NCBI GenBank assembly: GCA_013151445.1
Contig: JAADIG010000136.1
Location: 6,383-70,382, forward strand
Source of the DNA: Actinomycetota bacterium
GTDB taxonomy: Bacteria; Actinomycetota; Acidimicrobiia; Spongiisociales; UBA5794
Reading direction: 5' to 3'
Length of the DNA stretch: 64,000 nt
In this document: in pieces, positions 1 through 64,000 of the stretch
Position numbering within the stretch: the stretch's first letter is position 1
Layout of the letters: the number at the start of each line of letters is the position of its first letter
Notes under the pieces: model-generated
The model's input: only the letters and a program-made list of their open reading frames with translations
The model's database searches: none
What the model was told of the DNA's origin: nothing
Made by a program: the position numbers and the translations under genes

Positions 1-13
1 TGCAGCTCCCCGA

Positions 14-901
14 ATGAAGAACTGGCTCGGTTACGCCGCCTACCGAACGCTTTCGGGTCTGTTCGGGTTGCTCCCGGAACCCGCAATGCGGCATCTGGGA
101 AGTGGTGCTGGTCGATTGGCGTCGTACATGTTGCGCGAGCGGCGGCGTCTTATTCGCCTGCATCTGACACGAGTCCTCGGCGAGCCGCCACCACCGAGTT
201 TGGTTCGGGACGCGTTTGCGAGTTACGGCCGCTACTGGGCGGAGGTGTTCTGGGTGCGTCCCCGACGCAAGGCCGCATTCGTTGCTTCGGCGACTGTTGA
301 TGGCATGGAACACGTCCGTGATGCCGCCGACGCAGGAAATGGTTTGATCATGGGGCTCATTCACTCCGGCAACTGGGAAGTTTCCGGGAGCATGGCCGAA
401 GAGGTTGGTCTGAAGGCCCTTGCGGTTGTGGAAGGACTGCAAAACGAACGCATTGTTGCCTGGTTCAAGTGGTGTCGGGAGTCCATGGGCATCGACGTTG
501 TCGTGCGTGACAAGGGATCTTCGGTCACCAGGGATCTCCTCAAGAAACTGAAACAGGGAGGGATGATTGCGTTGGTCTCGGACCGGGATGTTGGTGGACG
601 GGGAGTTCCGGTGACCTTCTTCGGAGAAGAGACCACGATGCCGGCGGGCCCGGCGGCTCTCGCCGACAAGACAGGTGCGGCACTGCTACCGGTCGGCAAC
701 TTTTTCAAGGATGGGCGGGGACATCGAATCGTGGTGAGTGCACCCATCACGATGCCGACAGACATTGCGAACAAGACCGAGCGTATCGCCGAAATCACCC
801 AACGCCTCGCGAACGCCTACGAAGGGCTCATCCGTCAGCAACCTCAGGACTGGCACATCTTTTTGGAAAACTGGCCGAGCGACGCCAAGGAGCGGACATG
901 A
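14..901 (+). CDS. Lysophospholipid/PIM acyltransferase (HtrB/MsbB-type LPLAT family)
   Basis: 295-aa ORF with an acyltransferase H-x4-E box (LIHSGNWE). Its stop overlaps the start of the downstream PimA-like GT4 gene (ATGA), as for Rv2611c-pimA in mycobacteria (recalled). Confidence 0.75.
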   Translation: MKNWLGYAAYRTLSGLFGLLPEPAMRHLGSGAGRLASYMLRERRRLIRLHLTRVLGEPPPPSLVRDAFASYGRYWAEVFWVRPRRKAAFVASATVDGMEHVRDAADAGNGLIMGLIHSGNWEVSGSMAEEVGLKALAVVEGLQNERIVAWFKWCRESMGIDVVVRDKGSSVTRDLLKKLKQGGMIALVSDRDVGGRGVPVTFFGEETTMPAGPAALADKTGAALLPVGNFFKDGRGHRIVVSAPITMPTDIANKTERIAEITQRLANAYEGLIRQQPQDWHIFLENWPSDAKERT

Positions 902-1941
902 GGGTCGCCCTGGTGTCCCCTTACGACATGGGGAAACCCGGGGGTGTGCAGGACCAGGTCGCATTGCTTGCACGATGGCTCGCTCGGTCCGGTCACGACG
1001 CATACACGGTTGGTCCCGGAGAGTTGGCTGGCGACCTCGGCGAGTTCGAGCATCGCAGCGTTGGGGGGTCTAGATCTGTCAACCTGAACGGGTCCATGGT
1101 CCCCCTCGCCGTGGGCCGTGGAGTTGCCAAGAGGACGGTCGCGGCGATCGCGGATGCCGATGTCGTGCATGTTCATGAACCCTTCGTACCAAGCGTCGGT
1201 ACCGCGGCACTCAGACGTACGGCTCATCCGGTGGTGGCAACCTTTCACGCGGATCCCGCACGATGGACCCGGCGGATCTACTCGTTTGGTTCCGCGGTCG
1301 CGCGTCGTCTCGCAGCCCGTGCCGATGCTGTGACCACCGTAAGTCCCGTGTCCGCCTCTGCGATCGAATCGTTCGCCTCCTACGAAATCGTTCCGAACGC
1401 AATCGACACGTCGCTCTACACCACCGGGTCGAAGGTCGCTTCCCAGGTCATGTTCCTGGGTCGCAACGACCCGCGCAAGGGACTACAGGTACTGCTCGAA
1501 GCGTGGCCGACAGTCCACGCCGAACACCCCGAGGCATCGCTATTGGTGAACGTCGACGGCGAATCGCCGGCCCCTGGCGTGAGCTACCTCGGCCGCGTGT
1601 CCGCAGAGATGAAACGGAAGATGTACACCGAGAGCGACATCTTCTGTGCGCCGAACACGGGAGGGGAGTCCTTCGGCATTGCAATGGCTGAGGGGATGGC
1701 GGCGGGTTGTGCCATCGTTGCATCAGCTATCCCGGCGTTCGTTCACGTGGCCGGTGACAGCGGAATGTTTGTCCCGGTCGGTGATGTGCGATCGCTTGCC
1801 GATGCGTTGATCCGGATCATCGGTGATGACACCCTGCGGCGAACGAACCAGGCAGCGGCGATCGAACGGGCGTCACAGTTCGCGATCGATCGTGTTGGGA
1901 TGGCGTACCTTGCTACCTATGAACGTGTCCTCGATCGTTGA
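898..1941 (+). CDS. pimA: GT4 family glycosyltransferase, PimA-like phosphatidylinositol mannosyltransferase
   Basis: 347-aa ORF. The N-terminus MRVALVSPYDMGKPGGVQ resembles the PimA N-terminus, and the C-terminal GGESFGIAMAEGMAAG is a GT-B motif. Synteny is acyltransferase-GT4-pdxS. Confidence 0.7.
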   Translation: MRVALVSPYDMGKPGGVQDQVALLARWLARSGHDAYTVGPGELAGDLGEFEHRSVGGSRSVNLNGSMVPLAVGRGVAKRTVAAIADADVVHVHEPFVPSVGTAALRRTAHPVVATFHADPARWTRRIYSFGSAVARRLAARADAVTTVSPVSASAIESFASYEIVPNAIDTSLYTTGSKVASQVMFLGRNDPRKGLQVLLEAWPTVHAEHPEASLLVNVDGESPAPGVSYLGRVSAEMKRKMYTESDIFCAPNTGGESFGIAMAEGMAAGCAIVASAIPAFVHVAGDSGMFVPVGDVRSLADALIRIIGDDTLRRTNQAAAIERASQFAIDRVGMAYLATYERVLDR

Positions 1942-2064
1942 TCGCGATGGGTCGGCCGCTACGTTTACCGGGGCGATGTGGCCACTGCGCGAGCACGGCG
2001 TTTCGGCTGCGGGTCATTTCAAGTATTCTGCAGGGGGCAATTTGCTCGTGAAGGAGACCGTCCT

Positions 2065-2958
2065 GTGAACACCCCTGCTGCCGAACGAGGCACAGACACC
2101 GTCAAGCGTGGTTTGGCTGAGATGTTGAAGGGTGGCGTCATCATGGACGTCGTCAACGTCGAGCAGGCGAAGATCGCCGAAGCAGCCGGAGCCGTCGCCG
2201 TGATGGCGCTTGAGAGAGTCCCGGCAGATATTCGAGCGGTCGGTGGGGTTGCCCGGATGGCGGACCCGAGCATTGTCGAGGGGATCGTCGCTGCGGTCGA
2301 GATCCCTGTCATGGCGAAATCGCGAATCGGCCACTTTGTTGAAGCCCAGATTCTCGCATCGCTCGGTGTCGATTACATCGACGAGAGCGAGGTGCTGTCA
2401 CCCGTAGATGAGTTCCATATCGACAAGTGGTCGTACGACGTTCCGTTTGTTTGCGGGGCGAAGGATCTTGGTGAAGCACTTCGGCGAATCGGTGAGGGTG
2501 CCGCGATGATCCGGACAAAGGGCGAACCCGGAACCGGCGACGTTGTGGAAGCGGTGCGTCATATGCGCACTATGACCTCCCAGATTCGAGCCCTAACAGT
2601 GCTCGGATCAGATGAGATCATGAGTGCAGCGAAGGACCTGGCCGCACCGTATGCGCTTGTCAAAGAAGTTGCCAGCACCGGCAAGCTTCCGGTCGTGAAC
2701 TTTGCCGCCGGCGGCATCGCAACCCCGGCCGACGCCGCCTTGATGATGCAGCTCGGTTGTGACGGGATCTTTGTAGGGTCCGGAATCTTCAAGTCCGGTG
2801 ACCCCGATGCTCGCGCCAAAGCGATCGTCGAAGCAACCACGTTTTACAAAGACGCCGCCAAGATTGCGAAGGTATCCCGCAACCTGGGTGAGGCAATGGT
2901 GGGCCTCAACATCGATACGTTGAGTCCCCAGGAGCTTATGCAACACCGAGGACTCTGA
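2065..2958 (+). CDS. pdxS: Pyridoxal 5'-phosphate synthase lyase subunit PdxS
   Basis: The translation [18 protein letters not shown]...[23 protein letters not shown] is a PdxS hallmark. GTG 2065 is preceded by AAGGAG (2051-2056). The ORF-track start at 1978 is an upstream extension. Confidence 0.95.
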
Positions 2959-2960
2959 CG

Positions 2961-3566
2961 ATGCCACGTGTTGGGGCGCTTGCGCTTCAAGGCGATTTTC
3001 GTGAACACCTCGCCATGATTGCCGAGCTTGGTGCTGAGGGTGTTGAGGTCCGCACCCCCGAGGAGTTGGACGGGATCGACTGTCTCATCATCCCTGGTGG
3101 AGAGTCGACGGCGATTGCTCGCCTGGCGGTTCGTTACGAGATGATGGAGCCACTGCGCAACAGAATTTTGGATGGCATGCCGGTTCTTGGGACCTGTGCG
3201 GGGATGATCTTTCTCGGTACGGCTACGACCGGCAAACCTCAACCCCAGCTCGGGGTGCTTGATGTGGCCGTTGCGCGTAACGCCTTCGGCCGGCAACAGG
3301 AATCTTTCGAGGCCAACCTCGATGTCAAGGGGTTCGACAGACCGATGCGAGCCGTGTTCATACGGGCCCCGTGGATCGAAAGCGTGGGTCCCGGTGTGGA
3401 TGTGCTGGCCACAGTCTTCGACCCGGTCAGCGGTCGCGAGTTTCCCGTGTTCGTGCGCGCCGGTAACGTCTTAGCGATCTCTTTTCACCCAGAACTGACA
3501 AACGACGCTCGGGTCCACGAATTGTTGCTCTCCCTCGTGGCACCGGGAATTGACGAGGAGCGCTGA
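2961..3566 (+). CDS. pdxT: PLP synthase glutaminase subunit PdxT
   Basis: 201-aa class I glutamine amidotransferase (GTCAGMI nucleophile elbow, FHPEL) immediately after pdxS. Confidence 0.95.
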
Positions 3567-4306
3567 TGGCGGGACATTCGAAGTGGGCGAACATCAAACA
3601 CCGCAAGGGCCGCCAGGACGCCAAGCGGGGCAAGCTGTTTGCAAAGTTGATTCGTGCGATCGAAGCCGCCGCACGTAACGGTGGCAGTGACATCAATGCC
3701 AATGCGACCCTGGCCACGGCCGTGCAAAAGGCGAAGGACAATTCGGTCCCGAAAGACAACATCGATCGAGCGGTCGCCCGCGGTGCTGGCGAACTTGACG
3801 GCATTGCCTACGAAGAGATCTGGTACGAGGGTTACGCCGCGGGTGGCGTGGCAGTGTACGTCCATGTACTCACAGACAACCGGAACCGCAGTTCCTCCGA
3901 TGTGCGGTCGGCGTTCTCCAAGAACGGTGGGAGTCTCGGTGAGCCTGGTTCGGTGGGATACCTTTTCCAACAGAAGGGCCTCATCGTTGCCACGGGTGAT
4001 GAGGACACGGTCATGATGGCCGCACTTGAGGGTGGTGCCGAAGACATCATCACAGCAGACGATCGTTTCGAGATCACCACCGAAGCGGGGGATCTAGTGA
4101 TCGTCAGGGCTGCGCTCGAGGATGCCGATGTCACGATCGAGCAGGCAGAGGTCACCCAGCTCCCAACGATGTCGGTGGATCTCGACGCTCCCGGGGCAGC
4201 GAAGGTTCTCCGGCTCATTGACGCGTTAGAAGATCTCGACGACGTGCAAGATGTGTATGCGAACTTCGATGTCGCCGACGAGGTGCTCGCACAACTCGAC
4301 GAGTGA
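3566..4306 (+). CDS. yebC: YebC/PmpR family transcriptional regulator
   Basis: The N-terminus [25 protein letters not shown] is the invariant YebC N-terminus. The product is 246 aa, and its start overlaps the pdxT stop by 1 nt. Confidence 0.95.
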   Translation: MAGHSKWANIKHRKGRQDAKRGKLFAKLIRAIEAAARNGGSDINANATLATAVQKAKDNSVPKDNIDRAVARGAGELDGIAYEEIWYEGYAAGGVAVYVHVLTDNRNRSSSDVRSAFSKNGGSLGEPGSVGYLFQQKGLIVATGDEDTVMMAALEGGAEDIITADDRFEITTEAGDLVIVRAALEDADVTIEQAEVTQLPTMSVDLDAPGAAKVLRLIDALEDLDDVQDVYANFDVADEVLAQLDE

Positions 4307-4352
4307 CGCGAACGTTGAGTGTTGGCCGCCACTGCGGTAGGGTGGGGAACAC

Positions 4353-4850
4353 ATGTTCGTACTTGGCATAGATCCCGGTCTCTCAACCACTGGCTATGGG
4401 CTGGTGGAAACATCGCGTGGTGTTATGCGAGCCGTCACGGCCGGAGTCATCCGGACCGATCCTGCGGACCAGATCGCACACCGTCTCGCAGAGCTGGAAC
4501 GGGACCTTGTCGGTCTTGTTGACGAATACCAGATTGATGAGGCCGCCCTCGAGACCGTCTTTGTCAACAAGAACCGTCAGTCGGCGATGAGCGTGCTGCG
4601 AGCCTCTGGGGTGGCGTTGATGGTTTTGGGACGGAGGCGTATTCCGGTCACCGAGTACACGCCGAGCCAGGTGAAGGCATCTCTTGCGGGATTCGGGGGT
4701 GCAGATAAACAGCAGATGCAGCGCATGGTGCAGAGTCGGCTGAACCTTCCTGATCTTCCCCGCCCGGCCGACGCCGCTGATGCGCTGGCGATTGCAATGT
4801 GCCACGCGCAGTCTTTGCGGATGAACCGTGCGGTGGAGCGTGCCCGATGA
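4353..4850 (+). CDS. ruvC: Crossover junction endodeoxyribonuclease RuvC
   Basis: The N-terminus MFVLGIDPGLSTTGYG is the RuvC catalytic-Asp N-terminus. The product is 165 aa and the gene lies upstream of ruvA/ruvB. Confidence 0.95.
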   Translation: MFVLGIDPGLSTTGYGLVETSRGVMRAVTAGVIRTDPADQIAHRLAELERDLVGLVDEYQIDEAALETVFVNKNRQSAMSVLRASGVALMVLGRRRIPVTEYTPSQVKASLAGFGGADKQQMQRMVQSRLNLPDLPRPADAADALAIAMCHAQSLRMNRAVERAR

Positions 4851-5428
4851 TCGGTCGGCTGCGCGGAGTCATCGCCCAAAAGGAGTTCGACACCGTCCTG
4901 GTCGAGGTCGGCGGGGTCGGCTACGTAGTAACCATTCCACCCAAGGTTCACGGTGAATTGCCGGCGGTTGGGTCCGAGGCGGTCCTCCATATCCACACGC
5001 ATGTGCGTGAGGACCAGCTTGCCTTGTACGGTTTCGCGACGGCCGAGCAACGCGACGTGTTTCGGATTCTGATCGCGGTATCCGGTATCGGGCCAAAAGT
5101 AGGGATCGCCATCCTCGGTACTCTCGACGTGTCCAGCCTGCGTCGCGCGGTCGTCACCGACGACGTCGACACCCTCACGACGGTTCCAGGTATCGGGAAG
5201 CGCTCCGCACAGAAACTCCTGATCGAGCTCAAGCCAAAGATGGATCTTCCGGATGCGGAGGTCGTTCCCGGCACCAGTTCCGTGTTAGTCGAGGTACGTG
5301 ACGCACTTGCCGGACTCGGGTACCAGCCTGCTGAGATCAGGTCGGCGGTTGTTGGGTTGCCAGATGAAGGCACTGTTGAGGTGCTCCTCAGATTGGCGCT
5401 ACGAAGTCTCGGAGCCAACAATGCGTGA
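4847..5428 (+). CDS. ruvA: Holliday junction DNA helicase RuvA
   Basis: MIGRLRGV... is the canonical RuvA start, and HhH motifs are present ([16 protein letters not shown]). ATG 4847 overlaps the ruvC stop (ATGA). The ORF-track start at 4799 is an extension. Confidence 0.93.
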
Positions 5429-6473
5429 AGAGGGAATACTGTCGACGGACTCGTTGCCGAGCGACGATGTAGTCGAACTTTCACTTCGCCCGCGGACGCT
5501 CGACGAATTCGTTGGCCAGCACGGTCTGAAGGAACGTCTCGGGATTCTGATCGAGGCGGCTCGAACCCGCAACGAGAGTGTCGACCATCTGCTGTTTTCC
5601 GGTCCGCCCGGACTCGGCAAGACATCGCTGGCATCGATCGTCGCTCACGAAATGGGTGCAAACCTGCGGGCCACATCGGGTCCGGCAATCGAACGGCCCG
5701 GTGACCTTGCGGCGGTCATCACGAACCTTGATCACGGTGATGTACTTTTCATCGACGAGGTGCATCGTCTCCCCCGTCAGGTCGAAGAGGTGCTGTACTC
5801 GGCCATGGAGGATTTCCAGTTGGATATCGTCGTAGGGAAGGGACCCGCGGCCCGATCGATTCGTCTTGATGTTCCCCAGTTCACTCTCGTCGGCGCCACC
5901 ACACGCGTGGGTCGGGTCGCCCCGCCGCTCCGCGACAGGTTCGGGTACATCGCAAGGCTTGACTACTACGACGACGAGTCGTTGGGGTTGATCGTGGAAC
6001 GGGCAGCAAAGATCCTCGGAGTTGTCATCGACTCTGTAAGTGGTCACGTGATCGCGGGCCGCAGCCGAGGTACGCCGCGTATTGCCAATCGACTGCTGCG
6101 TCGTGTTCGTGACTACGCAAGTGTGCGGGCGGAGGGGACCATCGACCCGGAGATTACAGACCTCGCGCTCGGTGTTTTCGAGGTAGATAGCGAGGGGCTC
6201 GACAAGGTCGACCGGTTCATTCTGCGTGCACTCATAGAAAAGTTCGAGGGGGGACCTGTGGGGCTGTCAACACTCGCAATAGCCGTGGGCGAAGAACCCG
6301 AGACAGTGGAGGATGCTTACGAGCCGTTCCTTCTACAGATGGGACTGCTCAAGCGAACGGCACGGGGTCGCGTCGCCACAGCGCGGGCCTATCAGCATCT
6401 CGGTATTGCACCGCCAGACCCAGAGGCAACACCAGTTGCGGACCAGCAGTCCGTGCTGGATTTGCGGGAGTAG
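5421..6473 (+). CDS. ruvB: Holliday junction DNA helicase RuvB
   Basis: [12 protein letters not shown]...[11 protein letters not shown]...FIDEVHRL are AAA+ RuvB motifs. ATG 5421 overlaps the ruvA end by 8 nt. Confidence 0.95.
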
Positions 6474-6486
6474 CCTGCACCTCGAC

Positions 6487-7503
6487 ATGCAGGCCTCTGA
6501 TTTTTCCTACAACCTTCCCGAGTCGTCCATCGCCCAGTACGCGATCGAGCCGCGAGATGCGGCGCGGCTCCTCGTGACGTCGAACCTTGCGTCTCACCGG
6601 TTCGCCGACCTCCCCCAGCTCCTTCGTGCAGGGGACCTTCTCGTCGTCAACCGAACCCGAGTACGTGCAGCGCGGCTGCGTGCGGTGCGAGACGAGTCCC
6701 TGGGATCCGTCGAGGTATTGCTCACGAAACGTGTGGATGAGGAACGCTGGGAGGCACTGTTTCGGCCTGCGCGTCGTATCAGGACCGGCGTGACCTTAAA
6801 GGCCGGCGATATATCCATCGAAGTGCTCGGTGATCCAACACTTGGTGTCGCAACCGTCCGGCTCGGAGCGTCCGGTGATCTTGAAGCGGCGATAGCGGAG
6901 TCCGGAGAGATCCCGTTGCCGCCGTACTTTCATGGTGCACTCGCCGACGATGAGCGCTATCAAACGATGTTCGCGGAAACGATCGGCTCAGCGGCGGCGC
7001 CAACTTCTGCGCTGCACTTCACACCGAAGGTTGTCGCCGACCTCACCGAGAGCGGAGTCGGCATCGTCACTATCGACCTCGAGGTCGGTCTCGACACGTT
7101 CCGCCCCATGGCTGATGGCTGGGTAGCCGATCATCTCATCCACCGAGAGGCCTTTTCGGTATCCGCGGAAACTGCCGCGGCGGTGAATGCGACCAGGAGT
7201 CGCGGTAGCCGCGTCATTGCAGTCGGGACAACCGTGGTGCGAACGCTCGAGACCGCCGTCGGGCCAGACGGCAACCTGAGGGCGATGACGGGGGAGAGTG
7301 ATTTGTTCATCGTGCCCGGGTTTCAACCACGATTGGTGGATGCGATGATCACGAACTTTCATGCACCACAGACGACGTTGATCGTGATGATTGCGGCGTT
7401 TCTCGGCAACCGATGGAGAAACGTCTACGATCACGCCCTCGCCGAGAACTACCGGTTCCTGTCTTTTGGAGACTCCATGTTCATTGACAAGTTCGTCCGA
7501 TGA
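6487..7503 (+). CDS. queA: S-adenosylmethionine:tRNA ribosyltransferase-isomerase QueA
   Basis: MQASDFSYNLPESSIAQ...PLPPYF...HFTP...TNFHAPQTTL are QueA signatures. The ATG at 6487 is internal to the ORF-track ORF starting at 6313. Confidence 0.93.
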   Translation: MQASDFSYNLPESSIAQYAIEPRDAARLLVTSNLASHRFADLPQLLRAGDLLVVNRTRVRAARLRAVRDESLGSVEVLLTKRVDEERWEALFRPARRIRTGVTLKAGDISIEVLGDPTLGVATVRLGASGDLEAAIAESGEIPLPPYFHGALADDERYQTMFAETIGSAAAPTSALHFTPKVVADLTESGVGIVTIDLEVGLDTFRPMADGWVADHLIHREAFSVSAETAAAVNATRSRGSRVIAVGTTVVRTLETAVGPDGNLRAMTGESDLFIVPGFQPRLVDAMITNFHAPQTTLIVMIAAFLGNRWRNVYDHALAENYRFLSFGDSMFIDKFVR

Positions 7504-8597
7504 GCGTGGTCACATGGTCCGCGGAGAGGACGAGCGGGTCTGCGCGGACCGGAACCCTGCAAACCCCTCACGGTGACATCCCCACACCAGCGTTCATGCC
7601 CGTAGGCACCCGGGCGACCGTAAAGGGGGTGGACCGCAATGATCTGATTGCGTGTGGGGCGGACATCATATTGGCGAACACCTACCACCTCATGTTGCGC
7701 CCCGGCGAGGGAGTCGTGAAGGGCCTAGGCGGTCTTCACGGTTTCGCTGCGTGGGAGCGTCCGATCCTGACCGACTCCGGTGGGTTTCAGATTTTCTCGT
7801 TGTCGTCCAAAGTGACCGAGGAGGGAGTGGCCTTCCGCTCGACCTATGACGGTTCTCCAGTCATGCTCACTCCCGAACGGGCGATTCAGGTGCAGGAGGA
7901 CCTCGGTGCCGATATCGCGATGGTTCTTGACGTGCTCGTCGGGCTGCCCGCCGAGCGCAGCGTGCTCGACAGCGCCGTCGAACGCACACTGCGGTGGACG
8001 GAGCGGGCGCTCGGTGCCAAACGTCGCGACGATCGAGCGGTGTTTGGCATTGTCCAGGGAGGCGTAGACCCGGTGCTCCGAAGAAAGTCGGCACGTGGAA
8101 CCGCCTCGCTCGACGTAGCCGGATTCGGGATCGGTGGCCTTTCGGTCGGCGAGACTGGCCACGAATGCAACGCCGCAATCGAAGCTACGGTGCCGGAACT
8201 CCCGGACGACAAGGTTCGGTACGTGATGGGTCTCGGTGACACGGAGGGGATGCTTGATGCGATCGAGCGCGGTGTCGACCTCTTTGATTGTGTACTACCA
8301 ACACGACTTGCTCGACACGGCAAGGTGCTGAGTCGCAGCGGCGACTACTCGATCAAGAAGGCGGAATGGGTGTCTTCGGCGGATCCTCTCATGCCGGGAT
8401 GTACCTGTTACACGTGTGCGACCTACAGCAGAGGGTATGTTCGCCACCTCTTCAACACGAAAGAACTGCTCGCGCTTCGCCTTGCGACGATACACAACCT
8501 GACGTACACGCTGACCCTTATGGCGGATGCGCGTCAGGCGATTCTCGATGACCGATACGCCAGTTTTTCTGCCGAGGTGAAGGACCGACGGCTTTGA
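7500..8597 (+). CDS. tgt: Queuine tRNA-ribosyltransferase
   Basis: TPHGDIPTPAFMPVGT...ILANTYHL...DSGGFQ plus the zinc site CTCYTC are Tgt signatures. The start overlaps the queA stop (ATGA). Confidence 0.95.
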   Translation: MSVVTWSAERTSGSARTGTLQTPHGDIPTPAFMPVGTRATVKGVDRNDLIACGADIILANTYHLMLRPGEGVVKGLGGLHGFAAWERPILTDSGGFQIFSLSSKVTEEGVAFRSTYDGSPVMLTPERAIQVQEDLGADIAMVLDVLVGLPAERSVLDSAVERTLRWTERALGAKRRDDRAVFGIVQGGVDPVLRRKSARGTASLDVAGFGIGGLSVGETGHECNAAIEATVPELPDDKVRYVMGLGDTEGMLDAIERGVDLFDCVLPTRLARHGKVLSRSGDYSIKKAEWVSSADPLMPGCTCYTCATYSRGYVRHLFNTKELLALRLATIHNLTYTLTLMADARQAILDDRYASFSAEVKDRRL

Positions 8598-8682
8598 GAC
8601 TTTTAGACTGCGCCGACCAGGTCTAACCTAGAGGGTCAACGTCCCGCACGTTGTTAACCCTCGGAAAGCTGTTGGAGGAAAA

Positions 8683-9006
8683 GTGCTGCCTGTTGCGTTT
8701 CAAATAGTGGCTCAGGCTGAAGAAGGAACGGGGTCAACCTCGTCTCTTACTGCGTTGCTGCCGATTCTGATCATCGGGGTCCTGTTCTACGTCCTGATGA
8801 TCCTTCCACAGCGCCGTCGTGTGAAGGCCGCCGAGAAGCTGCGGGACTCCGTCAGTGTTGGTGATGAAATCCGGTCGGTTGGCGGGATCTATGGGACCAT
8901 CATTGAACTCGGGGACGATGACATCACGATCGAGGTCGCCCCGGGATCAACAATTCGAATGACCCGGCGTGCAATCGGGGAACGGCTCGGAGGCGCGGGC
9001 GAATGA
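8683..9006 (+). CDS. yajC: Preprotein translocase subunit YajC
   Basis: 107-aa ORF with a single TM helix followed by ILPQRRR..K and GD.I.S.GGIYGTI. GGAGGA lies upstream of the GTG. The gene is followed by secD/secF. Confidence 0.85.
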   Translation: MLPVAFQIVAQAEEGTGSTSSLTALLPILIIGVLFYVLMILPQRRRVKAAEKLRDSVSVGDEIRSVGGIYGTIIELGDDDITIEVAPGSTIRMTRRAIGERLGGAGE

Positions 9007-10568
9007 AACGCAACTTTCTCGTCAGGGCCCTTGCCGCCGCCCTTTTTTCATGGCTCCTGCTCGGTGGCCTCATCGCGGCCGGTGATACGCCAAAACTGGG
9101 GTTGGACCTCCGTGGTGGATTCTCCGTCGTACTCGAAGCACCCGCCGGCACTGATCCAGAGGTCATGGCGAAGGCCGTCGAGATCATGCGGCAGCGCATT
9201 GAAGGTCTTGGTGGGGTCCAGGAACCGGAGATTTCCGTCCAGGGCGACAACTCGATTCTGGTTCAGCTCCCCGGGGTTGAGAATCGTGAAAGGGCCCTCG
9301 AAGCCGTAGGAACGACCGGCACCTTGTCGTTCAGGCCGGTCCTGGCGCGGAGTTTTGTGAGTCCGGCGTTCCAGGACGGGACACTACCGCTACCCGACGC
9401 ACTGCAAACAACCTCGACGCTGCCCGACACGGCGCCAACGACCACCGTGCCTGGGACCGAAACGACAACGACTACGACCATTCCCGACTCGGGTAACGCA
9501 ACGCCCATCCCCGACAACCTTGATCCCGAAACTGGATTGACGATCTCCGACGAGCCGAACCAGACTTCGTATCTCGCAGGGGACGACGGGTTTGTCTACG
9601 AGGTAGGCCCGGCTTTTCTCACCGGTAGCGACATCACCGGGGCAACTCCTCAGTTCGGCCAGCAGACCGGTGGCAGGTGGGTGGTGATTCCACAGTTCAC
9701 TTCCGACGGAGCGAAAAAGTTTGAAGACGGAACGGCATCTCTCACGCTGTTCCCACCGAATGATCCTCGCCGTGCCATGGCGATCGTGGTCGATGGGATC
9801 GTAACTTCGGCACCCACGATCGATAGCCGGCTCCAAGCGGGCGAATCGCTCAACGCTTCTGGAGTGCAGATCACGATCGGTTCGTCCGACGACCCGCAGG
9901 CAGAGGCCCAGGACCTTGCATCGATCCTGCGTTATGGTGCCCTGCCCACTGAGCTGGTTCGTCAGCAACTGGAATCCGTGTCGGCGAGCCTTGGTTCGGA
10001 TTCGCTGCGGGCTGGCTTGATAGCGGGGCTTGCGGGCCTCATCGTCGTCGCGTTCGCTCTCGTGGCGTACTACCGGATCCTTGGGGTTGTAGCCGTTGTT
10101 GGCCTGACGATCTTCGGTTCTCTCCTGATCGCAGCTCTGATCTTGATGGGCAACCTACAGGGAACCACACTTACGCTTGCGGGGGTCACTGGAATCATCG
10201 TCTCCGTCGGAATTACGTCGGACTCCTATATCGTATTTTTCGAACGTATCAAGGAGGAGCACCGCAAGGGGAGACCGCTGCGGCCGTCCGTCGATCAGGG
10301 ATTCGATAAGGCATTCTCCACGATTCTCAAAGGTGACACCGTGACATTCATCGGGTCCGTCTTGTTGTGGCTCTTGGCGATCGGACCGGTGAAGGGGTTT
10401 GCGATCACACTCGGTGTGGCGACCGTTATCGATGTCATCGTCGCCTACTACTTCACACGTCCAGCCGTCATGTACCTCGTGCGATCGAAACTCGGTGAAG
10501 GCGGGAAGTTCAGCATCCGGGGTGCAACCGGGAGAACTAAGGACGAGATCACGGGGGTGACAGCATGA
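9003..10568 (+). CDS. secD: Protein translocase subunit SecD
   Basis: 521-aa ORF with LGLDLRGG and a C-terminal 6-TM SecD/F domain. It carries a T/P-rich periplasmic insert. The start overlaps the yajC stop. Confidence 0.95.
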   Translation: MKRNFLVRALAAALFSWLLLGGLIAAGDTPKLGLDLRGGFSVVLEAPAGTDPEVMAKAVEIMRQRIEGLGGVQEPEISVQGDNSILVQLPGVENRERALEAVGTTGTLSFRPVLARSFVSPAFQDGTLPLPDALQTTSTLPDTAPTTTVPGTETTTTTTIPDSGNATPIPDNLDPETGLTISDEPNQTSYLAGDDGFVYEVGPAFLTGSDITGATPQFGQQTGGRWVVIPQFTSDGAKKFEDGTASLTLFPPNDPRRAMAIVVDGIVTSAPTIDSRLQAGESLNASGVQITIGSSDDPQAEAQDLASILRYGALPTELVRQQLESVSASLGSDSLRAGLIAGLAGLIVVAFALVAYYRILGVVAVVGLTIFGSLLIAALILMGNLQGTTLTLAGVTGIIVSVGITSDSYIVFFERIKEEHRKGRPLRPSVDQGFDKAFSTILKGDTVTFIGSVLLWLLAIGPVKGFAITLGVATVIDVIVAYYFTRPAVMYLVRSKLGEGGKFSIRGATGRTKDEITGVTA

Positions 10569-11617
10569 ATTGGATGCAGGCAATGTATCGGGGCGAGACC
10601 CATATCGACTTTATCTCGCGCCGCAAGACGTACTTTATTGTCTCCGGCGTTCTCCTCGCTGTGATTTTCCTGTCGCTCTTTACCCGCGGGTTTGAGGGCA
10701 GCGTTGATTTCACCGGTGGTGTGATCATCGATGCGCCGAACACCGCCGGAGCAACCGTTACCGAGGTACGCGATGCGCTCGCCGAAATCGGCCTCCCCAC
10801 GGCTCGTGTGCAGTTCACCGATGCAGGTGCGGGTGTCCAGAATGTTCTTATCCAAACCGAGGCGCTCGACAACGATGGCCAAGACGCACTCATAGCAACA
10901 GTTGCTGCAATCACCGGAGTCAGCACCGCCGAGACGAACCTGTCTGCGGTCGGTCCCACTTTCGGGGCCGAGATAACCGCACGGGCGATCAGAGCACTGG
11001 TGATCTTCCTCATCGTGGTAGCGCTCTTTATCTCCTGGCGATTTGAGTGGAAAATGGCTGCCGCGGGACTCGCCGCTTTGTTCCACGACCTCGCGGTTAC
11101 CGCCGGTATCTATTCACTGTTCGGTATTCAGGTCACACCCGCAACCGTTATCGCGATTCTCACGATATTGGGATACTCGCTGTACGACACCGTGGTCGTC
11201 TTCGACAAACTCAAAGAGAACATCGACGAAATTGGGACCCGGCACAGCTTCGCCGAGATCGCCAACCTTTCGATGAACCAGGTACTCATGCGGTCATTGA
11301 ACACCTCGCTGACTTCGCTACTCCCGGTGGGGTCACTACTTATCGTCGGGTCGATCCTGCTCGGTGCCGCAACATTGCAGGAGTTTGCGCTCGCACTGTT
11401 CATCGGTGTCGCGGCGGGGACATACTCTTCGATCTTCATAGCCACTCCGCTCCTCACGGTCTGGAAAGAGCGCGAAGAGGAATGGTCCCGTGCGGCCCGC
11501 CGTCGCAGCGGTGGCGAATCCCAGACGGCGACTGAGGTCACGGTCGAGGCTGCCAAGGAGCGAGTCGCTACGGCTGCTCCGGCCCGAGCGCCCAAACACC
11601 GAAAGAAGCATCGGTAG
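10565..11617 (+). CDS. secF: Protein translocase subunit SecF
   Basis: 350-aa ORF with IDFISRRKTYF..S and the DFTGG motif, plus a SecD/F membrane domain. The start overlaps the secD stop. Confidence 0.95.
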   Translation: MNWMQAMYRGETHIDFISRRKTYFIVSGVLLAVIFLSLFTRGFEGSVDFTGGVIIDAPNTAGATVTEVRDALAEIGLPTARVQFTDAGAGVQNVLIQTEALDNDGQDALIATVAAITGVSTAETNLSAVGPTFGAEITARAIRALVIFLIVVALFISWRFEWKMAAAGLAALFHDLAVTAGIYSLFGIQVTPATVIAILTILGYSLYDTVVVFDKLKENIDEIGTRHSFAEIANLSMNQVLMRSLNTSLTSLLPVGSLLIVGSILLGAATLQEFALALFIGVAAGTYSSIFIATPLLTVWKEREEEWSRAARRRSGGESQTATEVTVEAAKERVATAAPARAPKHRKKHR

Positions 11618-11729
11618 ACTGAGGCCGTGAGCAGCGGATAACCCGGCATGGTGGCACCGGTCTGACGACTGGAAGCAACCGACCCACACAGAGTATTTGT
11701 GCGACGCCCATCAGGAAGGGAGTTCGACC

Positions 11730-13931
11730 GTGGTGACTGACACGTCTATGACGAGCAGGCAGCCGCGTGAGATCCTCGCCTCGGTTGTGTCGCTGTATCG
11801 CCAGCACCACGGCGCCGACGCTGAACGCGACACCCTCGACAGGGCATTCGACCTAGCCGTCGCCGCCCACGAGGGGCAAACCCGACGCACTGGCGAGGAG
11901 TATGTCACTCACCCGCTCGCCGTCGCGGAGATACTCGCCGACTTCGGTATGGACGGTGAAACCCTTGTTGCCGCGTTTCTCCACGACGTCGTCGAAGACA
12001 CCGATGTGACGCTCGACGAGATAGCCGAAAAATTCGGTGATGTCATTGCGGCGCTCATCGACGGTGTCACCAAGCTTGACCGAATCAAGTTTTCCTCGCG
12101 TGAGGAGCAGCAGGCGGCAACGATTCGCAAGATGGCGATCGCAATGTCCCACGATATCCGTGTGCTCATTATCAAACTCGCCGATCGGCTGCACAACATG
12201 CGGACGTTGGGTCCGCTGCCCGAAGAGAAGAAACTTCGCGTCGCACGTGAAACCCTTGATGTGTATGCGCCGCTTGCGAGCCGGCTGGGAGTGCAGGAAG
12301 TCAAACACGAGATGGAGGAGCGCTGTTTCGCAACGCTGTACCCGAAACGTATGGCCGAACTGGACGACCTGGTGCGCAGACGTGCACCGAAACGCGAGCA
12401 GCACATCGAGGACGTCATTGGTGAGCTTACGCACGCACTCGACGAGGCTGGCATCGACGCCGAGATCACGGGCCGTCCGAAGCATCTCTATTCGATCTAC
12501 CGGAAGATGATCTCGTCCGGTCTCGAGTTTGATGACATCCACGACCTCATCGGTGTTCGTGTCCGCGTGAACGACACCCGCGACTGCTACGCAACCCTCG
12601 GGCTAGTACACACGATGTGGAGACCGATCGACGGCCGCTTTAAGGACTACATAGCCACACCAAAGTTCAACCTGTATCAATCGCTTCACACCACGGTGGT
12701 CGGGCCTGATGGCAAGGCGCTCGAGATCCAGATCCGCACGCACGAAATGCACTACATGGCGGAATACGGAATCGCGGCACACTGGCGCTACAAGGAGGGC
12801 ATCACCGCGGCGGCAGACGACTTTGCTGCCGATCTGCTTTCGGTGCAAGAGGAGTCGAGCGATCCAGCCGAGTTTCTCGAGAACCTGAAGCTCGACCTCT
12901 ATCAGGACGAGGTGTTTGCGATAACCCCCGCCGGCAAGGTGCTCACTTTGCCACGAGGCTCAACTCCGGTGGATTTTGCTTACCTGGTGCACACCGACGT
13001 CGGGCATAAATGTGTCGGGGCAAAGGTGAACGGGCGTCTTGTGCCCCTCGCAACGGAGCTCGAGTCCGGCGACATTGTGGAAATCATCACCTCGAAGTCG
13101 AAGGCCGCCCATCCGAGCCGCGACTGGCTGGATTTCGTGCAATCGTCGCGTGCGGCGTCCAAGATTCGTAACTGGTACACGAGGGAGCGCCGCGGTGCGG
13201 CACTCCAGGACGGCAAGGATTTCGTTGCGAAGGCGATCCGTCGCGAGGGGCTTGGTCTGAGCCAGCAGGGCCGCGAGAATCTCCTCAACGAGATCGCAGG
13301 CGACATGGGCTACGACGACGGCGACGCCATGTTCGTTGCGGTCGGTGAGGGTCGGCTTAGTGCCCATACGGTCGCGAACCGGCTGGTGAGGCTGCTTTCG
13401 CCCGAGGAGCCAGACGAACAAGACGAGGACCTGCTGTCGCCACCGGTGCAGCGCAAGGAGCGGCGTCCGCGACGGTCGATCATTGTGGAAGGCATGGACG
13501 ATCTGTTGGTACGCATCGCCCGTTGCTGCGCCCCAGTTCCGGGGGACGAGATTGTTGGATTCGTGACCCTGGGGCGTGGTGTCTCGGTACATCGTGCGGA
13601 CTGTGCGAATGTCAACGCCCTGGGTGAACGCTCGGAACGTTTGATCGACGTGTCCTGGGCGCCCCAGCAAACCGGCTCGTTCTTCGTCTGGGTTCAAGTT
13701 GAGGCGCTTGACCGACCGTGGCTGTTACGCGACGTGACCTCATCGCTGTCATCACTCGGTGCCAACATTCAGGCATCGTCATCGGCGACCGGCCGCGACC
13801 GTGTTGCGGTTCTGCGGTACGAGATCGAGATCAGTGATGCCCAGGCTTTGGATGGGATCGTCAAAGAATTGGCCGCAATCGACGGGGTGTTTGACGCCTA
13901 CCGGCTCGTTCCCCAGGGCGGCACTGACTAG
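11730..13931 (+). CDS. rel: Bifunctional (p)ppGpp synthetase/hydrolase Rel
   Basis: It has an HD hydrolase domain (HPLAVA...HDVVEDT), a RelA/SpoT synthetase region (RPKHLYSIYRKM), and TGS and ACT regions. The start is taken at GTG 11730, 7 nt after GGAAGGGAG. The ORF-track TTG at 11697 is also possible. Confidence 0.93.
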   Translation: MVTDTSMTSRQPREILASVVSLYRQHHGADAERDTLDRAFDLAVAAHEGQTRRTGEEYVTHPLAVAEILADFGMDGETLVAAFLHDVVEDTDVTLDEIAEKFGDVIAALIDGVTKLDRIKFSSREEQQAATIRKMAIAMSHDIRVLIIKLADRLHNMRTLGPLPEEKKLRVARETLDVYAPLASRLGVQEVKHEMEERCFATLYPKRMAELDDLVRRRAPKREQHIEDVIGELTHALDEAGIDAEITGRPKHLYSIYRKMISSGLEFDDIHDLIGVRVRVNDTRDCYATLGLVHTMWRPIDGRFKDYIATPKFNLYQSLHTTVVGPDGKALEIQIRTHEMHYMAEYGIAAHWRYKEGITAAADDFAADLLSVQEESSDPAEFLENLKLDLYQDEVFAITPAGKVLTLPRGSTPVDFAYLVHTDVGHKCVGAKVNGRLVPLATELESGDIVEIITSKSKAAHPSRDWLDFVQSSRAASKIRNWYTRERRGAALQDGKDFVAKAIRREGLGLSQQGRENLLNEIAGDMGYDDGDAMFVAVGEGRLSAHTVANRLVRLLSPEEPDEQDEDLLSPPVQRKERRPRRSIIVEGMDDLLVRIARCCAPVPGDEIVGFVTLGRGVSVHRADCANVNALGERSERLIDVSWAPQQTGSFFVWVQVEALDRPWLLRDVTSSLSSLGANIQASSSATGRDRVAVLRYEIEISDAQALDGIVKELAAIDGVFDAYRLVPQGGTD

Positions 13932-14102
13932 CGCTACCGCAGTCTTGGGAGTCGCTTTGGCAGCCTCCACGACGAGCAGCAGCAACGTGTGAAGGTCGCT
14001 GTGGACTAGTGCGTTGGGTAGTTACTTCGGTCAACGCACAATGGCGCTCCGTACGGACCGCCATTCCTCAAGAAAACGGCCGAATTTGCCGACACTTACA
14101 TC

Positions 14103-15680
14103 ATGGCAACACTTGAGGACCGACTCCGCGTCCACATGAAGCGCGGCGAGGGTGGATTCACCATCGTCGAATCCATGATGGCTGCGGGAATTCTGCTTGT
14201 CGCGATTGTGCTGACGATTACACCGTTGGCCATCTCGATGCGGACGATCGACCGCGCCAAAGACACGACGGTTGCCGAGAACATTGCCCAGGCGCGCATC
14301 GAAGAGGTACGCTCCCTGGCCTACGACGACGTCGGTAACGTTGGATTCGCCCCCGATGGAATTCTGGCTCGCAGCGAGACACGAAACGTCTCGGGACGCG
14401 ACTACACGGTCGAAACTACGGTCGCCTACGTCGGCAGTCTGACGGGTTTGAACGTCGTTGCCCAGGGCGGTGACGGTGTCGAAGGTACCTACGACCTGGG
14501 TGTCAACTACAAGTCCATCGTTGTGACGGTGTCACCTGTCGTCGGCTCTGCGAAACCGGTCACGATGGAGACGATCGTGTCTCCGCCGACCATCGGTGCA
14601 CTCGAGAACGTCGCAGTCGTTCAGATAGACCTCGACCTTTATGAACCCTACGGCTCGTATGGAGATCCCGCACCCCTCGTGCAGATCACCGGGCCGAACA
14701 CCTACGTCTCCTCCACCGCAGCTCTCACGCAGTACTTCGCCGGTGTTGACCTGGGTACCTACACGATTCAAACGTTTGGTTCCACCGACTGGCTCGTCGA
14801 TCCTGTATCTATTTCAAGCGGGGCGACCTCGGTCGATGCAATTGGCGGCTGGAATGCCAAGCGGACCGTTCGTCTCTACCAGCCGGCGTCGTTGACGATG
14901 ACGGTTACTGACAAGGACACCGGACTCCCGATCACGGACGCGGCGCTGACTGTGCTGAACGTGTCATCGGGTTGGTCCTACACCGGTTCACCCGGTGAGT
15001 ACGGCTTCTCCGACCTCGTACCCGACCTGTACCGAGTGACTGCGGCCACCTCGGGGTATGCCACCAGCTTCGTGGACCTCGATGTTCCCGGTTTGGGTGG
15101 CGGGACGTCTGCCAGTGGGACGATAGAGCTCGAAGCCCAGTCCTTTACCGGCGTCGACTATGTGTTCACTGTGAACTATGTCGGTTGGAACAGCTATGTG
15201 ATCAACGGTGCCAAGGTCGAAGTTGTCCACCCGACGCTCGGCTCCTGGATCGGCTACACCGATGAATATGGCAAGGTCACGCTCAACATTCCGGCCAGCA
15301 CCGGGAGTCTCACCGCAACAGCATCAACACCATGGGGTCACGGCAACGCGGTGTGGAACTTTACGTCCGGTTCAGGGGGTCGGAGTAAGACGCTCAAGGT
15401 CAGCAAGCCTGGCGGTACCGATCGATTCCGGATCCGGTCCGGACCGGTAGGTCCGGACGGGTTCTTCGAGTACCGCCTCGGCGGGTCGAGCGGTACATGG
15501 GTGAGGATCCCTGCGAACTATCTCGGCAAAGTCACGTTCATCCTGGATGAGAACTACGGGCAGCTCGTTGAGATGAAGGCTTTCTGTGATGTGACGGACT
15601 ATCCGGGCTCCGCGTTGAGCAGCACCAGCACGACCCTCAACAACCGCAACAAGACTTGGCGCGTGAGTGGATCATGTTGA
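14103..15680 (+). CDS. Large prepilin-type (PilV-like) minor pilin with C-terminal beta-sandwich repeats
   Basis: It has a class III signal ...KRGEGG|FTIVESMMAAGILLVAIVL, with G at -1, F at +1 and E at +5. The rest of the 525-aa protein contains repeats resembling carboxypeptidase-regulatory-like domains (TVTDKDTGLPITDAALTV...GEYGFSDLVPDLYRV). The start could also be ATG 14136. Confidence 0.7.
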   Translation: MATLEDRLRVHMKRGEGGFTIVESMMAAGILLVAIVLTITPLAISMRTIDRAKDTTVAENIAQARIEEVRSLAYDDVGNVGFAPDGILARSETRNVSGRDYTVETTVAYVGSLTGLNVVAQGGDGVEGTYDLGVNYKSIVVTVSPVVGSAKPVTMETIVSPPTIGALENVAVVQIDLDLYEPYGSYGDPAPLVQITGPNTYVSSTAALTQYFAGVDLGTYTIQTFGSTDWLVDPVSISSGATSVDAIGGWNAKRTVRLYQPASLTMTVTDKDTGLPITDAALTVLNVSSGWSYTGSPGEYGFSDLVPDLYRVTAATSGYATSFVDLDVPGLGGGTSASGTIELEAQSFTGVDYVFTVNYVGWNSYVINGAKVEVVHPTLGSWIGYTDEYGKVTLNIPASTGSLTATASTPWGHGNAVWNFTSGSGGRSKTLKVSKPGGTDRFRIRSGPVGPDGFFEYRLGGSSGTWVRIPANYLGKVTFILDENYGQLVEMKAFCDVTDYPGSALSSTSTTLNNRNKTWRVSGSC

Positions 15681-16345
15681 CGACTCTCACGAGACGTTTG
15701 CGATCCAACGACCAGGGCATGACCCTGCCCGAGGTCACGGTCGCGACGATGATCACCCTCATGGTATCGGCCGCCTTTTTCACAGTGTTCATGGCGTTTA
15801 ACCGCAACGTACAGCTTGCGGATCAAAGGGCTTCGACACTGCGCGACATCCGTCCCGTGATTGCACAGATGCTATTGGAGCTTCGCCAGGCGACCGATAT
15901 CGATGGTGACGGCGCCATTATCGAGAAGCTCGACTCATCGTGGAGTTCACTCGATCTCATTTTCTACTCGGATAGACGTCCCGACATCGAAGGGCCCGAG
16001 CGGTATCGGTATTACCTTACGAATTGTGCGAACAACATCTGCGATTTTGTCCATGAGGTCCTACCGGCGGACGCGGGCTCGGGTCCAAACTGGACGTATG
16101 ACAACAACACGCCGGCAGAGAGAACATTGATCAGCAATGTTGTTGCTTCCGGGGGTGCGTTGCTCATCGGTGTTTCGTGGAACACCGGGTCCGAGATACT
16201 GACGACTTCGTGCGGAGGTGCGACGAGGTGCGATTTTGATGTCGTTCGTATTGACTTGCGCATCGACCCTGACCCGGAAACGGGAACGCTTGCCGCACTA
16301 CAGATTCGAGAAGACGTGAGGCTGCGCAATGGCAAACGACTCTAA
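15674..16345 (+). CDS. Prepilin-type (PilW-like) minor pilin
   Basis: ...RSNDQG|MTLPEVTVATMITLMVSAAFF has G at -1 and E at +5, followed by a hydrophobic helix. ATG 15674 overlaps the upstream stop by 7 nt (ATGTTGA). Confidence 0.65.
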   Translation: MLTTLTRRLRSNDQGMTLPEVTVATMITLMVSAAFFTVFMAFNRNVQLADQRASTLRDIRPVIAQMLLELRQATDIDGDGAIIEKLDSSWSSLDLIFYSDRRPDIEGPERYRYYLTNCANNICDFVHEVLPADAGSGPNWTYDNNTPAERTLISNVVASGGALLIGVSWNTGSEILTTSCGGATRCDFDVVRIDLRIDPDPETGTLAALQIREDVRLRNGKRL

Positions 16346-17939
16346 ACTCCGTCAACTTTACGGGGACGAAAAGGGAGTCGCGATGGCAATTGTCGTGATG
16401 GGCATGCTCGCGATCATTCTGATGACGGTGATGATCCAGTCGCTCGCCACTTCCCAGCTCAACCAGGCCGACTACTTCAAGCGCGAGGACACTGTTTTGG
16501 CCGGTACGGAGGCCATGCTTGAGCGTTATGCGACGAAGCTTTCGATCGACCCCCTCTACTACCAGCGGTACGTCGATGAAGCCGAAGCTCCGAGGGTGTG
16601 TTCGGATACAACATCGACCGGGTATAACACGACGGTGCTCCCGGGCAACAACTGGATCAGCACATGTGCCACGTGGGACTACGTGGAGACCACCAACTTC
16701 TACGCCCATCCGCTCTTGGCCGGTGATGCGTCGACCACTGAGGATGACATCGCCGTGCTGCTACGTGTCACGCCTCCGATGGACGGCAAACAGGTCGAGG
16801 TAACCGTCGTCGGTCGCCAGGCCGGACGCTTGAACCCCCGAGTCGTGACATCAGAGATTCGCGCAACGGCGATCTCCGAGTTCGTACGAATGGTCGAGAA
16901 TGATCTTCGGTACGGCGGAGGCGCCAAAACGTTCGGCAAGGTCTACGTCGGGGGGAATATCGGGTATCGGACGGGTGGAGAGGCCTATGCCGATGTGTAC
17001 GCCGAGAACAGCATCGGGTTCTATTCCTACGGCGAGTGGTATGGACCGCCCACGTGGAAGAACGGGGCCGAGGGTTACGACTCGACGGGGAACAACAATG
17101 CGGCAGGGGAGTACGTGACGGACTACTACCCCGATCCGATCGACTTCGATCGTTTCTGGGACGATCTCGGTTTGCTCGAACGCGCAGCATGCGACGGAGG
17201 TGGCCTCTGTCTGGACCCGGCCTACAACAGCAGTATCCCGACGGGCGTTGACGCCTACCTGGTCGAGAGCGTGAACACCACCGGACAGCCCACGCGTCTG
17301 AAGATTTCGTATGCGACGAGCCCGCCGTCCGCCAACTACTGCGACGGTGCCGAGTCGTCGTGGACAAAGTATTCCCAGAACGCTTCGTGGACCTATCTCG
17401 GCACGTTTGACCTCCCCGTGAACGGGGCCGTGTGGGCGAACGAACACATCGTGATCGGACGGAACAGCACCGCACCCTTCGTGATGAACGGGATCGTTTC
17501 GTTCTATGCCGGCAACTCATCGAGCCGCCGCAACGTCATCATTGCGTCCGATATCACCTATGGCAGTGCCCTTACCGGCAATGACATCGTTGGTCTCATC
17601 GGGTCGGATGAGGTGTGGATCAACCCAACAAGCGTCGGCACCGACCGGGAACTCAACATCTACGCGGCGATCCTCAATCAGAACGGGCAACTGAAGGCGG
17701 CGACGGCCTGCAATGGATCGCGCATCAATCTGTCGAACAGTGAACTCAACATGTTCGGCTCCAACGCATCGCTTGGTACCGGAAACATGTCATGCTGTTT
17801 CACACCTCGCAATTACAACTTCGATCCCCGCCTTGACCGTTTGCGCCCTCCGTTCTTTCCACTGTTGAGCGACGAATGGACCTACACCAACTGGCGGGAG
17901 ACACCAACACCGTGTTGGGCGAAACCCGGCGGTTGTTGA
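16329..17939 (+). CDS. PilX_N-like pilus assembly / putative tip protein
   Basis: The N-terminus GDEKGVAMAIVVMGMLAIILMTVMIQSL resembles the PilX N-terminal domain and has no E5. The 536-aa protein continues with a G/N-rich, beta-helix-like central part and a Cys-containing C-terminus. It overlaps the upstream gene by 17 nt. Confidence 0.6.
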   Translation: MANDSKLRQLYGDEKGVAMAIVVMGMLAIILMTVMIQSLATSQLNQADYFKREDTVLAGTEAMLERYATKLSIDPLYYQRYVDEAEAPRVCSDTTSTGYNTTVLPGNNWISTCATWDYVETTNFYAHPLLAGDASTTEDDIAVLLRVTPPMDGKQVEVTVVGRQAGRLNPRVVTSEIRATAISEFVRMVENDLRYGGGAKTFGKVYVGGNIGYRTGGEAYADVYAENSIGFYSYGEWYGPPTWKNGAEGYDSTGNNNAAGEYVTDYYPDPIDFDRFWDDLGLLERAACDGGGLCLDPAYNSSIPTGVDAYLVESVNTTGQPTRLKISYATSPPSANYCDGAESSWTKYSQNASWTYLGTFDLPVNGAVWANEHIVIGRNSTAPFVMNGIVSFYAGNSSSRRNVIIASDITYGSALTGNDIVGLIGSDEVWINPTSVGTDRELNIYAAILNQNGQLKAATACNGSRINLSNSELNMFGSNASLGTGNMSCCFTPRNYNFDPRLDRLRPPFFPLLSDEWTYTNWRETPTPCWAKPGGC

Positions 17940-18035
17940 TGACGGTGCAGTAAGGGAATCGCGCCGTCCCGGGCGAGTTGGTCCGAGCGGTGGGATAACG
18001 CTGAGCGCTGCCCAGTGTCGGGTAGGCTTGTGTGT

Positions 18036-18707
18036 ATGAGTTTGGTCATCGAAGGGCGATCCCTGTGGGTCGCCCAAACCAATTGTTATGTTGTGGCAGC
18101 GGAGCGTGGCGGTCCGGGCATCGTGATCGACGCCCCACCGGATGCCGACGCTATCGGAGCGTTGCTTGCATCGTTAGATATCACGCCGGTCGCATTGCTC
18201 GTGACCCACGGCCACATCGATCACGCTGGCGGTTCCGACAAGGTCGCCCGTGCCCATCCCGGGGTTGTCACCTACTTACATCCCGACGACGCCTTCCTCT
18301 ATCGGGACCCGGCGAGCACCCTTGAGCGTCTGATGGGTACCGTGGGTGACGTCGAGGAGATCAATCGTGAGTTCGGTGCACCCGAACAGCTCACGGAACT
18401 CGCCGACGGTCAACGACTCGAGCTTGCAGGTATCGAAATAGACGTCCTTCACACCCCCGGTCACACTCCCGGGCATTGTTGTTTCTCGGTACCTTCCGAG
18501 GGGCTGCTGTTTAGCGGTGACCAACTGTTCGCCGGGTCTATCGGCCGCACCGATCTCCCCGGAGGCAACACCGAGCAACTCATCGCCTCGATGGTGTCAC
18601 ACGTGCTGCCGCTCGCTGACGACGTTGATGTGTTGCCGGGACACGGGCCGGCGACCACGATTGGTCAAGAACGGGTGGCGAATCCCTTTCTGCAAGGTCT
18701 CGCCTAG
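18036..18707 (+). CDS. MBL-fold metallo-hydrolase (glyoxalase II-like)
   Basis: It carries the THGHIDHAGG (HxHxDH) motif and HTPGHTPGH, and lies upstream of hisS as in other actinobacteria. The start is either ATG 18036 or GTG 18015. Confidence 0.85.
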   Translation: MSLVIEGRSLWVAQTNCYVVAAERGGPGIVIDAPPDADAIGALLASLDITPVALLVTHGHIDHAGGSDKVARAHPGVVTYLHPDDAFLYRDPASTLERLMGTVGDVEEINREFGAPEQLTELADGQRLELAGIEIDVLHTPGHTPGHCCFSVPSEGLLFSGDQLFAGSIGRTDLPGGNTEQLIASMVSHVLPLADDVDVLPGHGPATTIGQERVANPFLQGLA

Positions 18708-19936
18708 TGGATATTCGGGCACCAAAGGGCACCGACGACATCCTTCCACCGGAGTCGCATCTCTGGCGGCACGCAGTAACGACCTTTGACAATCTTGCCC
18801 AGCGATACGGATATGGGTTGACACTTACACCGCTGTTCGAGCAGACGGAGTTGTTCGCCCGCGGTGTCGGCGAAGACACCGAGGTCGTCGAGAAGCAGAT
18901 GTACACGTTCGCCGATCGCAAGGGTCGATCATTGACGCTGCGACCGGAGGCCACCGCATCCGTGGTTCGTGCATACCTCTCAGGTGGCGGCGACGGTGTG
19001 TTCAAGGGTTCGTACTCCGGTCCGATGTTTCGCTACGAGCGGCCCCAGAAGGGTCGTCGGCGTCAGTTCTATCAGGTCGGGGTGGAGTACATCGGAGAGG
19101 CAGGACCCTTTGCCGATGTTGAGGTCATTGAACTCGGTTATCGATATCTTCAGGAAATGGGTGTTCCCGATGTGGCCGTTCAGCTGAACTCGATCGGTGA
19201 CGTGGCGGACCGTCAGACGTTTCGCACGGTCCTGCAGGAGTGGCTCCGAGAGCGCCAGGAGTTGTTGTCTCCGGATGCTCGCCGACGCATCGAGGGCAAC
19301 CCCATGAGGGTCCTTGACTCCAAGGCCGACACCGAAGTGACCGCGGATGCGCCGACACCGGCAGAGTTTCTCGGGAGTGATTCGGCGGCTCACTTTGCGG
19401 TAGTTCGATCCGGACTTGAGCGCATCGGCATCCCGTATGTGATCGAGCCGAGGCTTGTCCGCGGACTCGACTATTACAACCGTACGGTCTTTGAGTATGT
19501 ACCCCGTCAATACGGAGCTGCCCAAAGCGCTGTCGGTGGGGGAGGGCGCTACGACGGTCTTGCTGAAGTGCTCGGTGGGCGACCGACGCCCGGTGTTGGG
19601 CTGGCAATGGGTCTCGATCGAATCTTGCTCGCTAGTGACGGGGTGGACCTGGGTCCACTGCTCGATGCTTTCATCGTTGTCGCCGAACCCGGGAATACAT
19701 CAGATGCCGTGGGTCTCGCCAGCCGTCTTCGACTCGAGGGCTGGCGGATCGATATCGACCCTGGTGGTCGCAGCGTGAAGGCACAGTTTAGGAAAGCTGA
19801 CAAGAAGGACGCTCGAGCGGCAATCGTTGTCGGCACGGAGTGGGTAGACAACGAAGTCGTCGTGCGCGATCTCGCTCGTGGTGTTCAAGAGGTCATCCCC
19901 GTTGAGGAGATTGGGCAATGGTTAACCAACCGCTGA
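18707..19936 (+). CDS. hisS: Histidine--tRNA ligase
   Basis: KGTDDILP, MYTFADRKGRSLTLRPE and GGGGRYDGL are class II HisRS motifs. The product is 409 aa. Confidence 0.95.
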   Translation: MDIRAPKGTDDILPPESHLWRHAVTTFDNLAQRYGYGLTLTPLFEQTELFARGVGEDTEVVEKQMYTFADRKGRSLTLRPEATASVVRAYLSGGGDGVFKGSYSGPMFRYERPQKGRRRQFYQVGVEYIGEAGPFADVEVIELGYRYLQEMGVPDVAVQLNSIGDVADRQTFRTVLQEWLRERQELLSPDARRRIEGNPMRVLDSKADTEVTADAPTPAEFLGSDSAAHFAVVRSGLERIGIPYVIEPRLVRGLDYYNRTVFEYVPRQYGAAQSAVGGGGRYDGLAEVLGGRPTPGVGLAMGLDRILLASDGVDLGPLLDAFIVVAEPGNTSDAVGLASRLRLEGWRIDIDPGGRSVKAQFRKADKKDARAAIVVGTEWVDNEVVVRDLARGVQEVIPVEEIGQWLTNR

Positions 19937-21705
19937 GAGACACAAAGGCCGGTCGACTTCGAGCGGCAGACATCGGACGAACGGTGCGTATCGCAGGATG
20001 GATAGCGCGTCGGCGTGACCATGGCGGAGTCACTTTCATCGACGTGCGCGACGCGAGCGGAATCGTTCAGGTCGTACTCAACCCGGAGTCGGCGCCCGCA
20101 AGCGACGATGTTCTCCATGGGCTGCGCTCGGAGTACTGCATCGCGGTCGAGGGCACCGTCGTACCGCGACCCGAGGGGACCACGAACCCGGACCTTCCAA
20201 CGGGTGAGGTAGATCTGGTTGCGTCATCGTTGACGGTGCTCAGTGCCGCCGACCCGTTGCCGTTTCAGATCACCGACCGGGTCGACGTTGATGAGGCGAA
20301 ACGGCTTGAGTACCGGTACCTTGATCTCCGTCGGGACAAGATGGCGGCCAACCTGCGCGCACGATCACGCGCTGTGCGGGCAATGCGTCGGGTGCTCGAA
20401 ACCGATGACTTTCTTGAAGTCGAGACACCGACACTCATCGCGTCGACACCCGAGGGTGCCCGCGACATGCTGGTCCCGTCCCGAATGCGGCAGGGTCATT
20501 TCTACGCCCTTCCACAATCGCCACAGCTGTTCAAGCAGATGCTGATGGTCGCTGGTGTCGAACGCTACTACCAAGTTGCCCGCTGCTACCGCGACGAGGA
20601 TTTGCGCGCTGATCGTCAACTGGAGTTCACCCAGCTGGACTTTGAAGGGTCCTTCTGGGGGCAGGAAGACGTCTTGGAGACTCTTGAGAACGTCGTGTGC
20701 GAGGTTGTCAAAGACGTGAGGGGAATCGAGCTGTCGAGGCCGTTCGCCCGTCTGACGTACGAAGAATCGATGGAGCGGTACGGTACGGACAAGCCGGACA
20801 CGCGTTTTGCGATGGAGATTACGGACCTCTCAAGTGTGTTTGGTGGTACCGCGTTCAAGGCGTTCGCAGGTGTCCTTGAGAGTGGGGGAACCATCCGGGG
20901 GATCAATGCCGGCGCTCTCGGTCTGGCTCGGTCTGGCCTGGACGCCCAGGTGGATCGGGCGATCAGTCTTGGCGCCAAGGGGCTTGTCTGGATGGTCGTG
21001 CAGGAGGACGGTTCCCTGCGTTCCCCGGTCGCCAAGTTTCTCTCCGAGGATGAGATTGGTGGCATCAAATCCTCTCTCGATGCTGGCGCCGACGATGTGC
21101 TGCTGATCGTTGCCGACTCCCCGAAAGTCGTCGGCAAGGTGCTCGGGAATCTCCGTCTTGACCACGGGCAGCCCGAGGGTCACGAGGACCTGAATTTCCT
21201 GTTCGTCGTCGATTTCCCCGTGTTTGATGAAACCGACGAGGGTGGACTCGTGGCCGCTCACCATCCCTTTACCTCTCCGCACTCGGTGACCGAGATGCGC
21301 GACAACCCGAAAGCGGCGTTGTCGAACGCCTATGACATGGTGCTCAACGGTGTTGAACTTGGCTCCGGGAGTGTGCGGATTCACGATCCCGTCGTACAGC
21401 AGCAGGTTTTCGAGGTTCTCGGTATATCGGAGGAGGAGGCCGATCTACGTTTCGGATGGTTCGTGCGGGCCCTTCGGTTCGGGACACCGCCCCATGCCGG
21501 ATTTGCGATCGGGGTTGACCGGTTCGTTTCGATCCTCCAGAACGAACCCAACATCCGTGAGGTCATCCCGTTCCCAAAGACGCAGACGGGCGGCGATCCC
21601 CTGACCGGGTCACCGGTGATCGTCGACGAAATTCAGCTAGAAGAACTCGGCATTCTCATCACCCCTGCCGTACGAGCTTCCTTGGCCGACGACGCGGAAC
21701 TCTAA
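19918..21705 (+). CDS. aspS: Aspartate--tRNA ligase
   Basis: 595-aa ORF with an OB-fold N-terminus (RIAGWIARRRDHGGVTFIDVRD), FYALPQSPQLFKQ, QVARCYRDEDLRADRQ and GTPPHAGFAIGVDR. Confidence 0.95.
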   Translation: MVNQPLRDTKAGRLRAADIGRTVRIAGWIARRRDHGGVTFIDVRDASGIVQVVLNPESAPASDDVLHGLRSEYCIAVEGTVVPRPEGTTNPDLPTGEVDLVASSLTVLSAADPLPFQITDRVDVDEAKRLEYRYLDLRRDKMAANLRARSRAVRAMRRVLETDDFLEVETPTLIASTPEGARDMLVPSRMRQGHFYALPQSPQLFKQMLMVAGVERYYQVARCYRDEDLRADRQLEFTQLDFEGSFWGQEDVLETLENVVCEVVKDVRGIELSRPFARLTYEESMERYGTDKPDTRFAMEITDLSSVFGGTAFKAFAGVLESGGTIRGINAGALGLARSGLDAQVDRAISLGAKGLVWMVVQEDGSLRSPVAKFLSEDEIGGIKSSLDAGADDVLLIVADSPKVVGKVLGNLRLDHGQPEGHEDLNFLFVVDFPVFDETDEGGLVAAHHPFTSPHSVTEMRDNPKAALSNAYDMVLNGVELGSGSVRIHDPVVQQQVFEVLGISEEEADLRFGWFVRALRFGTPPHAGFAIGVDRFVSILQNEPNIREVIPFPKTQTGGDPLTGSPVIVDEIQLEELGILITPAVRASLADDAEL

Positions 21706-21866
21706 ATACCGCCACCCGACGAAGCGGTCTGGGATCCCACCCGATGGGAGAGGAACAGTCCTTTTTGGACTACGGCCACGCATAGTGTTCGGAAATATCT
21801 GGACGAGTGGCCATATACCCGTTAATATTTTACTGTTCATTAATACCAAGCGCGTGGGGTGAAGAT

Positions 21867-22055
21867 ATGAATAGTGATGGATGGGAATCCGTCGATCGGG
21901 CAGTACGGCAGAGGTCGTTGTTCGGTTTGACCTGCCCGAATTGTGACCAACCGCTCTCGGCGAATCCGGTGAACCTGGATGACGACGATCGGGCGGGTTC
22001 GTATGCTTTGACCTGCCCTGCAGGACATTCCCACATCGTGGCAATGTCGACATAG
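21867..22055 (+). CDS. Small hypothetical zinc-ribbon-like protein (62 aa)
   Basis: ATG 21867 is preceded by GGGGTGAAG. The product contains CPNC...CPAGHSH spaced like a zinc ribbon, and the gene sits just downstream of a locally AT-rich stretch. No family was recognised. Confidence 0.35.
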   Translation: MNSDGWESVDRAVRQRSLFGLTCPNCDQPLSANPVNLDDDDRAGSYALTCPAGHSHIVAMST

Positions 22056-22119
22056 AGTAATCGACGATCGTTCTTGCTCTCCTGCTTGAGAGACGGACGG
22101 AGTCGGCTAGCGTTGCCGC

Positions 22120-23463
22120 ATGGATCTGTTCGCCGAGCAACGACAAGCGAAACGGCTGAGCGTCGCGCCACTTGCTGCGCGTATGAGGCCGCGTAGCCTC
22201 GAAGACGTTGCGGGACAACAGCACCTGTTGGGTCCCGACGCATCCTTCCGGGCGCTCGTGACATCCGGTAGCCCTGTTTCAATGATCTTGTGGGGTCCGC
22301 CGGGTACCGGTAAGACGACCCTCGCCCGTCTCGTGGCGAAATACGCCGACGCACGTTTTGTGCAGCTCTCCGCCACCTCAGCCGGGGTGAAGGATGTGCG
22401 GGAAGTTCTCGCCACCGCACTACAGCGAATCGACGATGATCAGGGGCGCACGCTGCTGTTCATTGACGAGATTCATCGTTTCTCGAAATCGCAGCAGGAT
22501 GCTCTGCTGCCGGGTGTGGAGGATGGCATCGTCGTTCTCGTCGGCGCAACCACGGAGAATCCGTTCTTTGAAGTGAACGCCCCTCTCATCTCCCGAGCAA
22601 CACTGTTTCAGACGAAACCGTTGAGTCCCGACGAAGTTGGAGGGCTCCTCGATCGCGCGGTTGCGGACACCTCGCGAGGTCTAGGTGGTGCGGTCACGCT
22701 GTCCGCCGGTGGGCGTGACATGCTCGCCGAACGTGTCGGCGGTGACGCTCGCCTCGCACTGACGACACTCGACGTCGCCGCCAAGATCGCCGCACATCGG
22801 GACACGGAGATCGATGAGGCTGCCGTCACCGAAGCTCTGCAACGTCGTGTTGTTCGTTACGACAAAACCGGTGACCGGCACTACGACATTATCTCCGCGT
22901 ACATTAAGAGTCTGCGTGGCTCGGATCCGGATGCGGCGATGTACTGGCTGTCGACGATGATCGCAGCGGGGGAGGACCCGAAGTTTCTTGCTCGACGGCT
23001 TATTGTGTTTGCCAGCGAGGACATCGGTCTCGCGGACAGCCGTGCGCTGACAGTCGCGACCGACTGTTTTTCCGCCGTGGAACGAGTTGGGTACCCGGAA
23101 TGCGAGTTTGCGCTCTCGCATGCGACGTTATTCCTGGCGTTAGCTCCCAAGTCGAACTCGGTGAAGACGGCGATGGTTGCTGCTCGAGAACTCGTCGAGA
23201 ACTCGCCATCGGCGGAAGTGCCACCGCACCTGCGCAACGCCGCTGTCCCCGGTCTGGCGGAACTTGGTCACGGAGTCGACTACATCTATCCGCATCTCGC
23301 CAGGGGCAGCATCGTCGCTCAAACCTACCTTCCACCGGAAATCGCTTCCGCAATCGTCTATCACCCTCGATCACAAGGTGCCGAGCAACGCCACGCTGAC
23401 TGGCTTGAAGAAGTCGACAATGTCCTCGGCAAGTCGCCTCGACCGATGGGTGACGAAACCTGA
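22120..23463 (+). CDS. rarA: Replication-associated recombination protein A (MgsA/RarA AAA+ ATPase)
   Basis: [47 protein letters not shown] and the MgsA C-terminal domain ([18 protein letters not shown]) are present. Confidence 0.93.
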
Positions 23464-23515
23464 CGGCCCTGGGGGCGTTGGTTTCGGGTCACCGCAACCG
23501 ACTACATTGTGGAAT

Positions 23516-23716
23516 ATGTTTATGCGTCTTCGATGGTTCATACTTGGCATTGTTACCGCCGTGGGTGGTGGGGTAGTCGCCGCTGCCAAGTTGCGTCGTG
23601 CCCGCGAAGCATTAAACGCACCAAATGCCGCGAGGATTGGTGCCCGCGGCGTTGCTGGCATCATCGACCGAGTAGCGAACAGTGTGAGTCCCGCAAAACC
23701 TGACCGCCAGGCCTGA
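23516..23716 (+). CDS. Small hypothetical membrane protein (66 aa)
   Basis: The only evidence is one predicted TM helix (WFILGIVTAVGGGVVAAA) in the rarA-alaS gap. There is no clear SD and the start is uncertain (TTG 23507 is possible). Confidence 0.3.
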   Translation: MFMRLRWFILGIVTAVGGGVVAAAKLRRAREALNAPNAARIGARGVAGIIDRVANSVSPAKPDRQA

Positions 23717-23736
23717 GCGACTACTCTCCACTCCCC

Positions 23737-26361
23737 ATGCAGATACAGCAGATTCGCACAACATTTCTTGACTTCTTCGAGGAGCGCGGACACACAGTGG
23801 TCCCCTCGGCTTCTCTTATTCCGATCGACCCCACCTTGCTGCTTACCGTGGCGGGGATGGTGCCGTTCAAGCCGTACCTGCTCGGAGAGGAGCCGGCCCC
23901 TTATCCGCGCGCAACCTCGGTGCAGAAATGTATCAGGACGGGAGATATCGACATTGTCGGGACCACCGCCCGCCATATGACATTCTTTGAGATGCTGGGG
24001 AGCTTCTCGTTTGGGGACTACTTCAAGAAAGAGGCGTGCCGATACGCCTTTGATCTGATGACCGACGGTTTCGGCTTCGATCCGGAACGGCTTTGGTACA
24101 CCGTGCACGAGACTGATGACGACGCCGCGGAGATTTGGATCGATGAGATCGGTGTCCCGGCCGAGCGCGTACAGCGAGGTGGCAAGGACAACTTCTGGCA
24201 GATGGGTGTGGCGGGTCCCTGTGGCCCTTCCTCGGAGATCTTTTATGACCGTGGCGAGCGGTACGGGCACGGTGGTGGGGCGATAGGCGGCGATGAGGAT
24301 CGTTTCGTCGAGATTTGGAACCTGGTCTTCATGGCTCATATCCAGGATGTTCCGTACAACATTGTCGGTGATTTGCCGGCAAGGAATATTGATACCGGCG
24401 CTGGCCTCGAGCGTATCGGAATGGTGCTCCAGGGGACCGAGACACTGTTCGAAACCGACGAAGTGCGCACCATCATCGCCGCCGCGGAGAAGACGACACA
24501 GACAAAGTTCGGTGCAAGCTCCGGGGCCGACGTGAGTCTGAAGATCCTGGCGGACCACGGTAGGGCAGTGACTCACCTGATCAACGACAAGGTGGTTCCA
24601 TCAAACGAGGGCCGTGGTTACATCCTGCGCCGCCTCCTTCGGCGAGCCGTCCGTCACGGCTACACACTCGGTTCGACTGACCTGGTTATTCCCACAATGG
24701 TCGATGCAACGATCGACGCCATGGGTGAGGCCTATCCATCGCTGATCGAGAACCGGGACTCGATTCTGACTCTGGCGGAACGCGAAGAGGTGCAGTTCCG
24801 CAAGACACTTGAGGCAGGGAATCAACTGCTCGACGCCGAACTGACAACCCTTGATGAAGGCGGGACATTCTCCGGGGGAATTGCGTTCAAGCTGCACGAC
24901 ACCTTCGGTTTCCCCGTCGAACTCACGCAAGAAATCCTTGCGGAAAGGGGTATCGGGCTGGATCGCGCCGAATTCGATGTCGAGATGGATGCACAGCGTG
25001 AACGCGCCCGGGCGGCCTTCAAAGGGGCAGGGGCGGCGGACGCCGCCGACCTGTATCGCACACTTCTTCGAGGCGTTGACCCCACCGAGTTCGTTGGATA
25101 CAGCGACGAGACCGGGACCGCGACGATGCTTGCCATCCTGCGCGAGGGCGAATCGGTTGCCCGCGCCGAGAGGGGTCAGGACATCGAGATGTTCCTCGAT
25201 AAGACACCGTTCTATGCCGAGGCGGGTGGGCAGATGGGTGACACCGGAACGTTGACCACGCCGACGGGCACCGTTGTGGTGAGTGACACTCAGCACGCCC
25301 TGCAAGGTCTTCATGGACACCGGGGGACGGTAACGACAGGGTACGTTCAGGCGGGCCAGGAAGTAACGGCCGTGATCGACCACAAACGTCGCGAGTATCT
25401 GCGCAAGAATCACACCGGAACTCATTTGCTCCACGCCGCACTCCGAGACGTCGTTGGTGACCATGTGCAGCAGGCCGGTTCGCTGGTGGCTCCCGACAGG
25501 CTCCGCTTCGACTTCAACCACTACAGCGCCGTCCCCCTAGAGGAGCTGCGCGAGGTAGAGCTACTCGTCAATGAGCAGGTCATCGATAACTCCGCGGTCG
25601 ATACGGTGGTGACATCAAAGACCGAAGCCGAGCAGATGGGCGCCATCGCTTTTTTCGGAGACAAGTACGGTGACGAGGTCCGCGTCGTGAAGACCGGGTC
25701 CTTTTCGACCGAGTTCTGCGGTGGCACACACGTCTCTTCCACAGGGCAGGTCGGACCCTTGTTGCTCATCAGCGAGGGTTCGGTCGGATCCAACGTGCGG
25801 CGTGTTGAGGCCCTCACCGGTGTGCGCGCCTACGAACACCTCGTTGGTTTGCGCCGCGAGTTGGAGGGCGTAGCCGCCGAACTTCGAGTCCAGCCCGGCA
25901 ACGTGCTTGCCGCGGCGCGCGATCTCAACAGTCGCATGGCGGACCGGGAGGCTCGTATTGCGCAATTCGAAGCGCAGACCCGCACGGAGACCGCATCCAC
26001 TCTTGCCGACGGTGTCGAGACTATCAAGGGGGCGAGCCTGCTTGTGGTTGGACAGGACGACGCCGACGCTGGCGAACTCCGAGCCCTCGCCTATCAGTTG
26101 CGTGACCAAATCGGGACCGGGGTGGCCATCGTCGGATCCGTCAACGCGGGTAAGGGAGTCCTGGTCGGCATTGTCTCGGACGACCTGCTCGCCGACGGGA
26201 TCTCGGCCGGCGACTTCGTCGGCCCCGCGGCCCAGATCCTCGGCGGTGGGGGTTCGCGCGACCCTCAACTCAGCCAAGCGGGGGGACCGAACGGTGACCG
26301 CATGGCCGAAGCGTTAGAGAAGGCACGCAGTCTGGCGCACGACGCGTTAGCTAGCCGGTGA
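23737..26361 (+). CDS. alaS: Alanine--tRNA ligase
   Basis: 874-aa ORF with FLDFFEERGH, the FFEMLGSFSFGDYFK motif, the editing-domain HTGTHLLH and a C-terminal DHHA1 domain. Confidence 0.97.
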   Translation: MQIQQIRTTFLDFFEERGHTVVPSASLIPIDPTLLLTVAGMVPFKPYLLGEEPAPYPRATSVQKCIRTGDIDIVGTTARHMTFFEMLGSFSFGDYFKKEACRYAFDLMTDGFGFDPERLWYTVHETDDDAAEIWIDEIGVPAERVQRGGKDNFWQMGVAGPCGPSSEIFYDRGERYGHGGGAIGGDEDRFVEIWNLVFMAHIQDVPYNIVGDLPARNIDTGAGLERIGMVLQGTETLFETDEVRTIIAAAEKTTQTKFGASSGADVSLKILADHGRAVTHLINDKVVPSNEGRGYILRRLLRRAVRHGYTLGSTDLVIPTMVDATIDAMGEAYPSLIENRDSILTLAEREEVQFRKTLEAGNQLLDAELTTLDEGGTFSGGIAFKLHDTFGFPVELTQEILAERGIGLDRAEFDVEMDAQRERARAAFKGAGAADAADLYRTLLRGVDPTEFVGYSDETGTATMLAILREGESVARAERGQDIEMFLDKTPFYAEAGGQMGDTGTLTTPTGTVVVSDTQHALQGLHGHRGTVTTGYVQAGQEVTAVIDHKRREYLRKNHTGTHLLHAALRDVVGDHVQQAGSLVAPDRLRFDFNHYSAVPLEELREVELLVNEQVIDNSAVDTVVTSKTEAEQMGAIAFFGDKYGDEVRVVKTGSFSTEFCGGTHVSSTGQVGPLLLISEGSVGSNVRRVEALTGVRAYEHLVGLRRELEGVAAELRVQPGNVLAAARDLNSRMADREARIAQFEAQTRTETASTLADGVETIKGASLLVVGQDDADAGELRALAYQLRDQIGTGVAIVGSVNAGKGVLVGIVSDDLLADGISAGDFVGPAAQILGGGGSRDPQLSQAGGPNGDRMAEALEKARSLAHDALASR

Positions 26362-26786
26362 CCGACGGGCGCATACTCGGTGTCGATCCCGGCGAACGCA
26401 GGATAGGCATCGCGTTATCCGACCGTGCCGGTATCATCGCGTCACCGCATGGAGTTATCGACACCAAACAGCATGACTTTGCGTCCCGCATTCGGGCGAT
26501 CTGCGCCGAAAACGACGTGGTGCTCATCGTCGTGGGGCGCCCGACATCGCTTTCGGGGTACGAGGGTCCGGCGGTCGACCGGGCAAAACGGATCGCCGCA
26601 CAAGCCCACAAAGCGACGGGGTTGCCCATCGAGTTCGTGGACGAGCGATTCACCACGAAACAGGCTGAACGGGCTCTCCTTGAGGGCAACGTCCGCAGAG
26701 CAGAGCGTAAGAAGATCATCGACAAGGTCGCCGCAAGTTTGATACTTCAGACCTACCTCGACAGACCAACGAGACACACACAATGA
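26358..26786 (+). CDS. ruvX: Putative pre-16S rRNA nuclease / Holliday junction resolvase-like YqgF
   Basis: ILGVDPGERRIGIALSD is the YqgF motif. The product is 142 aa and the start overlaps the alaS stop. Confidence 0.9.
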   Translation: MTDGRILGVDPGERRIGIALSDRAGIIASPHGVIDTKQHDFASRIRAICAENDVVLIVVGRPTSLSGYEGPAVDRAKRIAAQAHKATGLPIEFVDERFTTKQAERALLEGNVRRAERKKIIDKVAASLILQTYLDRPTRHTQ

Positions 26787-27919
26787 ACGAACAGTATTAC
26801 GTCGCCGAGCAAGAGCCCGAGCCACCAAACGGCACACCCTGGTGGCTGCCATGGCTCCTGCGAGCCGTCGGTGCCGCACTTGTAGTGGGCATCCTTGTCA
26901 TCGGTTGGGGTGTGTTGCGCAACAAGATCGAGGGCTGGGCAGACTCTGTCGGTGTCGCTGCCGGCGAGTCCGAAGTCGTGCTTGGAACCCCGGTGGAGTT
27001 CTCGATTCCCGATGGCGCTTCCGCGCGATCGATCTCGAAGATTCTCCGCGACACCGGCGTCATTACCGACGCCCGCAAGTTCGAGAAAACCGTTACCGAG
27101 AGCGGTGTGGCGAGCCAACTACGTGCGGGTGAGTACACACTTCCAGCGGGCTCATCGTTCGACGATGTAGTGGCTTTGTTGATCAAGGGTCCTCCCGGCA
27201 AGGACGTCTTTCGCCTGACAGTCATCGAGGGTCTGCGGATCGAACAGATGCTCGGATCCGTCGCAGAGGCGTCGGGTCTCACCGTTGCGGAGTTGGAGAG
27301 CGCCCTGCTGTCGGGCGAAGTCACGTCCGAGTATCTCCCGGCTGGGATACCCGAGGGCTCGTCCCCGCTGGTCGCCTGGGAAGGACTGCTCGCACCCGAC
27401 ACTTACGAGTTTGTTGTCGGGGCGACCCCCACGGATATTCTGCAAACACTGGCGACCACGCTCGAAGGAAGAATCGATGCCCAGGACTGGTCGAAGCTCG
27501 AAGCCGCTGGTTTTACGCCGTACGACGGGCTCGTGATCGCGTCCCTCATCGAGAAGGAGGCGAAGCTCGAAGAAGACCGACCGCTGATAGCCAGTGTGAT
27601 CGAGAACCGCCTCGAGGCGGGTATCGCACTCCAGCTCGATGCGACAGTTATTTACGCCCTTGGTGAGAATCCGGGCCGGGTACTCAAGTCGGATCTGCAG
27701 ATTGATTCACCTTGGAACACGTATAAGGTCGCCGGGCTGCCGCCAACACCGATCTCGGGGGTGCGGCTGTCGTCGCTCGCTGCGGCCGCGAATCCTGCCG
27801 ACACGAACTTCTTCTACTACGTTGTCATCTCCGCCGACGGTAAACACGGGTTCTCCGAAACACTTGCCGAGCACAACGCCAAGGTCGACCAGGCCCGCAA
27901 GGACGGTATTCTGCCGTGA
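26783..27919 (+). CDS. mltG: Endolytic murein transglycosylase MltG (YceG-like)
   Basis: It has an N-terminal TM anchor and a YceG domain (ASLIEKEA, DATVIYA, SPWNTY...GLPPTPI). Synteny is alaS-ruvX-mltG-aroE. Confidence 0.9.
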   Translation: MNEQYYVAEQEPEPPNGTPWWLPWLLRAVGAALVVGILVIGWGVLRNKIEGWADSVGVAAGESEVVLGTPVEFSIPDGASARSISKILRDTGVITDARKFEKTVTESGVASQLRAGEYTLPAGSSFDDVVALLIKGPPGKDVFRLTVIEGLRIEQMLGSVAEASGLTVAELESALLSGEVTSEYLPAGIPEGSSPLVAWEGLLAPDTYEFVVGATPTDILQTLATTLEGRIDAQDWSKLEAAGFTPYDGLVIASLIEKEAKLEEDRPLIASVIENRLEAGIALQLDATVIYALGENPGRVLKSDLQIDSPWNTYKVAGLPPTPISGVRLSSLAAAANPADTNFFYYVVISADGKHGFSETLAEHNAKVDQARKDGILP

Positions 27920-28725
27920 GCGGTGACGGATTACGTCTGGGGATACTCGGGCGCCCGGCCACCCATTCGCTTTCACCGGCGATACACAACGCGGCTCTCA
28001 TCGCCATGGGAATCATGGGAACCTACGAGGCGTGGGATGTGGACGCCGAGGGAGCGCGGGTGCGTCTGGGAGAGATTCGGACGGGGCGTTTCGATGGGTG
28101 CAACGTGACGATGCCATACAAACGCCTGGCCTTCGATGTCGTCGACGAACGCTCAGACCTCGCCACCCGGACAGGGGCGGTCAACACGGTCACCCGAGCC
28201 GACCGTGTGCTGATCGGGCACAACACGGATGTCGCTGGCATTACCGGGGCATGGGCCCGCCGCAAACTACCGGATGAGGGCCCCGTCTTGATCCTTGGTG
28301 CGGGTGGGGCCGCTGCCGCGGCAGCCGTCGCGCTCAGCGACCGCGAAATCGTGGTTAGTGCTCGTTGCGAGGATGATGCAAACCGGCTGTTGGACACGAC
28401 CGCCACCGCAGGCAGGACCGTACCCTGGGGGACACCGATCGTGGGTGTCGTGGTTAACGCGACCCCCATCGGGATGAATGGAGAATGCCATGATCGAGGA
28501 CTGGTCGACAGTGCAACCGGGTGGTTCGAGATGGTGTATGCACACGGTGAGACGCCTGGTGAACGACAATCACGTACTGACGGCAAACCGGTTGTTTCGG
28601 GGACGGACATGCTTGTCTACCAGGCTATCGCGGCGTTCGAACTCTGGACCGGCAAGACACCGAACATCGAGGTGATGTTGCGGGCGCTGCGTGCGGAGGA
28701 GAGGCACCGCAGTGACCAACAGTAG
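27916..28725 (+). CDS. aroE: Shikimate dehydrogenase
   Basis: GILGRPATHSLSPAIHNAA, NVTMPYK, NTD..G and LGAGGAA (Rossmann fold) are present. The product is 269 aa. Confidence 0.9.
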   Translation: MSGDGLRLGILGRPATHSLSPAIHNAALIAMGIMGTYEAWDVDAEGARVRLGEIRTGRFDGCNVTMPYKRLAFDVVDERSDLATRTGAVNTVTRADRVLIGHNTDVAGITGAWARRKLPDEGPVLILGAGGAAAAAAVALSDREIVVSARCEDDANRLLDTTATAGRTVPWGTPIVGVVVNATPIGMNGECHDRGLVDSATGWFEMVYAHGETPGERQSRTDGKPVVSGTDMLVYQAIAAFELWTGKTPNIEVMLRALRAEERHRSDQQ

Positions 28726-28846
28726 GTTACGCCAGCATCCGTCGTAGACAACCCCTCAAGCCCCCCATCGGGGGTGCCGACAAATTCTCAGATGCCCACG
28801 TTATTCGTGGGTCCGGGAACGAGGTTGGAACCGAGGGAGAGAAGAC

Positions 28847-30523
28847 GTGCCGAGCGACGCCCGCCATTTGGGCACCATGCTTTTGGAAGAGGGTCTTCTT
28901 AGCCGAGAGCAGCTCGATCAGGCGATTGAGACACAACAGACCTCTGGCGTTCCGTTGGGTCGCGTCCTGGTGGAGGAAGGCTTCGTTCTTGAGGCCGATC
29001 TTGTCCGCACCCTTGCCACCCAGATCGGCATCGGGTATGTCGATCTAAGCGAAGAGCAAATCGATCCGGCCGCGGTTGCCGCCGTGCCGGAATACTTGCA
29101 AGATCGTTACACGGTGCTCCCCATCGGCTACGAAGATGGGCGCCTCGTCTGCGCCATGGCCGACCCTGCGAATGTTCTTGCAATCGACGACCTCAGAGCC
29201 GTGACTGGTTTGGATATCGTGACCAAGGTCGCAACTCGTTCCGACCTTGAAGAAGCGATCCGCAGACAGTCGACGTTTGACGAATCGGTCTCCGACCTCG
29301 CCGACCTCGCCGCGGAAGAAGAGGGTGATGTTGATCTGGGCGGTCTCGAGATCGCCGCGGAAGAGGCACCTGTTGTCAAGCTGTTGAATACGCTGATCTC
29401 GCGGGCCGTCAACGAACGAGCATCAGACATTCATATCGAGCCAGGGGAGAAAGACCTTCGCATCCGGTTCCGTATCGATGGTGTCCTCCACGAGGTCATG
29501 CGGACCCCCCGGTCAATTTCCAACGCCGTCGTGTCACGTATCAAGATCATGTCCGACCTCAATATCGCCGAACGCCGGGTACCCCAGGACGGACGCATTT
29601 CATTGCGTGTATCGGGCAAGGCCATCGACCTTCGTACCGCAACGCTGCCCTCGATCTATGGCGAAAAAGTCGTCATGCGTATCCTCGACAAATCTGCCGG
29701 CGTCGCCCCTCTCGCCGACCTCGGTTTTGAACCCTACAACCTCGAACGCTTCAAGGAGGCGTACGAGAAACCCTATGGTGCGATCCTGGTCACCGGTCCG
29801 ACAGGGTCCGGAAAGACAACCACCCTGTACTCGACGCTTGACATCCTCAATAAGGAGGAGGTCAATATCATCACGGTGGAAGATCCGGTCGAATATCGAT
29901 TGAATGGGATCACCCAGGTCCAGGTCAACCGCAAGGCCGGCTTGCTCTTTGCAACGGCCCTCAAGTCGATTCTACGTGCCGACCCGGACGTCATCCTGAT
30001 CGGCGAGATCCGCGACGGGGAAACTGCCGCGATCGCCATCGAATCGGCACTCACCGGGCACCTCGTGCTGTCTACATTGCACACGAACGATGCCGCCTCG
30101 TCGGTCGGGCGCCTCATCGACATGGGTGTGGAGCCCTTCCTCGTGGCATCTGCCCTCGACTGCGTGTTGGCTCAGCGCCTTGCTCGGGTTCTCTGTGAGA
30201 AGTGTAAAAAGAAGGATTCTGCGATTACGGCAGCGATGCTCAAGGACGTTGGTTGGGATGAGGAGCTCCATGGGGACCCCAATGTGTACACCAAGGTTGG
30301 TTGCAAGGCGTGCTCCATGACGGGGTACAAGGGCCGTGTGAGCCTCACCGAGGTGATGCTGGTCAACGAAGAGATTCAACGCCTGATTGTCGATCGTACT
30401 TCCGCTGAGGTCATTGAGAGGGCAGCGTTTGCCTCAGGAATGCGATCCCTGCGCGACGACGGTTTCGCCAAGATCTCTCGTGGCATGACGACGTTCGAAG
30501 AGATCCTAAGGGTTGTCGCCTAA
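28847..30523 (+). CDS. pilB: Type IV pilus assembly ATPase PilB (GspE family)
   Basis: 558-aa ORF with an N-terminal T2SSE_N/MshEN-like tandem motif, Walker A VTGPTGSGKTTT, DVILIGEIRD, the His box TGHLVLSTLHTN, and the tetracysteine CEKC...CKAC typical of assembly ATPases. Confidence 0.92.
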   Translation: MPSDARHLGTMLLEEGLLSREQLDQAIETQQTSGVPLGRVLVEEGFVLEADLVRTLATQIGIGYVDLSEEQIDPAAVAAVPEYLQDRYTVLPIGYEDGRLVCAMADPANVLAIDDLRAVTGLDIVTKVATRSDLEEAIRRQSTFDESVSDLADLAAEEEGDVDLGGLEIAAEEAPVVKLLNTLISRAVNERASDIHIEPGEKDLRIRFRIDGVLHEVMRTPRSISNAVVSRIKIMSDLNIAERRVPQDGRISLRVSGKAIDLRTATLPSIYGEKVVMRILDKSAGVAPLADLGFEPYNLERFKEAYEKPYGAILVTGPTGSGKTTTLYSTLDILNKEEVNIITVEDPVEYRLNGITQVQVNRKAGLLFATALKSILRADPDVILIGEIRDGETAAIAIESALTGHLVLSTLHTNDAASSVGRLIDMGVEPFLVASALDCVLAQRLARVLCEKCKKKDSAITAAMLKDVGWDEELHGDPNVYTKVGCKACSMTGYKGRVSLTEVMLVNEEIQRLIVDRTSAEVIERAAFASGMRSLRDDGFAKISRGMTTFEEILRVVA

Positions 30524-30567
30524 AACGCCGATATTCACGACATGCGAAGCAGGGAGCACGTCTCGAC

Positions 30568-32187
30568 ATGGACACAGTCGATAGGGAACTAGGAGAAATC
30601 CTGGTTGACCGTAGATTGCTGACGCGCGATAGGCTTGAGGAGCATCTCCTCACGGTTGCTTCGTCAGGGACTCCACTGCCCCAGATCCTTGTTGAGGAGG
30701 GCGACGTCTCCGACCGCGATATCCTCGTTTCGGTAGCGGAGCGCCTCAAGGTACGGTTCGTGGACCTCGATGGCCCGGAACGTGTCTTCCCGGATCCGGC
30801 GGCTCTTCGCAAGCTCTCCGCCGACCTCGCACAAGAACTTCAGGTACTCCCGATCGAGATTGAGGAAAGTGGAGCTCTCGTCATCGCTGTCGACGACCCG
30901 CTCGACGAAAAGAGGGCCGAACTGGTCCGCCAAGCAGTCGGCCGCAATATCACGGTTGCACTCGCTTCACGCTCCCTGATCCAGGCCAGCATCGCCCCGG
31001 CCTACCTGGGTCTGAACATTGGATCGTCGCTCGGCGATGCGGCACAAGAGGGCACTACTCGTCAAGAAGTCCGTGAACCAATCACCGCCGATCTCGGTGG
31101 TGCCGCGGTTATCAAGGATCGCCCCCACGTCAATGATCTGCTGCGAGAACTCGTGGAACGGGGAGGGTCGGACCTTCACCTCACCGCCGGTTCGCCACCT
31201 CAGGTGCGCATCAACGGTTCGCTCTACCCGGTCGATGGGTTCGGCCTCCTGAAGCCTGCCCCATTGCGTTCGATGATCTATGAGATTCTCACTGGCCGCC
31301 AGCGCGAGGAGCTCGAAGAGACACGGGAGCTCGACGCCTCACATCCTGTGCCCGGCATCGGCCGTTTCCGTGTCAACGTATTCTTCCAACGAGACGCAGT
31401 AGCGTCCGTGATGCGTGCCATTCCGAACGAGGTGTACTCCCTTGAGGAATTGGGTATGCCTGAAATTGTTCGTGAGTTCGCGACGTACCAGCGCGGCCTC
31501 GTTTTGGTGACGGGACCGACGGGTTCCGGCAAGAGCACGACACTCGCATCAGTCATTGACCTCATCAACTCGTCGCGTGCCGACCACATCATCACTGTGG
31601 AAGATCCGATCGAGTTCACCCACCGCCACAAGATGTCGGTCGTCAACCAGCGAGAAGTTGGGACCGACACCATGAGCTTTGCGTCGGCTCTCAAACACGC
31701 TCTCCGTCAGGATCCCGATGTCATCCTCGTTGGTGAGCTTCGTGACCTCGAAACAATCGCGACGGCGATTACCGCGGCCGAGACAGGCCACTTGGTGTTC
31801 GCAACGCTCCACACCCAGGACGCTCCGAAATCTATCGAGCGAATCATCGACGTGTTCCCCCCACACCAGCAACAGCAGGTCCGGGTGCAGCTCGCCAGTT
31901 CGCTCCAAGCGGTGGTGAGCCAGCAGTTGTTGCGGACCAAGGATGGTACTGGGCGGGCCGCTGCGATCGAAGTGATGGTCGCGACGGCGGCGATCCGCAA
32001 CCTCATTCGAGAGGGCAAGGTCCATCAGATCGCATCGGCCATGCAGGCTGGTGGACGGTTTGGGATGCAAACCATGGATGCCGCGCTTGCGGAACTTGTC
32101 CGGAGAGGCACCGTAACGGAGACGCTCGCTCGCGAACGGTGCCAGGACCCTGATGTCTTTGACGCAATCATGCAAGGAGCCATGTGA
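30568..32187 (+). CDS. pilT: PilT-type retraction ATPase with extra N-terminal T2SSE_N/MshEN-like domain
   Basis: Residues ~186-539 form a PilT core with VTGPTGSGKSTT, ILVGELRD, TGHLVFATLHTQD and the PilT signature AIRNLIREGK. Residues 1-~145 resemble the GspE N-terminal domain (LGEILVDRRLL...RFVDLD...LPIEIEE..LVIAVDDP). Confidence 0.9.
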   Translation: MDTVDRELGEILVDRRLLTRDRLEEHLLTVASSGTPLPQILVEEGDVSDRDILVSVAERLKVRFVDLDGPERVFPDPAALRKLSADLAQELQVLPIEIEESGALVIAVDDPLDEKRAELVRQAVGRNITVALASRSLIQASIAPAYLGLNIGSSLGDAAQEGTTRQEVREPITADLGGAAVIKDRPHVNDLLRELVERGGSDLHLTAGSPPQVRINGSLYPVDGFGLLKPAPLRSMIYEILTGRQREELEETRELDASHPVPGIGRFRVNVFFQRDAVASVMRAIPNEVYSLEELGMPEIVREFATYQRGLVLVTGPTGSGKSTTLASVIDLINSSRADHIITVEDPIEFTHRHKMSVVNQREVGTDTMSFASALKHALRQDPDVILVGELRDLETIATAITAAETGHLVFATLHTQDAPKSIERIIDVFPPHQQQQVRVQLASSLQAVVSQQLLRTKDGTGRAAAIEVMVATAAIRNLIREGKVHQIASAMQAGGRFGMQTMDAALAELVRRGTVTETLARERCQDPDVFDAIMQGAM

Positions 32188-33410
32188 TGGCAGCAACGTT
32201 CGCTTACAAGGTTCGTGACAAACAAGGTCAGATCAGGACCGGCAAGATTGAGGGCCAATCACAGAGCCTGGTAGTCAAGTCGTTGCGCGAAAAGGGGCTG
32301 ACCCCGCTCTCTGTCGAGGAGCAGAAGAACTCCGCTCTGCAGATGGAGATCAAGATTCCGGGTCTCTCGGACCGGGTCAAGGCGAAGGACGTCGTGTTGT
32401 TCTCCCGTCAGTTTGCGACCATGGTCAATTCCGGATTGTCACTGATCCGAGCTCTCTCAGTCCTTGTCGATCAGACAGAGTCGTCGGCATTGGCGCTTGT
32501 TATCCGCACCGTGCGATCGGATGTCGAAAAGGGGACGTCACTCTCCCAGGCCATGGAGAAACATCCGAAGGTGTTCGGTGAACTCTACGTCGCAATGATC
32601 AAGGCCGGTGAAGTCGGTGGTGTTCTCGACGAGACCCTTGAACGTCTTGCTGACATGTTGGAAGCGAACCTCAACCTCCGGTCGAAGATCAAATCCGCCA
32701 TGGCGTACCCGATCGTCGTTGGTGTTTTGATTCTGTTTGTCACGACCGCGATGATCGTGTTCGTAGTTCCGATCTTTGCAGACATGTATGACGAGATGGG
32801 AGGAGGGGCCGCGCTCCCGGCACCCACCCTCGTGCTTGTCGCTTTGTCGAACATCATGACATCGTATTGGTGGGCCCTGATTCTTGGGACCGTCGGGTCT
32901 GTCTTAGGGTTCCGCAAGTGGAAAAGCACCGAATCTGGTCGGTACTACTGGGACACGATAAAGCTGAAGATTCCGGTGTTTGGAAAGCTTGCCCACAAAA
33001 CCTCGCTTTCGCGTTTCGCGCGAACCTTCGCAGTGCTCAGCCGCACCGGCGTACCGATTCTCCAGGCGATCGACATCGTCTCTGCCACGTCGGGAAATCG
33101 CAAGATGTCGCGGGCACTCGAAGATGTCAAGGCATCGGTACGCGATGGTGAGTCGCTCGCCGAACCACTTTCCCGGCACGACATCTTCCCCCCGATGGTC
33201 GTCCAGATGATGACTGTCGGTGAAGAGACCGGGGCACTCGATGCGATGCTCGGGAAGGTTTCCGACTTTTATAATCGCGAGGTTGACGACATGGTGAGCG
33301 CACTCACAAGCCTCATCGAGCCGCTGCTCATCGTCGTGATGGGCATCACCGTCGGGGGCATTCTGATAGCCCTCTACCTTCCGATCTTCAACCTCGCGGC
33401 GATCGTGTAA
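32187..33410 (+). CDS. pilC: Type IV pilus platform protein PilC (GspF family)
   Basis: ~407-aa polytopic protein with two GspF repeats (FSRQFATMVNSGLSL.RAL; FARTFAVLSRTGVPILQA). AAGGAG lies 7 nt before ATG 32187, which overlaps the pilT stop. GTG 32184 is also possible. Confidence 0.92.
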   Translation: MAATFAYKVRDKQGQIRTGKIEGQSQSLVVKSLREKGLTPLSVEEQKNSALQMEIKIPGLSDRVKAKDVVLFSRQFATMVNSGLSLIRALSVLVDQTESSALALVIRTVRSDVEKGTSLSQAMEKHPKVFGELYVAMIKAGEVGGVLDETLERLADMLEANLNLRSKIKSAMAYPIVVGVLILFVTTAMIVFVVPIFADMYDEMGGGAALPAPTLVLVALSNIMTSYWWALILGTVGSVLGFRKWKSTESGRYYWDTIKLKIPVFGKLAHKTSLSRFARTFAVLSRTGVPILQAIDIVSATSGNRKMSRALEDVKASVRDGESLAEPLSRHDIFPPMVVQMMTVGEETGALDAMLGKVSDFYNREVDDMVSALTSLIEPLLIVVMGITVGGILIALYLPIFNLAAIV

Positions 33411-33607
33411 CAACCTGACAGAGCCGTCCGGTTCGCCGAGGCGGCACCAAGGGTTGACGGATGCTTCGCTGGTTCCGCGACTGGCGCTCCGCCTGGACGT
33501 GGCAGTGAGAAATCGCTCAACTATTTTCCCCCATTCGCCGATGGAAACAGCACGGGTGAGTGATATTCACCGCCCCGTAATCTCATTATCTACATGGAGG
33601 TTTGCAT

Positions 33608-34108
33608 ATGCGTTGGATGCGCGAGCGTCTCGACAAAGAAGAGGGTTTCACCCTCATTGAGCTGATGGTTGTAGTGCTTATCATTGCAATTCTTGTTGCT
33701 ATTGCCATCCCGTCGTTCCTGGGTTTCCGCAGTCGTGCACAGGACCGTGCGGTCCAAGCCGAAGTGCGTAACGTTCTTCTCGCTGAGAAGGGTTACTGGG
33801 TTGACAACACGTCGTTCACGACGGTGCAGGCCGACCTGAAGGCATTCGAGTCGAGCATCGTCCTGGATGTCAGTACAACCTCCGCTGTCGAAGAGGGTGT
33901 TGTAGTCACGATGCCCGTTTCGTCGAACAACAACGTTGTGTGTCTCACGCGGACTAGCGATTCCGGCAACATCTTCGCGATCTTCGAAGACTCGTCAGCG
34001 ACCGGTGGTACGTTCTACAGGGCCGTAGCTTCAGGCAGCACACTTGCCTGCCCAACATCCGCAGGAGCACCCACTGGCTGGGTGACCGGCGGCTTCCCGA
34101 CTCCATAG
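33608..34108 (+). CDS. pilA: Type IV major pilin PilA
   Basis: The leader and cleavage site are MRWMRERLDKEEG|FTLIELMVVVLIIAILVAIAIPSF, a textbook class III signal with E5. Two C-terminal Cys residues form a D-region-like pair. GGAGG (33596-33600) lies 7 nt upstream of the ATG. Confidence 0.88.
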   Translation: MRWMRERLDKEEGFTLIELMVVVLIIAILVAIAIPSFLGFRSRAQDRAVQAEVRNVLLAEKGYWVDNTSFTTVQADLKAFESSIVLDVSTTSAVEEGVVVTMPVSSNNNVVCLTRTSDSGNIFAIFEDSSATGGTFYRAVASGSTLACPTSAGAPTGWVTGGFPTP

Positions 34109-34128
34109 AACATCTCGGATCAAACGCT

Positions 34129-34157
34129 AGAGAGGGACGGCGCGGCCGTCCCTCTCT
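34129..34157 (+). terminator. Perfect 13-bp GC-rich hairpin after pilA (putative intrinsic terminator, no U-tract)
   Basis: AGAGAGGGACGGC-gcg-GCCGTCCCTCTCT begins 21 nt after the pilA stop. All 13 pairs were checked by hand. Confidence 0.55.
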
Positions 34158-34247
34158 CGCGTCCCGGGCATCCGCGCCGGTGCCACGAGATTCCCCCATC
34201 CGCAGGTAGGGTCTCATGAGGCAAAATACCAGGAGGAGGTTGTCGAC

Positions 34248-35027
34248 ATGACTGATCAGGTCACAGTTCTTGGCCTTCTTGGCTTACTCGGACTCTCGAT
34301 TGGCTCGTTCATTAACGTTGTTGCGTATCGGGTCCCACTCAAACGATCGGTGATGCGTCCGCCCTCAGCGTGTCCCAACTGCAACCACAAATTGTCGTGG
34401 CGCGAGAACATTCCGGTTATCTCCTGGTTGGTGTTGCGCGGTACATGCAGTGAGTGCGGTATTCACTTTTCTATTCGATACCTCATCGTTGAGGTCCTGA
34501 CCGGTGTCGTCTTCGCGGGTACGGTCGCGGTCATCGGTGTTGACTGGGTGTTGCCCGCGTATCTCTGGTTCGCCGGCGTCACGATCACATTGACACTCAC
34601 CGACCTTGACCACAAGCTCATCCCGAATCGGATCTTGTATCCCGGAATCGTTGTTGGTGCCATTCTGCTGGTCGGGGGTGCCGTCGCGGCGGGGGACCCT
34701 CAAGGCGCGATCCGCGCACTCCTCGCAGGAGCGTCCTATTTTGGTGCTCTACTTGTGATCGCGCTCGTCGCTCCTGCCGGGGGATTCGGGTTCGGTGACG
34801 TGAAACTCGCGATTCTGTTGGGAATGTTCACCGGCTACCTGGGCTGGGGACAGATGAGCGTGGCGTTCTTCTTTGCATTTCTGTTGGGTGGAGTGCTCTC
34901 GATCTTGCTCCTGATCACCGGGACTAAGGGACGTAAGGACGCGATTCCGTTCGGCCCCTATCTGGTTCTCGGAGCGTATGTAGCCATAGTGGCGGGTGAT
35001 CGTATTCTGGATTGGTACCTCGCCTAG
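34248..35027 (+). CDS. pilD: Prepilin peptidase / N-methyltransferase PilD (peptidase A24)
   Basis: It has CPNC...CSEC cysteine pairs, the catalytic Asp motifs TDLDHKLIPN and GFGFGDVKL, and is polytopic. AGGAGGAGG lies upstream of the ATG. Confidence 0.92.
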   Translation: MTDQVTVLGLLGLLGLSIGSFINVVAYRVPLKRSVMRPPSACPNCNHKLSWRENIPVISWLVLRGTCSECGIHFSIRYLIVEVLTGVVFAGTVAVIGVDWVLPAYLWFAGVTITLTLTDLDHKLIPNRILYPGIVVGAILLVGGAVAAGDPQGAIRALLAGASYFGALLVIALVAPAGGFGFGDVKLAILLGMFTGYLGWGQMSVAFFFAFLLGGVLSILLLITGTKGRKDAIPFGPYLVLGAYVAIVAGDRILDWYLA

Positions 35028-35161
35028 TCCCATCGCGGGCTCGGAAATGGATTCGGTTTGTGGTGGTGATACTCCGATGCCTAAGCTCGTTTCAGATCAG
35101 TAGTTAGTCCTCGGCGCGCCCCCTAGCTACTGGAAGGCGGAGTTTTCTAGGTGGAGAAGAG

Positions 35162-36226
35162 ATGGCGGTCTCAATTGGGCTGGACATAGGCGGTGAAGCC
35201 GTCCGGGTCGCTGTCTTAGACACCTCGAAAGCGAAACGAACCCTCCGCCGATATGTCGAGATGCCTCTCCCCGCGGGAGCCGTGGTCGCTGGGGATATTC
35301 TTGATGAGGGCGCCGTCGCCGAAGTTGTTGCTGCGATCTGGAAACGCCACAAGCTTCCGCGCAGGGGTGTCGTCGTAGGAACCGCCAACCAGCGTCTGGT
35401 GGTTCGCCAGGTAGATCTTCCACAAATGGAAGAATCCGAACTCGCAGAGGCTCTGCCGTTCCAGGTGCAGGACTCGATCCCGATGGGCGTCGACGAAGCT
35501 GTGTTGGATTTCGTGCCACTCGAAGAGTTCGTGACGCCCGGGGGAGAGCCGATGATGTCCATCCTGGTTGTCGCCGTGCATCGCGACGTCGTTGATACGT
35601 TGATGCGGGTCCTGGGTGAGGCGAAGATATCGCCAAAGGCAATCGATCTGCAGAGTTTCGGCCTCGTCCGTGCGGTGTACGGAATGGCGCCTGCCGTTGA
35701 CAATCCACTTCAGCTCATCGTTGATATCGGTGCGACGGTGACTCAGGTCGTCATCGCCAAGGGTGGGTCGGCTCGGTTCGTCCGGCTGCTGCCCCGCGGA
35801 GGCGACGCGTTTACCAAGGCGCTTGAAGATGGCATGAACGTCGACCGGGAGGACGCAGTTGAAACGAAGGCGCGCGTCGGAGTGGAACCCGAGCGGGGAC
35901 TCGAAACCGACGACGCGGATGCACCAGCCAGAGGCATTCTGACCCAGGCTGGTGATCAGCTGATCGAAGAGGTCCGCGGGTCAGTCACATTCTTTCGGTC
36001 CCAGAACAACAACGAAGAAGTGGTGCGGCTGGTGGTCGCCGGCAACGGGGCACGGATGCCTCACCTGGCGAACCGGCTAGCAAGCGATCTCGGCATCCCG
36101 CTGGAGCCAGCCCGGATTCTCGACCTCGTCAACGTCGGTCGTGTCGGCCTCTCGGATGAGGAAATGCAAGCGGCCCAGCCGGTGCTGCCAACAGCAATCG
36201 GGTTGAGCCTCTGGGGAGAGCTCTAG
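35162..36226 (+). CDS. pilM: Type IV pilus assembly protein PilM (actin-like ATPase fold)
   Basis: 354-aa ORF with IGLDIGGEAVRVAVLD and DIGATVTQVV phosphate-binding-like motifs. It directly abuts pilN. Confidence 0.88.
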   Translation: MAVSIGLDIGGEAVRVAVLDTSKAKRTLRRYVEMPLPAGAVVAGDILDEGAVAEVVAAIWKRHKLPRRGVVVGTANQRLVVRQVDLPQMEESELAEALPFQVQDSIPMGVDEAVLDFVPLEEFVTPGGEPMMSILVVAVHRDVVDTLMRVLGEAKISPKAIDLQSFGLVRAVYGMAPAVDNPLQLIVDIGATVTQVVIAKGGSARFVRLLPRGGDAFTKALEDGMNVDREDAVETKARVGVEPERGLETDDADAPARGILTQAGDQLIEEVRGSVTFFRSQNNNEEVVRLVVAGNGARMPHLANRLASDLGIPLEPARILDLVNVGRVGLSDEEMQAAQPVLPTAIGLSLWGEL

Positions 36227-36844
36227 ATGCGTGCCATTAACCTGCTCCCTCCGGAGAGTTTTCAGAAACAGGCGACCCGACGCAAACTCGCAGGTGTCGT
36301 CATCGCGGGAATCGCATACCTGGCAGTGCTCGCTGTAGTCACGACGCTACTTGGCGGCCGGATCGGCGAGATCGAGAGCCGAATCGAAGTACAGCGGGCG
36401 ACCAACGACGGGTACCAGTCCCAGATCTTGGAGCTCGCCTCAATGGAGGACCTGCTTACCGAGTACGCGGCCCAGAGGGCCACGCTCGAAACCATCCTGG
36501 CACGCGACGTATCCTGGGGACGAGTGCTCAACGACCTCTCCCGGGTGATCCCCGATCGGACCTGGCTCACAAGCTTCAGCGGGTCGACCAACCTGGCCCT
36601 TGACACCCCCGGGGTCGGTTCGATCCGGATGACCGGTGTGGCGTTCGACTTCCCGGACGTTTCCGCGTGGCTGCGATCACTCGACGCTGACACGTTTCCG
36701 GCGGGTGAGGGGACGTGGGTGTCAACGATCATTGATTCGCTGGAGGGGGAAATCGAGGTACTGAACTACACGAGCCAAACGACGCTGACGGCCGCGGCAG
36801 ACGCGCAACGGCGTGAGGATCGAATTCCCGAGGTGAGCCCGTGA
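36227..36844 (+). CDS. pilN: Type IV pilus assembly protein PilN
   Basis: The N-terminal MRAINLLPPE is the conserved PilM-binding INLLP motif. It is followed by one TM helix and a coiled coil. Confidence 0.78.
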   Translation: MRAINLLPPESFQKQATRRKLAGVVIAGIAYLAVLAVVTTLLGGRIGEIESRIEVQRATNDGYQSQILELASMEDLLTEYAAQRATLETILARDVSWGRVLNDLSRVIPDRTWLTSFSGSTNLALDTPGVGSIRMTGVAFDFPDVSAWLRSLDADTFPAGEGTWVSTIIDSLEGEIEVLNYTSQTTLTAAADAQRREDRIPEVSP

Positions 36845-37542
36845 AGCGCACCACCCTCGCGTTCGGATTTCTTGGGGTCTTCTTGGTAACGTTGCTGTGG
36901 TGGACGTTCGTCATCGGCCCGCAGAACTCTGACGTCGACCGTGCGAATCAGGAATTGCAGGCCGAAGAGGACAGTACCCTCACACTGCAGACGCGACTTG
37001 CCAGGCTCAAAGAGATCAAGGCAAACGAGGTTTCGTATCAGTTTGCGATCGGAGCGATGCAGAGTTCGATTCCTGAGGAGCCCGAGCAGGCCGCCTTCAT
37101 CTCGGACATCAACTTTCTGGCTGACAGCACGGGTGTCCGTATCTCACAGGTGTCCCTGGCGCCACCGGCCCCGAGCCTATCCGAAACCGAAACGCCGGTG
37201 TTCGAGGTCGCTGTATCAGTCACGGTCACCGGCCAGTACTTTGAGGTGCTCGGATTCCTTTACGGGATCGAGGCGATGGACCGTCTCGTGAGAACCGATT
37301 CCATCACGCTCAGCCCGATTGAGACGGTTGATGAATCCGGCGATGGCGGGGAGGACGCCTCGGGGGACACCACGGTCAAGCAACGGCGTCCGGTGTCCGA
37401 GCTGACCATCGACCTGAACCTGCGGCTCTTTACGAGAACGGGTGTACTGGTAAAGCTCATCGACGAGGCAGTGACAGACGGCACGACGGCCGCTGACGGC
37501 AATACCGTGGACGATGGTGCCAGTCAGGTGGTCGGGGAATGA
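36841..37542 (+). CDS. pilO: Type IV pilus assembly protein PilO-like
   Basis: It has an N-terminal TM helix, a coiled coil (ANQELQAEEDSTLTLQTRLARLKEIK), a PilO-like core and an acidic C-terminal tail. The start GTG overlaps the pilN stop (GTGA). Confidence 0.7.
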   Translation: MKRTTLAFGFLGVFLVTLLWWTFVIGPQNSDVDRANQELQAEEDSTLTLQTRLARLKEIKANEVSYQFAIGAMQSSIPEEPEQAAFISDINFLADSTGVRISQVSLAPPAPSLSETETPVFEVAVSVTVTGQYFEVLGFLYGIEAMDRLVRTDSITLSPIETVDESGDGGEDASGDTTVKQRRPVSELTIDLNLRLFTRTGVLVKLIDEAVTDGTTAADGNTVDDGASQVVGE

Positions 37543-38057
37543 GGGCAGGCAACCGCTACATCGTGGCTCTCACGGGCTCATTGCTGCTTATCGCAGCGGG
37601 TGTTTTCGCAGGATGGATGATGATTTCTTCGGGAGTGCTCTCCTCGGTTTCCGAAGCATCCCAGGGACCATCACGGCCAATTGTCGCTGTCGCAGATGGG
37701 CTCGGGCAGGAAGCGCCGCCGGTCAACGTTGTCGCCGGTTCGTTCCAGTTGTCCCAACCGCGCGACCCCTTCCGACCGTTGGTCGGTGACGGATCTCGCG
37801 GTGGCCTCCCCGGTGTTGGTGGCGGGGGCGATGGTGGAACGTTCAACCCGTCCAATACGATCACACTTCAGGCAATTACGACGGTAGACGGGGTGTTGCA
37901 AGCAACTGTTGTGGTAAATGGGACGTCCTATCAGGTTGGCGTGGGAGACACCTTCGCTGGTTCATACAAGGTCGTGAGTCTGACGGCCGACAAGGGTGTC
38001 TTCATGTTCGGTGACACCGCGTTCGAGCTTGCGGTCGGCCAACAGATCCTGAAGTAG
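37539..38057 (+). CDS. Membrane-anchored PilP/GspC-HR-like protein (hypothetical)
   Basis: It has an N-terminal TM anchor, an RDPFRPL motif, a Gly-rich linker and a C-terminal beta-rich block (LQAITTVDGVLQATVVVNGTSYQVGVGDTFAGSYKVVSL). It is the last gene of the pilMNO unit (ATGA overlap). Confidence 0.45.
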   Translation: MRAGNRYIVALTGSLLLIAAGVFAGWMMISSGVLSSVSEASQGPSRPIVAVADGLGQEAPPVNVVAGSFQLSQPRDPFRPLVGDGSRGGLPGVGGGGDGGTFNPSNTITLQAITTVDGVLQATVVVNGTSYQVGVGDTFAGSYKVVSLTADKGVFMFGDTAFELAVGQQILK

Positions 38058-38087
38058 CGAGAACTCCGCTCTTGAGCGGAGCCCCGA

Positions 38088-38125
38088 GATGAGAGGGCCG
38101 CCGCCACGGCCCTCTCATCCTTTTG
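38088..38125 (+). terminator. Intrinsic terminator closing the pil cluster
   Basis: GATGAGAGGGCCG-ccgcca-CGGCCCTCTCATC is a perfect 13-bp stem followed by CTTTTG. A smaller hairpin (38064-38081) precedes it. Confidence 0.75.
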
Positions 38126-38170
38126 CCAGCCCACTTCCGTCGATTCGCCGAAAGCCCTACTCTCACACCC

Positions 38171-39319
38171 ATGTTTCGATATCTCACTGCAGGTGAATCT
38201 CACGGGCCGGGGCTGGTTGCTGTCGTTGAGGGACTTCCCTCGGGCATCGAGGTGACCGCTGAGAGCCTCTCCGACGAGTTGGCTCGTCGCCGATTGGGCT
38301 ATGGGCGTGGCAGACGCATGCGGCTCGAACAAGATGAGATCGAGTTTCTTGGGGGAGTGCGGTTCGGCAAGACTCTCGGGTCGCCGGTCGCGATTCTTAT
38401 CCGCAACACCGAGTGGCCCAAGTGGAAAGCGGAAATGTCGGCGGCACCCGGTGAGTCGGATCGACCGCTCACCACCCCGCGCCCCGGTCATGCCGACCTG
38501 GTCGGGATGATGAAATATGACACACGGGACGCCCGCGATATTCTTGAACGTGCCTCGGCCCGAGAAACTGCGGCGCGAACGGCCGTCGGATTCCTTGCGA
38601 AACGTCTGCTCGGTGTCGTCGGTGTCACCGTGTTCTCCCACGTGGTCGAGATCGGGTCCGTTGCATCCTCGGGTCCCACGCCTTCGTTTAGTGATCTTGG
38701 CGCAATTGATGCCTCGCCGGTCCGGGTGTTCGATGCGACTGCGGAGACCGAGATGATTGCGGAGATTGAGGCTGCCAGGGCCGACAGAGACACCCTCGGA
38801 GGTGTTGTTGAGGTGGTCGTTGAGGGTCTCGTCGCTGGGATCGGATCGCACGTCCACGGTGATCGACGTATCGACGCCCGGCTGGCGGAAGCGCTTATGT
38901 CCATTCAAGCGATCAAGGGTGTCGAGATCGGTGACGGCTTCGAGTCCGCTCGCCGCAGGGGTTCGGATGCTCACGACGAGATCTATCGGACCGAGGGGCA
39001 GTACACCCGTCACACCAACCGTGCCGGGGGTACCGAGGGTGGCATGACCGTGGGCGGAATGCTGCGTGTACGAGCTGCGATGAAGCCAATCTCGACGGTT
39101 ATGAAGCCGCTAGACACGGTGAATGTTGAAACACGACAAGCCGAAAAGGCCTTCCGCGAGCGCAGCGACGTGATTGCGGTGCCTGCCGCGGGCGTCGTTG
39201 CCGAAACCATGGTCGCAATCACCCTGGCGCAAGAGATGCAACGGATGTTTGGCGGTGACACCGTGGGAGATTTTGCGGCTGCCGTTGATCGCTATCGAAG
39301 CCGCCTCGAGGACTTCTAA
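38171..39319 (+). CDS. aroC: Chorismate synthase
   Basis: MFRYLTAGESHGPGLV is the canonical start, and RPGHAD and GGRSSARETA-like motifs are present. The ORF-track TTG at 38123 lies inside the terminator T-tract. Confidence 0.95.
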   Translation: MFRYLTAGESHGPGLVAVVEGLPSGIEVTAESLSDELARRRLGYGRGRRMRLEQDEIEFLGGVRFGKTLGSPVAILIRNTEWPKWKAEMSAAPGESDRPLTTPRPGHADLVGMMKYDTRDARDILERASARETAARTAVGFLAKRLLGVVGVTVFSHVVEIGSVASSGPTPSFSDLGAIDASPVRVFDATAETEMIAEIEAARADRDTLGGVVEVVVEGLVAGIGSHVHGDRRIDARLAEALMSIQAIKGVEIGDGFESARRRGSDAHDEIYRTEGQYTRHTNRAGGTEGGMTVGGMLRVRAAMKPISTVMKPLDTVNVETRQAEKAFRERSDVIAVPAAGVVAETMVAITLAQEMQRMFGGDTVGDFAAAVDRYRSRLEDF

Positions 39320-39321
39320 CA

Positions 39322-39834
39322 ATGACGCGGCGCATCTGGCTTATCGGGATGATGGGGGCTGGCAAGACGACTGCGGCGGCGGGACTCGCCACTCGCCTCG
39401 GAGTTGAGTGGGTTGATACCGATGATCTCGTCACAGGGCACGCCGGCATTTCGGTGGCGGAGATCTTCGAGAGTCGCGGTGAGGCGGTGTTTCGTCATCT
39501 TGAGTCCGCAGCCATCACCGCCGTGAGCGAGTCCGAGACTCCAATTGTTGCGACCGGCGGTGGAGCCGTCCTCGACGAACAGAACCGAGAGGTCATGAAG
39601 CGTTCGGGGACCGTGGTATGGCTTAGGGCGCCGGCAACGATATTGCGCGCACGGATCGGCGAGGCCGCGACGCGGCCGCTGCTTGGGAGCGACTCTATTG
39701 ATACCGACCTGGATGCCCTGCTGGCGGCCCGCACCGAGGTGTATCGGTGCGCGGCGGACGCCATCATTGAAAGTGCCGACTATGACCGCAGGGCCATAGT
39801 CGATCAATTGGAGGTTCTGTGGAACGCGTTGTAA
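39322..39834 (+). CDS. aroK: Shikimate kinase
   Basis: IWLIGMMGAGKTT is the P-loop, and DTD and ATGGG motifs are present. The product is 170 aa. Confidence 0.92.
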   Translation: MTRRIWLIGMMGAGKTTAAAGLATRLGVEWVDTDDLVTGHAGISVAEIFESRGEAVFRHLESAAITAVSESETPIVATGGGAVLDEQNREVMKRSGTVVWLRAPATILRARIGEAATRPLLGSDSIDTDLDALLAARTEVYRCAADAIIESADYDRRAIVDQLEVLWNAL

Positions 39835-40883
39835 TAACCGACGGCTCCGGAAATGCGGTCTCGACGATAGAGATCGTCGACGGTGCTACTGCATTGAGAC
39901 GCGGCGAACTGCTACTTCCCGGCGACCTCTCACGGCACCGTGTCGGTGTCATCGTGCAACCGTCCGTTACCCGTATTGCCTCGGCAATTGAGGATTCATG
40001 GCGGGAGCGAGGTGCGTCGGTTAGGACCATTACGGTGCCAGACCGCGAGGCTGCGAAAACGCTCTCCGTAGCGGAGGATTGTTTTATACAGCTCAACGAA
40101 CTGGGCCTGACGCGTGACGACCTGATTGTTGGTATCGGTGGAGGCGCAGTGACGGATCTGGCGGGGTTTGTCGCCGCGACGTATCTGCGGGGTGTTACCA
40201 GTGTTCTGTTTCCGACCACCATGTTGGCAGCTGTCGACGCATCCATCGGAGGAAAAACCGCTGTCAACGTCGGGGGGAAGAACCTCGTCGGTGTGTTCCA
40301 CCATCCCGACCGGGTGATCATCGACTTGGAGATCCTGCGAGGCCTTCCCCCGGAGATCCTTCTTGAAGGATCAGCGGAAGCTGTCAAGGCTGGTTTCATT
40401 GCTGACCCTGATCTCGTTGCTCTTTACGCCGCTGACGGACTATCGGCGAATATCGCCGACGTGCTGGTGCGGGCAGTGCGCGTCAAGGCAGGCATCGTTT
40501 CGGAGGACTTTCGGGAACGCGGTGTGCGCGGGACTCTGAACTTTGGCCATACCGTCGGGCATGCAATCGAAACGCTGACCGGTTTGTCGCACGGTCATTC
40601 GGTTGCAATCGGAATGGTTGCAGCGTCATACTCGTCCGCAAAGCAGCTCGGGTTTCCCGAGACACCCGCGGTCGTGGAGATACTTCAGAAGCTCGGGCTG
40701 CCGACAGCACTTCCCGCTGGGGTCGCACGTTCCGACATCCTTGAACTCATTCGGCTCGACAAGAAACGGGACCACGGTGGTATCCGAATGGCTTTGTTGT
40801 CACGCATCGGTGAATGTGTCGTGATGTCGGTCGACGACGCTACCGTACTGGTCGGCCTGACCGCAATCGGCGTCACGAGTTGA
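39819..40883 (+). CDS. aroB: 3-dehydroquinate synthase
   Basis: GIGGGAVTDLAGFVAATYLRGV, DASIGGKTAVN and the metal ligands HTVGHAIE...HG.AV are present. The product is 354 aa. Confidence 0.93.
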   Translation: MERVVITDGSGNAVSTIEIVDGATALRRGELLLPGDLSRHRVGVIVQPSVTRIASAIEDSWRERGASVRTITVPDREAAKTLSVAEDCFIQLNELGLTRDDLIVGIGGGAVTDLAGFVAATYLRGVTSVLFPTTMLAAVDASIGGKTAVNVGGKNLVGVFHHPDRVIIDLEILRGLPPEILLEGSAEAVKAGFIADPDLVALYAADGLSANIADVLVRAVRVKAGIVSEDFRERGVRGTLNFGHTVGHAIETLTGLSHGHSVAIGMVAASYSSAKQLGFPETPAVVEILQKLGLPTALPAGVARSDILELIRLDKKRDHGGIRMALLSRIGECVVMSVDDATVLVGLTAIGVTS

Positions 40884-40944
40884 GTCCCACCTTGAAACAC
40901 GGCGGTCGGCGCACACAGTTCAACTTAGATTTGTGAGGAATTCA

Positions 40945-42006
40945 ATGGATCATGCAGCGCGCGTCGCGCGACTACAGGAGAAGCTTGAGAGACCGTTGCT
41001 GGTGGCCTCGCTGGCGAACATCCGCTACCTCACCGGGTTTTCCGGGTCCTTTGCCTTTGTCGTCGCGGGTCCACAGTCCTTCACCTTTATCACCGATGGT
41101 CGGTACGGCGAAAGTGCGGCCCCGCTCGTCGATGCGATTGCGGGCGCCGAGCTGGTCATTCACAGTGGTGGTATCAATGCGACGATCGCCAGGACTTTCA
41201 CCGATGCCTCGGCTGTGGACGTAGAGTCGGCTCATATCTCGTGGGAGGTTATGCGCTCACTGGCAGCGGAGACGCAAACGAGGCTCGAACCAACGGTTGG
41301 TGTCGTTGAAGACCTACGTCGTGTGAAGACACCCGACGAGGTGGAAGCGGTACGGGCTGCGTGTGGGGCTGGCGATGCGGCGTTCGACCAGCTCGCCGAG
41401 ATAGCGGCCGCTGCCGACACGGAAGGCGAGCTCGGATGGGGACTTATCGATGCGATGCGCCGCGCCGGGGGAACTGCCGCTGGCTGGTCTCCGATCGTCG
41501 CGATTGGTGTACACGCCTCGGTGCCACATCATCGGTCAGGGACGGGCGCGATTGAAGACGGACTGCTCCTCCTTGACTACGGGTGTGAGGTCGACGGCTA
41601 CCAGAGTGACATGTCCCGCACGGTATGGCGTGGTCCCGGGGAGGACGTCGAAATGGAGCGTGTTTACGCAGCGGTGCGTGACGCCCAGCAGGCGGGTGTG
41701 GACGCCGTGGGTCCTGGTGCCGTCGCTGGTGACATTGACGAGGTGTGTCGGTCTGTTCTGGACCGCTACGGATATCTCGACTACTTTCTCCACTCCACGG
41801 GCCACGGGGTCGGTCTTGAGATCCACGAAGCCCCCTGGATTCGATCCGGTAGCGAGGACATCCTTGAGGCGGGTCACATCATCACCGTGGAACCCGGTGT
41901 GTACCTATCGGGGCATGGTGGGGTTCGGATCGAAGACACCGTGGTGGTTACAGACAGCGGGTGCGAGAACCTCACCCTTTCTCACAAGGAGTTTCACCTG
42001 ACATGA
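40945..42006 (+). CDS. pepP: Xaa-Pro aminopeptidase/dipeptidase (M24B)
   Basis: It shows the pita-bread fold motifs [30 protein letters not shown] and GGVRIED. GAGGA lies 5 nt upstream of ATG 40945. Confidence 0.88.
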
Positions 42007-42563
42007 TTTCGACAAACGACGTTCGCCCGGGTTACGCCTTGGAGACACCCGATGGACTCTTCCAAGTCGTCGATCACCAGCATGTGAAACCCGGCAAGGG
42101 GAAGGCATTTGTCAGGATGAAGTTGCGCAACCTCCATACGGGGGCATTGTTCGACAAGACGTTCCGCGCTGGCGAGAACGTCAAGCGTGCAACGATCGAC
42201 CGACGCGACATGACCTTCCTCTACAAGGATGATGTGGGTTTCAACTTCATGGACGGTGAAACTTTCGAACAGGTTTCTGTGAGCGAATCACTGATGGTGG
42301 ATGCGGCCCCCTACCTCGTTGACGGAGCGACGGTCCAGGTTGCCCTCCACGAGGGTCAACCTATCGGTGTTGACCTTCCACCAGCTGTCGAACTCAAGGT
42401 TTCGTATGCCGAACCGGGTGTGAAGGGCGACCGAGTCTCGGGAGCGACAAAACCGGTGACTATGGAGACGGGACTCGTTATCCAAGCACCGCTGTTCGTT
42501 GATGTGGACGACGTTGTCAAGGTTGATACCCGTTCGGGTGACTACATCACGCGTACCTCGTGA
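42003..42563 (+). CDS. efp: Elongation factor P
   Basis: [10 protein letters not shown]...HVKPGKGKAFVRMKLRN is the EF-P signature. The product is 186 aa and the ATG overlaps the pepP stop. Confidence 0.95.
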   Translation: MISTNDVRPGYALETPDGLFQVVDHQHVKPGKGKAFVRMKLRNLHTGALFDKTFRAGENVKRATIDRRDMTFLYKDDVGFNFMDGETFEQVSVSESLMVDAAPYLVDGATVQVALHEGQPIGVDLPPAVELKVSYAEPGVKGDRVSGATKPVTMETGLVIQAPLFVDVDDVVKVDTRSGDYITRTS

Positions 42564-42931
42564 GTCGCACCGAGGCCCGCCAGCAAGCTCTTGAGGCCCT
42601 CTATGCGGCCGAAACCCGCCGGCTTGAAACACCGGATGTTGTCGGACTGTCGGCCCGTGCAGCTCGGCTTGTCGAGGGAGTGTGGAACCAGCGCACCGAA
42701 CTCGACGTTTCGATCGGGGAGGCCGCACGGGGGTGGCGCGTCGATCGCATGCCCGTCGTTGACGTCTCGTTGCTTCGTCTCGGCCTCTATGAACTGCGCC
42801 ACACGGATATGCCCATCGGTGTAGTTGTCTCTGAGCTTGTCGAGTTAGCGAAGGAATACTCGACGGAGAACAGTTCGCGGTTCGTCAACGGGGTGCTTGC
42901 GAAGCTTGTTGAGACGGAACGGCCCACCTGA
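42560..42931 (+). CDS. nusB: Transcription antitermination factor NusB
   Basis: 123-aa ORF with R.EARQQALEALY and ELAKEYS...SRFVNGVL. It forms the efp-nusB pair. Confidence 0.92.
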   Translation: MSRTEARQQALEALYAAETRRLETPDVVGLSARAARLVEGVWNQRTELDVSIGEAARGWRVDRMPVVDVSLLRLGLYELRHTDMPIGVVVSELVELAKEYSTENSSRFVNGVLAKLVETERPT

Positions 42932-42983
42932 GAGCGGTGTTTTGGCCGTGGCCTAGCCGACGGTGTATGGTCACCTTGTTCAA

Positions 42984-43628
<645 letters not shown>

Positions 43629-43629
<1 letters not shown>

Positions 43630-44543
43630 TGCAACACCTTCTGTCGACCGAGCAGATGGGCCGCTCCGAAGCAGAGTCACTGCTCGACGATGCCGATGGG
43701 TTTCTTGAGGTTCTCGATCGGCCCATACCGAAGGTGCCGGCGCTGAGGGGCAGGACCGTCGCAACGCTGTTCTTCGAACCGTCGACGCGCACCAGGATGT
43801 CCTTTGAACGTGCGGCGAAGGCACTGTCTGCCGACACGCTGAGTTTCAGTCCCAGCGGATCGTCGGTCTCGAAGGGTGAGAGTCTCAAGGACACCGTGCT
43901 CACCGTCCAGGCAATGGGTGCGGATCTTGCGGTAGTGCGGCACAAGGCCGTTGGTGCACCGTGGCGAGTCGCCGAATGGGCGCAGATGCGCGTCGTGAAT
44001 GGAGGGGATGGCGCCCATCAACACCCGACACAGGCACTGCTCGATGCGCTCACGATACGTCGGAGTCTGGGGGGACTCGATGGGCTACGCATCGGGATCA
44101 TTGGGGATATCCGCTACAGCCGAGTCGCACGGTCAAACTGTTTTCTCTTTCCAACGCTCGGTGCGGATGTCACGCTGATTGCCCCGCCGACACTCCTTCC
44201 CGTAGATACCGAAGGATGGCCGGTGCGTCACTCAAGCGACCTCGATGCCGAGATCGGCAGCCTCGACGTCGTGTACCTCCTTCGGGTCCAGACCGAACGT
44301 GGGGGTGCATCGGTGTTCCCGAGCCTCTCGGAGTATGTACGACGATACGGGTTGACACAACGACGTTTCGGCATGCTCAAAGATGAAGCTGTCGTCCTGC
44401 ATCCGGGTCCGATGAATCGCGGCGTCGAGGTTTCGGATGTGGTTGCGGACGATCCGCGGTGCCTCGTGCTTGACCAGGTTGCCAATGGAGTAGCGGTTCG
44501 GATGGCGGTCCTGTTCAGGCTGCTGGGGGGTACCAGTGGATAG
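43629..44543 (+). CDS. pyrB: Aspartate carbamoyltransferase catalytic subunit
   Basis: FFEPSTRTR, HPTQALLD and HPGPMNRG are present. The product is 304 aa and the GTG overlaps the pyrR stop. Confidence 0.95.
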
Positions 44544-45813
44544 TGTCCTCATCGTTGGTGGCTCCGTACTGTCATCCACCGGCGTAGTTTCGGCTGACGT
44601 CCTCATCGTTGGCGATCGTATCGAGCGCATCGGTGAGGGCATCAAGGACGAGACCGCGCGCGTGATCGACGCGTCCGGATCGTGGGTCGGGCCCGGCTTC
44701 GTCGATGTGCACACCCACCTTCGGGAACCGGGTCAGGAATGGAAGGAAGACATTGCAACGGGTTCGGCCGCTGGTGCTGCCGGCGGCTACACGGCCCTGG
44801 TTGCGATGCCGAACACCGATCCGGCGATAGATTCGGGGCATCTCGCACGTTTCATCACAGGACGCGGCGAAGAGGCGGGGCTGGTGCAGGTGATTCCGGC
44901 CGGGACGCTGACGATGGGCCGCCGTGGTGAACAGCTTGCCCACCTCGATGATCTCTGGGCCGCCGGCGTGCACATGTTCAGCGACGACGGTGACACGGTT
45001 GCTGACGCTGGACTTCTGCGCCGCGCAATGGAGTACATCGCTCAGCTGGGGGGTGTCGTCTCCGAGCATGCAATCGATCCGGGCCTGGCAAGGGGCGGAC
45101 ATATGCACGAAGGTACGGTTTCGTCACGGCTCGGCATGACCGGAATCCCGGCTATTGCCGAAGTATCGATTGTTGCGCGTGACCTCGCCCTCGTCGAACT
45201 TACCGGAGTCACATACCATCTGCAGCATGTGTCGACGCGTGGGGCCGTTGAGCTCCTCGCCGCGGCGAAGGACCGGGGCCTACCGGTTACCGCGGAGGTC
45301 ACTCCCCACCACCTTGCCTTCGATCATCAGGCGGCTGCCGCGACGGATGCGTCCTACAAGATGATGCCCCCACTACGCGAGTCCGACGATGTCGTGGCCG
45401 TGCGCGAGGCCCTGAAATCGGGGACGATCGACATGGTTGCAACTGACCACGGCCCGCACGCTTCGCATGAAAAGGACGTGCCGTTCGAACATGCCCCGTT
45501 TGGTGTCACCGGCCTCGAGTGGGCGGCGGCTGTGGTCAACAGCGTTGACGGCCTGGGACTCGACCAGGAAACGTTCTTCGACCGGATGTCCCTTTCGCCG
45601 GCGGCTCTGCTCGGTCTCGCCGACCAAGGAGCACCACTAACCGAGGGTGCCGTTGCCAACGTTGTCGTGTTCGACCCGGGGGCAACCTGGACACCAACCG
45701 AGACCCTGTCGAAATCTCGCAACGCACCGTACTTCGGTAAGGAATACACGGGTCGCGTGACCGCCACGCTGTACCGGGGTGCGCTCACGTACGAAATGGA
45801 GAGCGGGCGATGA
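44536..45813 (+). CDS. pyrC: Dihydroorotase
   Basis: PGFVDVHTHLREPG and TDHGPH are present, and the 425-aa amidohydrolase lies between pyrB and carA. Confidence 0.93.
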   Translation: MDSVLIVGGSVLSSTGVVSADVLIVGDRIERIGEGIKDETARVIDASGSWVGPGFVDVHTHLREPGQEWKEDIATGSAAGAAGGYTALVAMPNTDPAIDSGHLARFITGRGEEAGLVQVIPAGTLTMGRRGEQLAHLDDLWAAGVHMFSDDGDTVADAGLLRRAMEYIAQLGGVVSEHAIDPGLARGGHMHEGTVSSRLGMTGIPAIAEVSIVARDLALVELTGVTYHLQHVSTRGAVELLAAAKDRGLPVTAEVTPHHLAFDHQAAAATDASYKMMPPLRESDDVVAVREALKSGTIDMVATDHGPHASHEKDVPFEHAPFGVTGLEWAAAVVNSVDGLGLDQETFFDRMSLSPAALLGLADQGAPLTEGAVANVVVFDPGATWTPTETLSKSRNAPYFGKEYTGRVTATLYRGALTYEMESGR

Positions 45814-46922
45814 TGGAACGCGAGGGGTTGCTCGTGCTTGCTGACGGGACGGTGTTCCGTGGGGTCGCTGTCGGTGCGGACGGTATCGCAACTGGCGAGG
45901 TTGTGTTCAACACTGCAATGGCCGGGTACCAGGAGATTTTCACAGACCCGTCGTACGCTCGACAGATCGTGACCATGACGGCCCCGCACATTGGCAACTA
46001 TGGCACGACTCCCGATGACGCCCAGGCAGCGAACCCTTTTTGTACGGGAGTAGTGATGCGGTCGATGTCACACACAGCCAGCAGTTGGCGCTCGCGCGGT
46101 CTGCTGAGCGATTGGTTCACCGACATGGGTCTCATTGCTCTCTCGGACGTGGACACGCGCCGGTTGACGCGCCACGTGCGTGACCATGGCGCCATGCCGG
46201 CCGCGATTGGGAGCGGTACCACCGAGCGCGAAATGCGTGATGCAGCAACGAGTGCGCCAGTCATGGAAGGTCGGGCGCTGGCGCTTGAGGTGTCCATTGC
46301 GCAACCAACTCTCGTCCGGACGGAGGCAGCCCGCCGGGGCACCGTCGTTGCATACGACTTTGGCATGAAGCGAGCCATCGTTGACGCATTTACGGTGCGT
46401 GGTTTCGATGTGCAGATTGTCCCTGCTGACACGCCCGCAGGCGACGTCCGTGCGTTCAACCCCGATGGTGTGTTTCTCTCGAACGGGCCCGGAGATCCCG
46501 AACCGCTTGACCGTTCGGTTGCAGCGGTCAGGGACCTGCTGGGCACGGTGCCCCTCTTTGGCATCTGTTTGGGACACCAGGTGCTCGGCCTTGCGGTCGG
46601 TGGCAGAACCTACAAGCTTCCTTTCGGGCACCATGGCGGCAACCACCCGGTGAGACGGATCGCCACGGGGAAGGTTGCCATCACATCGCAGAATCATGGT
46701 TTTGCCGTCGATCTGACACCGCTGGGCTCGGGTGATCGTTACGAATCAGAATTTGGCGAGATTGTGCCGACGCATGTGAACTTGAATGACAATACGTTGG
46801 AGGGACTTCGGTGTCCGGATGCGAACGCATCCTCGGTCCAGTATCACCCCGAAGCCCGACCCGGTCCGAACGATGCACAGGATCTCTTCGACACGTTCTG
46901 CGACCGGATGGGGGTTTCGTAG
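45810..46922 (+). CDS. carA: Carbamoyl-phosphate synthase small (glutaminase) subunit
   Basis: [19 protein letters not shown] (catalytic Cys) and SVQYHPEA are present. The product is 370 aa. Confidence 0.95.
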
Positions 46923-49900
46923 TGCCGAAACGCTCCGACATAAAGAGCATCCTCGTCATCGGCTCCGGCCCGATCATTATCGGACAGGCATGCGAGTTCG
47001 ACTACTCGGGCACACAGGCGGTCCGGGCGCTGCGCGCTGAGGGATACCGCGTTGTCCTGGTCAACTCCAACCCAGCAACGATCATGACCGATCCCGAGTT
47101 CGCCGACGCCACCTACATCGAACCGATCACTGCCGAGGTCGTGGAGGCGGTCATCGCCAAGGAGCGGCCCGATGCTGTTCTTCCGACACTCGGTGGCCAG
47201 ACCGCCCTCAATGTCACCATGGAACTGGCCAAGACCGACGCATTCGCTCGGTACGGCGTGGAACTAATTGGGGCCGGGCTTGAAGCGATCAACATCGCCG
47301 AGGACAGGGGTCTCTTCAAGGAGGCGATGGAGTCCATTGGTATAGAAACTGCTCGGTCCAGGTATTGCAACACGCTCGAAGAGGCCGAGGCTGCTGTTGG
47401 GGAAATTGGCTTTCCCGCCATGATCCGCCCGTCGTTCATCTTGGGTGGGGGAGGCACCGGTATCGCCCACGACCTGGCGACCTTTGTCAAGATTGCGGAG
47501 AACGGGCTCCACACATCTCCAGTCACCGAGATCCTCGTTGAGGAGTCCCTTCTTGGCTGGAAGGAGTTTGAACTCGAAGTCATGCGCGACGCTGCCGACA
47601 ACGCAGTGATTGTGTGTTCCATCGAGAATCTCGATCCCATGGGTGTCCACACCGGCGACTCGGTGACCGTCGCGCCAGCAATGACCCTGTCCGATGTTGA
47701 GTATCAAGAGATGCGCGACGAGGCGCTCGCATGTCTGCGACGTGTCGGAGTCGCGACAGGCGGTTCCAACGTACAGTTTGCGGTGGATCCGGATTCTGGG
47801 CGCCGCATCATCATTGAGATGAATCCCCGGGTGTCGCGTTCGTCCGCACTCGCATCGAAAGCGACCGGGTTTCCCATTGCAAAGATCGCCGCACTCCTCG
47901 CAGTGGGTTACACACTCGATGAGATCACCAACGACATTACGGGGGAGACTCCCGCTTCGTTCGAACCCGCGCTCGACTACGTCGTCGTCAAGATCCCACG
48001 ATTCGACTTCGCAAAGTTTCCTTCCGCTGCTCCGATCCTTGGCACCTCGATGCAGAGCGTTGGCGAGGCTATGGCGATCGGGCGGACGTTTCAGGAGTCC
48101 CTACAAAAGGCCCTGCGATCGCTGGAATGCGGACACGGTGGCCTCAATGCGGATCCGGCCGAGCGCGATGTCCGACAGATGGACACGGAAACGTTGGTCG
48201 CGGGCCTTGCCGATGCGACCCCGGACCGACTGTTCGCTGTGGGCGAGGCGCTTCGTCGGGGCGTGTCGGTGGAACGGCTTCATGAAGTTACGAACATCGA
48301 CCCGTGGTTCCTGGACCAGATCAACGAACTCGTGGCAGTGCGGCTTCATCTCGAAGAAACCGGGATGAGCGCAGCCTCGCTGCGAACGGCGAAGCGGCAC
48401 GGATACTCGGACTACCAGCTCTCGTATCTGTGGGATATCACGACCGATGAGATCGCCCGGGCACGTCGCACTGCTGGCGTCATGCCGACCTACAAGACCG
48501 TGGACACCTGTGCCGCCGAGTTCGCTGCACAGACGCCGTACTACTACTCAACATTTGAGGAGGAGTCCGAGGCCCCCATCGCTGGTGATCGAACGGTTCT
48601 CGTGCTCGGTTCGGGCCCCAACCGTATCGGCCAAGGGATCGAGTTCGACTACTGCTGTGTGCATGCATCGTTTGCGCTTGCCGATGCCGGATACGAATCG
48701 GTCATGATCAACTGCAATCCCGAAACTGTCTCCACCGACTACGACACGAGTGACCGTCTGTACTTCGAACCTTTGACTACTGAGGATGTGCTCGCAGTCA
48801 TCGAAGTTGAACGTCCCCAGGCAGTGATCGTCCAGCTCGGCGGGCAGACACCGCTCGGCCTGGCCCGTTCCCTCGAGGCAGCGGGAGTGACGATCGCGGG
48901 CACTTCGCCCGACGCTATCGACGTAGCTGAGGATCGGGAGCGCTTCTCGGATCTTTGCACCGAGCGTTCCATCCCACAGCCACCGCACGGGACTGCGCGT
49001 TCCCTGAAGGAGGCCCAGCGAGTCGCCGCCAGGATTGGATTTCCCGCTCTGGTTCGACCGTCCTACGTCCTTGGCGGTCGCGCGATGCGGATCATCTACA
49101 CCGAAACCGAGCTGGTCGAGTACCTCACGGAACTGTATGGGCTTGTACCCGGCGGTGAAGTTGACCTGTCTGAAGCTCCACTGTTGATTGACCGGTTCCT
49201 GGAGTCTGCGATCGAGGTCGACGTTGATGCGCTCTACGACGGCACCGACCTCTACATTGGCGGAATCATGGAACACGTCGAAGAGGCCGGTGTACATTCG
49301 GGTGACTCTGCGTGCGTTGTGCCTCCCCCAACGCTTTCGTCTGTCGCACGTGAAGAGATTGAGCGGATCACCGGTTCGCTTGCCGAGGGGCTGCAGGTTC
49401 GCGGCCTATTGAACATCCAGTTTGCGGTGCGCAACGATGAGGTGTTCGTACTTGAGGCGAATCCCCGGGCCTCGCGGACGGTGCCGTTCATCTCGAAGGC
49501 GACGGGCGTGCCACTTGCCAAGGTCGCTACCCGCGTCATGATGGGGGAGTCATTGGCGACGATGCGTGAGGCTGGGCTGGTACCTGCCAAGACGCCGGTA
49601 CTGCCCTACGTCGCGGTGAAGGAAGCCGTTCTACCGTGGAAGCGGTTCCCCAACGAGGACACGGTGCTTGGTCCCGAGATGCGAGCCACGGGCGAGGTGA
49701 TGGGTATCGCCGAGGATGCCGGGGTGGCGTTTGCAAAAGCCCTGTTAGGTGCCGGTCACAGCATTCCCGAAACCGGAACGGTGTTCATTTCGGTTAAGGA
49801 CGCTGACAAAAACACGGCTGTCGAGATGGCACGGACCTTTTGCGACCTTGGTTTCAAGGTGCTGTCAACACACGGCACTGCCGGACATCTCGTCAGAAAC

Positions 49901-50173
49901 GGTATCCCGGCGACACACGTGGACAAGGTTGGAGAGGGACCGTACGACCCGGTCCGACTCCTGGCCAGTGGTGATATCGACCTCGTCATCAACACCCCCC
50001 GGGGTCGTCGGGCGAGGGGCGATGGTTCGCTCATTCGCAAGGCCGCAACGCGCCAGGGCGTTGCCTGTGTCACGACGGTCCAGGGTGGTGTCGCCGTGGC
50101 AAACAGCCTCAAGAAGGGTCGCGACGAGACCTATGCGGTGCGTTCACTTCAGGACTATCACAAGGACCTTTGA
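46922..50173 (+). CDS. carB: Carbamoyl-phosphate synthase large subunit
   Basis: [30 protein letters not shown] begins the protein, with duplicated ATP-grasp halves and an MGS-like C-terminus. The product is 1083 aa. GTG 46922 overlaps the carA TAG by 1 nt, and the ORF-track start at 46811 is an extension. Confidence 0.97.
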
Positions 50174-51087
50174 TGCACTCCCTGGAAACATCGCTCGCAT
50201 CGGTCAGCCTCCGAACGCCGATCATCGGTGCGTGCGGCACGGTGGGTTCGGTTGTCGAAATGGCAGGGGTGGCAGATCTCGGCATGTACGGTGCAATGGT
50301 CGCCAAGTCGGTCAGCCTGGAACCTTGGCCCGGACGTCCCGCTCCCCGAATGGCGCCCGTCGGCACGGGCATGCTCAACGGCATCGGGATTCAGAACCCC
50401 GGAGTTGCTGCGTGGGCCGACACCGTCGGCCCGCAGATCTCCGGCCTCAATGTCCCTGTATGGGGATCTGCTGTCGGCGGCTCCCCGGCCGAGTTCGCCG
50501 CGGTGGCATCGGGCCTTGTCAGTGCCGGAGTTGGTGCGATCGAACTCAACCTGTCCTGTCCCAATCTGGAACATGGAAGCATCTTTGCACTTGACCCAGT
50601 CGCGTCCGCTGCGGTGGTCGCTGCGGCACGGTCAGCGGTGTCGGCACCGCTCGGGGCGAAACTCTCACCCGACTCCGAGAATATCTGTGCAGTGGTTGAT
50701 GCGGTGATGACGGCCGGTGCGGACTGGGTCGTACTCGGGAACGCGGTCCGCGGTTTCGGTATCGACATTGCCACGAGGAGACCGCTCATCACCGGTGGTA
50801 TCGGTGGGTACTCCGGGTCCCCTATCAAGCCGATTGCGTTGCGCAGCGTTTTCGAGGCTGCCCAGGCCTTTCCCGAGGTCCCGATTGTCGGGTGCGGTGG
50901 GGTCTCCACGGCCGAAGATGTCATCGAGTTCATGCTCGCAGGAGCTTCGGCTGTCGCCGTCGGGACGGCCCATTTCGCTCGACCACGCATCGCGGCAACC
51001 CTCGTCAAAGGGATTGCTCGTTACTTGAAGAAACATCGACTTGAGTCCGTCAGCGAACTTATCGGAGGCGTGCAGCTGTGGCCGTAA
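50173..51087 (+). CDS. pyrD: Dihydroorotate dehydrogenase, class 1-type catalytic subunit
   Basis: It has LRTPIIGACG, NLSCPN (active-site Cys, a class 1 feature) and GGIGGYSG, with no N-terminal membrane extension. ATG 50173 forms a TGATG overlap with carB. Confidence 0.88.
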   Translation: MHSLETSLASVSLRTPIIGACGTVGSVVEMAGVADLGMYGAMVAKSVSLEPWPGRPAPRMAPVGTGMLNGIGIQNPGVAAWADTVGPQISGLNVPVWGSAVGGSPAEFAAVASGLVSAGVGAIELNLSCPNLEHGSIFALDPVASAAVVAAARSAVSAPLGAKLSPDSENICAVVDAVMTAGADWVVLGNAVRGFGIDIATRRPLITGGIGGYSGSPIKPIALRSVFEAAQAFPEVPIVGCGGVSTAEDVIEFMLAGASAVAVGTAHFARPRIAATLVKGIARYLKKHRLESVSELIGGVQLWP

Positions 51088-51791
51088 AGAACCCAATTAT
51101 CGTGGCCCTCGACCTACGTACCGCAGAGGAGGCGGTACGTCTGGCACAACAAGTCTCGCCGTATGTCGGTGGGTTCAAGATCGGGATTGGGTTGCTCTAC
51201 GGTCCCGGACCCGCGACGATCGGCGCACTGGCTTCTTTGGGGAAACCCGTGTTCGCTGACGCCAAGTTGCACGACATCCCCTCACAGGTGAAGGCTGCGG
51301 CCCGATCGCTCGCCCGCCACGGTGCCCGATGGATTACGACCCACGCATCCGGTTCGTCGGCCATGCTGGAGGCTGCCGTTGAGGGAGCCGCCTCGGTGCC
51401 GTCCGCCGACGCCGGTATTCTCGGCGTGACCGTGTTGACATCCCTCGACGAAGCCGACCTCGCGAAAGTCGGGTTCGGTACGACTCCCGGCAAGCTTGTG
51501 TCCCGACTGGCTCGACTCGCTGCCGCTGCCGGCTGTGAGGGGGTTGTGTGTTCGCCACTGGAACTCGGTGTGGTCCGCGAAGTTGCACCGACGCTCGTGC
51601 CGTTTACGCCGGGGATCCGGCCACCGGGTGTCCCGACCCAGGACCAGGCCCGCACCGCCACGCCTGGGGAGGCGCTGGAACGTGGCGCAGGGTATCTCGT
51701 TGTCGGACGTGCCATCACTGGGGCTGTCGACCCGGTCGCAGCGGCACGGGAGATTCACGAGACATTGCCTGGTGTTCGTGAAAACAGTTGA
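51078..51791 (+). CDS. pyrF: Orotidine 5'-phosphate decarboxylase
   Basis: PIIVALD, FKIG and ADAKLHDIP motifs are present. The product is 237 aa and the GTG start overlaps the pyrD end. Confidence 0.9.
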   Translation: MAVKNPIIVALDLRTAEEAVRLAQQVSPYVGGFKIGIGLLYGPGPATIGALASLGKPVFADAKLHDIPSQVKAAARSLARHGARWITTHASGSSAMLEAAVEGAASVPSADAGILGVTVLTSLDEADLAKVGFGTTPGKLVSRLARLAAAAGCEGVVCSPLELGVVREVAPTLVPFTPGIRPPGVPTQDQARTATPGEALERGAGYLVVGRAITGAVDPVAAAREIHETLPGVRENS

Positions 51792-51817
51792 TAGAGTCTG
51801 TGATGACTGGAGGACTC

Positions 51818-52129
51818 ATGGCACTACCACCACAAACAGATGAAGCGAGAAAGGCGGCGCTCGCAAAGGCCGGGGAGGCCAGGCGAGCCAGGGCCGAGAT
51901 GAAGCAGTTGCTCCAGGTTGGTTCGCTCACACTCGCTGAAGTCTTCGAACGTGCCGAAACCGACGACATCATCGCTGGCACAAAAGTTGCCGCAGTGATC
52001 AACTCGCTTCCCGGTGTTGGGAAGGTCAAGACGATCCGCACGCTGGAGGAACACAACATTCCGGATAACCGGCGTTTACGCGGCCTTGGGGTTCGACAAA
52101 AGGCAACACTTCTCGAACTGTTCGGGTAG
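51818..52129 (+). CDS. mihF: Actinobacterial integration host factor mIHF
   Basis: MALPPQTDEARKAALAKAGEARRARAE...LPGVGKVK is typical of mIHF. The gene sits between pyrF and gmk as in Mycobacterium and Streptomyces. GGAGGA lies upstream of ATG 51818. Confidence 0.85.
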   Translation: MALPPQTDEARKAALAKAGEARRARAEMKQLLQVGSLTLAEVFERAETDDIIAGTKVAAVINSLPGVGKVKTIRTLEEHNIPDNRRLRGLGVRQKATLLELFG

Positions 52130-52199
52130 CGTCCGGCGTGTGCGAAGCTGCCGACTGTTCTAGTGACGTACCTGTGTTTCAATGTGCGAGGTGTAACTG

Positions 52200-52769
52200 A
52201 TGTCCGGTGTCCTCTTCGTGGTGTCCGGACCCTCGGGTGTCGGCAAGTCTTCCATCCTCGCCGAGGTCCGTAAAGCGGTTGACTTCTTCTTCTCCGTTTC
52301 GATGACGACTCGTGACCGTCGACCACACGAGATCGATGGTGTTGACTATTGGTTCGTCAACAGGTCGGTGTTCGAAGCGGCGGTCGCGGCGGGCGAACTG
52401 ATGGAATGGGCGGAGTACGGAGGCAACCTGTACGGCACTCCGCGGGCACCGGTCCTCGCCGCGCTCGAACGTGGTGAGCATGTCCTATTCGACATCGAGA
52501 ACAAGGGTGCCCAGCAAATCAGGGATGCCTACAAACACGCTGTTCTGGTCTTTGTGTTGCCCCCATCGCTTGAGGAGCTCGAACTCCGCCTGCATAAACG
52601 CGGTGACACGAGTGACGAAGACATCGCTCGGAGGCTGGCCGTCGCCCAAGAACAGATCGCAAATGCAGCGGAACTGTATGACTTCCAGGTGATCAATGAC
52701 TCCATTGCAACTGCGGCCGCGGAAATGGTATCTATACTGATAGCTGCGCATGATCAAGGTTGTGCGTAA
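52200..52769 (+). CDS. gmk: Guanylate kinase
   Basis: VVSGPSGVGKSS is the P-loop, with TTR.RRP.E.DGVDY and EWAEY.GNLYGT. The product is 189 aa. Confidence 0.95.
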   Translation: MSGVLFVVSGPSGVGKSSILAEVRKAVDFFFSVSMTTRDRRPHEIDGVDYWFVNRSVFEAAVAAGELMEWAEYGGNLYGTPRAPVLAALERGEHVLFDIENKGAQQIRDAYKHAVLVFVLPPSLEELELRLHKRGDTSDEDIARRLAVAQEQIANAAELYDFQVINDSIATAAAEMVSILIAAHDQGCA

Positions 52770-52803
52770 CCGCAACATTCACGTCGTGCCTGGAGGCATA
52801 TCC

Positions 52804-53037
52804 GTGTCACTTATTGAACCCCCAATCGGACGGTTGCTCGAGAAGGCGGGAACCCGGTTCGGGCTCGTCGTCTTGGCATCGCGCCGGGCCCGGCAGATCA
52901 ACGCCTATTTCAACGAATTAGGTGAGGGCCTCGGATCCTATGTTCCCCCTCAGGTCCATTCGTTGTCGCGCAAGCCGCTGTCTATCGCGCTTGAAGAGAT
53001 CGACGCCGACAAGGTGACGACCGCTCCTAGCGAGTAA
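52804..53037 (+). CDS. rpoZ: DNA-directed RNA polymerase subunit omega
   Basis: The product reads ...RFGLVVLASRRARQIN.... GTG 52804 lies 7 nt after GGAGG (52792-52796). The ORF-track start at 52750 would overlap gmk. Confidence 0.85.
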   Translation: MSLIEPPIGRLLEKAGTRFGLVVLASRRARQINAYFNELGEGLGSYVPPQVHSLSRKPLSIALEEIDADKVTTAPSE

Positions 53038-53041
53038 CACC

Positions 53042-54232
53042 ATGCTGGAACAACGCCGCATCGTCGTAGCCGTGACGGGCGGCGTTGCCGCGTTCAAGGC
53101 AGCGTATCTGGTGCGCCGCCTCATCGAACAGGGTGCCGAGGTGCGCACCGTCATGACCCAAACCGCAACGCAGTTCATTGGTCCGGCGACACTGGCGGCG
53201 CTTTCGGGCCACGCTCCCGTGACATCGCTCTTCGGTGATGACAGTGTCAGCCCACACACGGAACTTGCCCAATGGGCCGAGGTCATCGTCGTCGCACCAG
53301 CGACGACGGCGACGATTGCCCGCCTCGCCCACGGGATCTCGGAAGACGCGGTCTCTGCCACGGTCGTTGCCGCGAGGTGCCCTGTGATTATCGCACCGGC
53401 AATGCACACCGAAATGTGGGAGTACCCCGCCACCCAGCGCAACGTTGCACAACTCGCGGCCGACGGTGTGATCATCGCGGGTCCCACCGAGGGTGTCCTC
53501 GCTGGTGGGGATAGCGGTGCAGGACGCATGGTCGAGCCCGAAGAGATCGTCGCCGCGGTGTCCCGTGCGCTCGGCGTGCGCGACCTTGACGGCGTGTCCG
53601 TGGTGGTCACAGCCGGTGGAACGCGAGAGCCGATTGATCCGGTGCGCTACGTGGGCAACCGTTCATCGGGGAAGATGGGGAACGCAATCGCATTGGATGC
53701 TGCCCGTCGTGGCGCAATGGTTACCCTCGTCACAACGGCACCCGCACCGACACATCCGAATATTGCAGTACTTGAAGTCGAGACAGCCCAGCAGATGGCC
53801 GAAGCCACCTGGGAGGCGGCTGCCACAGCACAGGTCGCGGTGTTTGCGGCCGCAGTCGCCGACTTTCGACCCAGCGACGTGTCCGCAGGCAAAATCCGTC
53901 GCGCTGAGGGACTCCCAACCGTGACCTTTGAACCGACACCCGATGTTCTCAAGGGTGTGGTAGAAATGCCTGATGGGCCGTTTGTCGTCGGTTTCGCCGC
54001 CGAAGTCGGTTCCGTCGACGCGGCCGTCGACAAGGCGCAACGCAAGGGCGTCGACCTCCTCATCGCAAACGACGTTGCCAAAGCCGGCTCGGGGTTCGGC
54101 ACGGATACCAACGAAGTGACGTTGGTTCGCTCCGATGGTTCGACCGAGTCGTGGGAGCTGATGTCGAAGGCTGCGGTTGCGCGGCGACTTTGGGACGTCG
54201 TTGTGGCACAGCGGCTTGCGGGTGCGTCCTGA
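53042..54232 (+). CDS. coaBC: Bifunctional phosphopantothenoylcysteine decarboxylase / phosphopantothenate-cysteine ligase
   Basis: It has an N-terminal flavoprotein domain (IVVAVTGGVAAFKA, APAMHTEMW) and a C-terminal CoaB domain (VTAGGTREPIDPVRYVGNRSSGKMG). The product is 396 aa. Confidence 0.95.
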   Translation: MLEQRRIVVAVTGGVAAFKAAYLVRRLIEQGAEVRTVMTQTATQFIGPATLAALSGHAPVTSLFGDDSVSPHTELAQWAEVIVVAPATTATIARLAHGISEDAVSATVVAARCPVIIAPAMHTEMWEYPATQRNVAQLAADGVIIAGPTEGVLAGGDSGAGRMVEPEEIVAAVSRALGVRDLDGVSVVVTAGGTREPIDPVRYVGNRSSGKMGNAIALDAARRGAMVTLVTTAPAPTHPNIAVLEVETAQQMAEATWEAAATAQVAVFAAAVADFRPSDVSAGKIRRAEGLPTVTFEPTPDVLKGVVEMPDGPFVVGFAAEVGSVDAAVDKAQRKGVDLLIANDVAKAGSGFGTDTNEVTLVRSDGSTESWELMSKAAVARRLWDVVVAQRLAGAS

Positions 54233-55968
54233 CGCGGATTGCCCAGGTCGTTCCGAGCGTGCCGACTTTCGCTGTCGACGATGGGTTCGCCTACACAGTT
54301 CCCGAGGAAATCCCCAACGTTGTCGTTGGTTCCCATGTGACAGTGCCCCTCGGTGGTCGCAAGGTGAAAGGGTGGGTAACGTCGGTCCGATCGGGTGAAT
54401 CCAAGCGCAAGCTGAAGTCCGTCGTTGGAGTCTCGGGCGACCTGCCCCACTTCGATGAGGCCTTGCTGGAGACCCTGCGTTGGGTCGCATTGCGGTACGT
54501 CGCCCCCATGTCGACTGTGTTGGCGAGGTCGGGCCCGCCGAATATCTCCCGCCTCAAGGGGCCGGTCGTACCCGTGGCAGCGACAGAGACCCGCCAGCGC
54601 GCAGCGACGTGCATCGTAACGGGCGAGCCGTACGGTCCGACACTCTCCAAGATTGTGACATCGGTTGTCGATAGCGGAGCGAATGTCTTGGTCGTCTGCC
54701 CGACCGCGGACGAAGTAACACAGTACGCCGGCATACTCGAAGACGCCCTTGGGCAAACAGTCCTGCGCGTGGGATCGGCGATCCCCGCTCGCACCGTCAC
54801 CGACGCATGGACCGTCGCCGCCACGACTCAGGGAAACATAATTGTGGGGACCCGGGAAGCAGTGTTGTGGCCGCTCGGTAACCTCGGTGGGGTGATCGTT
54901 GTCGAGGAGGGGAGACGTGGCATGACAAGTCCCCAGACACCTACCTGGACGGTTCGGGATGTTGTCGTGCAACGCTCCAACGTTGAACACTTGCAGACGT
55001 GGTTTATCGGGCCTGTCCCGTCGGTGCAGCTTCTGGCGACCACCCCCGTCGTTGTCGGTGCCGACAAGAGGGCATGGCCACTTGTCGAGGTGGTCAACCG
55101 GTATGACGAGCCACCGGGAACGGGCCCTGTTCTAGCTGCGACTGTCATGGCCATACGCACCACCTTGAAACGAGGCGGCTCGGTGTTTGTCTTCGTGAAC
55201 CGCCGAGCGTATGCGCCGGTCTTTCGGTGTCTCACCTGCAAGGAATTGCGCCGTTGTCCGGCTTGTGGCGCGGGCGCCGAGAGGGGAGATCGATGCCCGC
55301 GCTGTGACATGGAACTCGGCGGTTGCGCGGCGTGTGGAGCGCGGCGGTTCGAACCGGTTGGTGCAGGCATCGGTCGCACCATCGAGATCCTGCACCGGTC
55401 GCTGGGGGATGCCGTTGGCGCCGCGGGGAGCAACCGTGCCGTCGTTGTCGGAACCGAACGGGATATCCCTCCTCCGGCATCAGTCGACCTCGTGGTGATT
55501 ATTGACGCCGATGGAATGTTGCTGGCACCCCATTACCGTGCCGAGGAGGAAGCCATCAGGATTCTGGGCCGTGCCGCAGCAAGCGTTGCGCGTGGCACCG
55601 GCAACCGCACGCTCATTCAGACCAACCAGCCCAAGGATCGGGTGATCGTGGCCCTGCGCTCCGGCCGTCCGGTTCCCCTGTTATCCGACATCCACAACGA
55701 ACGTGAGGCAGCCGGATTTCCGCCTTTTGGTGAGGTGATCATCATCAAAACCTCCGCGACGTCACCCGACGTGGAGAAACAACTCCAGGTCCTCGGCGAG
55801 AAGTCGGGTGCCACGGTGCTGGGTCCGGTACCGGTTGCAGACGGCCACCGATGGTTGGTCCAGGGTCGTGATCTCCACAAGTTCAGGCTGGGGTTGCGCA
55901 GTGTTGTCGGTGTGTGGCGAGAGAGCGGAGTCAAGGTCCGTGTCGATGTGGACCCGATCGACCTGTGA
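54190..55968 (+). CDS. priA: Primosomal protein N' (PriA)-like, with degenerate ATPase motifs
   Basis: The N-terminus IAQVVPSV...FAYTVPE is PriA-like, and four CxxC pairs (CLTC, CPAC, CPRC, CAAC) match the PriA Cys-rich region. No GxxxxGK[ST] P-loop was seen. The start is ambiguous: GTG 54151, TTG 54190 or GTG 54259. Confidence 0.8.
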   Translation: MGRRCGTAACGCVLTRIAQVVPSVPTFAVDDGFAYTVPEEIPNVVVGSHVTVPLGGRKVKGWVTSVRSGESKRKLKSVVGVSGDLPHFDEALLETLRWVALRYVAPMSTVLARSGPPNISRLKGPVVPVAATETRQRAATCIVTGEPYGPTLSKIVTSVVDSGANVLVVCPTADEVTQYAGILEDALGQTVLRVGSAIPARTVTDAWTVAATTQGNIIVGTREAVLWPLGNLGGVIVVEEGRRGMTSPQTPTWTVRDVVVQRSNVEHLQTWFIGPVPSVQLLATTPVVVGADKRAWPLVEVVNRYDEPPGTGPVLAATVMAIRTTLKRGGSVFVFVNRRAYAPVFRCLTCKELRRCPACGAGAERGDRCPRCDMELGGCAACGARRFEPVGAGIGRTIEILHRSLGDAVGAAGSNRAVVVGTERDIPPPASVDLVVIIDADGMLLAPHYRAEEEAIRILGRAAASVARGTGNRTLIQTNQPKDRVIVALRSGRPVPLLSDIHNEREAAGFPPFGEVIIIKTSATSPDVEKQLQVLGEKSGATVLGPVPVADGHRWLVQGRDLHKFRLGLRSVVGVWRESGVKVRVDVDPIDL

Positions 55969-55985
55969 CGCTGATCGAACCGTCT

Positions 55986-55991
55986 TAGAAT
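55986..55991 (+). promoter_or_regulatory. Candidate -10 box (TAGAAT) for a leaderless def transcript
   Basis: TAGAAT ends 6 nt before the A of the def ATG (55998). No SD lies in between. A GTGACG -35-like element sits about 15-16 nt upstream. Confidence 0.3.
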
Positions 55992-55997
55992 GGCACC

Positions 55998-56501
55998 ATG
56001 GCCATCTTCCCTATCCGTACTTTTGGTGATCCTGTGCTGCGCTGTGAGGCGTCGCCCGTTGAAGAGATCACAGTTGCTGTCGAGCGTCTGGTTGAGGACA
56101 TGATTGAGACGATGTATGACGCACCAGGGGTTGGCCTCGCAGCTCCCCAGATCGGCGTGCCTCGTCAGATCTTCGTGGGCGACGTTGGCGACGGCCCGTT
56201 TGTCATGATCAACCCAGTGCTCGTGGAAACCAGCGGCGAATGGGAGTTCGACGAAGGCTGCCTATCGGTTCCCGACCGGTTCTGGCCAATCAAGAGGTTC
56301 GGTTTTGCCCGTGCGAGGGGTCTTGACGTTTCCGGGGAGGAAGTGGAGTACAGCGGAGACGAGCTGATGGGGAGGCTCCTTCAACACGAGATCGACCATC
56401 TCAAGGGTGGCCTGCTGCTTGATCACCTCTCTCCGATGGTGAAGAAATCAGCGCTTCGCGAACTCCGCGAAGAGGCTCTTGGCGTAAAGCCACTCGCCTG
56501 A
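55998..56501 (+). CDS. def: Peptide deformylase
   Basis: GVGLAAPQIG, EGCLS and HEIDHL metal-binding motifs are present. The product is 167 aa. Confidence 0.95.
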   Translation: MAIFPIRTFGDPVLRCEASPVEEITVAVERLVEDMIETMYDAPGVGLAAPQIGVPRQIFVGDVGDGPFVMINPVLVETSGEWEFDEGCLSVPDRFWPIKRFGFARARGLDVSGEEVEYSGDELMGRLLQHEIDHLKGGLLLDHLSPMVKKSALRELREEALGVKPLA

Positions 56502-57421
56502 TGCACGCTGTCTTCCTCGGAACACCCGCTGCGGCGGTAGGATCGCTTGCTGCCCTGTCCGATATTATTGATATTTCGCGGGTGATTACCCAGCCCGACG
56601 CTCCACAAGGTCGCTCGAAGCGGCTAGCCCCACCACCGGTGAAGGTCGCCGCCATCGAGTGGGGTTTCTCTGTCAGCCAACCCACAACGGCGAAGGAACT
56701 TACCGCCTTGATCACAGAACTACAACCAACGCTCGGCCTCGTCGTCGCCTACGGACGTTTGCTGAAGCCGGACGTCCTGGAAATCCCGTTTCGTGGATTC
56801 GTGAATGTGCACTTTTCTTTGCTGCCTCGCTGGCGTGGTGCGGCGCCCGTCGAGCGTGCAATCCTGACCGGTGACGAGTCGACCGGTGTGTCGCTCATGT
56901 CCATCGATGAGGGCCTCGACACTGGACCCGTTCTGGCACGTGTGGAGACGCCGATCGGTCCGGAAGAAACCGGCGGCTCCTTGACGGCCCGATTGGCACA
57001 CCTCGGCGCTGAAATGGTCGATGATGTCCTGCCTTCTTTCCTTCACGGAGAACTCCGTGGAGCTCCTCAGATCGGGTCAGCTGCAACGCATGCGGCCCGA
57101 CTCACGAAGGCCGAGGCGCAGCTCCATCCCGAACTGTCAGTAGCCGCGTTCCTACGAGCCGTCCGGGCGTACAATCCGCGACCGGGAGCCTGGTTGTCCG
57201 TCAATGGCGAGCGAGTCAAGGTGCACACAGCGGGTGAGGGCGTCGTAGCGGCCGAACCGGGCCTCATCACCCCCGATGCGGATGGCCGTCCCAACCTCGG
57301 CTTAGCGGATGGTTCGATCGCCCTGGTGTCCGTTCAGCCGCCGGGCAAGCGCATCATGTGCGCTGAGGACTGGCTGCGAGGCATCCGTGGCGACACTATC
57401 AGTGTCGGGGGACCGGTATGA
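56501..57421 (+). CDS. fmt: Methionyl-tRNA formyltransferase
   Basis: VFLGTP, NVHFSLLPRWRGAAPV and a C-terminal Fmt domain are present. The start overlaps the def stop. Confidence 0.95.
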   Translation: MHAVFLGTPAAAVGSLAALSDIIDISRVITQPDAPQGRSKRLAPPPVKVAAIEWGFSVSQPTTAKELTALITELQPTLGLVVAYGRLLKPDVLEIPFRGFVNVHFSLLPRWRGAAPVERAILTGDESTGVSLMSIDEGLDTGPVLARVETPIGPEETGGSLTARLAHLGAEMVDDVLPSFLHGELRGAPQIGSAATHAARLTKAEAQLHPELSVAAFLRAVRAYNPRPGAWLSVNGERVKVHTAGEGVVAAEPGLITPDADGRPNLGLADGSIALVSVQPPGKRIMCAEDWLRGIRGDTISVGGPV

Positions 57422-58635
57422 AACCCGGGGTGCGGACCCGTGCCGCCGCCGCCCGTGCGTTGATGGATGTCACCGAAAACGGTGCCTGGTCGAATCGAGT
57501 GGCCGAGGTCCTGGTTGAAGAGATGCCACAGCGGGAAAAAGCGAAGACTCTTCGTCTGTTTATGGACGCGGTCAGGTTCAGACGACGGCTCGATCGTGCC
57601 ATCGATTCGGTCATAACGCGCCCGCTGGACGATGCCGACCCCGAGATTCGGGCCTGCTTGCGTATCGGGGCAGTCGACCTGTTGTTACACAGGACCCCGT
57701 CGTTTGCTGCGATCAGCACGGCGGTTGAAGCGACCCGAGAACTCGATGTTGGACATGCATCAAGCTTCGTGAACGCCGCCTTGCGCAAGCTGGACGAACG
57801 CGGCGAGCCAGCGCTCGAGGGGGAAGCACGTTACGAGCAGTGGGGTGTGGAGGATCATGTGTTCGGCATCGTTGCTGAGCTGCTCGGTGAAGATGCTGCA
57901 GCGGCGTTCTTTGAGGCATGTATCGAGCCGCCCTCAGTGTCGTGCTTTGTCGCCTCGAACAGCGACACACCACTGTCTTTCGTCCCTCACGATTCGATCA
58001 AGGGAGCGGGCCATCTTGAGCATCCGTCGGATGCCGATCCCCCCTACATCATGGACGCAGCCTCGGTCGCGGTTGGGCGGGTCGTCGGTGCCAAGCCGGG
58101 AGACACGGTGCTCGATATCGCGGCGGCTCCGGGCGGTAAGACACTTGTGATTGCAGACATGATGCAGGGGGAGGGGCTGCTCGTCGCCGCCGATCGTCAC
58201 TGGAACCGTCTAGTTCGAGCCGCCCGCCGCTGGGACGACCTCAGTTTGTCTGTCGGTATCGTTCAGGCAGACGGCCTTGCATCCCCGTTTCGTCCCGGAT
58301 CCTTTGATGTTGTCCTTCTCGACGCACCGTGTTCTGGGTTGGGAACTCTGCGGCGGCGTCCCGAGATCAAGGATCGAGTTTCCACCAAGAACATCGCGAG
58401 CCTCGCGGAGATCCAGGGTGATCTTCTTGCAGCCGCTCTGCCTCTCGTCCGACCCGGTGGTCGGCTGGTGTACTCGGTGTGCACGCTGACCAAGCAAGAA
58501 ACCATCGACAGGGTCGAAATGTACGACGCTGCTCCCCCCGAGGGCCTGCCCGGGGAGATCCTCGGAAAGGGCTTTCTCCTCGCCCCACACCTGACCGGCA
58601 CGGACGGTATGTTCATCTCGGTCATAACCCCCTGA
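57418..58635 (+). CDS. rsmB: 16S rRNA (cytosine-C5)-methyltransferase RsmB/Sun
   Basis: It has a NusB-like N-terminal domain and a SAM methyltransferase core (DIAAAPGGKT, DAPCSGLGTLRRRPE, YSVCT). The product is 405 aa. Confidence 0.9.
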   Translation: MKPGVRTRAAAARALMDVTENGAWSNRVAEVLVEEMPQREKAKTLRLFMDAVRFRRRLDRAIDSVITRPLDDADPEIRACLRIGAVDLLLHRTPSFAAISTAVEATRELDVGHASSFVNAALRKLDERGEPALEGEARYEQWGVEDHVFGIVAELLGEDAAAAFFEACIEPPSVSCFVASNSDTPLSFVPHDSIKGAGHLEHPSDADPPYIMDAASVAVGRVVGAKPGDTVLDIAAAPGGKTLVIADMMQGEGLLVAADRHWNRLVRAARRWDDLSLSVGIVQADGLASPFRPGSFDVVLLDAPCSGLGTLRRRPEIKDRVSTKNIASLAEIQGDLLAAALPLVRPGGRLVYSVCTLTKQETIDRVEMYDAAPPEGLPGEILGKGFLLAPHLTGTDGMFISVITP

Positions 58636-58819
58636 GACCACCACGGCTTCCCGAACGCGAAGCTCGCTGAGAGGGACGCCGCCACGCCGCGCACCTGGTG
58701 GGTAGTTCAGGTTCTCCGGGAGGTTGCCGCTCAGTTGCCCAAACACCCATGGACTGTGGACGTAAGGCGGGTGCGGACACCCCGGCGGCACGCAAACCGC
58801 CCGCAACCGGCGAGGCGTG

Positions 58820-59623
58820 TCACTCGATCACTATCGTGTCGAGGCCTGCTTCGGGTTCGGGGAATTTCATGTCAAGGGCTTTGAGCGTGTCCACCAGGAT
58901 CTGAGTCACCACGATGTTGCGATGCCACTTTGCGTTCGCCGGGACGACATACCACGGAGCAGTGGCGGTGGCGGTGCGGGCGATCGCATCCTCATATGCA
59001 GCCATGTACTCATCCCAAAGCTTGCGATGGTCAAGGTCGCCGGCGTTGAATTTCCAGTTTCGTTCCGGATCGTCGAGGCGAGCCTGGAGACGACCGGCCT
59101 GTTCGTCCTTCGAGATGTTGAGGTAGATCTTGACGATTGTCGTACCCTCGTCGACGAGGCGCTGCTCGAAATCCACGATGTGGTCGTAGCGCCGTCCCCA
59201 CCGCTGGCTCGGTACCAGGTCGAGTACGCGAACAACGAGCACATCCTCGTAGTGGCTGCGATTGAAGACGACAATCTCGCCATTGCCAGGGGCATGGGGA
59301 TGCACCCGCCACAGGTAGTCGTGGGCGAGTTCTTCTGCGGTCGGTGCCTTAAAGTTCGTCACCCACACGCCCTGAGGGTTCACCCCCTTGAAGACGTTGC
59401 GAATTGTGCCATCCTTACCCCCGGTGTCCATTGCTTGGAGCACCACCAGGAGTTTGTGTTTGTCCTCGGCCCACAGCAGGAACTGCAACTCCGCGAGTTC
59501 CTTGCGAAGATTCTTCAGGTGCTTCTTTGCCTCATCCCTGGAGCCCTCGAAGGCCGAGGTATCGCCTGGTGAGAATTGGGCGAGGGAAAACCCCGCAGCG
59601 CTCGTGACCCTGTACTGATCCAC
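58820..59623 (-). CDS. ppk2: Polyphosphate kinase 2 (PPK2) family protein
   Basis: LLVVLQAMDTGGKDGTI is the Walker A-like motif, with FNRSHYEDVLV and the lid region WKFNAGDLDHRKLWDEY. The product is 267 aa. GTG 59623 is preceded by GGAGGA on the minus strand. Confidence 0.9.
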   Translation of the reverse strand: MDQYRVTSAAGFSLAQFSPGDTSAFEGSRDEAKKHLKNLRKELAELQFLLWAEDKHKLLVVLQAMDTGGKDGTIRNVFKGVNPQGVWVTNFKAPTAEELAHDYLWRVHPHAPGNGEIVVFNRSHYEDVLVVRVLDLVPSQRWGRRYDHIVDFEQRLVDEGTTIVKIYLNISKDEQAGRLQARLDDPERNWKFNAGDLDHRKLWDEYMAAYEDAIARTATATAPWYVVPANAKWHRNIVVTQILVDTLKALDMKFPEPEAGLDTIVIE

Positions 59624-59697
59624 CGATATCCTCCGCCGTCGTCACAATGTTCTGGTCCCAGACCATACCCGTGATGCCGCCTATGCTCAGGTCCCAT

Positions 59698-60354
59698 ATG
59701 AGAGAACTAAAGATCGCACCCTCAATCTTGGCAGCGGATTTCGCCAACCTCGGAGCTTCTGTCGCCGAGGTGGCCGACGTCGTCGACATGTTGCATGTCG
59801 ACGTCATGGATGGCCACTTCGTGCCGAATCTCACCATCGGTATGCCCGTGATCGCGGCCCTGCGCCGGGTCACCGACCTTCCCTTCGACTGTCACCTCAT
59901 GACGACGAACGCGATCGACTATCTTCCGGCACTGGCCGAGGCTGGCGCAACCCACGTAACGGTGCACGCCGAGGTTTATCAGGACCCGACCCCCGTAGTC
60001 GCCCTCGCCGCAGAGCTCGGGCTCACCGTTGGCATCGCCATCAACCCGATCACGCCGCCCGAAGCAATAGCGCCATTCGTCGAAGATGTCACGATGCTGC
60101 TCGTCATGTCCGTCGAACCGGGATTTGGTGGCCAGACGTTTATCGAAGCAGTCCTGCCAAAGGTCGAAACATTGAGAAAGTTGGTTGATTCTCAGGGACT
60201 CGGGACCGATATAGAGATTGACGGCGGAATCTCGCCTGCGAACACACGTCGGGTGTGGGATGCAGGTGCGAACGTGTTGGTTGCGGGGAGCGCGGTGTTT
60301 GCTGCCGATGACCCGGTCGCGGCCGTCATGAAGATGAGAGCAGCAATTACCTGA
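59698..60354 (+). CDS. rpe: Ribulose-phosphate 3-epimerase
   Basis: KIAPSILAADFANLG, HVDVMDGHFVPN, MSVEPGFGGQ and IEIDGGI are present. The ATG at 59698 is internal to the ORF-track ORF starting at 59647. Confidence 0.95.
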   Translation: MRELKIAPSILAADFANLGASVAEVADVVDMLHVDVMDGHFVPNLTIGMPVIAALRRVTDLPFDCHLMTTNAIDYLPALAEAGATHVTVHAEVYQDPTPVVALAAELGLTVGIAINPITPPEAIAPFVEDVTMLLVMSVEPGFGGQTFIEAVLPKVETLRKLVDSQGLGTDIEIDGGISPANTRRVWDAGANVLVAGSAVFAADDPVAAVMKMRAAIT

Positions 60355-60364
60355 CAGGAAGACA

Positions 60365-61291
60365 ATGCGAGAACGGATTCTGGTTGTCGACGACGATCCG
60401 GACATTCTTCAGTTTGTACGGATGAACCTCGAACTCGAGGGTTTCGATACGCGCACTGCTGAGAGTGGCAAAGAGGGGCTGGCCATGGCGAAGGAGCAGC
60501 CACCCGACCTCGTATTACTTGATGTCATGATGCCCGGCATGGATGGCCTTACGGTGCTGAAGAACCTTCGCACGAATCAGGCGACCGCTAACTGTCCGGT
60601 GATCATCCTGACTGCCAAGGTTCTCGCCGATGACCGGGTGCGGGCGCTCGATCTGGGTGCCGACGACTACGTTTCGAAACCATTCGATCTCACCGAGTTG
60701 CTTGCCAGGGTGCGTTCGGTTCTCAGACGTGCCCAGCAGATGCGAGACATTTCTCCTCTCACCGGACTACCGGGCAACTTCCGAATCTCCAACGAGCTTG
60801 AGGAACGGGTTTCATCGGGGGAGGGCTTTGCGTTCGTCTACGCAGATCTCGACAACTTCAAGGCCTTCAATGATCATTACGGTTTCATGCGCGGAGACAC
60901 GGTCATCAAGTTCACCGCAAAGTGCCTCCTCGAGGCGGCGGCCGAGGTGGGTGGGGACCAGGCATTTGTTGGCCACATCGGCGGTGATGACTTCGTCGCG
61001 GTCCTGACCCCCGAAGAGGCTGAACCGTTCTGCAAGGCGGTGATCGAGCAGTACGACGCGGGGATTCTTGAATTCTACGACACGGCTGATGCTCTCCAGG
61101 GGTACATAGAGGTCAAGGATCGGCGCGGTGAACGCCATGCCTTCCCGGTGTCGTCCATCTCGATAGGGGTCGTAACGAACGTGACCCGGACTATCGAATC
61201 CGAATGGGAAGCATCGGCGATTGCCGTGGAAATGAAGGAATACGCAAAGCGGCAATCCGGCTCGGTTTACGAGATCGATCGTCGCCTCTAA
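60365..61291 (+). CDS. Response regulator with GGDEF-type output domain (motif GGDDF)
   Basis: The REC domain has DDD 9-11, phospho-acceptor D53 in LLDVMMPGMDG, T83 and K105. The GGDEF domain has YADLDNFKAFNDHYGFMRGD and HIGGDDF. The product is 308 aa. Confidence 0.88.
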   Translation: MRERILVVDDDPDILQFVRMNLELEGFDTRTAESGKEGLAMAKEQPPDLVLLDVMMPGMDGLTVLKNLRTNQATANCPVIILTAKVLADDRVRALDLGADDYVSKPFDLTELLARVRSVLRRAQQMRDISPLTGLPGNFRISNELEERVSSGEGFAFVYADLDNFKAFNDHYGFMRGDTVIKFTAKCLLEAAAEVGGDQAFVGHIGGDDFVAVLTPEEAEPFCKAVIEQYDAGILEFYDTADALQGYIEVKDRRGERHAFPVSSISIGVVTNVTRTIESEWEASAIAVEMKEYAKRQSGSVYEIDRRL

Positions 61292-61346
61292 CTACCGAAA
61301 CCGGGGACTCGGTATTGAGGTACAATCCTGTCAATTCAATAACAAC

Positions 61347-61464
61347 GCCCCCTTCAGGGCAGGGTGTAATTCCCGACCGGCGGTGAAAGCCCGCGACCCC
61401 TTGAAACGGTGGACTCGATGAAACTCCGAGGCCGACGGTAACAGTCCGGATGGAAGAAGGAGGC
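61347..61464 (+). promoter_or_regulatory. FMN riboswitch (RFN element) upstream of ribD
   Basis: CCUUCAGGGCAGGGUGUAAUUCCCGACCGGCGGUGAAAGCCCGCGA...CUCCGAGGCCGACGGUAACAGUCCGGAUGGAAGAAGGAGG matches the conserved RFN core. The P1 3' strand (GAAGG) is part of the ribD SD. Confidence 0.85.
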
Positions 61465-61467
61465 CGC

Positions 61468-62577
61468 GTGTCAAGTCGCGCGAGTTCTGACAATTTGTCT
61501 GGGCTCTCGGGTGCGGAAACGTTGATGCATGACGCCATCGAGCTCGCTCGACGGGCGTTGCCTCATCCGAATCCGCGTGTCGGGAGCCTCATTGTGTCGC
61601 CACATGGCGACGTTATCGGCCGCGGCTATCACCACGCCGCCGGAACATCCCACGCCGAAATTCTTGCCATCGCCGATGCAGGCGCCGCGACCCGCGGCGC
61701 AACCCTGATCGTGACGCTGGAGCCGTGTAACCACCAGGGCCGGACGCCACCGTGTACTGATGCGATTCTGGCCGCGGGGATAACGCAGGTGGTCGTGGGT
61801 GCTATCGATCCCGACGAACGTGTTGGGGGAAGCGGCGTGGCACGTCTGAGATCCGCCGGAGTCATCGTGAGAACGGGAGTCGAGGCGAATGCAGTTCGAT
61901 CTGCCGACCCTGGTTATTTCCACCACCGCACGACCGGGCATCCGAGGGTCATCGCAAAGATGGCTGCTACCTTGGATGGCCAGATAGCTGCGCTCGACGG
62001 CACCTCTCAGTGGATTACGGGTGCAGCCGCACGCGATGACGTACATCGACTGCGTGCCGATGTTGATGCGGTTCTCATCGGGGCTGGGACACTGCGTGCC
62101 GATGATCCCTCACTCACGGTCCGACTCGCCGGATACACCGGTCCCCAACCAAGACCGGTTGTGCTTGGAGGGCGCGTTGCGCTGCCCAAGAAGGCGGCTG
62201 TGTACGATCGGGATCCGATTGTGTTTGTGCCCTCGGACACCGCCGTCCCCGACGGTTTGACCGATGTTGTTCGCATTGCCGACGACGTCGTCGCACCCGA
62301 TGCAGTAGTCAAGGAGCTCATGCAGCGCGGCATGCTGCATCTTCTGGTCGAGGGCGGTGGGACCGTTGCGCGGGCCTTCCTGGAGGCGGGGGTGCTCGAT
62401 GGCGCAGTGTTCTACCTCGGGGGAAAAATTGCCGGGGGACAGGGGACCGGGATGTTCACCGGAGCGTTCTCGACCCTTACCGATGCGTACGAGGTGCACC
62501 TCGAGTCGGTTACTGCGTTGGGCAATGACGTACGCATCGATGTAGCGTTTCCGACCGCCACCACGGAGGCGACATAA
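61468..62577 (+). CDS. ribD: Bifunctional diaminohydroxyphosphoribosylaminopyrimidine deaminase / 5-amino-6-(5-phosphoribosylamino)uracil reductase
   Basis: It has a deaminase zinc motif (HAEI...TLEPCNHQGRTPPC) and a C-terminal reductase domain. The start is GTG 61468, 4 nt after AAGGAGG, or ATG 61525 (MHDAIELA). Confidence 0.9.
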   Translation: MSSRASSDNLSGLSGAETLMHDAIELARRALPHPNPRVGSLIVSPHGDVIGRGYHHAAGTSHAEILAIADAGAATRGATLIVTLEPCNHQGRTPPCTDAILAAGITQVVVGAIDPDERVGGSGVARLRSAGVIVRTGVEANAVRSADPGYFHHRTTGHPRVIAKMAATLDGQIAALDGTSQWITGAAARDDVHRLRADVDAVLIGAGTLRADDPSLTVRLAGYTGPQPRPVVLGGRVALPKKAAVYDRDPIVFVPSDTAVPDGLTDVVRIADDVVAPDAVVKELMQRGMLHLLVEGGGTVARAFLEAGVLDGAVFYLGGKIAGGQGTGMFTGAFSTLTDAYEVHLESVTALGNDVRIDVAFPTATTEAT

Positions 62578-63182
62578 TGTTTACTGGGATTGTGTCCGAG
62601 CTGGGTCTGGTTTCGAGGATATCTCGTTCCGCCGAGATCACGGCACTTGATATTTCGGCGCCCCAGACTGTCACCGGACTCCGGATCGGGGACTCCATTG
62701 CGGTAAACGGCGTCTGCCTTACTGCGGTCACGATCGAAGGTGACATCTTTACGGTCGAGGCCATGCACGAGACCCTCGCGAGATCCTCGCTGGCGCAACT
62801 CGACGAGGGTGTCGCAGTCAACCTCGAGAGGCCCATGCTGGCCTCAGGCCGGTTCGATGGGCACATCGTCCAGGGGCATGTCGATGCGGTGGGGACCGTT
62901 GTGTCTGTTGCCGCAGATGGTGCCGCAAAACGCTTCACCTTCTCAGTTCCTGACACTGTCGCCCGGTACATCGTCGAGAAGGGCTCCATCACCGTTGATG
63001 GTGTTTCCCTGACCGTAACCGGGGTGACGCCGGTAGCTGCAAGACAGCAAACGTTTGAAGTAGCCGTGATCCCCCACACTCTGGTGGCCACGGTATTTGG
63101 CAAATACACGGTGGGTTCCGCCGTCAATATCGAAGTCGATGTACTCGCAAAGTACGTCGAACGGCTCGTGGAGGTCCGTTGA
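62577..63182 (+). CDS. ribE: Riboflavin synthase (alpha chain)
   Basis: MFTGIV.E.G begins the protein, with a duplicated lumazine-binding repeat ([12 protein letters not shown] / [12 protein letters not shown]). The product is 201 aa. Confidence 0.93.
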
Positions 63183-64000
63183 TGAACACAGAGAGAGTCC
63201 GACGAGCGTTGGATGCGATGCGCAACGGCGAGTTCGTGCTCGTCGTCGACGACGAGCACCGTGAGAATGAGGGAGATCTCATTCTCGCCGCCGAAATGGC
63301 GACGGAAGAAGCGATCGCATTCATGGTTCGTCACACCTCCGGCCTGATTTGTGTACCCACAACGGGAGAACGACTCGACGCCCTCGGACTGCCGCTGATG
63401 GTCATTGAGAACACTGACACGCACGAGACTGCTTTCACCGTATCTGTTGATGCGGCTTTTGGTGACATGACGACCGGGATTTCTGCATCCGATCGCGCAA
63501 CGACCATACGAGCGCTCGCAGATTCCGCAACGCGGCCTGATCAACTCACTCGGCCAGGACACATCTTTCCGTTGCGATATGCCGAGGGCGGTGTTCTGGT
63601 GCGGCCGGGACACACCGAGGCTGCGGTGGATCTCGCCCGCCTTGCCGGACTGGCACCCACCGGCGTTGTTTGTGAAATTGTCAACGAGGACGGATCCATG
63701 TCTCGTGGACCGGAACTGGAGGCTTTTGCGGACCGTCACGGGATAACCCGGTTGTCGATAGCCGAACTCGTCGACTACCGCTGGGCAACGGAGAGTCTTG
63801 TCGAGCACGTCGACGCGGCGCGCCTCCCAACCGCACATGGGGAGTTCATCGCTCACGGCTACCGGGCCCACGACGGATCCGAACACATTGCCCTGGTTTT
63901 GGGCGATGTTGCAGGAGCCGAGGATGTTCTGGTCCGCCTCCACTCTGAATGCCTCACCGGTGACGTGTTCGGCAGCAACCGGTGCGATTGCGGCGCCCAA
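63182..64000 (+). CDS. ribBA: Bifunctional 3,4-dihydroxy-2-butanone-4-phosphate synthase / GTP cyclohydrolase II (5' partial, runs off window)
   Basis: This ORF is not in the ORF track because it is open at the window end. Hand translation gives [38 protein letters not shown]...[16 protein letters not shown]...[24 protein letters not shown] 63182 overlaps the ribE TGA by 1 nt. Confidence 0.93.

Follow-up and report, generated by a model that had tools for sequence, protein, structure and literature searches.

In Thermus thermophilus, the pilA1-pilA2-pilA3-comZ-pilA4 locus encodes ComZ, a tip pilin of the GspK class into which a beta-solenoid is inserted (structure 6QVI) and for which ice-binding solenoids were reported as relatives; the role proposed for ComZ-PilA2 is in DNA uptake, as a receptor (PMC6561018). 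Cyanobacterial core sets consist of PilV, PilW and PilX, including HpsB/HpsC/HpsA, and their PilX carries a triangular, ice-binding-like beta-solenoid within a pilin fold that was proposed to replace PilY1 as tip plug; PilV and PilX subfamilies co-occur (bioRxiv 10.64898/2026.02.12.705559). For the pseudopilus of type II secretion systems (T2SS), a priming and capping role was proposed for the GspI-GspJ-GspK trimer at the tip (Korotkov and Hol 2008, cited in PMC6561018 and PMC8179133). Modular type IV pilins, finally, are represented by PilB/PilC of Streptococcus sanguinis and CofB of ETEC (PMC8179133).

Here, we analyse a 64-kb stretch of DNA (the window) from an uncultured hydrothermal-vent actinobacterium of the Acidimicrobiia, in which three consecutive genes, ORF1-3, probably encode PilV/PilW/PilX-like (GspI/GspJ/GspK-like) core minor pilins that would form the priming or tip complex of the type IVa pilus whose genes lie 11 kb downstream. 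The system is of a known kind, with close analogues in Thermus PilA1-3/ComZ and the cyanobacterial solenoid PilX sets. An initial annotation of the locus had overstated its novelty in this respect, as PilV/PilW-like proteins combined with a solenoid PilX and no PilY1 are known from both (PMC6561018; bioRxiv 10.64898/2026.02.12.705559), but a 2019 review (PMC6916266) agrees with its statement that actinobacterial type IVa pili offered no characterised counterpart. Here, the triad is not linked to the genes of the pilus machinery, its design is unusually elaborate, and it is swapped between lineages.

Comparison with described systems

Like ComZ (~550 aa), ORF3 is a large, pilin-like protein without the canonical pilin motifs, has a (predicted) ice-binding-related beta-solenoid and is encoded beside a small minor pilin. 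As for ComZ, which was placed at the pilus tip in complex with a minor pilin, a location at the tip can be proposed. In contrast, ORF3 has no detectable sequence similarity to ComZ and superimposes with low TM-scores. While Thermus belongs to the Deinococcota and has four minor pilins plus ComZ, the present host is a monoderm-lineage actinobacterium with three genes, which lie 11 kb from the machinery rather than adjacent to the major pilin, and the partner ORF1 bears ~4 extra beta-sandwich domains.

The cyanobacterial sets share the solenoid PilX-type protein, and the ORF1 and ORF2 families weakly resemble HpsB and HpsC, respectively, albeit with matches that fall well short of the equivalog cut-offs and are confined to the N-terminal helix. 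They differ in phylum, in comprising two specialised sets where the region seen here has a single one, and in their PilV-like subunit, which here is itself large and modular. The three genes follow the I-J-K order of the T2SS, with a third protein that is large, devoid of Glu5 and equipped with an inserted domain; the insert is a beta-solenoid, compared with an alpha-helical one in GspK. Neither a GspH equivalent nor a secretin or other T2SS parts are present here, and since a PilT is included, we take the machinery to be a retractile type IVa pilus. In modular pilins, the pilin is fused to bulky modules that fit only at the tip. ORF1, a pilin followed by beta-sandwich domains, fits this description, with CofB as its nearest parallel, yet its modules are CarboxypepD_reg/CnaB-like sandwiches rather than vWA or lectin domains.

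Gene layout and the pilus cluster

ORF1 (14103-15680, 525 aa), ORF2 (15674-16345, 223 aa) and ORF3 (16329-17939, 536 aa) are all on the plus strand and overlap by 7 nt (15674-15680) and 17 nt (16329-16345). GAGTGG and GTGAGG, located just 5′ of the start codons of ORF2 and ORF3, can be read as Shine-Dalgarno-like. An alternative TTG start of ORF2 at 15656 would give 229 aa (15656-16345); we took the ATG at 15674 because homologues begin at the same position. GC3 of the three genes (0.66–0.74) is similar to that of their neighbours, and as each has tens to more than 100 full-length homologues, we regard them as real genes. They are flanked by rel (11697-13931) on one side and by an MBL-fold gene (18015-18707) and then hisS on the other, and 10.9 kb separate the end of ORF3 from the start of pilB, so the coupled arrangement at the rel/MBL-hisS junction, some 11 kb from the pilus genes, was correctly described from the outset. 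The sequencing runs that hold this sequence are DNA runs only.

According to Pfam and NCBIfam, the downstream cluster (28847-38057, plus strand throughout) comprises pilB, pilT, pilC, pilA, pilD and pilMNO, and is thereby a complete pilus machinery. The extension ATPase PilB (28847-30523) combines T2SSE (472 bits) with an N-terminal, c-di-GMP-binding MshEN domain in Pfam; in NCBIfam it scores 633 bits against PilB, below the equivalog cut-off of 676 bits, and 63.6 bits for the c-di-GMP motif (cut-off 38). A pilT-family retraction ATPase (30568-32187; TIGR01420 pilT_fam, 488.6 bits over residues 188-528, cut-off 319) has an unusual N-terminal MshEN-like extension (MshEN at residues 73-146 in Pfam). 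Next come the platform protein PilC (32184-33410; two T2SSF repeats, 230 bits) and PilA (33602-34108), a 168-aa candidate major pilin with the signal EEG|FTLIE that exceeds the cut-offs of both Pfam N_methyl (33.3 bits) and NCBIfam IV_pilin_GFxxxE (28.5 bits). The prepilin peptidase PilD (34248-35027; A24_N_bact and Peptidase_A24) presumably processes ORF1, ORF2 and PilA, and possibly ORF3 as well. The alignment subcomplex (35162-38057) is represented by PilM, PilN and PilO (Pfam PilM_2, PilN, PilO) and a 172-aa ORF (37539-38057) to which neither Pfam nor NCBIfam assigns a family. None of the 33 window ORFs that were scanned (positions 14 to 42006) belongs to a PilY1-type family, in keeping with the initial annotation, and a motif scan of the 64-kb window found no canonical class III signals besides those of ORF1, ORF2 and PilA.

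Three putative minor pilins

ORF1 starts with the prepilin signal GEGG|FTIVE (predicted cleavage point G18|F19, Glu+5 = E23). In alignments of its family, E23, C495 and C525 are invariant, and G18 and F19 nearly so. An AlphaFold2 (AF2) model (pLDDT 83) predicts a helix (residues 20-70), a small pilin sheet (~91-159) and ~4 tandem beta-sandwich domains, where at least three had been suggested; C495 and C525 lie in the last of these. Pfam recognises a single CarboxypepD_reg domain at residues 264-324, with 31.2 bits just below the cut-off of 32.3, and N_methyl scores 11.0 bits (cut-off 21.2). The picture is clearer in the relatives, 27/28 of which match CarboxypepD_reg and 15/28 N_methyl. NCBIfam models matched by these relatives, all below cut-off, are HpsB (25/28), XpsI (22/28), ComGE (18/28), GspI (14/28) and PilV (12/28). 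With the ORF1 model, Foldseek retrieves tandem Ig-like stalks (TIE, sortase pilins, SdrD B); its pilin domain obtains no separate match, being outweighed by the stalk domains in this search. Weak, family-level profile matches thus suggest a modular minor pilin of the PilV/GspI/HpsB class.

In ORF2, the signal is DQG|MTLPE (G15|M16, Glu+5 = E20). E20 is invariant in the family alignment, G15 nearly so, and four cysteines are conserved, C123, C180 and C186 invariantly and C118 nearly. N_methyl scores 16.6 bits, again below 21.2, but is found in 9/15 relatives, and the prepilin motifs of the window's ORF1 and ORF2 also fall short of the NCBIfam cut-offs. Sub-threshold NCBIfam matches in the relatives are to HpsC (9/15), PRK10557 (8/15) and GspJ (2/15), and a profile search of the PDB returned pilin N-terminal helices only. 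ORF2 may hence be assigned to the PilW/GspJ/HpsC class on weak matches at the family level, and we count in favour of both class assignments that they agree with the gene order. The two signals, reported earlier, are thereby present and conserved across the families, their prepilin residues being kept in relatives down to 29% identity.

ORF3 begins with EKG|VAMAI and a hydrophobic stretch in which Glu+5 is absent; G16, A18 and V22 are nearly invariant in its family. A PilX_N-like start had been proposed, of which the hydrophobic segment without Glu5 holds, but neither ORF3 nor any of 36 relatives matches Pfam PilX_N. Since this profile is unmatched, assignment to PilX rests on fold and position. 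The AF2 model (pLDDT 88.3, pTM 0.80) combines an N-terminal helix of the pilin type and a few pilin strands with a large beta-solenoid, which bears out the beta-helix-like region noted before, and ends in a long strand. In a Foldseek search of the PDB, the top three matches and the only significant ones are chains of Thermus thermophilus ComZ (6qvi; E 6e-7 to 8e-6, probability 1.0, ~580 columns), followed by ice-binding solenoids, the same pair of folds as reported for ComZ itself (PMC6561018). With TM-scores of 0.25–0.30 and an rmsd of ~15 Å, the predicted likeness is one of fold type, without tight superposition, and at the sequence level ORF3 matches neither ComZ nor any other PDB entry. 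Relatives at E<=1e-3 number 1959 in the representative library; 3/36 have an ice-binding-like adhesive domain in Pfam.

Could the three instead be surface or cell-wall proteins (S-layer, adhesin), anchored by an uncleaved helix and unrelated to the pilus, with a merely superficial likeness to prepilins? The sub-threshold prepilin scores of the window proteins and the 11 kb to the pilus genes would fit, as would the IMG label ‘FlaG/FlaF archaellin’ on some ORF3 relatives and the weak match of 5/28 ORF1 relatives to an anammox S-layer glycoprotein model in NCBIfam. Gly-1 and Glu+5 are, however, kept across deep divergence, ORF3 matches ComZ, the ORF2 equivalents at the same slot in two other lineages' triad types exceed the N_methyl cut-off of 21.2 (25.1 and 35.6 bits), and the joint occurrence with pilB/pilT/pilC/pilA described below has no exception in our sample. 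We therefore consider this alternative very improbable. That all three proteins have conserved cysteines and diverge faster than the flanking genes (28–50% identity, compared to 55–68%) we count as suggestive of an extracellular location.

Occurrence and history of the triad

We surveyed alaS-anchored loci of Acidimicrobiia, scored at two syntenic slots, one for the triad and one for the pilus genes. The triad and pilB/pilC were both present at seven de-duplicated informative loci and in the window and both absent at 35, with no discordant locus. Fisher's p of 2.5e-7 refers to the script's uncorrected table (7, 1, 0, 35), ignores kinship among loci that are phylogenetically non-independent, and would be smaller with the L003 cell taken out. 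Three triad types occupy the same slot and are mutually alignable only in their N-terminal helices, each ORF sharing this helix with the ORF at the same position in the window type.

Was the triad acquired horizontally, as a mobile adhesin cassette that happened to land between rel and the MBL gene? These two genes are 8–104 bp apart in most Acidimicrobiia species representatives, the three triad types in this slot do not align with each other, and the triad of L003 is inverted relative to its flanks. Yet the triad resembles its flanks in GC content and GC3, it is accompanied by neither integrase nor transposase nor tRNA genes, and no convincing repeats border it. The helix common to same-position ORFs, moreover, suggests that the genes diverged or were replaced where they stand. 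On a rough alaS NJ tree without support values, triad and pilus genes are jointly absent in at least three separate places; because the slot is occupied in deeper-branching lineages and pilus genes are present at outgroup loci, loss fits the pattern better than gain. We accordingly give an accessory island little credence. Rather than inserted into a fixed, conserved backbone, as first assumed, the triad looks ancestral and repeatedly lost together with the pilus genes.

Proposed mechanism and ligand

Four independent lines, namely prepilin residues, weak profile classes, the ComZ-like predicted fold of ORF3 and joint presence/absence, support the interpretation of the initial annotation as a priming or tip complex. 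In such a scenario, ORF1, ORF2 and ORF3 would insert into the membrane via their N-terminal helices, and PilD would cut ORF1 after Gly18 and ORF2 after Gly15. A heterotrimeric cap could then assemble on the PilC/PilMNO platform, with ORF3, which lacks Glu5 like GspK-class tip pilins, in the topmost position. This cap would prime PilB-driven polymerisation of PilA and remain at the filament tip, where the ORF3 solenoid and the ORF1 stalk of ~4 beta-sandwich domains may be displayed to bind a ligand. In addition, the solenoid probably stands in for the missing PilY1 as tip plug. PilT would retract the filament.

What might the tip bind? Candidates are DNA (as for ComZ), a surface, a polysaccharide or another cell. 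With DNA as ligand, either the pilus or a short pseudopilus assembled by this machinery would serve DNA uptake, and ORF3 would be the receptor; this is a sub-hypothesis of the tip-complex reading that concerns the ligand. ComZ, to which alone the ORF3 model shows significant structural similarity, binds both DNA and PilA2, and Thermus requires it for competence, though not for piliation (PMC6561018), and a PilT-family ATPase is available for retraction. On the other hand, the DNA-binding lysines of ComZ cannot be mapped onto ORF3 because the two lack sequence similarity, comEA, comEC and dprA are absent among the window ORFs scanned, and cyanobacterial solenoid PilX proteins occur in competence as well as in motility/adhesion sets (bioRxiv 10.64898/2026.02.12.705559). 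The long Ig-like stalk of ORF1, moreover, resembles those of adhesins. DNA uptake is thus possible but rather unlikely.

Upstream of the triad, a repeat search detected a 26-bp, unstranded palindrome (14040-14065, 94% complementary) within the 171 bp that separate rel from ORF1. Situated 38 bp ahead of the ORF1 start, it represents a possible operator, though that it belongs to the system at all is speculation.

Organisation and genomic context of the triad

Three overlapping genes on the + strand, referred to here as the triad, lie between rel (11697-13931) and the gene for an MBL-fold hydrolase (18015-18707), which is followed by hisS and aspS: ORF1 (14103-15680, 525 aa), ORF2 (15674-16345, 223 aa from an ATG; an alternative TTG at 15656 gives 229 aa) and ORF3 (16329-17939, 536 aa). 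These coordinates confirm the overlaps of 7 nt and 17 nt read by the initial annotation. The motifs GAGTGG and GTGAGG, just 5′ of the ORF2 and the ORF3 start, respectively, can be read as Shine-Dalgarno-like. In the rel-ORF1 spacer, 38 bp 5′ of the ORF1 start codon, we find a 26-bp near-perfect palindrome (AATGGCGCTCCGTACGGACCGCCATT, 14040-14065) that could serve as an operator. Scans of 13800-18200 returned no sigma-70-like promoter and a terminator count at the level of shuffled controls, and in an actinobacterium neither scan is informative on co-transcription. The runs holding triad-region sequence are all DNA metagenomes.

The organism is placed in the Acidimicrobiia by its alaS neighbours, its nearest relatives being a metagenome contig from a hydrothermal vent (98-99% identity) and 'bacterium BMS3Bbin02'. 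Could the triad region be a mobile island? We consider this very unlikely and rejected it as the main explanation: the repeats that might point to such an element are only short and chance-like, base composition is flat over the region, and triad GC3 (0.66-0.74) is similar to that of the adjoining genes.

Prepilin signals and class affinities of ORF1 and ORF2

Both ORF1 and ORF2 begin with a class III prepilin signal, that is, a short charged leader ending in Gly, a Glu at +5 of the mature protein and a stretch of ~20 hydrophobic residues that makes up the N-terminal helix, and a six-frame motif scan of the 64-kb window yielded only three convincing signals of this kind, namely these two and that of PilA. 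In ORF1 the signal reads G18/FTIVE23; alignments of 28 and 30 relatives show no exception at Glu23 and hardly any at Gly18 and Phe19, and Cys495 and Cys525 are likewise invariant. In ORF2 it reads G15/MTLPE20, with Glu20 invariant and Gly15 nearly so among 15 relatives; these also keep four cysteines (C123, C180 and C186 invariant, C118 nearly invariant).

The N_methyl domain (PF07963) anticipated by the initial annotation is matched by relatives of both proteins at E ≤ 0.1 (15/28 for ORF1, best E 4.8e-6; 9/15 for ORF2, best E 1.4e-5), whereas the window proteins themselves stay below the Pfam cut-off of 21.2 bits, at 11.0 for ORF1 and 16.6 for ORF2. TIGR02532 reached 14.3 bits (cut-off 16.3) against the window proteins with a prepilin signal. 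Which class of pilin do these proteins resemble? In NCBIfam, the N-terminal region of ORF1 relatives matches HpsB (25/28), XpsI, a GspI (22/28), ComGE (18/28), GspI (14/28) and PilV (12/28), and ORF2 relatives match HpsC (9/15), PRK10557 (8/15) and GspJ (2/15), in all cases below cut-off; in the window proteins, such class matches extend no further than 50-55 residues beyond the leader. Neither ORF1 (GspI/PilV) nor ORF2 (GspJ/PilW) matched a curated equivalog above its cut-off, and a PDB profile search with the ORF2 family hit the N-terminal helices of other pilins only. The assignment of ORF1 to the GspI/PilV class and of ORF2 to the GspJ/PilW class, which gene order supports, is thus offered as a lead, the PilW/GspJ label resting on the signal, weak class-specific matches and gene order.

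Downstream of its signal, ORF1 is far from a plain pilin. Its AF2 model (pLDDT 83.2) comprises a helix (20-70), a four-stranded sheet (91-159) and about four beta-sandwich domains (roughly 171-259, 262-343, 350-434 and 439-520), in line with the 'at least three' repeats proposed earlier. Their likeness to carboxypeptidase-regulatory domains, proposed at the same time, is borne out in the family, with CarboxypepD_reg in 27/28 relatives (best E 2.2e-17), but falls just short in the window protein itself (residues 264-324, 31.2 bits, cut-off 32.3). Many relatives match SdrD_B or SpaA prealbumin-like domains. In Foldseek, these domains match tandem Ig-like stalks: that of the TIE protein from B. 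anthracis (E 1.5e-14), those of sortase pilins, and the B domains of SdrD; no pilin was matched, the stalk domains dominating the search. Together, the signal and helix followed by sandwich domains suggest a modular pilin, in which a PilV/GspI-class pilin module precedes a stalk. Residues ~116-137 (14448-14513) form a Gly/Asp-rich loop, Q-G-G-D-G-V-E-G-x-[FY]-D-x-G-V-N-Y-K, that is invariant or nearly so in the family and is modelled with less confidence than any other part of the protein (pLDDT <50); it may bind metal or contact another subunit, and is deleted in the homologue of one relative (locus L003).

ORF3, a candidate tip pilin of ComZ-like predicted architecture

The N-terminus of ORF3 is that of the GspK/PilX/ComZ tip pilins, with a conserved Gly (G16, followed by VAMAIVVMGML), a hydrophobic helix and no acidic residue at +5 (no Glu5); G16, A18 and V22 are nearly invariant. 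ORF3 matched no Pfam family at E ≤ 1 and no NCBIfam family. The PilX_N domain with which the initial annotation had compared its N-terminus was absent from ORF3 and from 36 relatives (Pfam, E ≤ 0.1), so that this comparison did not hold at the profile level; a 99% identical relative is named 'PilX N-terminal domain-containing' in UniRef. Likewise, a sequence search of the PDB with a profile of the 36 relatives returned nothing at E ≤ 10, hence no detectable homology to ComZ, a protein that was itself missed as a pilin by PilFind (PMC6561018). In a representative library, the ORF3-family profile matched 1959 proteins at E ≤ 1e-3, which indicates a large and mostly unannotated family. One distant relative (P0174) lies on a contig of just 1.8 kb, too short to show its gene neighbourhood.

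The AF2 model of ORF3 (pLDDT 88.3, pTM 0.80) consists of a helix (5-73), strands at 141-181, short solenoid strands at 185-481 and a final long strand at 512-525. When compared with the PDB by Foldseek, its sole significant matches were chains C, A and B of 6qvi, Thermus thermophilus ComZ (E 6e-7 to 8e-6, probability 1.00), over ~580 columns at 13-14% identity and with TM-scores of only 0.25-0.30. In ComZ, a beta-solenoid sits between the penultimate and last strands of the pilin sheet (PMC6561018), and the strand order of the ORF3 model, strand pairing aside, fits such an insertion before the last pilin strand. The next matches were ice-binding beta-solenoid proteins (E 0.05 and above); 3 of the 36 relatives weakly match the Pfam 'ice-binding-like adhesive domain', and the ComZ solenoid's nearest structural relative is an ice-binding protein (PMC6561018). 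In its predicted architecture ORF3 is therefore ComZ-like, membership of the ComZ family being unsupported by sequence.

Joint presence and absence of triad and pilus genes

The pilus cluster (28847-38057), a set of type IVa pilus genes downstream of the triad, encodes PilB, a PilT-family ATPase (TIGR01420, 488.6 bits, cut-off 319), PilC, a pilin, PilD, PilM, PilN, PilO and a 172-aa ORF. The pilin of the cluster passes the N_methyl cut-off, and the prepilin peptidase PilD (34248-35027) is the candidate enzyme for processing by cleavage and N-methylation. The absence of a secretin is in keeping with a monoderm lineage. A Pfam scan of 33 window ORFs (up to 42 kb) revealed no PilY1-type protein with a C-terminal beta-propeller.

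Do triad and pilus genes occur together? With alaS, which lies between them, as an anchor, we collected loci with 10-kb flanks, 80 from genomes and 80 from metagenomes, and mapped the window proteins onto them by tblastn. Homologous triads were found between rel and the MBL gene down to 32-50% ORF3 identity (L001, L002, L165). In most Acidimicrobiia, rel and the MBL gene are just 8-104 bp apart, and in Acidimicrobiia loci with such a gap the aroE-aroC slot, where the pilus genes otherwise lie, is devoid of pilB, pilT, pilC and pilA. After de-duplication, and considering syntenic slots only, 7 informative loci and the window have both triad and pilus genes, 35 have neither and 0 are discordant, so that the phyletic co-occurrence expected from the initial annotation holds in this set. 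Fisher's test gives p = 2.5e-7 on the uncorrected table (7, 1, 0, 35), phylogeny not being corrected for, and the value would be smaller still without the single 'triad present, pilus absent' cell. That cell (L003) is treated as an artefact and as uninformative, because the region downstream of alaS lies outside the locus, its flanks running in the opposite direction. Four loci with larger slot gaps (L011, L017, L022, L056) have no pilus genes and no pilin-like ORF in the gaps. In L056, the rel-MBL slot holds at 2075-3493 an unrelated 472-aa protein with a signal-peptide-like hydrophobic N-terminus and a Thr-rich segment, which is not pilin-like.

On a rough single-gene alaS NJ tree without support values, pilus genes occur in outgroup Actinomycetes and in deeper Acidimicrobiia branches, while loci lacking both triad and pilus genes are found in at least three separate places. 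Together, this suggests repeated joint loss. One might take the triad for surface proteins unrelated to the pilus; set beside the prepilin signals and the shared presence and absence of the two gene sets, it appears highly improbable.

Three triad types in one slot

In two groups of loci, L006/L089 and L012/L046/L087/L037, tblastn found no homologue of ORF1-3 and pilus genes are present (in L046 and L089 the downstream slot lies outside the locus). Their rel-MBL slot holds three co-oriented ORFs that overlap or lie a few bases apart. The first group, type C, encodes proteins of 178 aa (G/FTIVE), ~172 aa (G/LTLVE) and ~470 aa (G/LAMASVV, no Glu5). The second, type B, encodes an ORF1 equivalent of ~613 aa (G/FTIVE or G/FSILE), an ORF2 equivalent of 208-211 aa (G/LTLPE, G/VTLTE or G/LTLTE) and an ORF3 equivalent of 494-503 aa (G/IGIVTA or G/IGIMTA, no Glu5). 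The PilV-like member can thus be as small as 178 aa, a plain pilin, or reach ~613 aa as a modular protein, and two of the same-slot ORF2 equivalents pass the Pfam N_methyl cut-off. The top BLASTP matches of each type B or C protein fall in the window-type family of the same-position ORF, for most of them over the first 60-120 residues only; the ORF2 equivalent of L037 is the exception, its alignment extending to ~200 residues (28% identity). In profile comparison with the ORF3 family, the third proteins reached a probability of 38% only.

On the alaS tree, the triad types do not form monophyletic groups, and in the window type the triad proteins have diverged more quickly than their flanking genes (28-50% versus 55-68% identity). 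With three types at one position, the slot behaves as a fixed site for a variable tip set. From sequence comparison, we tentatively propose, as a possibility somewhat short of even, that it is a swappable tip-specificity cassette of the Acidimicrobiia pilus, in which the position and the class-specific N-terminal helices of the three minor pilins are kept, at least three non-aligning sets of head domains are carried by different lineages, and the whole was lost with pilB, pilT, pilC and pilA at least three times. If true, this would imply that the pilus tip is under strong pressure to diversify or be replaced, exerted for example by pilus-specific phages or by a change of substrate or partner, and would make a solenoid PilX with an Ig-stalk PilV a PilY1-free tip solution in a third phylum. 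In one distant relative (L003, 7811-11593, GCA_041619515.1), the whole triad is inverted with respect to rel and the MBL gene, the flanks otherwise having the same order, as though the three genes had been flipped precisely as a unit.

A putative minor-pilin complex at the pilus tip

What might the triad do? Probably, its three proteins assemble into a core complex of minor pilins comparable to GspI/J/K or PilV/W/X. What is directly observed are the genes with their conserved signals, the folds predicted for them, and the way triad and pilus genes are present or absent together; starting from there, we infer processing, trimer formation, tip location and ligand as follows. PilD would process ORF1 and ORF2, and ORF3, having no Glu5, would take the top position. 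The trimer would prime PilB-driven polymerisation of PilA on PilC/PilMNO and then stay at the tip, where the ORF3 solenoid and the Ig-like stalk of ORF1 would be exposed; PilT would retract the filament. By analogy, the ORF3 solenoid probably substitutes for the absent PilY1, a replacement that has been proposed for cyanobacterial PilX (bioRxiv 10.64898/2026.02.12.705559). As for the ligand, ComZ binds DNA and PilA2 and sterically fits the pilus tip only (PMC6561018), and DNA might likewise be bound by the triad, although we regard this as unlikely; adhesion to surfaces, polysaccharide or other cells seems at least as likely because of the adhesin-like stalk of ORF1. If ORF3 does bind DNA as ComZ does, natural competence would be predicted for these uncultured lineages.

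The closest known systems are the Thermus pilA1-3/comZ locus and cyanobacterial PilV/PilW/PilX sets including HpsB/HpsC/HpsA, followed by the GspI-J-K tip of type II secretion systems and the modular pilins PilB of S. sanguinis and CofB of ETEC (PMC8179133). The triad is expected to work like these; tests of its sequence-level membership of the ComZ, PilX_N, GspI or GspJ families failed or remained below threshold. The design itself, minor pilins with a solenoid PilX, is already known. The claim of the initial annotation that such a module lacked a characterised precedent for an actinobacterial type IVa pilus appears correct, since, according to a 2019 review (PMC6916266), experimental work on type IV pili of Actinobacteria concerned the Tad (type IVc) kind throughout. 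What is new is the occurrence in this phylum, a PilV-like subunit that is heavily modular, several triad types sharing one slot, the repeated joint loss, and the separation of triad and machinery by 11 kb of housekeeping genes within one conserved backbone.

As a candidate tip complex of a type IVa pilus in Actinobacteria, the triad would be the first. It would extend the PilY1-replacing, ice-binding-like solenoid PilX, so far found in Thermus and cyanobacteria, to uncultured hydrothermal/marine Acidimicrobiia, and a third lineage with this design suggests an old and widespread solution. Type variation at a fixed slot, combined with repeated joint loss, represents a natural experiment on tip recognition, and the current labels of triad proteins ('hypothetical', 'PulG', 'FlaG/FlaF archaellin') can be corrected.

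Further features of the window and its relatives

The position of hisS varies: in the window (18707-19936) it comes after the MBL gene, in L001 (15548-17073) and L165 (15520-17086) after mgsA and a small ORF of 63-67 aa, so that the 'conserved backbone' has local rearrangements. Between ruvC and queA, a 246-aa ORF on the - strand (4948-5688) has no Pfam match and a GC3 (0.60) below that of its neighbours, and may therefore not be a real gene.

At the aroE-aroC slot, many loci (L005, L007, L011, L014-L023 and many others) have kept a PilD-like gene with 29-51% identity to the window PilD (34248-35027) in the absence of pilB, pilT, pilC, pilA and the triad; its retention after pilus loss implies that another PilD substrate or another role must persist. 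Within the pilus cluster, the PilT-family ATPase (30568-32187, 539 aa) has an N-terminal MshEN-like domain, as does PilB (28847-30523), with the c-di-GMP motif scoring 30.3 bits in the former, below the cut-off of 38, and 63.6 bits in PilB. Such an extension is unusual for PilT and, at the level of these motif scores, hints at c-di-GMP control of both extension and retraction. The 172-aa ORF (37539-38057), which shares 4 nt (37539-37542) with the end of pilO, has no match in Pfam or in NCBIfam; judging from where it lies, it could be an additional component of the alignment complex, either PilP-like or lineage-specific. Finally, five relatives (L006, L037, L044, L045, L051) carry two tandem pilA-like genes downstream of pilC, compared with one in the window, and the number of major pilins thus varies between lineages.

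What the first reader, a model, noticed from the sequence alone, without database searches (positions are those of the whole stretch)
28847..38125. Complete type IVa-pilus-like machinery wedged into the shikimate operon (aroE | pil | aroC-K-B) of an actinobacterial backbone
The genes pilB-pilT-pilC / pilA / pilD / pilM-pilN-pilO-pilP-like sit exactly between aroE and aroC and are closed by a strong terminator.

The flanks (alaS-ruvX-mltG-aroE and aroCKB-efp-nusB) are the canonical actinobacterial order. From memory, many Actinobacteria carry only a lone prepilin-peptidase-like gene at this same junction (for example Rv2551c next to aroE in M. tuberculosis). That would make this cluster look like the intact ancestral state of a locus that is vestigial elsewhere, rather than a recent island. 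I saw no integrase, repeats or tRNA at the borders.

Retractile (PilT-containing) T4aP systems are poorly characterised in Actinomycetota, where Tad/Flp pili dominate the literature.
Basis: partly seen in the sequence, partly recalled or inferred. Interest (0 to 1): 0.65.

Follow-up and report, generated by a model that had tools for sequence, protein, structure and literature searches.

The report
Actinobacterial type IV pilus cluster by aro genes
A hydrothermal-vent Acidimicrobiia bacterium carries a full set of type IVa pilus genes between two shikimate-pathway genes; this looks like an old, inherited arrangement that many relatives, including Mycobacterium, have cut down to a single peptidase gene.

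Summary
pilB, pilT, pilC, pilA, pilD, pilM, pilN, pilO and a PilP-like gene fill 28847-38057 between aroE and aroC and end in a 13-bp GC hairpin.

- In 80 Actinomycetota genomes sampled through AroC, the junction holds pil genes (7), a lone A24 peptidase (26, plus 5 without a visible aroE), or nothing detected (36).
- Lone peptidases group with PilD of pil-bearing relatives in line with the AroC tree.
- In a PilC-centred metagenome sample, aroE lay upstream in 22 of 23 assessable clusters and aroC downstream in 11 of 11.
- Composition shows no island.

- The pilMNO(PQ)-aroKB linkage is already documented in Proteobacteria, so the cluster is not "wedged in".
- The lone peptidases keep both catalytic Asp motifs, so they are not simply vestigial.

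New points:
- PilT carries a PilB-like N-terminal GSPII/MshEN domain.
- The last gene has a PilP/GspC-HR fold although there is no secretin.
- WhiG/FliA-type promoter motifs precede pilB, pilA and a probable minor-pilin operon at 14103-17939.

It is a variant of a known system, of moderate interest.

The parts
14067..14095 (+). WhiG/FliA (sigma-28)-type promoter-like motif CTCAAG-N15-GCCGACAC, 8 nt before the ATG of the 525-aa ORF
   Evidence: One of only three window matches to the published queries T(A/C)AA-N16-GCCGA and CTCA-N16-17-GCCGA (sequence). Function is inferred.
14103..15680 (+). Probable large minor pilin (525 aa), N-terminus ...KRGEGG|FTIVESMMAAGILLVAIVL
   Evidence: Class III signal-peptide motif read from the sequence. 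Weak N-terminal hits to GspI, HpsB and ComGE minor pseudopilins, E 7e-4 to 1e-2, all below cut-offs. 32% identity over 76 aa to the 537-aa PKD pilin of L124, E 4e-7. Inferred.
15656..16345 (+). Probable minor pilin (229 aa), ...NDQG|MTLPEVTVATMITLMV
   Evidence: Motif in the sequence. N_methyl 16.6 bits, below the 21.2 cut-off. TIGR02532 14.3 bits, below the 16.3 cut-off. Inferred.
16329..17939 (+). PilX-like 536-aa protein with a pilin-like hydrophobic N-terminus (DEKG|VAMAIVVMGML, no Glu5)
   Evidence: Sequence. No family hit. It holds the same position in the trio as the DUF7305 proteins of L124 and L160. Weakest assignment.
27916..28725 (+). aroE (shikimate dehydrogenase), left flank
   Evidence: Pfam Shikimate_dh_N plus SDH_C.
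28755..28783 (+). WhiG/FliA-type promoter-like motif CTCAAG-N15-GCCGACAA in the 121-bp aroE-pilB spacer
   Evidence: TCAAG-N15-GCCGA is also upstream of pilB in L001, L082, L083, L084 and L085.
28847..30523 (+). pilB extension ATPase (558 aa) with an N-terminal MshEN/GSPII domain carrying both 24-residue c-di-GMP motifs
   Evidence: T2SSE 471.8 bits, MshEN 66.9 bits. TIGR02538 632.6 bits, below the equivalog cut-off of 675.65. NF053729 c-di-GMP motif 63.6 bits against a cut-off of 38. Walker A GPTGSGKTT and CxxC...CxxC read from the sequence.
30568..32187 (+). pilT retraction-type ATPase (539 aa): PilT core at aa 188-528 plus a PilB-like N1D (GSPII/MshEN-like) at aa 5-146
   Evidence: TIGR01420 488.6 bits against a cut-off of 319. 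AIRNLIRE motif in the sequence. The core aligns with solved PilT chains from their residue 3-28 (6ojx, 417 bits), and aa 5-146 match PilF, PilB, XpsE and MshE N-domains. The N-terminus is 35% identical to the PilB N-terminus, E 3e-19.
32184..33410 (+). pilC platform protein
   Evidence: Two T2SSF repeats, 229.9 bits. Best NCBIfam hits are PilC families, below their equivalog cut-offs.
33516..33544 (+). WhiG/FliA-type promoter-like motif CTCAAC-N15-GCCGATGG, 64 nt before the pilA ATG
   Evidence: CTCAA and CCGAT are invariant in six relatives whose spacers are otherwise unalignable. A match lies upstream of pilA in 22 of 75 loci, against 0-1 for housekeeping controls.
33608..34108 (+). pilA major pilin (166-aa precursor; Gly-1, Phe+1, Glu+5; two C-terminal Cys)
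   Evidence: N_methyl 33.3 bits; TIGR02532; sequence. It matched the stricter pilin regular expression; apart from one chance match inside a non-pilin ORF (near 59752), no other ORF in the 64 kb did.
34129..34157 (+). 13-bp GC hairpin after the pilA stop, without a U tract (attenuator or mRNA-stabilising stem-loop)
   Evidence: -37.5 kcal/mol, z = -5.0. The role is inferred.
34248..35027 (+). pilD prepilin peptidase / N-methyltransferase type (259 aa)
   Evidence: A24_N_bact 111.2 bits plus Peptidase_A24 52.5 bits. CxxC...CxxC and both Asp motifs (LTDLDHKLIP, GFGFGDVKL) are present.
35162..36226 (+). pilM actin-like cytoplasmic component
   Evidence: PilM_2 133 bits. TIGR01175 181.9 bits against a cut-off of 133.
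36227..36844 (+). pilN (bitopic; N-terminal INLLP PilM-binding motif)
   Evidence: PilN 38.7 bits; MRAINLLPP in the sequence.
36841..37542 (+). pilO
   Evidence: PilO 43.8 bits.
37539..38057 (+). PilP-like protein: TM helix at aa 3-31, a disordered linker with the invariant motif QPRDPF, and a beta domain at aa 107-171
   Evidence: Alignment A3. AlphaFold model. Foldseek PDB top 12 are PilP (2ivw, 2lc4, 2y4y), GspC-HR (3oss_C, TMt 0.77, rmsd 2.0) and GspB (4wfw). Some homologues carry PF16537.
38088..38124 (+). Intrinsic-terminator-like hairpin (13-bp stem, 6-nt loop, CUUUU) closing the pil genes
   Evidence: the spacer folds at -39.4 kcal/mol, z = -5.5.
38171..39319 (+). aroC (chorismate synthase), right flank, followed by aroK, aroB, pepP, efp and nusB
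   Evidence: Pfam. 59% identical to M. tuberculosis AroC (1ztb).

Best explanation
This is a chromosomal, vertically inherited type IVa pilus (T4aP) machine of the monoderm (secretin-less) kind, in an uncultured hydrothermal-vent member of the class Acidimicrobiia.

How it most likely works (all steps are inferred from family membership and motifs):
- PilD cleaves the 13-residue leader of PilA after Gly and probably N-methylates Phe1.
- PilC forms the membrane platform.
- PilM binds the INLLP N-terminus of PilN.
- PilN, PilO and the membrane-anchored PilP-like protein form the alignment subcomplex.
- The PilB hexamer drives extension. It is predicted to be gated by c-di-GMP through an intact MshEN motif pair.
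- A PilT-family hexamer drives retraction. Unusually, it carries its own PilB-like N1D domain with degenerate c-di-GMP motifs.
- Three probable minor-pilin genes at 14103-17939 supply the priming or tip complex.
- Transcription probably starts at three WhiG/FliA (sigma-28)-type promoters, before pilB, pilA and the minor-pilin operon.
- A hairpin follows pilA, and a terminator separates the cluster from aroCKB.

Evolution:
- The position between aroE and aroC is shown here to be shared across two classes of Actinomycetota and several unclassified lineages. It extends the pilMNO(PQ)-aroKB linkage already known in Proteobacteria.
- The cluster has been reduced repeatedly. Intermediates such as pilD-pilMNO-aroC exist. 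Many lineages, Mycobacterium included, keep only an A24 peptidase. Streptomyces and Microbacterium keep nothing detectable.
For: Identity of the parts:
- Pfam and NCBIfam hits for eight of the nine genes.
- PilP/GspC-HR fold for the ninth.
- PilT core against solved PilT structures, and its N1D against the N-domains of extension ATPases.

Conservation of the position:
- L001 has the identical 22-gene order at 63% PilD identity.
- In the AroC-centred genome sample of 80 loci, 7 hold pil genes, 26 a lone A24 gene with aroE, 5 an A24 gene without a visible aroE, 36 nothing detected, and 6 were unassessable.
- In the PilC-centred metagenome sample, aroE lay upstream of pilB in 22 of 23 assessable loci and aroC downstream in 11 of 11.

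Orthology and vertical descent:
- The A24 tree is congruent with the AroC tree, and lone and pil-linked peptidases are interleaved.
- Mantel tests give PilM against AroC r = 0.72, p = 2e-4, and PilD against AroC r = 0.34, p = 2e-4.
- Lone peptidases keep both Asp motifs, and most lack the Cys4 N-domain.
- Intermediates exist: L020 and L025 have pilD-pilMNO-aroC with unrelated genes upstream.

No island signals.

Real DNA: the locus is contiguous in three metagenome assemblies.

Deeper linkage: E. coli hofMNOPQ-aroK-aroB, and Weaver et al. 2020, PMC7545093.

Promoters:
- There are three window matches, all intergenic and on the coding strand.
- The pilA motif is conserved in relatives.
- Matches are enriched upstream of pilA (22 of 75) and pilB (5 of 25), against aroC 1 of 92, alaS 0 of 57 and efp 0 of 70.
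- The consensus comes from PMC12871210.
Against: - There is no expression or phenotype data. No RNA run holds the locus.
- The trees are neighbour-joining, midpoint-rooted, without bootstrap or outgroup, so 'ancestral' is a parsimony argument.
- The metagenome loci have no taxonomy. The deepest ones are called Actinomycetota only because relatives of their AlaS carry that name.
- PilB and PilC score below NCBIfam equivalog cut-offs.
- The minor-pilin assignment rests on N-terminal motifs and sub-threshold hits.
- The count of promoter motifs alone is weak: 3 observed against 1.0-2.0 expected. No WhiG/FliA gene is in the window.
- The tetranucleotide correlation of the pil region (0.955) is slightly lower than that of any other chunk (0.963-0.986).
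- Whether a PilT with an N1D still retracts is unknown.
Confidence: 0.75

Rival explanations
1. The lone A24 peptidase is the older resident of the aroE|aroC junction. The other pil genes accreted around it later, and the finished cluster then spread within the phylum by recombination through the conserved flanks. On this view the junction is a hot-spot and the cluster is not the ancestral state.
For: - The pil state is patchy. Only 7 of 80 AroC-sampled genomes have it, and the window's closest AroC relatives (L002, L004, L006; 69-72% identity) have only the lone gene.
- The conserved flanks would allow homologous replacement.
- PilD distances correlate only weakly with AroC distances (r = 0.34).
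Against: - PilM distances track AroC distances (r = 0.72, p = 2e-4).
- Lone peptidases show progressive loss of the N-terminal domain, which fits decay rather than a primitive state.
- Intermediates of the form pilD-pilMNO-aroC exist.
- pilMNO next to aroK-aroB is also the rule in Proteobacteria, which argues that pilMNO, not just pilD, is old at this site.
- Gene order and strand are the same in all lineages.
Confidence: 0.15
2. The cluster is a recent horizontally acquired island from another phylum, inserted into the shikimate operon.
For: - The tetranucleotide correlation of the pil region is the lowest of all 9-kb chunks (0.955 against 0.963-0.986), and GC is slightly lower (0.589 against 0.608).
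- Close relatives lack it.
Against: - No integrase, tRNA or border repeats.
- GC3 equals that of the flanks (0.691 against 0.678). The small GC drop sits in the membrane-protein genes pilC and pilD.
- The same insertion point, order and orientation occur in relatives down to about 50% PilC identity.
- The best PilD and PilP-like homologues are all Acidimicrobiia or Actinomycetota MAGs.
Confidence: 0.04
3. The machine is real, but its job is not twitching. It would be a DNA-uptake (competence) pilus, or an adhesion-only pilus whose N1D-bearing 'PilT' acts as a second extension or regulatory ATPase rather than a retraction motor.
For: - An N1D is otherwise the hallmark of extension ATPases (PMC11656802).
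- E. coli hofMNOPQ at the same aro linkage is annotated as DNA utilisation.
- The only characterised actinobacterial T4aP (Actinoplanes zoospores) mediates adhesion (as cited in PMC12871210).
- PilT can also promote extension in the V. cholerae MSHA system (title of PMC9815625).
Against: - The ATPase core is an unambiguous PilT/PilU family member: 488.6 bits against a cut-off of 319, with the AIRNLIRE motif present. It is closest to solved retraction ATPases.
- No comEA or comEC gene was found among the window genes that were scanned.
- DNA uptake itself needs retraction, so this rival is partly compatible with the main explanation.
Confidence: 0.2

Closest known systems
Monoderm type IVa pili of Firmicutes (Clostridium perfringens / C. 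difficile pil loci; Streptococcus sanguinis pil locus)
   Same: - One contiguous cluster encodes PilB, PilT, PilC, pilin(s), PilD, PilM, PilN and PilO, with no secretin.
- The pilin has a T4a-type N-terminus.
- Some PilB proteins have an MshEN c-di-GMP site (C. perfringens PilB2; PMC11656802; PMC6916266).
   Different: - This cluster has a PilP-like HR-domain protein after PilO. From my own knowledge, the Firmicutes systems lack this.
- PilT carries an N1D.
- The minor pilins are split off to a second locus.
- The cluster lies between aroE and aroC.
Proteobacterial T4aP alignment/secretin operon pilMNOPQ-aroK-aroB (P. aeruginosa, Neisseria, V. cholerae; E. coli hofMNOPQ)
   Same: - pilM-pilN-pilO-pilP lie in this order directly upstream of shikimate genes on the same strand (PMC7545093).
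- The PilP beta domain has the same fold.
   Different: - There is no PilQ here.
- aroC precedes aroK-aroB.
- PilP is anchored by a TM helix rather than as a lipoprotein.
- In the model Proteobacteria, pilB/T/C/A/D are scattered at other loci (own knowledge). Here all lie in one block.
Actinobacterial T4aP clusters already reported (Actinoplanes missouriensis zoospore pili, Kimura et al. 2019; WhiG-controlled pil clusters of Rubrobacter, Cellulomonadaceae, Jonesiaceae, Sanguibacteraceae, Cryptosporangiaceae)
   Same: - Same phylum.
- T4aP gene sets preceded by WhiG/FliA-type promoters (PMC12871210). The window's pilA, pilB and minor-pilin operon carry exact matches to the published queries.
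   Different: - That preprint does not mention Acidimicrobiia.
- The held papers searched do not mention the aroE|aroC position or the link to the lone peptidase.
- The Kimura paper itself could not be read.
Rv2551c-type lone A24 peptidases of Mycobacteriales
   Same: - Same junction, strand and family. The Mycobacterium sp. L059 gene lies between aroE and aroC, is 146 aa long and scores Peptidase_A24 48.5 bits against a cut-off of 26.5.
- Both catalytic Asp motifs are kept.
   Different: - They lack the A24_N_bact Zn-finger domain. PilD HMM scores are 23-49 bits for the Mycobacteriales genes (23-99 across class Actinomycetes), against 149-418 for pil-linked PilD.
- No other pil gene is adjacent.
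- From my own knowledge, they may serve the Tad/Flp pilins encoded elsewhere. This was not tested here.
MshE / PilB / PilF N-terminal GSPII (MshEN) domains
   Same: - The PilB N-terminus has both 24-residue motifs with the 5-residue spacer and passes NF053729 (63.6 bits against 38).
- PilT aa 5-146 is homologous to these domains.
   Different: - In PilT the second Gly of motif I is Arg, motif II lacks its Gly, and the terminal Gln residues are lost. This holds consistently across orthologues, and the score of 30.3 bits is below the cut-off.
- The domain is attached to a retraction-type core.

Membership tests
Type IVa pilus system (T4aP) | Extension ATPase PilB with N1D plus a T2SSE core | tested here: met
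   T2SSE 471.8 bits, MshEN 66.9 bits. The best NCBIfam hit is TIGR02538, at 632.6 bits, although below the equivalog cut-off of 675.65.
Type IVa pilus system (T4aP) | Dedicated PilT-family retraction ATPase | tested here: met
   TIGR01420 488.6 bits against a cut-off of 319. AIRNLIRE motif in the sequence. 6ojx 417 bits.
Type IVa pilus system (T4aP) | Single polytopic platform protein PilC | tested here: met
   Two T2SSF repeats, 229.9 bits.
Type IVa pilus system (T4aP) | Major pilin with a short class III leader, Gly-1, Phe+1 and Glu+5 | tested here: met
   MRWMRERLDKEEG|FTLIELM; N_methyl 33.3 bits.
Type IVa pilus system (T4aP) | Bifunctional prepilin peptidase (A24 domain plus N-terminal Zn-finger/methyltransferase domain) | tested here: met
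   A24_N_bact 111.2 bits plus Peptidase_A24 52.5 bits. Cys4 and both Asp motifs are present. Enzyme activity is not testable here.
Type IVa pilus system (T4aP) | PilM-PilN-PilO alignment proteins | tested here: met
   PilM_2 133 bits, PilN 38.7 bits, PilO 43.8 bits. INLLP motif in PilN.
Type IVa pilus system (T4aP) | PilP (HR-domain protein) | tested here: met
   Met by fold only. The top 12 Foldseek hits are PilP, GspC-HR and GspB, with probability 0.95-1.0 and E 7e-3 to 0.14. There is no sequence-family hit.
Type IVa pilus system (T4aP) | Outer-membrane secretin PilQ (diderm systems only) | tested here: not met
   No secretin lies in the cluster or among the window ORFs that were scanned. 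Absence is expected for a monoderm. This places the system with monoderm T4aP, not the diderm archetype.
Type IVa pilus system (T4aP) | Set of minor pilins | tested here: inconclusive
   None lies in the cluster. Three candidates at 14103-17939 have pilin-like N-termini but only sub-threshold family hits.
PilT/PilU retraction ATPases | No N-terminal GSPII/N1D domain (the feature said to distinguish retraction from extension ATPases, PMC11656802) | tested here: not met
   aa 5-146 is a GSPII/MshEN-like domain. Solved PilT chains are 356-390 aa long and align from their residue 3-28. The architecture recurs in 17 related loci and in about 10 of the top 150 50%-identity clusters.
MshEN c-di-GMP-binding domain | Two 24-residue motifs RLGxxLLxxGLLxxxxLxxxLxxQ separated by 5 residues | tested here: met
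   Met for PilB: NF053729 63.6 bits against a cut-off of 38, with both motifs readable. Not met for PilT: 30.3 bits, with key Gly and Gln residues replaced. Ligand binding is not testable here.
Tad/Flp (type IVc) pilus | TadZ/CpaE, two platform paralogues TadB/TadC, and a short Flp pilin | tested here: not met
   The cluster has one PilC, a 153-aa mature pilin with a T4a N-terminus, and no TadZ.
Type II secretion system | GspD secretin, GspC, GspL/M and five pseudopilins, with no PilT | tested here: not met
   PilT is present. There is no GspD or GspC, and only one pilin.
Genomic island / mobile element | Integrase or transposase, tRNA or direct repeats at the borders, deviant composition, patchy presence at variable sites | tested here: not met
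   The site is fixed in 22 of 23 and 11 of 11 related clusters.
WhiG/FliA (sigma-28) regulon | Promoter T(A/C)AA-N16-GCCGA or CTCA-N16-17-GCCGA within 200 nt of a start codon (PMC12871210) | tested here: met
   Three exact matches, before pilB, pilA and the minor-pilin operon. They are conserved and enriched in relatives. The presence of the sigma factor and the transcription start sites are not testable here.

The most novel reading that the evidence does not exclude
Two readings that the evidence does not exclude:

(1) The N1D-bearing PilT is a ligand-gated retraction motor. Its GSPII domain, homologous to that of PilB, would give this lineage reciprocal control of extension and retraction, by second messenger or by partner protein, directly at the two motors. 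The usual rule that an N1D marks an extension ATPase would then fail for a whole clade of Actinomycetota.

(2) The Rv2551c-type peptidase of Mycobacterium and its relatives is the last survivor of an ancestral T4aP cluster. It would have been retained because it was recruited to process Flp/Tad or other class III substrates.
Probability: 0.3. Interest if true: 0.65.

Novelty: new variant of a known kind. Interest (0 to 1): 0.5.

Why it matters
- **Origin of an unexplained gene.** It gives an evolutionary origin, and therefore a testable function, for the small A24 peptidase gene next to aroE in Mycobacterium, Rhodococcus, Gordonia, Nocardioides and many others. That gene would be the remnant of a pilus cluster that other Actinomycetota still keep whole.
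- **An older linkage than thought.** It extends the pilMNO(PQ)-aroKB linkage, so far documented for Proteobacteria, to a Gram-positive phylum. The neighbourhood would then be very old.
- **A natural exception to a rule.** A clade of PilT motors carries a PilB-type regulatory domain, so 'N1D means extension ATPase' does not always hold.
- **An open role for PilP.** A PilP-like protein in a machine without a secretin raises the question of what the HR domain binds in monoderms.
- **A compact regulon.** Three WhiG/FliA-type promoter motifs point to a small pilus regulon in Acidimicrobiia, a class with almost no genetics.
- **Limits.** None of this changes the basic picture of type IV pili, and all of it is inference from sequence.

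Tried and rejected
- **Viral contig scan with PilB**: no relatives. It served only to learn how the tool picks its patterns.
- **Reading Kimura et al. 2019** (PMC6597397): not held.
- **Literature search for 'Rv2551c'**: one cloning paper only. Searches combining prepilin peptidase with chorismate synthase or shikimate kinase, or T4P with aroE, found no paper on this synteny.
- **Naming the deep-branching metagenome lineages.** An AlaS search for L121 gave only 'Actinomycetota bacterium'. The cluster look-up gave no names. Class-level placement (Thermoleophilia or Rubrobacteria?) stays open.
- **RNA evidence.** No RNA run holds pilA. Run X5 is of unknown kind and shows flat contig depth.
- **Rfam scan for a c-di-GMP or other riboswitch** in the pil spacers: nothing. 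One RsmV hit at 16 bits against a gathering score of 100 is chance.
- **Sigma-70 promoter scan**: no enrichment, 2 found against 3.2 expected.
- **First pilin regular expression.** It missed the minor-pilin candidates because position +7 was too strict. They were found only through the shared promoter motif.
- **An apparent absence of ruvA/ruvB after ruvC.** This was an artefact of my greedy ORF picking. Both genes are present at 4799-5428 and 5298-6473.
- **My recollection that Streptomyces has a peptidase at this junction.** It was wrong. In the sampled Streptomyces loci no A24 gene was detected, and aroE mostly lies about 175-685 bp from aroC (one locus has a 3-kb gap).
- **Homology of the window's minor-pilin trio to the in-cluster trios of L124 and L160.** Only the N-terminal helices align.

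Full report
**1. What is there**

The window has about 60% G+C throughout. Almost all of its genes lie on the + strand. The scanned genes are the conserved actinobacterial housekeeping backbone:
- an acyltransferase, a GT4 glycosyltransferase, pdxS, pdxT, yebC, ruvC, ruvA, ruvB, queA, tgt, yajC, secD, secF and relA;
- three ORFs that at first had no annotation;
- an MBL hydrolase, hisS, aspS, mgsA, alaS, ruvX, mltG and aroE;
- the region of the finding;
- aroC, aroK, aroB, an M24 peptidase, efp, nusB, pyrR, and two ORFs read as pyrB and pyrC from their conserved position and their L001 counterparts (not scanned in the window); then carB, pyrD, pyrF, gmk, priA, def, fmt and rsmB.

Between aroE (27916-28725) and aroC (ATG at 38171) lie nine co-oriented genes. 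Pfam and NCBIfam identify eight of them: PilB, a PilT-family ATPase, PilC, a type IV pilin, a two-domain prepilin peptidase, PilM, PilN and PilO.

The ninth gene (37539-38057) has no sequence-family hit. I collected 173 homologues, nearly all unnamed proteins of Acidimicrobiia or Actinomycetota MAGs, aligned 53 of them and predicted the structure.
- It has an N-terminal membrane helix, then a disordered linker with the invariant motif QPRDPF.
- It ends in a beta domain of about 65 residues with pLDDT above 95.
- The 12 best Foldseek matches in the PDB are all PilP, GspC-HR or GspB domains. One example is 3oss_C, with TM-score 0.77 normalised to the target and rmsd 2.0 A.

The cluster ends in a 13-bp GC stem followed by CUUUUG (38088-38124; z = -5.5). 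A second 13-bp stem follows pilA (34129-34157; z = -5.0).

The same DNA is contiguous, without structural variants, in three independent hydrothermal-vent metagenome assemblies. The best homologues of PilD are Acidimicrobiia MAGs.

**2. Is it an island?**

No.
- There is no tRNA in the window, no direct repeat at the borders and no integrase among the annotated neighbours.
- GC3 of the pil genes (0.691) equals that of the flanks (0.678).
- The tetranucleotide correlation of the pil region with the whole window is 0.955, a little below the 0.963-0.986 of other chunks. The small deviation sits in the membrane-protein genes.

**3. Synteny across the phylum**

A 3.7-Mb contig whose PilD is 63% identical (L001) has exactly the same order from alaS to carA.

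*AroC-centred genome sample.* I scanned one genome per GTDB species with an AroC alignment, which is unbiased with respect to pil genes. The scan was cut at 600 pattern matches, so the 80 loci kept are taxonomically broad. I mapped the window's proteins and a PilD HMM onto them and found three states at the junction:

| State at the aroE|aroC junction | Loci | Examples |
|---|---|---|
| pil genes directly upstream of aroC | 7 | two Acidimicrobiia-type MAGs, five lineages of class Actinomycetes |
| lone A24 peptidase between aroE and aroC | 26 | the window's nearest AroC relatives, other Acidimicrobiia, Mycobacterium, Rhodococcus, Gordonia, Nocardioides, Kribbella, Terrabacter, Lapillicoccus, Brevibacterium, Nanopelagicus |
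| A24 gene before aroC, no visible aroE | 5 | L031, L053, L068, L070, L075 |
| nothing detected | 36 | all Streptomyces, Kitasatospora, Microbacterium, Herbiconiux, Agromyces, Arthrobacter |
| not assessable | 6 | |

*PilC-centred metagenome sample.* This sample is unbiased with respect to aro genes. Among clusters with 48-98% PilC identity, aroE lay upstream of pilB in 22 of 23 assessable loci and aroC downstream in 11 of 11. Some of these contigs have an AlaS that is 50% identical or less to any named locus. Relatives of that AlaS are annotated only as 'Actinomycetota bacterium'. The arrangement therefore reaches lineages that I could not place.

**4. Orthology of the lone peptidases**

- In a neighbour-joining tree of the A24 domain, the window and L001 PilD fall among the lone peptidases of exactly the Acidimicrobiia subclade that the AroC tree defines.
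- The pil-linked PilDs of class Actinomycetes fall next to the lone genes of Terrabacter, Lapillicoccus and Kribbella.
- The Mycobacteriales genes form a long-branched group.
- Pairwise PilM distances correlate with AroC distances (Spearman 0.72, Mantel p = 2e-4). PilD does so more weakly (0.34, p = 2e-4).
- All pil-linked PilDs keep the CxxC...CxxC N-terminal domain and score 149-418 bits on the PilD HMM (205-418 leaving out the frameshifted L058).
- Lone genes range from full length (L048, L005, L009) to the A24 domain alone. The Mycobacterium gene is 146 aa long and scores Peptidase_A24 48.5 bits.
- Nearly all keep both catalytic Asp motifs. They look like working peptidases that have lost the methyltransferase-associated domain, not pseudogenes.
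- Intermediates exist. L020 and L025 have pilD-pilM-pilN-pilO-aroC with unrelated genes upstream and no pilB, pilT or pilC within 5.6 kb.

Taken together, this favours repeated reduction of an old cluster over repeated gain. The trees are unrooted NJ trees without support values, so the polarity is a parsimony argument.

**5. The linkage is older and already known in part**

- In E. coli K-12, hofM-N-O-P-Q is followed directly by aroK-aroB.
- Weaver et al. 2020 state that in Proteobacteria the pilMNOPQ cluster is flanked downstream by aroK and aroB, 'consistent with literature precedent' (PMC7545093).
- The right-hand border of this cluster (pilM-N-O-P-like, then aroC-K-B) is the actinobacterial version of that neighbourhood.
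- The cluster is therefore not 'wedged into' the shikimate operon. The pil-aro link appears to predate the phylum.
- What the held literature did not show is the full cluster between aroE and aroC in Actinomycetota and its decay to the Rv2551c-type gene.

**6. An unusual PilT**

- The second ATPase is 539 aa long, not about 350. Residues 188-528 are a clear PilT/PilU core: TIGR01420 488.6 bits against a cut-off of 319, AIRNLIRE present, and 417 bits to Geobacter PilT 6ojx.
- Residues 5-146 are a GSPII/MshEN-type N1D. They are 35% identical to the N-terminus of the neighbouring PilB (E 3e-19). They match the N-domains of PilF, PilB, XpsE and MshE in the PDB.
- A 2024 review states that the N1D distinguishes extension from retraction ATPases (PMC11656802). 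This PilT breaks that rule.
- The architecture is not a start-codon artefact. The L001 gene was called at 533 aa with both domains. Seventeen related loci align from residue 1. About ten of the top 150 clusters at 50% identity share it.
- More distant clusters have a canonical PilT (24 loci).
- PilB keeps both 24-residue c-di-GMP motifs (NF053729 63.6 bits against a cut-off of 38). In PilT the motifs are consistently degenerate (30.3 bits; Gly to Arg in motif I, Gly lost in motif II).

**7. Regulation and a second locus**

- Aligning the pilC-pilA spacer of six relatives showed only two conserved blocks, CTCAA and CCGAT, 16 nt apart.
- These match the published actinobacterial WhiG/FliA promoter queries T(A/C)AA-N16-GCCGA and CTCA-N16-17-GCCGA (PMC12871210).
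- The window has exactly three matches. All are on the + strand and all lie in spacers just upstream of genes: before pilA (33516), before pilB (28755) and before an unannotated ORF at 14103. The count alone is weak, at 1-2 expected.
- Across all loci, a match lies within 250 nt upstream of pilA in 22 of 75 cases and of pilB in 5 of 25. The controls give aroC 1 of 92, alaS 0 of 57, efp 0 of 70 and pilC 1 of 72. The background is 0.11 per kb.
- The third match led me to three ORFs (14103-17939) with pilin-type N-termini: KRGEGG|FTIVES..., NDQG|MTLPEV... and DEKG|VAMAIVV....
- Family hits for these three are only sub-threshold.
- Their sizes and order (a large pilin, a pilin of about 220 aa, a large third protein) mirror the minor-pilin sets that lie inside the pil cluster in distant relatives. 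Those sets include an N_methyl plus PKD pilin and DUF7305 proteins.
- I read them as the minor-pilin operon of the same system, moved to a site between relA and hisS. This is inference.

**8. Mechanism, novelty and score**

The most likely function is a retractile, secretin-less T4aP used for surface attachment, twitching and possibly DNA uptake. Control would be by a sigma-28-type factor, with c-di-GMP acting on PilB. Every functional step is inferred.

T4aP gene clusters in Actinomycetota are already known:
- from a genome survey (Denise et al. 2019, as cited in PMC6916266);
- from Actinoplanes zoospores;
- from WhiG regulon predictions.

The system is therefore a variant of a known kind. 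What is new is the evolutionary link to the lone peptidase, the N1D-PilT, the PilP-like protein without a secretin, and the extension of WhiG-type control to Acidimicrobiia. Interest is moderate (0.5).

Noticed in passing
window 14103-17939 (promoter-like motif at 14067-14095): Three ORFs (525, 229 and 536 aa) between relA and the MBL-hydrolase/hisS genes have pilin-type N-termini. They are preceded by the same WhiG/FliA-type motif as pilA and pilB, so they are a probable minor-pilin operon outside the coordinates of the finding. The -10 element ends only about 8 nt before the ATG, which suggests a leaderless transcript.
   Followed up: partly
window 30568-31130 (PilT aa 1-187): PilT carries a GSPII/MshEN-like N1D homologous to that of PilB (35% identity). 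Its c-di-GMP motifs are degenerate. The architecture is shared by 17 related loci but absent from more distant actinobacterial clusters.
   Followed up: yes
window 30524-30567: Three bases after the pilB stop codon lies GCCGATAT (30527-30534), a perfect sigma-28-type -10 element. The -35 element has one mismatch. Relatives with a longer pilB-pilT spacer (L086, L090, L102, L104, L115) have full TCAAG-N15-GCCGAAA matches there, so pilT may have its own promoter.
   Followed up: partly
L115 5717-6625; L007 8005-9219: Some relatives have a gene for a DUF4388 protein between aroE and pilB, or between aroE and the lone peptidase. The L115 copy also has a MarR-like winged-helix region. It may be a regulator of the cluster. 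The window, with its 121-bp aroE-pilB spacer, lacks it.
   Followed up: partly
L121, L124, L134, L151, L045, L160: Distant clusters carry two or more pilins, a modular pilin of about 500-620 aa (N_methyl plus PKD in L124) and a DUF7305 protein, either between pilA and pilD or after the PilP-like gene. L143 and L153 have two tandem pilB genes.
   Followed up: partly
L058 (MAG contig CAWARY010000019.1): pilD and pilM are broken into several frames, and the aroC-aroK-aroB-pepP-efp-nusB block appears twice in tandem, 5.6 kb apart. This is probably a long-read assembly artefact and not biology.
   Followed up: no
L009 (record titled 'uncultured Burkholderiales bacterium'): The locus has the actinobacterial order alaS-ruvX-mltG-aroE-A24-aroC, and its AroC groups with Acidimicrobiia-type MAGs. 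The bin label looks wrong.
   Followed up: no
window 38123-38170: The longest aroC ORF starts at TTG 38123, just past the terminator hairpin (38088-38119) and inside its U-tract tail. Homologues, M. tuberculosis AroC included, align from the ATG at 38171 (MFRYLTAGESHG). The true start is probably 38171.
   Followed up: yes
window 46068-46697 (-), 52918-53610 (-): These minus-strand ORFs with high GC3 have no Pfam hit. At least the first probably overlaps an unscored + strand gene (carA is expected between pyrC and carB). They are likely artefacts of my ORF picking.
   Followed up: no

What the first reader, a model, noticed from the sequence alone, without database searches (positions are those of the whole stretch)
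30568..31125. PilT retraction ATPase fused to an N-terminal GspE-N/MshEN-like domain with a degenerate ligand motif
PilT proteins are normally about 340-370 aa and lack the T2SSE_N domain found in extension ATPases. Here a bona fide PilT core (AIRNLIREGK signature, Walker A/B, His box; residues ~186-539) is preceded by about 145 residues resembling that domain, plus a linker of about 40 residues.

The two MshEN-type half-motifs are recognisable but eroded: ELGEILVDRRLLTRDRLEEHLLTV - ASSGT - PLPQILVEEGDVSDRDILVSVAER. In motif 1 the central Gly is replaced by Arg and the final Gln by Val. In motif 2 the Gly of the LG pair is replaced by Pro.

Both motors of the same pilus therefore carry paralogous sensor-like N-domains, one apparently intact and one divergent. 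That pattern would suit reciprocal or competitive regulation of extension versus retraction. I am not aware of a characterised PilT with this architecture.
Basis: partly seen in the sequence, partly recalled or inferred. Interest (0 to 1): 0.7.

Follow-up and report, generated by a model that had tools for sequence, protein, structure and literature searches.

The report
Pilus retraction motor with extension-motor N-domain
The pilus-retracting ATPase PilT of this actinobacterial genome carries the N-terminal domain that textbooks reserve for the pilus-extending motor. The domain is folded, translated and conserved, but its cyclic-di-GMP binding motif is altered in a fixed way, and no paper in the searched literature describes this architecture.

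Summary
ORF 30568-32187 (+) encodes a 539-aa protein.

- Residues 188-528 are a genuine PilT core: TIGR01420 488.6 bits (cutoff 319.1), 56-58% identity to Geobacter PilT4, AIRNLIREGK present, no Zn tetracysteine.
- Residues 1-150 are a complete MshEN/GSPII (N1D) domain: Pfam 51 bits (cutoff 23.1), AF2 pLDDT 94.8, TM 0.72-0.73 to MshE and PilF-GSPII.
- A disordered linker of about 35 residues joins the two.

The N-domain is translated and constrained: dN/dS is 0.044 against a 92%-identical homolog.

The c-di-GMP motif fails both tests applied. NF053729 scores 30.3 bits (cutoff 38; the adjacent PilB scores 63.6), and Wang's relaxed regex finds no match. The departures are not random erosion, because they are fixed across about 100 Acidimicrobiia/Actinomycetota clusters (for example Gly10 to Arg in 83 of 101).

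A second MshEN-PilT family of about 89 clusters exists in Armatimonadota. It has a different fixed deviation and sits in pilus clusters that contain GGDEF or HD-type genes.

The searched literature says PilT lacks this domain.

My best reading, which is inferred, is that the domain is a c-di-GMP-blind docking or regulatory module. It would let PilT engage the PilM/PilC platform as PilB does. Non-canonical ligand binding is not excluded.

Verdict: new variant of a known kind, moderate interest.

The parts
30568..32187 (+). pilT gene encoding the 539-aa MshEN-PilT fusion protein (stop codon included)
   Evidence: ORF. TIGR01420 scores 488.6 bits against a cutoff of 319.1. Identical protein and cluster context.
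30551..30556 (+). Shine-Dalgarno-like AGGGAG, 11 nt upstream of the ATG
   Evidence: Read directly from the sequence. The assignment is an inference.
30568..30753 (+). MshEN_N four-helix bundle (residues 1-62), the subdomain that binds c-di-GMP in MshE
   Evidence: AF2 helices 3-14, 20-33, 37-44 and 49-60 at pLDDT about 94-96. NF053729 matches residues 8-57 at 30.3 bits, below its cutoff of 38.
30586..30657 (+). Motif I (residues 7-30) ELGEILVDRRLLTRDRLEEHLLTV. The Leu-Gly pair is kept. Arg1 is Glu, Gly10 is Arg and Gln24 is Val.
   Evidence: Family consensus at these positions: Q/K-L-G, Arg at position 10 in 83 of 101, and A/E/V/S at position 24.
30658..30672 (+). Five-residue spacer ASSGT (residues 31-35)
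   Evidence: The spacer length matches the MshEN definition.
30673..30744 (+). Motif II (residues 36-59) PLPQILVEEGDVSDRDILVSVAER. Gly3 is Pro, position 11 is Asp and Gln24 is Arg.
   Evidence: Family at position 3: Ala 50, Pro 22, Thr 20 of 101. Gly10 is kept in 96 of 101.
30754..31017 (+). MshEN_C alpha/beta subdomain (residues 63-150), equivalent to the GspE N1E part that binds GspL
   Evidence: Pfam MshEN covers residues 73-146 at 51 bits. AF2 secondary structure. Local fold matches to EpsE-N1E (2bh1) and the GspE:GspL complex (4pht).
31018..31128 (+). Disordered linker (residues 151-187), variable in length and sequence across the family
   Evidence: pLDDT below 50 for residues 152-183. 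Gapped and variable alignment columns. dN/dS 0.19.
31129..32184 (+). PilT core (N2D plus C-terminal ATPase domain, residues 188-539). Walker A is at 31513-31539, the Asp box at 31600-31614, Walker B at 31711-31746, the His box at 31783-31815 and AIRNLIREGK at 31990-32019.
   Evidence: Foldseek matches to Geobacter PilT4 (56-58% identity, target TM about 0.9) and P. aeruginosa PilT (about 50% identity).
28847..30523 (+). pilB extension ATPase, 558 aa, with an MshEN domain that passes the c-di-GMP motif model and a tetracysteine Zn motif
   Evidence: TIGR02538 scores 632.6 bits (below its equivalog cutoff of 675.65). NF053729 scores 63.6 bits against 38. Cys450, 453, 486 and 489.
32184..38057 (+). 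Rest of the pilus cluster: pilC (32184/32187-33410, start overlaps the pilT stop), pilin (33602-34108), pilD (34248-35027), pilM (35162-36226), pilN (36227-36844), pilO (36841-37542) and a 172-aa ORF with no family hit (37539-38057)
   Evidence: ORFs. Pfam families of the identical genes on L001. No Pfam hit for the 172-aa ORF.

Best explanation
Shown:
- The gene encodes a PilT-family ATPase, and it is the only PilT in this pilBTCADMNO cluster. It is assigned as the retraction motor by family membership.
- Its N-terminus is a complete, well-folded MshEN/GSPII (N1D) domain tethered by a disordered linker of about 35 residues.
- The domain is translated, is under strong purifying selection, and is conserved across a large Acidimicrobiia/Actinomycetota family.
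- It fails both the strict and the relaxed c-di-GMP motif definitions in a fixed, family-wide way.

Inferred:
- In this clade the N-domain no longer binds c-di-GMP in the canonical way. The comparison cases are XpsE-N, PilF GSPII-A and Xanthomonas PilB-N.
- Instead it works as a protein-protein module. It would dock the PilT hexamer to the cytoplasmic platform (the PilM ring with PilN, and PilC) through the interface PilB uses, or it would recruit an adaptor.
- Because the neighbouring PilB keeps a motif that passes the curated model, c-di-GMP would act on PilB only.
- PilT would then be a messenger-blind competitor for the same socket, so the extension/retraction balance would be set by the state of PilB.
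For: Identity of the core:
- pilT_fam scores 488.6 bits against 319.1, and the PilB model only 191.8 bits against 675.65.
- Foldseek gives 56-58% identity and target TM about 0.9 to Geobacter PilT4.
- AIRNLIREGK and the Walker, Asp and His boxes are present. There is a single Cys, whereas PilB has the four-Cys Zn motif.

N-domain:
- Pfam MshEN scores 51 bits against 23.1.
- It is 35% identical to the PilB N-domain, E 2e-19.
- The AF2 model has pLDDT 94.8.
- Foldseek target TM is 0.72-0.73 to c-di-GMP-bound PilF GSPII-B and MshE. The best E-value is to PilF GSPII-A, which does not bind c-di-GMP. XpsE-N and the X. citri PilB-N:PilZ complex also match.

Translation and constraint:
- dN/dS is 0.044 for the N-domain, 0.19 for the linker and 0.013 for the core.
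- About 100 of the top 120 homolog clusters share the architecture.

Motif loss:
- NF053729 scores 30.3 bits, below its cutoff of 38.
- None of 101 family members match Wang's relaxed regex.
- The deviations are fixed across the family.

Precedents from papers:
- XpsE lost binding through comparable changes, including G40L and Q61V (PMC5013675).
- PilF GSPII-A, with one good and one degenerate motif, does not bind c-di-GMP (PMC11731258).
- GspE/XpsE N-termini bind the PilM homolog GspL, and the GSPII-C domain is needed for PilMN stimulation of PilF (PMC6325625).

Fold-level support for docking: the alpha/beta subdomain gives local fold matches to EpsE-N1E (2bh1) and to GspE in complex with GspL (4pht).
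Against: - No binding or interaction was tested, so loss of c-di-GMP binding is inferred from sequence only.
- Half-site 1 keeps Leu-Gly and its Leu cluster. An Arg sits one residue upstream of the motif in 88 of 101 sequences, and in PilB too.
- The first motif residue is known to be dispensable in PilF GSPII-B, so partial or altered ligand binding remains possible.
- Within the clade, the motif-bearing four-helix bundle is more conserved than the alpha/beta subdomain presumed to do the docking (58 vs 40%, 85 vs 68% and 94 vs 92% identity). A pure docking model centred on the alpha/beta subdomain would not predict that.
- In T. thermophilus none of the GSPII domains was required for binding PilMN, so N1D-to-PilM docking is not universal.
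- Whether a second, short PilT exists elsewhere in this genome is unknown. None lies in the 64-kb window.
Confidence: 0.45

Rival explanations
1. The N-domain is still a nucleotide second-messenger sensor with a remodelled pocket. It would bind c-di-GMP, or a related ligand such as cGAMP or c-di-AMP, so that retraction is directly messenger-controlled, reciprocally to PilB.
For: - The MshEN fold is fully preserved.
- The four-helix bundle that forms the ligand site is the most conserved part of the domain. It carries invariant or nearly invariant residues (D21, D51, L53, G45, L8, G9).
- Half-site 1 retains L-G and the Leu17/Leu21 cluster.
- Position 1 of the motif is tolerant to substitution (Lys or Leu in the 6-nM binder GSPII-B).
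- MshEN can bind cGAMP.
- In Armatimonadota the analogous MshEN-PilT genes sit in clusters with sigma70-GGDEF and HD_5 genes. Another MshEN-PilT (P0191) neighbours a GAF-GGDEF gene.
- Some divergent members pass the NF053729 cutoff: P0191 56.5, P0127 48.7, P0137 45.8 bits.
Against: - In the window's clade, the residues that make the only polar contacts with c-di-GMP are lost. These are Gly3 of motif II and Gln24 of both motifs.
- NF053729 scores below its cutoff.
- None of 101 family members match the relaxed regex used by the authors who defined the domain.
- The best structural and sequence neighbour is GSPII-A, which does not bind c-di-GMP.
- A crude motif scan found no convincing GGDEF, EAL or HD-GYP gene in the 64-kb window.
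Confidence: 0.27
2. The N-domain acts in cis as an autoinhibitory or hexamer-organising module. It would fold back on the PilT ring to gate ATPase activity or oligomerisation, independently of the platform and of any ligand.
For: - The long flexible linker (pLDDT below 50 for residues 152-183) would allow the domain to fold back.
- In PilF, deleting GSPII domains alters complex formation, and the N1D ring moves with the nucleotide state.
- In C. thermophilum PilB, c-di-GMP binding at the N1D changes ADP affinity at the active site.
Against: - There is no direct evidence here. No multimer model or predicted aligned error was available to show an N-domain-to-core contact.
- PilT hexamers form and function without such a domain in all characterised systems.
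Confidence: 0.13
3. The protein is not a dedicated retraction motor. With an N1D it would behave as a second extension motor or a bidirectional motor.
For: - The N1D is otherwise a hallmark of extension ATPases.
- PilT is needed for extension of the V. cholerae MSHA pilus (PMC9815625, cited).
Against: - The core is unambiguously PilT-type by profile, fold and the AIRNLIREGK motif, and it lacks the PilB Zn motif.
- A separate bona fide pilB lies immediately upstream.
Confidence: 0.07
4. Artefact: the true start is internal, or the fusion is an assembly or annotation chimera of pilB and pilT.
For: pilB and pilT are adjacent homologous genes. One representative (P0200) does look like a PilB/PilT mosaic.
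Against: - dN/dS is 0.044 over the N-terminal 150 codons.
- The same architecture appears in more than 100 independent clusters from NCBI, JGI, ENA and Logan assemblies.
- A full pilB with its own stop codon lies 44 nt upstream.
- The protein-level alignment is conserved from residue 6 onward.
Confidence: 0.02

Closest known systems
PilT retraction ATPases (P. aeruginosa PilT 3JVV, Geobacter PilT4 6OJX/5ZFQ, T. thermophilus PilT2 5FL3)
   Same: The core, residues 188-539, matches these. Identity is 50-58% and target TM about 0.9. The Walker A and B, Asp and His boxes and AIRNLIREGK are all present. There is no Zn-binding tetracysteine. The gene sits between pilB and pilC.
   Different: This protein has an extra 187 residues at the N-terminus: a folded MshEN/N1D domain plus a linker. 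The characterised PilTs are about 340-370 aa and begin at the N2D.
MshE / PilB-type extension ATPases with a c-di-GMP-binding MshEN domain (V. cholerae MshE 5HTL; T. thermophilus PilF GSPII-B 8PDK; the window's own PilB)
   Same: The two-subdomain N-terminal fold is the same, and it has the same position in the protein, followed by a linker and the ATPase. The 24 + 5 + 24 residue motif register is recognisable.
   Different: The ATPase core is PilT-type and not PilB-type. The key ligand-contacting residues are replaced (Gly3 of motif II, Gln24 of both motifs) and so is Gly10 of motif I. The curated motif model scores below its cutoff.
MshEN/GSPII domains that lost c-di-GMP binding: XpsE-N (2D27/2D28), PilF GSPII-A (9G1W), Xanthomonas citri PilB-N, which binds PilZ (7LKO)
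   Same: The fold is retained with degenerate motifs. GSPII-A is the best PDB match by sequence and by Foldseek E-value. These domains act through protein partners (XpsL/GspL, PilZ-FimX) and not through direct ligand binding.
   Different: All of those are attached to extension or secretion ATPases. Here the domain is attached to a retraction-type core, and its partner is unknown.
Armatimonadota MshEN-PilT family (P0137 and about 88 related clusters)
   Same: The architecture and length are the same (500-555 aa), with a PilT-family core that passes its cutoff (for example P0137 at 484.8 bits) and a conserved non-canonical motif.
   Different: The fixed deviation is different: motif I is Q-L-A and motif II is an invariant W-L-G. 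In the three loci examined, this protein occurs as a second PilT beside a short PilT, in clusters carrying sigma70-GGDEF and/or HD_5 genes. The N-domain groups with non-actinobacterial PilB N-domains in a rough tree, which suggests an independent origin.

Membership tests
PilT/PilU family type IVa pilus ATPase (TIGR01420) | Whole-protein score above the curated cutoff of the family model | tested here: met
   488.6 bits against a cutoff of 319.1, covering residues 188-528 and model positions 2-341 of 343.
PilT/PilU family type IVa pilus ATPase (TIGR01420) | PilT signature AIRNLIREGK plus the Walker A, Asp box, Walker B and His box | tested here: met
   AIRNLIREGK at residues 475-484, GPTGSGKST at 316-324, EDPIE at 345-349, DPDVILVGELRD at 382-393 and TGHLVFATLHT at 406-416.
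PilT/PilU family type IVa pilus ATPase (TIGR01420) | Two-domain N2D + CTD fold of solved PilT structures, without the PilB tetracysteine Zn motif | tested here: met
   Foldseek target TM about 0.9 and 56-58% identity to Geobacter PilT4. PilT has one Cys, whereas PilB has Cys450, 453, 486 and 489.
PilT/PilU family type IVa pilus ATPase (TIGR01420) | Canonical architecture of about 340-370 aa with no N1D/GSPII domain, as stated in the literature | tested here: not met
   The protein is 539 aa with MshEN at residues 1-150. This is the feature that makes it a variant.
PilT/PilU family type IVa pilus ATPase (TIGR01420) | Powers pilus retraction | not testable with these tools
   This needs genetics or microscopy. 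The only supporting context is the position between pilB and pilC.
MshEN / T2SSE_N / GSPII domain (PF05157) | Pfam score above the gathering threshold | tested here: met
   51.1 bits against 23.1 for residues 73-146.
MshEN / T2SSE_N / GSPII domain (PF05157) | Four-helix bundle (MshEN_N) followed by an alpha/beta subdomain (MshEN_C) | tested here: met
   AF2 model at pLDDT 94.8 with four helices followed by an alpha/beta subdomain. Target TM 0.72-0.73 to 5HTL and 8PDK over 139-140 columns.
c-di-GMP-binding MshEN (Wang et al. 2016; NF053729) | Tandem 24-residue motifs RLGxx(L/V/I)(L/V/I)xxG(L/V/I)(L/V/I)xxxxLxxxLxxQ with a 5-residue spacer, or the authors' relaxed form | tested here: not met
   The register and spacer are kept. 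Motif I fails at positions 1, 10 and 24. Motif II fails at positions 3 and 11. The relaxed regex finds no match in the window protein or in any of 101 family members.
c-di-GMP-binding MshEN (Wang et al. 2016; NF053729) | Score above the curated cutoff of the NCBIfam c-di-GMP motif model | tested here: not met
   30.3 bits against a cutoff of 38. The adjacent PilB scores 63.6 bits.
c-di-GMP-binding MshEN (Wang et al. 2016; NF053729) | Binds c-di-GMP | not testable with these tools
   This needs ITC or DRaCALA. Sequence precedents (XpsE, GSPII-A) argue against binding.
PilB type IV-A pilus assembly ATPase (TIGR02538) | Score above the equivalog cutoff | tested here: not met
   191.8 bits against 675.65.

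The most novel reading that the evidence does not exclude
The N1D/MshEN domain is not a hallmark of extension motors. Retraction ATPases in at least two phyla (Actinomycetota and Armatimonadota) have captured it, probably independently, from PilB. Each lineage then fixed a different non-canonical version of the c-di-GMP site. If these domains bind a messenger or dock to PilM, then retraction, and not only extension, is controlled at the motor itself. That would be a layer of type IV pilus regulation that has not been described. The window's clade would be the case in which the fused PilT is the only PilT of the cluster.
Probability: 0.4. Interest if true: 0.7.

Novelty: new variant of a known kind. 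Interest (0 to 1): 0.55.

Why it matters
Reviews and primary papers use the N-terminal GSPII/MshEN domain to tell extension motors (PilB) from retraction motors (PilT), and they argue that PilT cannot be directly c-di-GMP regulated because it lacks that domain.

A conserved family of PilT proteins with this domain contradicts that rule. The domain is folded and under purifying selection, the family spans hundreds of sequences, and it occurs in two phyla.

The family also offers a natural experiment on two open questions. The first is what the N1D actually does at the PilM/PilC platform, since here the same domain type sits on both antagonistic motors of one machine. The second is how the motors exchange.

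The finding has a practical consequence for annotation. The Pfam architecture MshEN+T2SSE is identical for PilB and for these PilTs, so architecture-based classification will mislabel them.

The limits are clear. Both parts are well-known domains, the discovery is a domain-architecture variant, and the functional consequences are inferred.

Tried and rejected
1. Internal start or untranslated upstream region: rejected. dN/dS is 0.044 over codons 1-150, and the protein alignment is conserved from residue 6.

2. Assembly chimera of pilB and pilT: rejected. A complete pilB with its own stop lies 44 nt upstream, and more than 100 independent clusters share the architecture.

3. 'Random erosion' of the motif: rejected. 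The substitutions are fixed across the family.

4. I first labelled the divergent representatives (P0137 and others) 'motif-intact' because they pass the NF053729 cutoff. The family-wide analysis withdrew that label. The Armatimonadota family is also non-canonical (Q-L-A and W-L-G), and none of its 89 members match the relaxed regex.

5. The genome-contig scan gave mostly short PilTs.

6. Long in-frame stretches upstream of many actinobacterial pilT genes, and about 60 'extended' representatives, showed no Pfam domain. These are probably Pro-rich disordered tails or over-called starts in high-GC DNA, and not hidden MshEN domains.

7. A crude regex scan for GGDEF, EAL and HD-GYP genes in the window found nothing convincing. 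This is weak negative evidence, and no profile search of all window ORFs was done.

8. The NJ tree of N-domains has no support values and was aligned to a PilT-N HMM. I use it only as a hint of multiple origins.

9. I could not obtain predicted aligned error, a multimer model or a ligand-docked model.
Full report
**1. What is there**

The window carries a type IV pilus cluster on the + strand:
- pilB, 28847-30523
- pilT, 30568-32187
- pilC, 32184/32187-33410
- a pilin, 33602-34108
- pilD, 34248-35027
- pilM, pilN and pilO, 35162-37542
- a 172-aa ORF with no family hit, 37539-38057

The identical cluster on an independent assembly (L001) has matching Pfam calls. It is inserted between aroE and aroC of the conserved alaS-ruvX-mltG-aroE-aroC-aroK-aroB-pepP-efp block. 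Named homologs come from Acidimicrobiia or Actinomycetota MAGs.

**2.

The pilT ORF encodes 539 aa. It starts at the first possible start codon after the upstream in-frame stop and is preceded by AGGGAG 11 nt upstream. The pilB stop lies 44 nt upstream, and the pilT stop overlaps the pilC start.

The core:
- Residues 188-528 score 488.6 bits on the PilT/PilU family model (cutoff 319.1). The PilB model scores only 191.8 bits against 675.65.
- A full-length AlphaFold2 model (mean pLDDT 85.4) matches Geobacter PilT4 at 56-58% identity with target TM about 0.9, and P. aeruginosa PilT at about 50% identity.
- AIRNLIREGK and the Walker A and B, Asp and His boxes are present. The protein has one cysteine, whereas PilB has the tetracysteine Zn motif.

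The N-terminal region:
- Residues 73-146 pass Pfam MshEN at 51.1 bits against 23.1.
- The whole of residues 5-146 aligns to the GSPII domains of T. thermophilus PilF and to the PilB N-domains of Geobacter (E down to 9e-22).
- It is 35% identical to the N-domain of the adjacent PilB (E 2e-19).
- A model of residues 1-151 has pLDDT 94.8. It shows a four-helix bundle followed by an alpha/beta subdomain.
- That model superposes on c-di-GMP-bound MshE (5HTL) and PilF GSPII-B at target TM 0.72-0.73. The best E-value is to PilF GSPII-A.
- Residues 152-183 are predicted disordered.

**3. It is translated and constrained**

I compared the gene with a homolog 92% identical at the protein level (L084). 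dN/dS is 0.044 for codons 1-150, 0.19 for the linker and 0.013 for the core. dS for this pair is about 1-2, close to saturation. More distant pairs are saturated at synonymous sites.

In all three comparisons the four-helix bundle is better conserved than the alpha/beta subdomain: 94 vs 92%, 85 vs 68% and 58 vs 40% identity.

The profile and fold results in section 2 remove the second (region unrelated to T2SSE_N).

**4. The motif is altered in a fixed way, not eroded**

[quoted passage not shown] The only polar contacts to c-di-GMP come from the backbone amides at Gly3 and the next residue, and from Gln24 (PMC5013675).

The window protein keeps the register and the spacer. Its two motifs read:
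- Motif I: E-L-G ... R(10) ... V(24)
- Motif II: P-L-P(3) ... G(10)-D(11) ... R(24)

The curated NCBIfam motif model gives 30.3 bits against a cutoff of 38. PilB gives 63.6 bits.

Across 101 family members the deviations are conserved:
- Motif I position 10 is Arg in 83 sequences.
- Motif I position 24 is Ala, Glu, Val or Ser.
- Motif II position 1 is Pro in 80 sequences.
- Motif II position 3 is Ala (50), Pro (22) or Thr (20).
- L8, G9, L12, V13, D21, L23, E24, G45, V47, D51, L53 and P111 are invariant or nearly so.

None of the 101 match the relaxed regex used by the authors who defined the domain.

Two precedents bear on binding. XpsE lost c-di-GMP binding through changes that include G40L and Q61V. 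PilF GSPII-A, with one good and one degenerate motif, does not bind. Against that, position 1 is dispensable, since it is Lys or Leu in the 6-nM binder GSPII-B.

**5. How widespread it is**

Of the 120 best clusters at 90% identity, about 100 are 507-551 aa with MshEN + T2SSE.

I also searched 1.84 billion representatives clustered at 50% identity. Among the top 150 hits, 15 carry an MshEN-like N-domain by a family HMM. All ten of those that I tested pass the PilT family cutoff.

Their motif-model scores vary:
- P0191 scores 56.5, P0127 48.7, P0137 45.8 and P0179 38.1 bits. All of these are at or above the cutoff of 38.
- P0195 scores 21.6 bits.
- P0122, P0130, P0170 and P0205 give no hit.

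P0137 belongs to a second large family of about 89 clusters, with named members from Armatimonadota. This family is also non-canonical, and in a different fixed way. Motif I is Q-L-A, with Gly3 changed to Ala in 78 of 89. Motif II is an invariant W-L-G.

In the three Armatimonadota loci examined, the gene closes a cluster of this form: [short PilT - PilC - sigma70-GGDEF - pilins - DUF7305 - HD_5 gene or PilB - MshEN-PilT]. P0191 neighbours a GAF-GGDEF gene.

A rough NJ tree of N-domains puts the window clade with most other PilT N-domains. It places P0137/P0170/P0205 and P0179/P0191 among PilB N-domains of other phyla. This is consistent with two or more independent captures of the domain, but the tree has no support values.

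Other N-terminally extended PilTs, about 60 of the 150, have no Pfam domain in the extension. The exceptions are two HEAT fusions and one WD40 fusion.

Within Acidimicrobiia both architectures occur. L008, L010 and L050 have short PilTs, and L014 has the fused form.

**6. What the literature says**

[quoted passage not shown] It also says the N1D likely interfaces with the stator, and that the extension and retraction ATPases compete for it (PMC11656802).
- Roelofs et al. [quoted passage not shown]
- The paper that defined MshEN lists fusions to ATPase, glycosyltransferase, REC, HD-GYP, CheA and other domains. Neither its text nor its supplement mentions a PilT-type architecture.
- Searches combining PilT with MshEN, T2SSE_N, GSPII or Acidimicrobiia found no description of such a protein.

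The library is limited to open-access papers and bioRxiv, so absence there is not proof of absence.

**7. Mechanism**

Shown: a PilT-family motor carries a folded, constrained N1D on a flexible tether, and the canonical c-di-GMP determinants are replaced family-wide.

Inferred (confidence about 0.45): the domain is blind to c-di-GMP and works as a protein-protein module. It would dock PilT to the PilM/PilN/PilC platform, or to an adaptor. The basis is that GspE and XpsE N-termini bind GspL, that Xanthomonas PilB-N binds PilZ, and that PilF GSPII-C mediates stimulation by PilMN. Because PilB keeps a motif that passes the model, c-di-GMP would tune PilB only, and PilT would compete for the same socket.

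Main rival (about 0.27): a remodelled ligand site that still senses a nucleotide. The arguments for it are the higher conservation of the four-helix bundle, the retained half-site 1, and the association with c-di-GMP genes in the Armatimonadota family.

Minor rivals: cis autoinhibition or hexamer control (0.13), a non-retraction role (0.07) and an artefact (0.02).

**8. Verdict**

This is a new variant of a known kind. Two familiar domains occur in a combination that the field's rule of thumb says does not occur. The combination is conserved, and in two phyla.

Interest is moderate (0.55). The finding is surprising to a pilus specialist and directly testable, but it is a domain-architecture variant whose functional meaning is still inferred.

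Noticed in passing
window 26783-42000: The whole pilBTCADMNO cluster, plus a 172-aa ORF with no family hit (37539-38057), is inserted between aroE and aroC. The surrounding block is the otherwise conserved alaS-ruvX-mltG-aroE-aroC-aroK-aroB-pepP-efp.
   Followed up: partly
P0015, P0027, P0044, P0121-P0131 and others; loci L055, L061, L062, L065, L068-L070, L073, L076, L077: Single proteins of 694-1024 aa carry two full PilT cores in tandem. They are frequent among the best hits (Chondromyces, Arenimonas, Nitrospira, Polyangiales, Eremiobacterota, Elusimicrobia). They have no MshEN domain.
   Followed up: no
L029:1724-4999 (+), Rubrobacter sp. MAG: A PilB-type ATPase has the architecture MshEN-MshEN-REC-MshEN-T2SSE in a 1092-aa open frame. 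Triple GSPII domains are said in PMC11731258 to be reported only in Deinococcus-Thermus, and the inserted receiver domain is an extra twist.
   Followed up: partly
P0200 (539 aa, metagenomic representative): The PilB model matches residues 7-430 (435 bits), and the PilT family model also passes (389.8 bits over residues 180-528). Its N-domain groups with an actinobacterial PilB N-domain, and its c-di-GMP motif is nearly canonical (57.4 bits). It could be a natural PilB/PilT recombinant or an assembly chimera.
   Followed up: partly
L082:2014-3327 and L088:2230-3546 (Armatimonadota): A sigma-70 (regions 2-4) fused to a GGDEF domain is encoded inside the pilus gene cluster, between pilC and the pilins. 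It occurs in two independent genomes.
   Followed up: no
L010:2513-3514 (+), Acidimicrobiaceae MAG: In a genome whose PilT is short, a stand-alone 334-aa ORF carries an MshEN domain (65 bits) and no ATPase core. It lies just upstream of pilB. It might be a split counterpart of the fused N-domain.
   Followed up: no
P0133-P0268 (63 representatives): Many PilT-clade proteins carry N-terminal extensions of 75-550 aa with no Pfam domain and a proline-rich consensus. Two have HEAT-repeat fusions and one has a WD40 fusion. Some extensions may be over-called starts in high-GC genomes.
   Followed up: partly
window 30568-30753 vs 30754-31017: Within the clade, the four-helix bundle that carries the altered motif is more conserved than the alpha/beta subdomain: 94 vs 92%, 85 vs 68% and 58 vs 40% identity at three evolutionary distances. 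This is the opposite of what a decaying ligand site would show.
   Followed up: yes
window 28847-29020 (PilB residues 1-58) and 30568-30744: PilB and about 88% of the PilT family both place the Arg one residue before the 'x-L-G' of motif I (R-H-L-G in PilB, R-Q-L-G in the PilT family). This is a lineage-specific shift of the canonical R-L-G.
   Followed up: no
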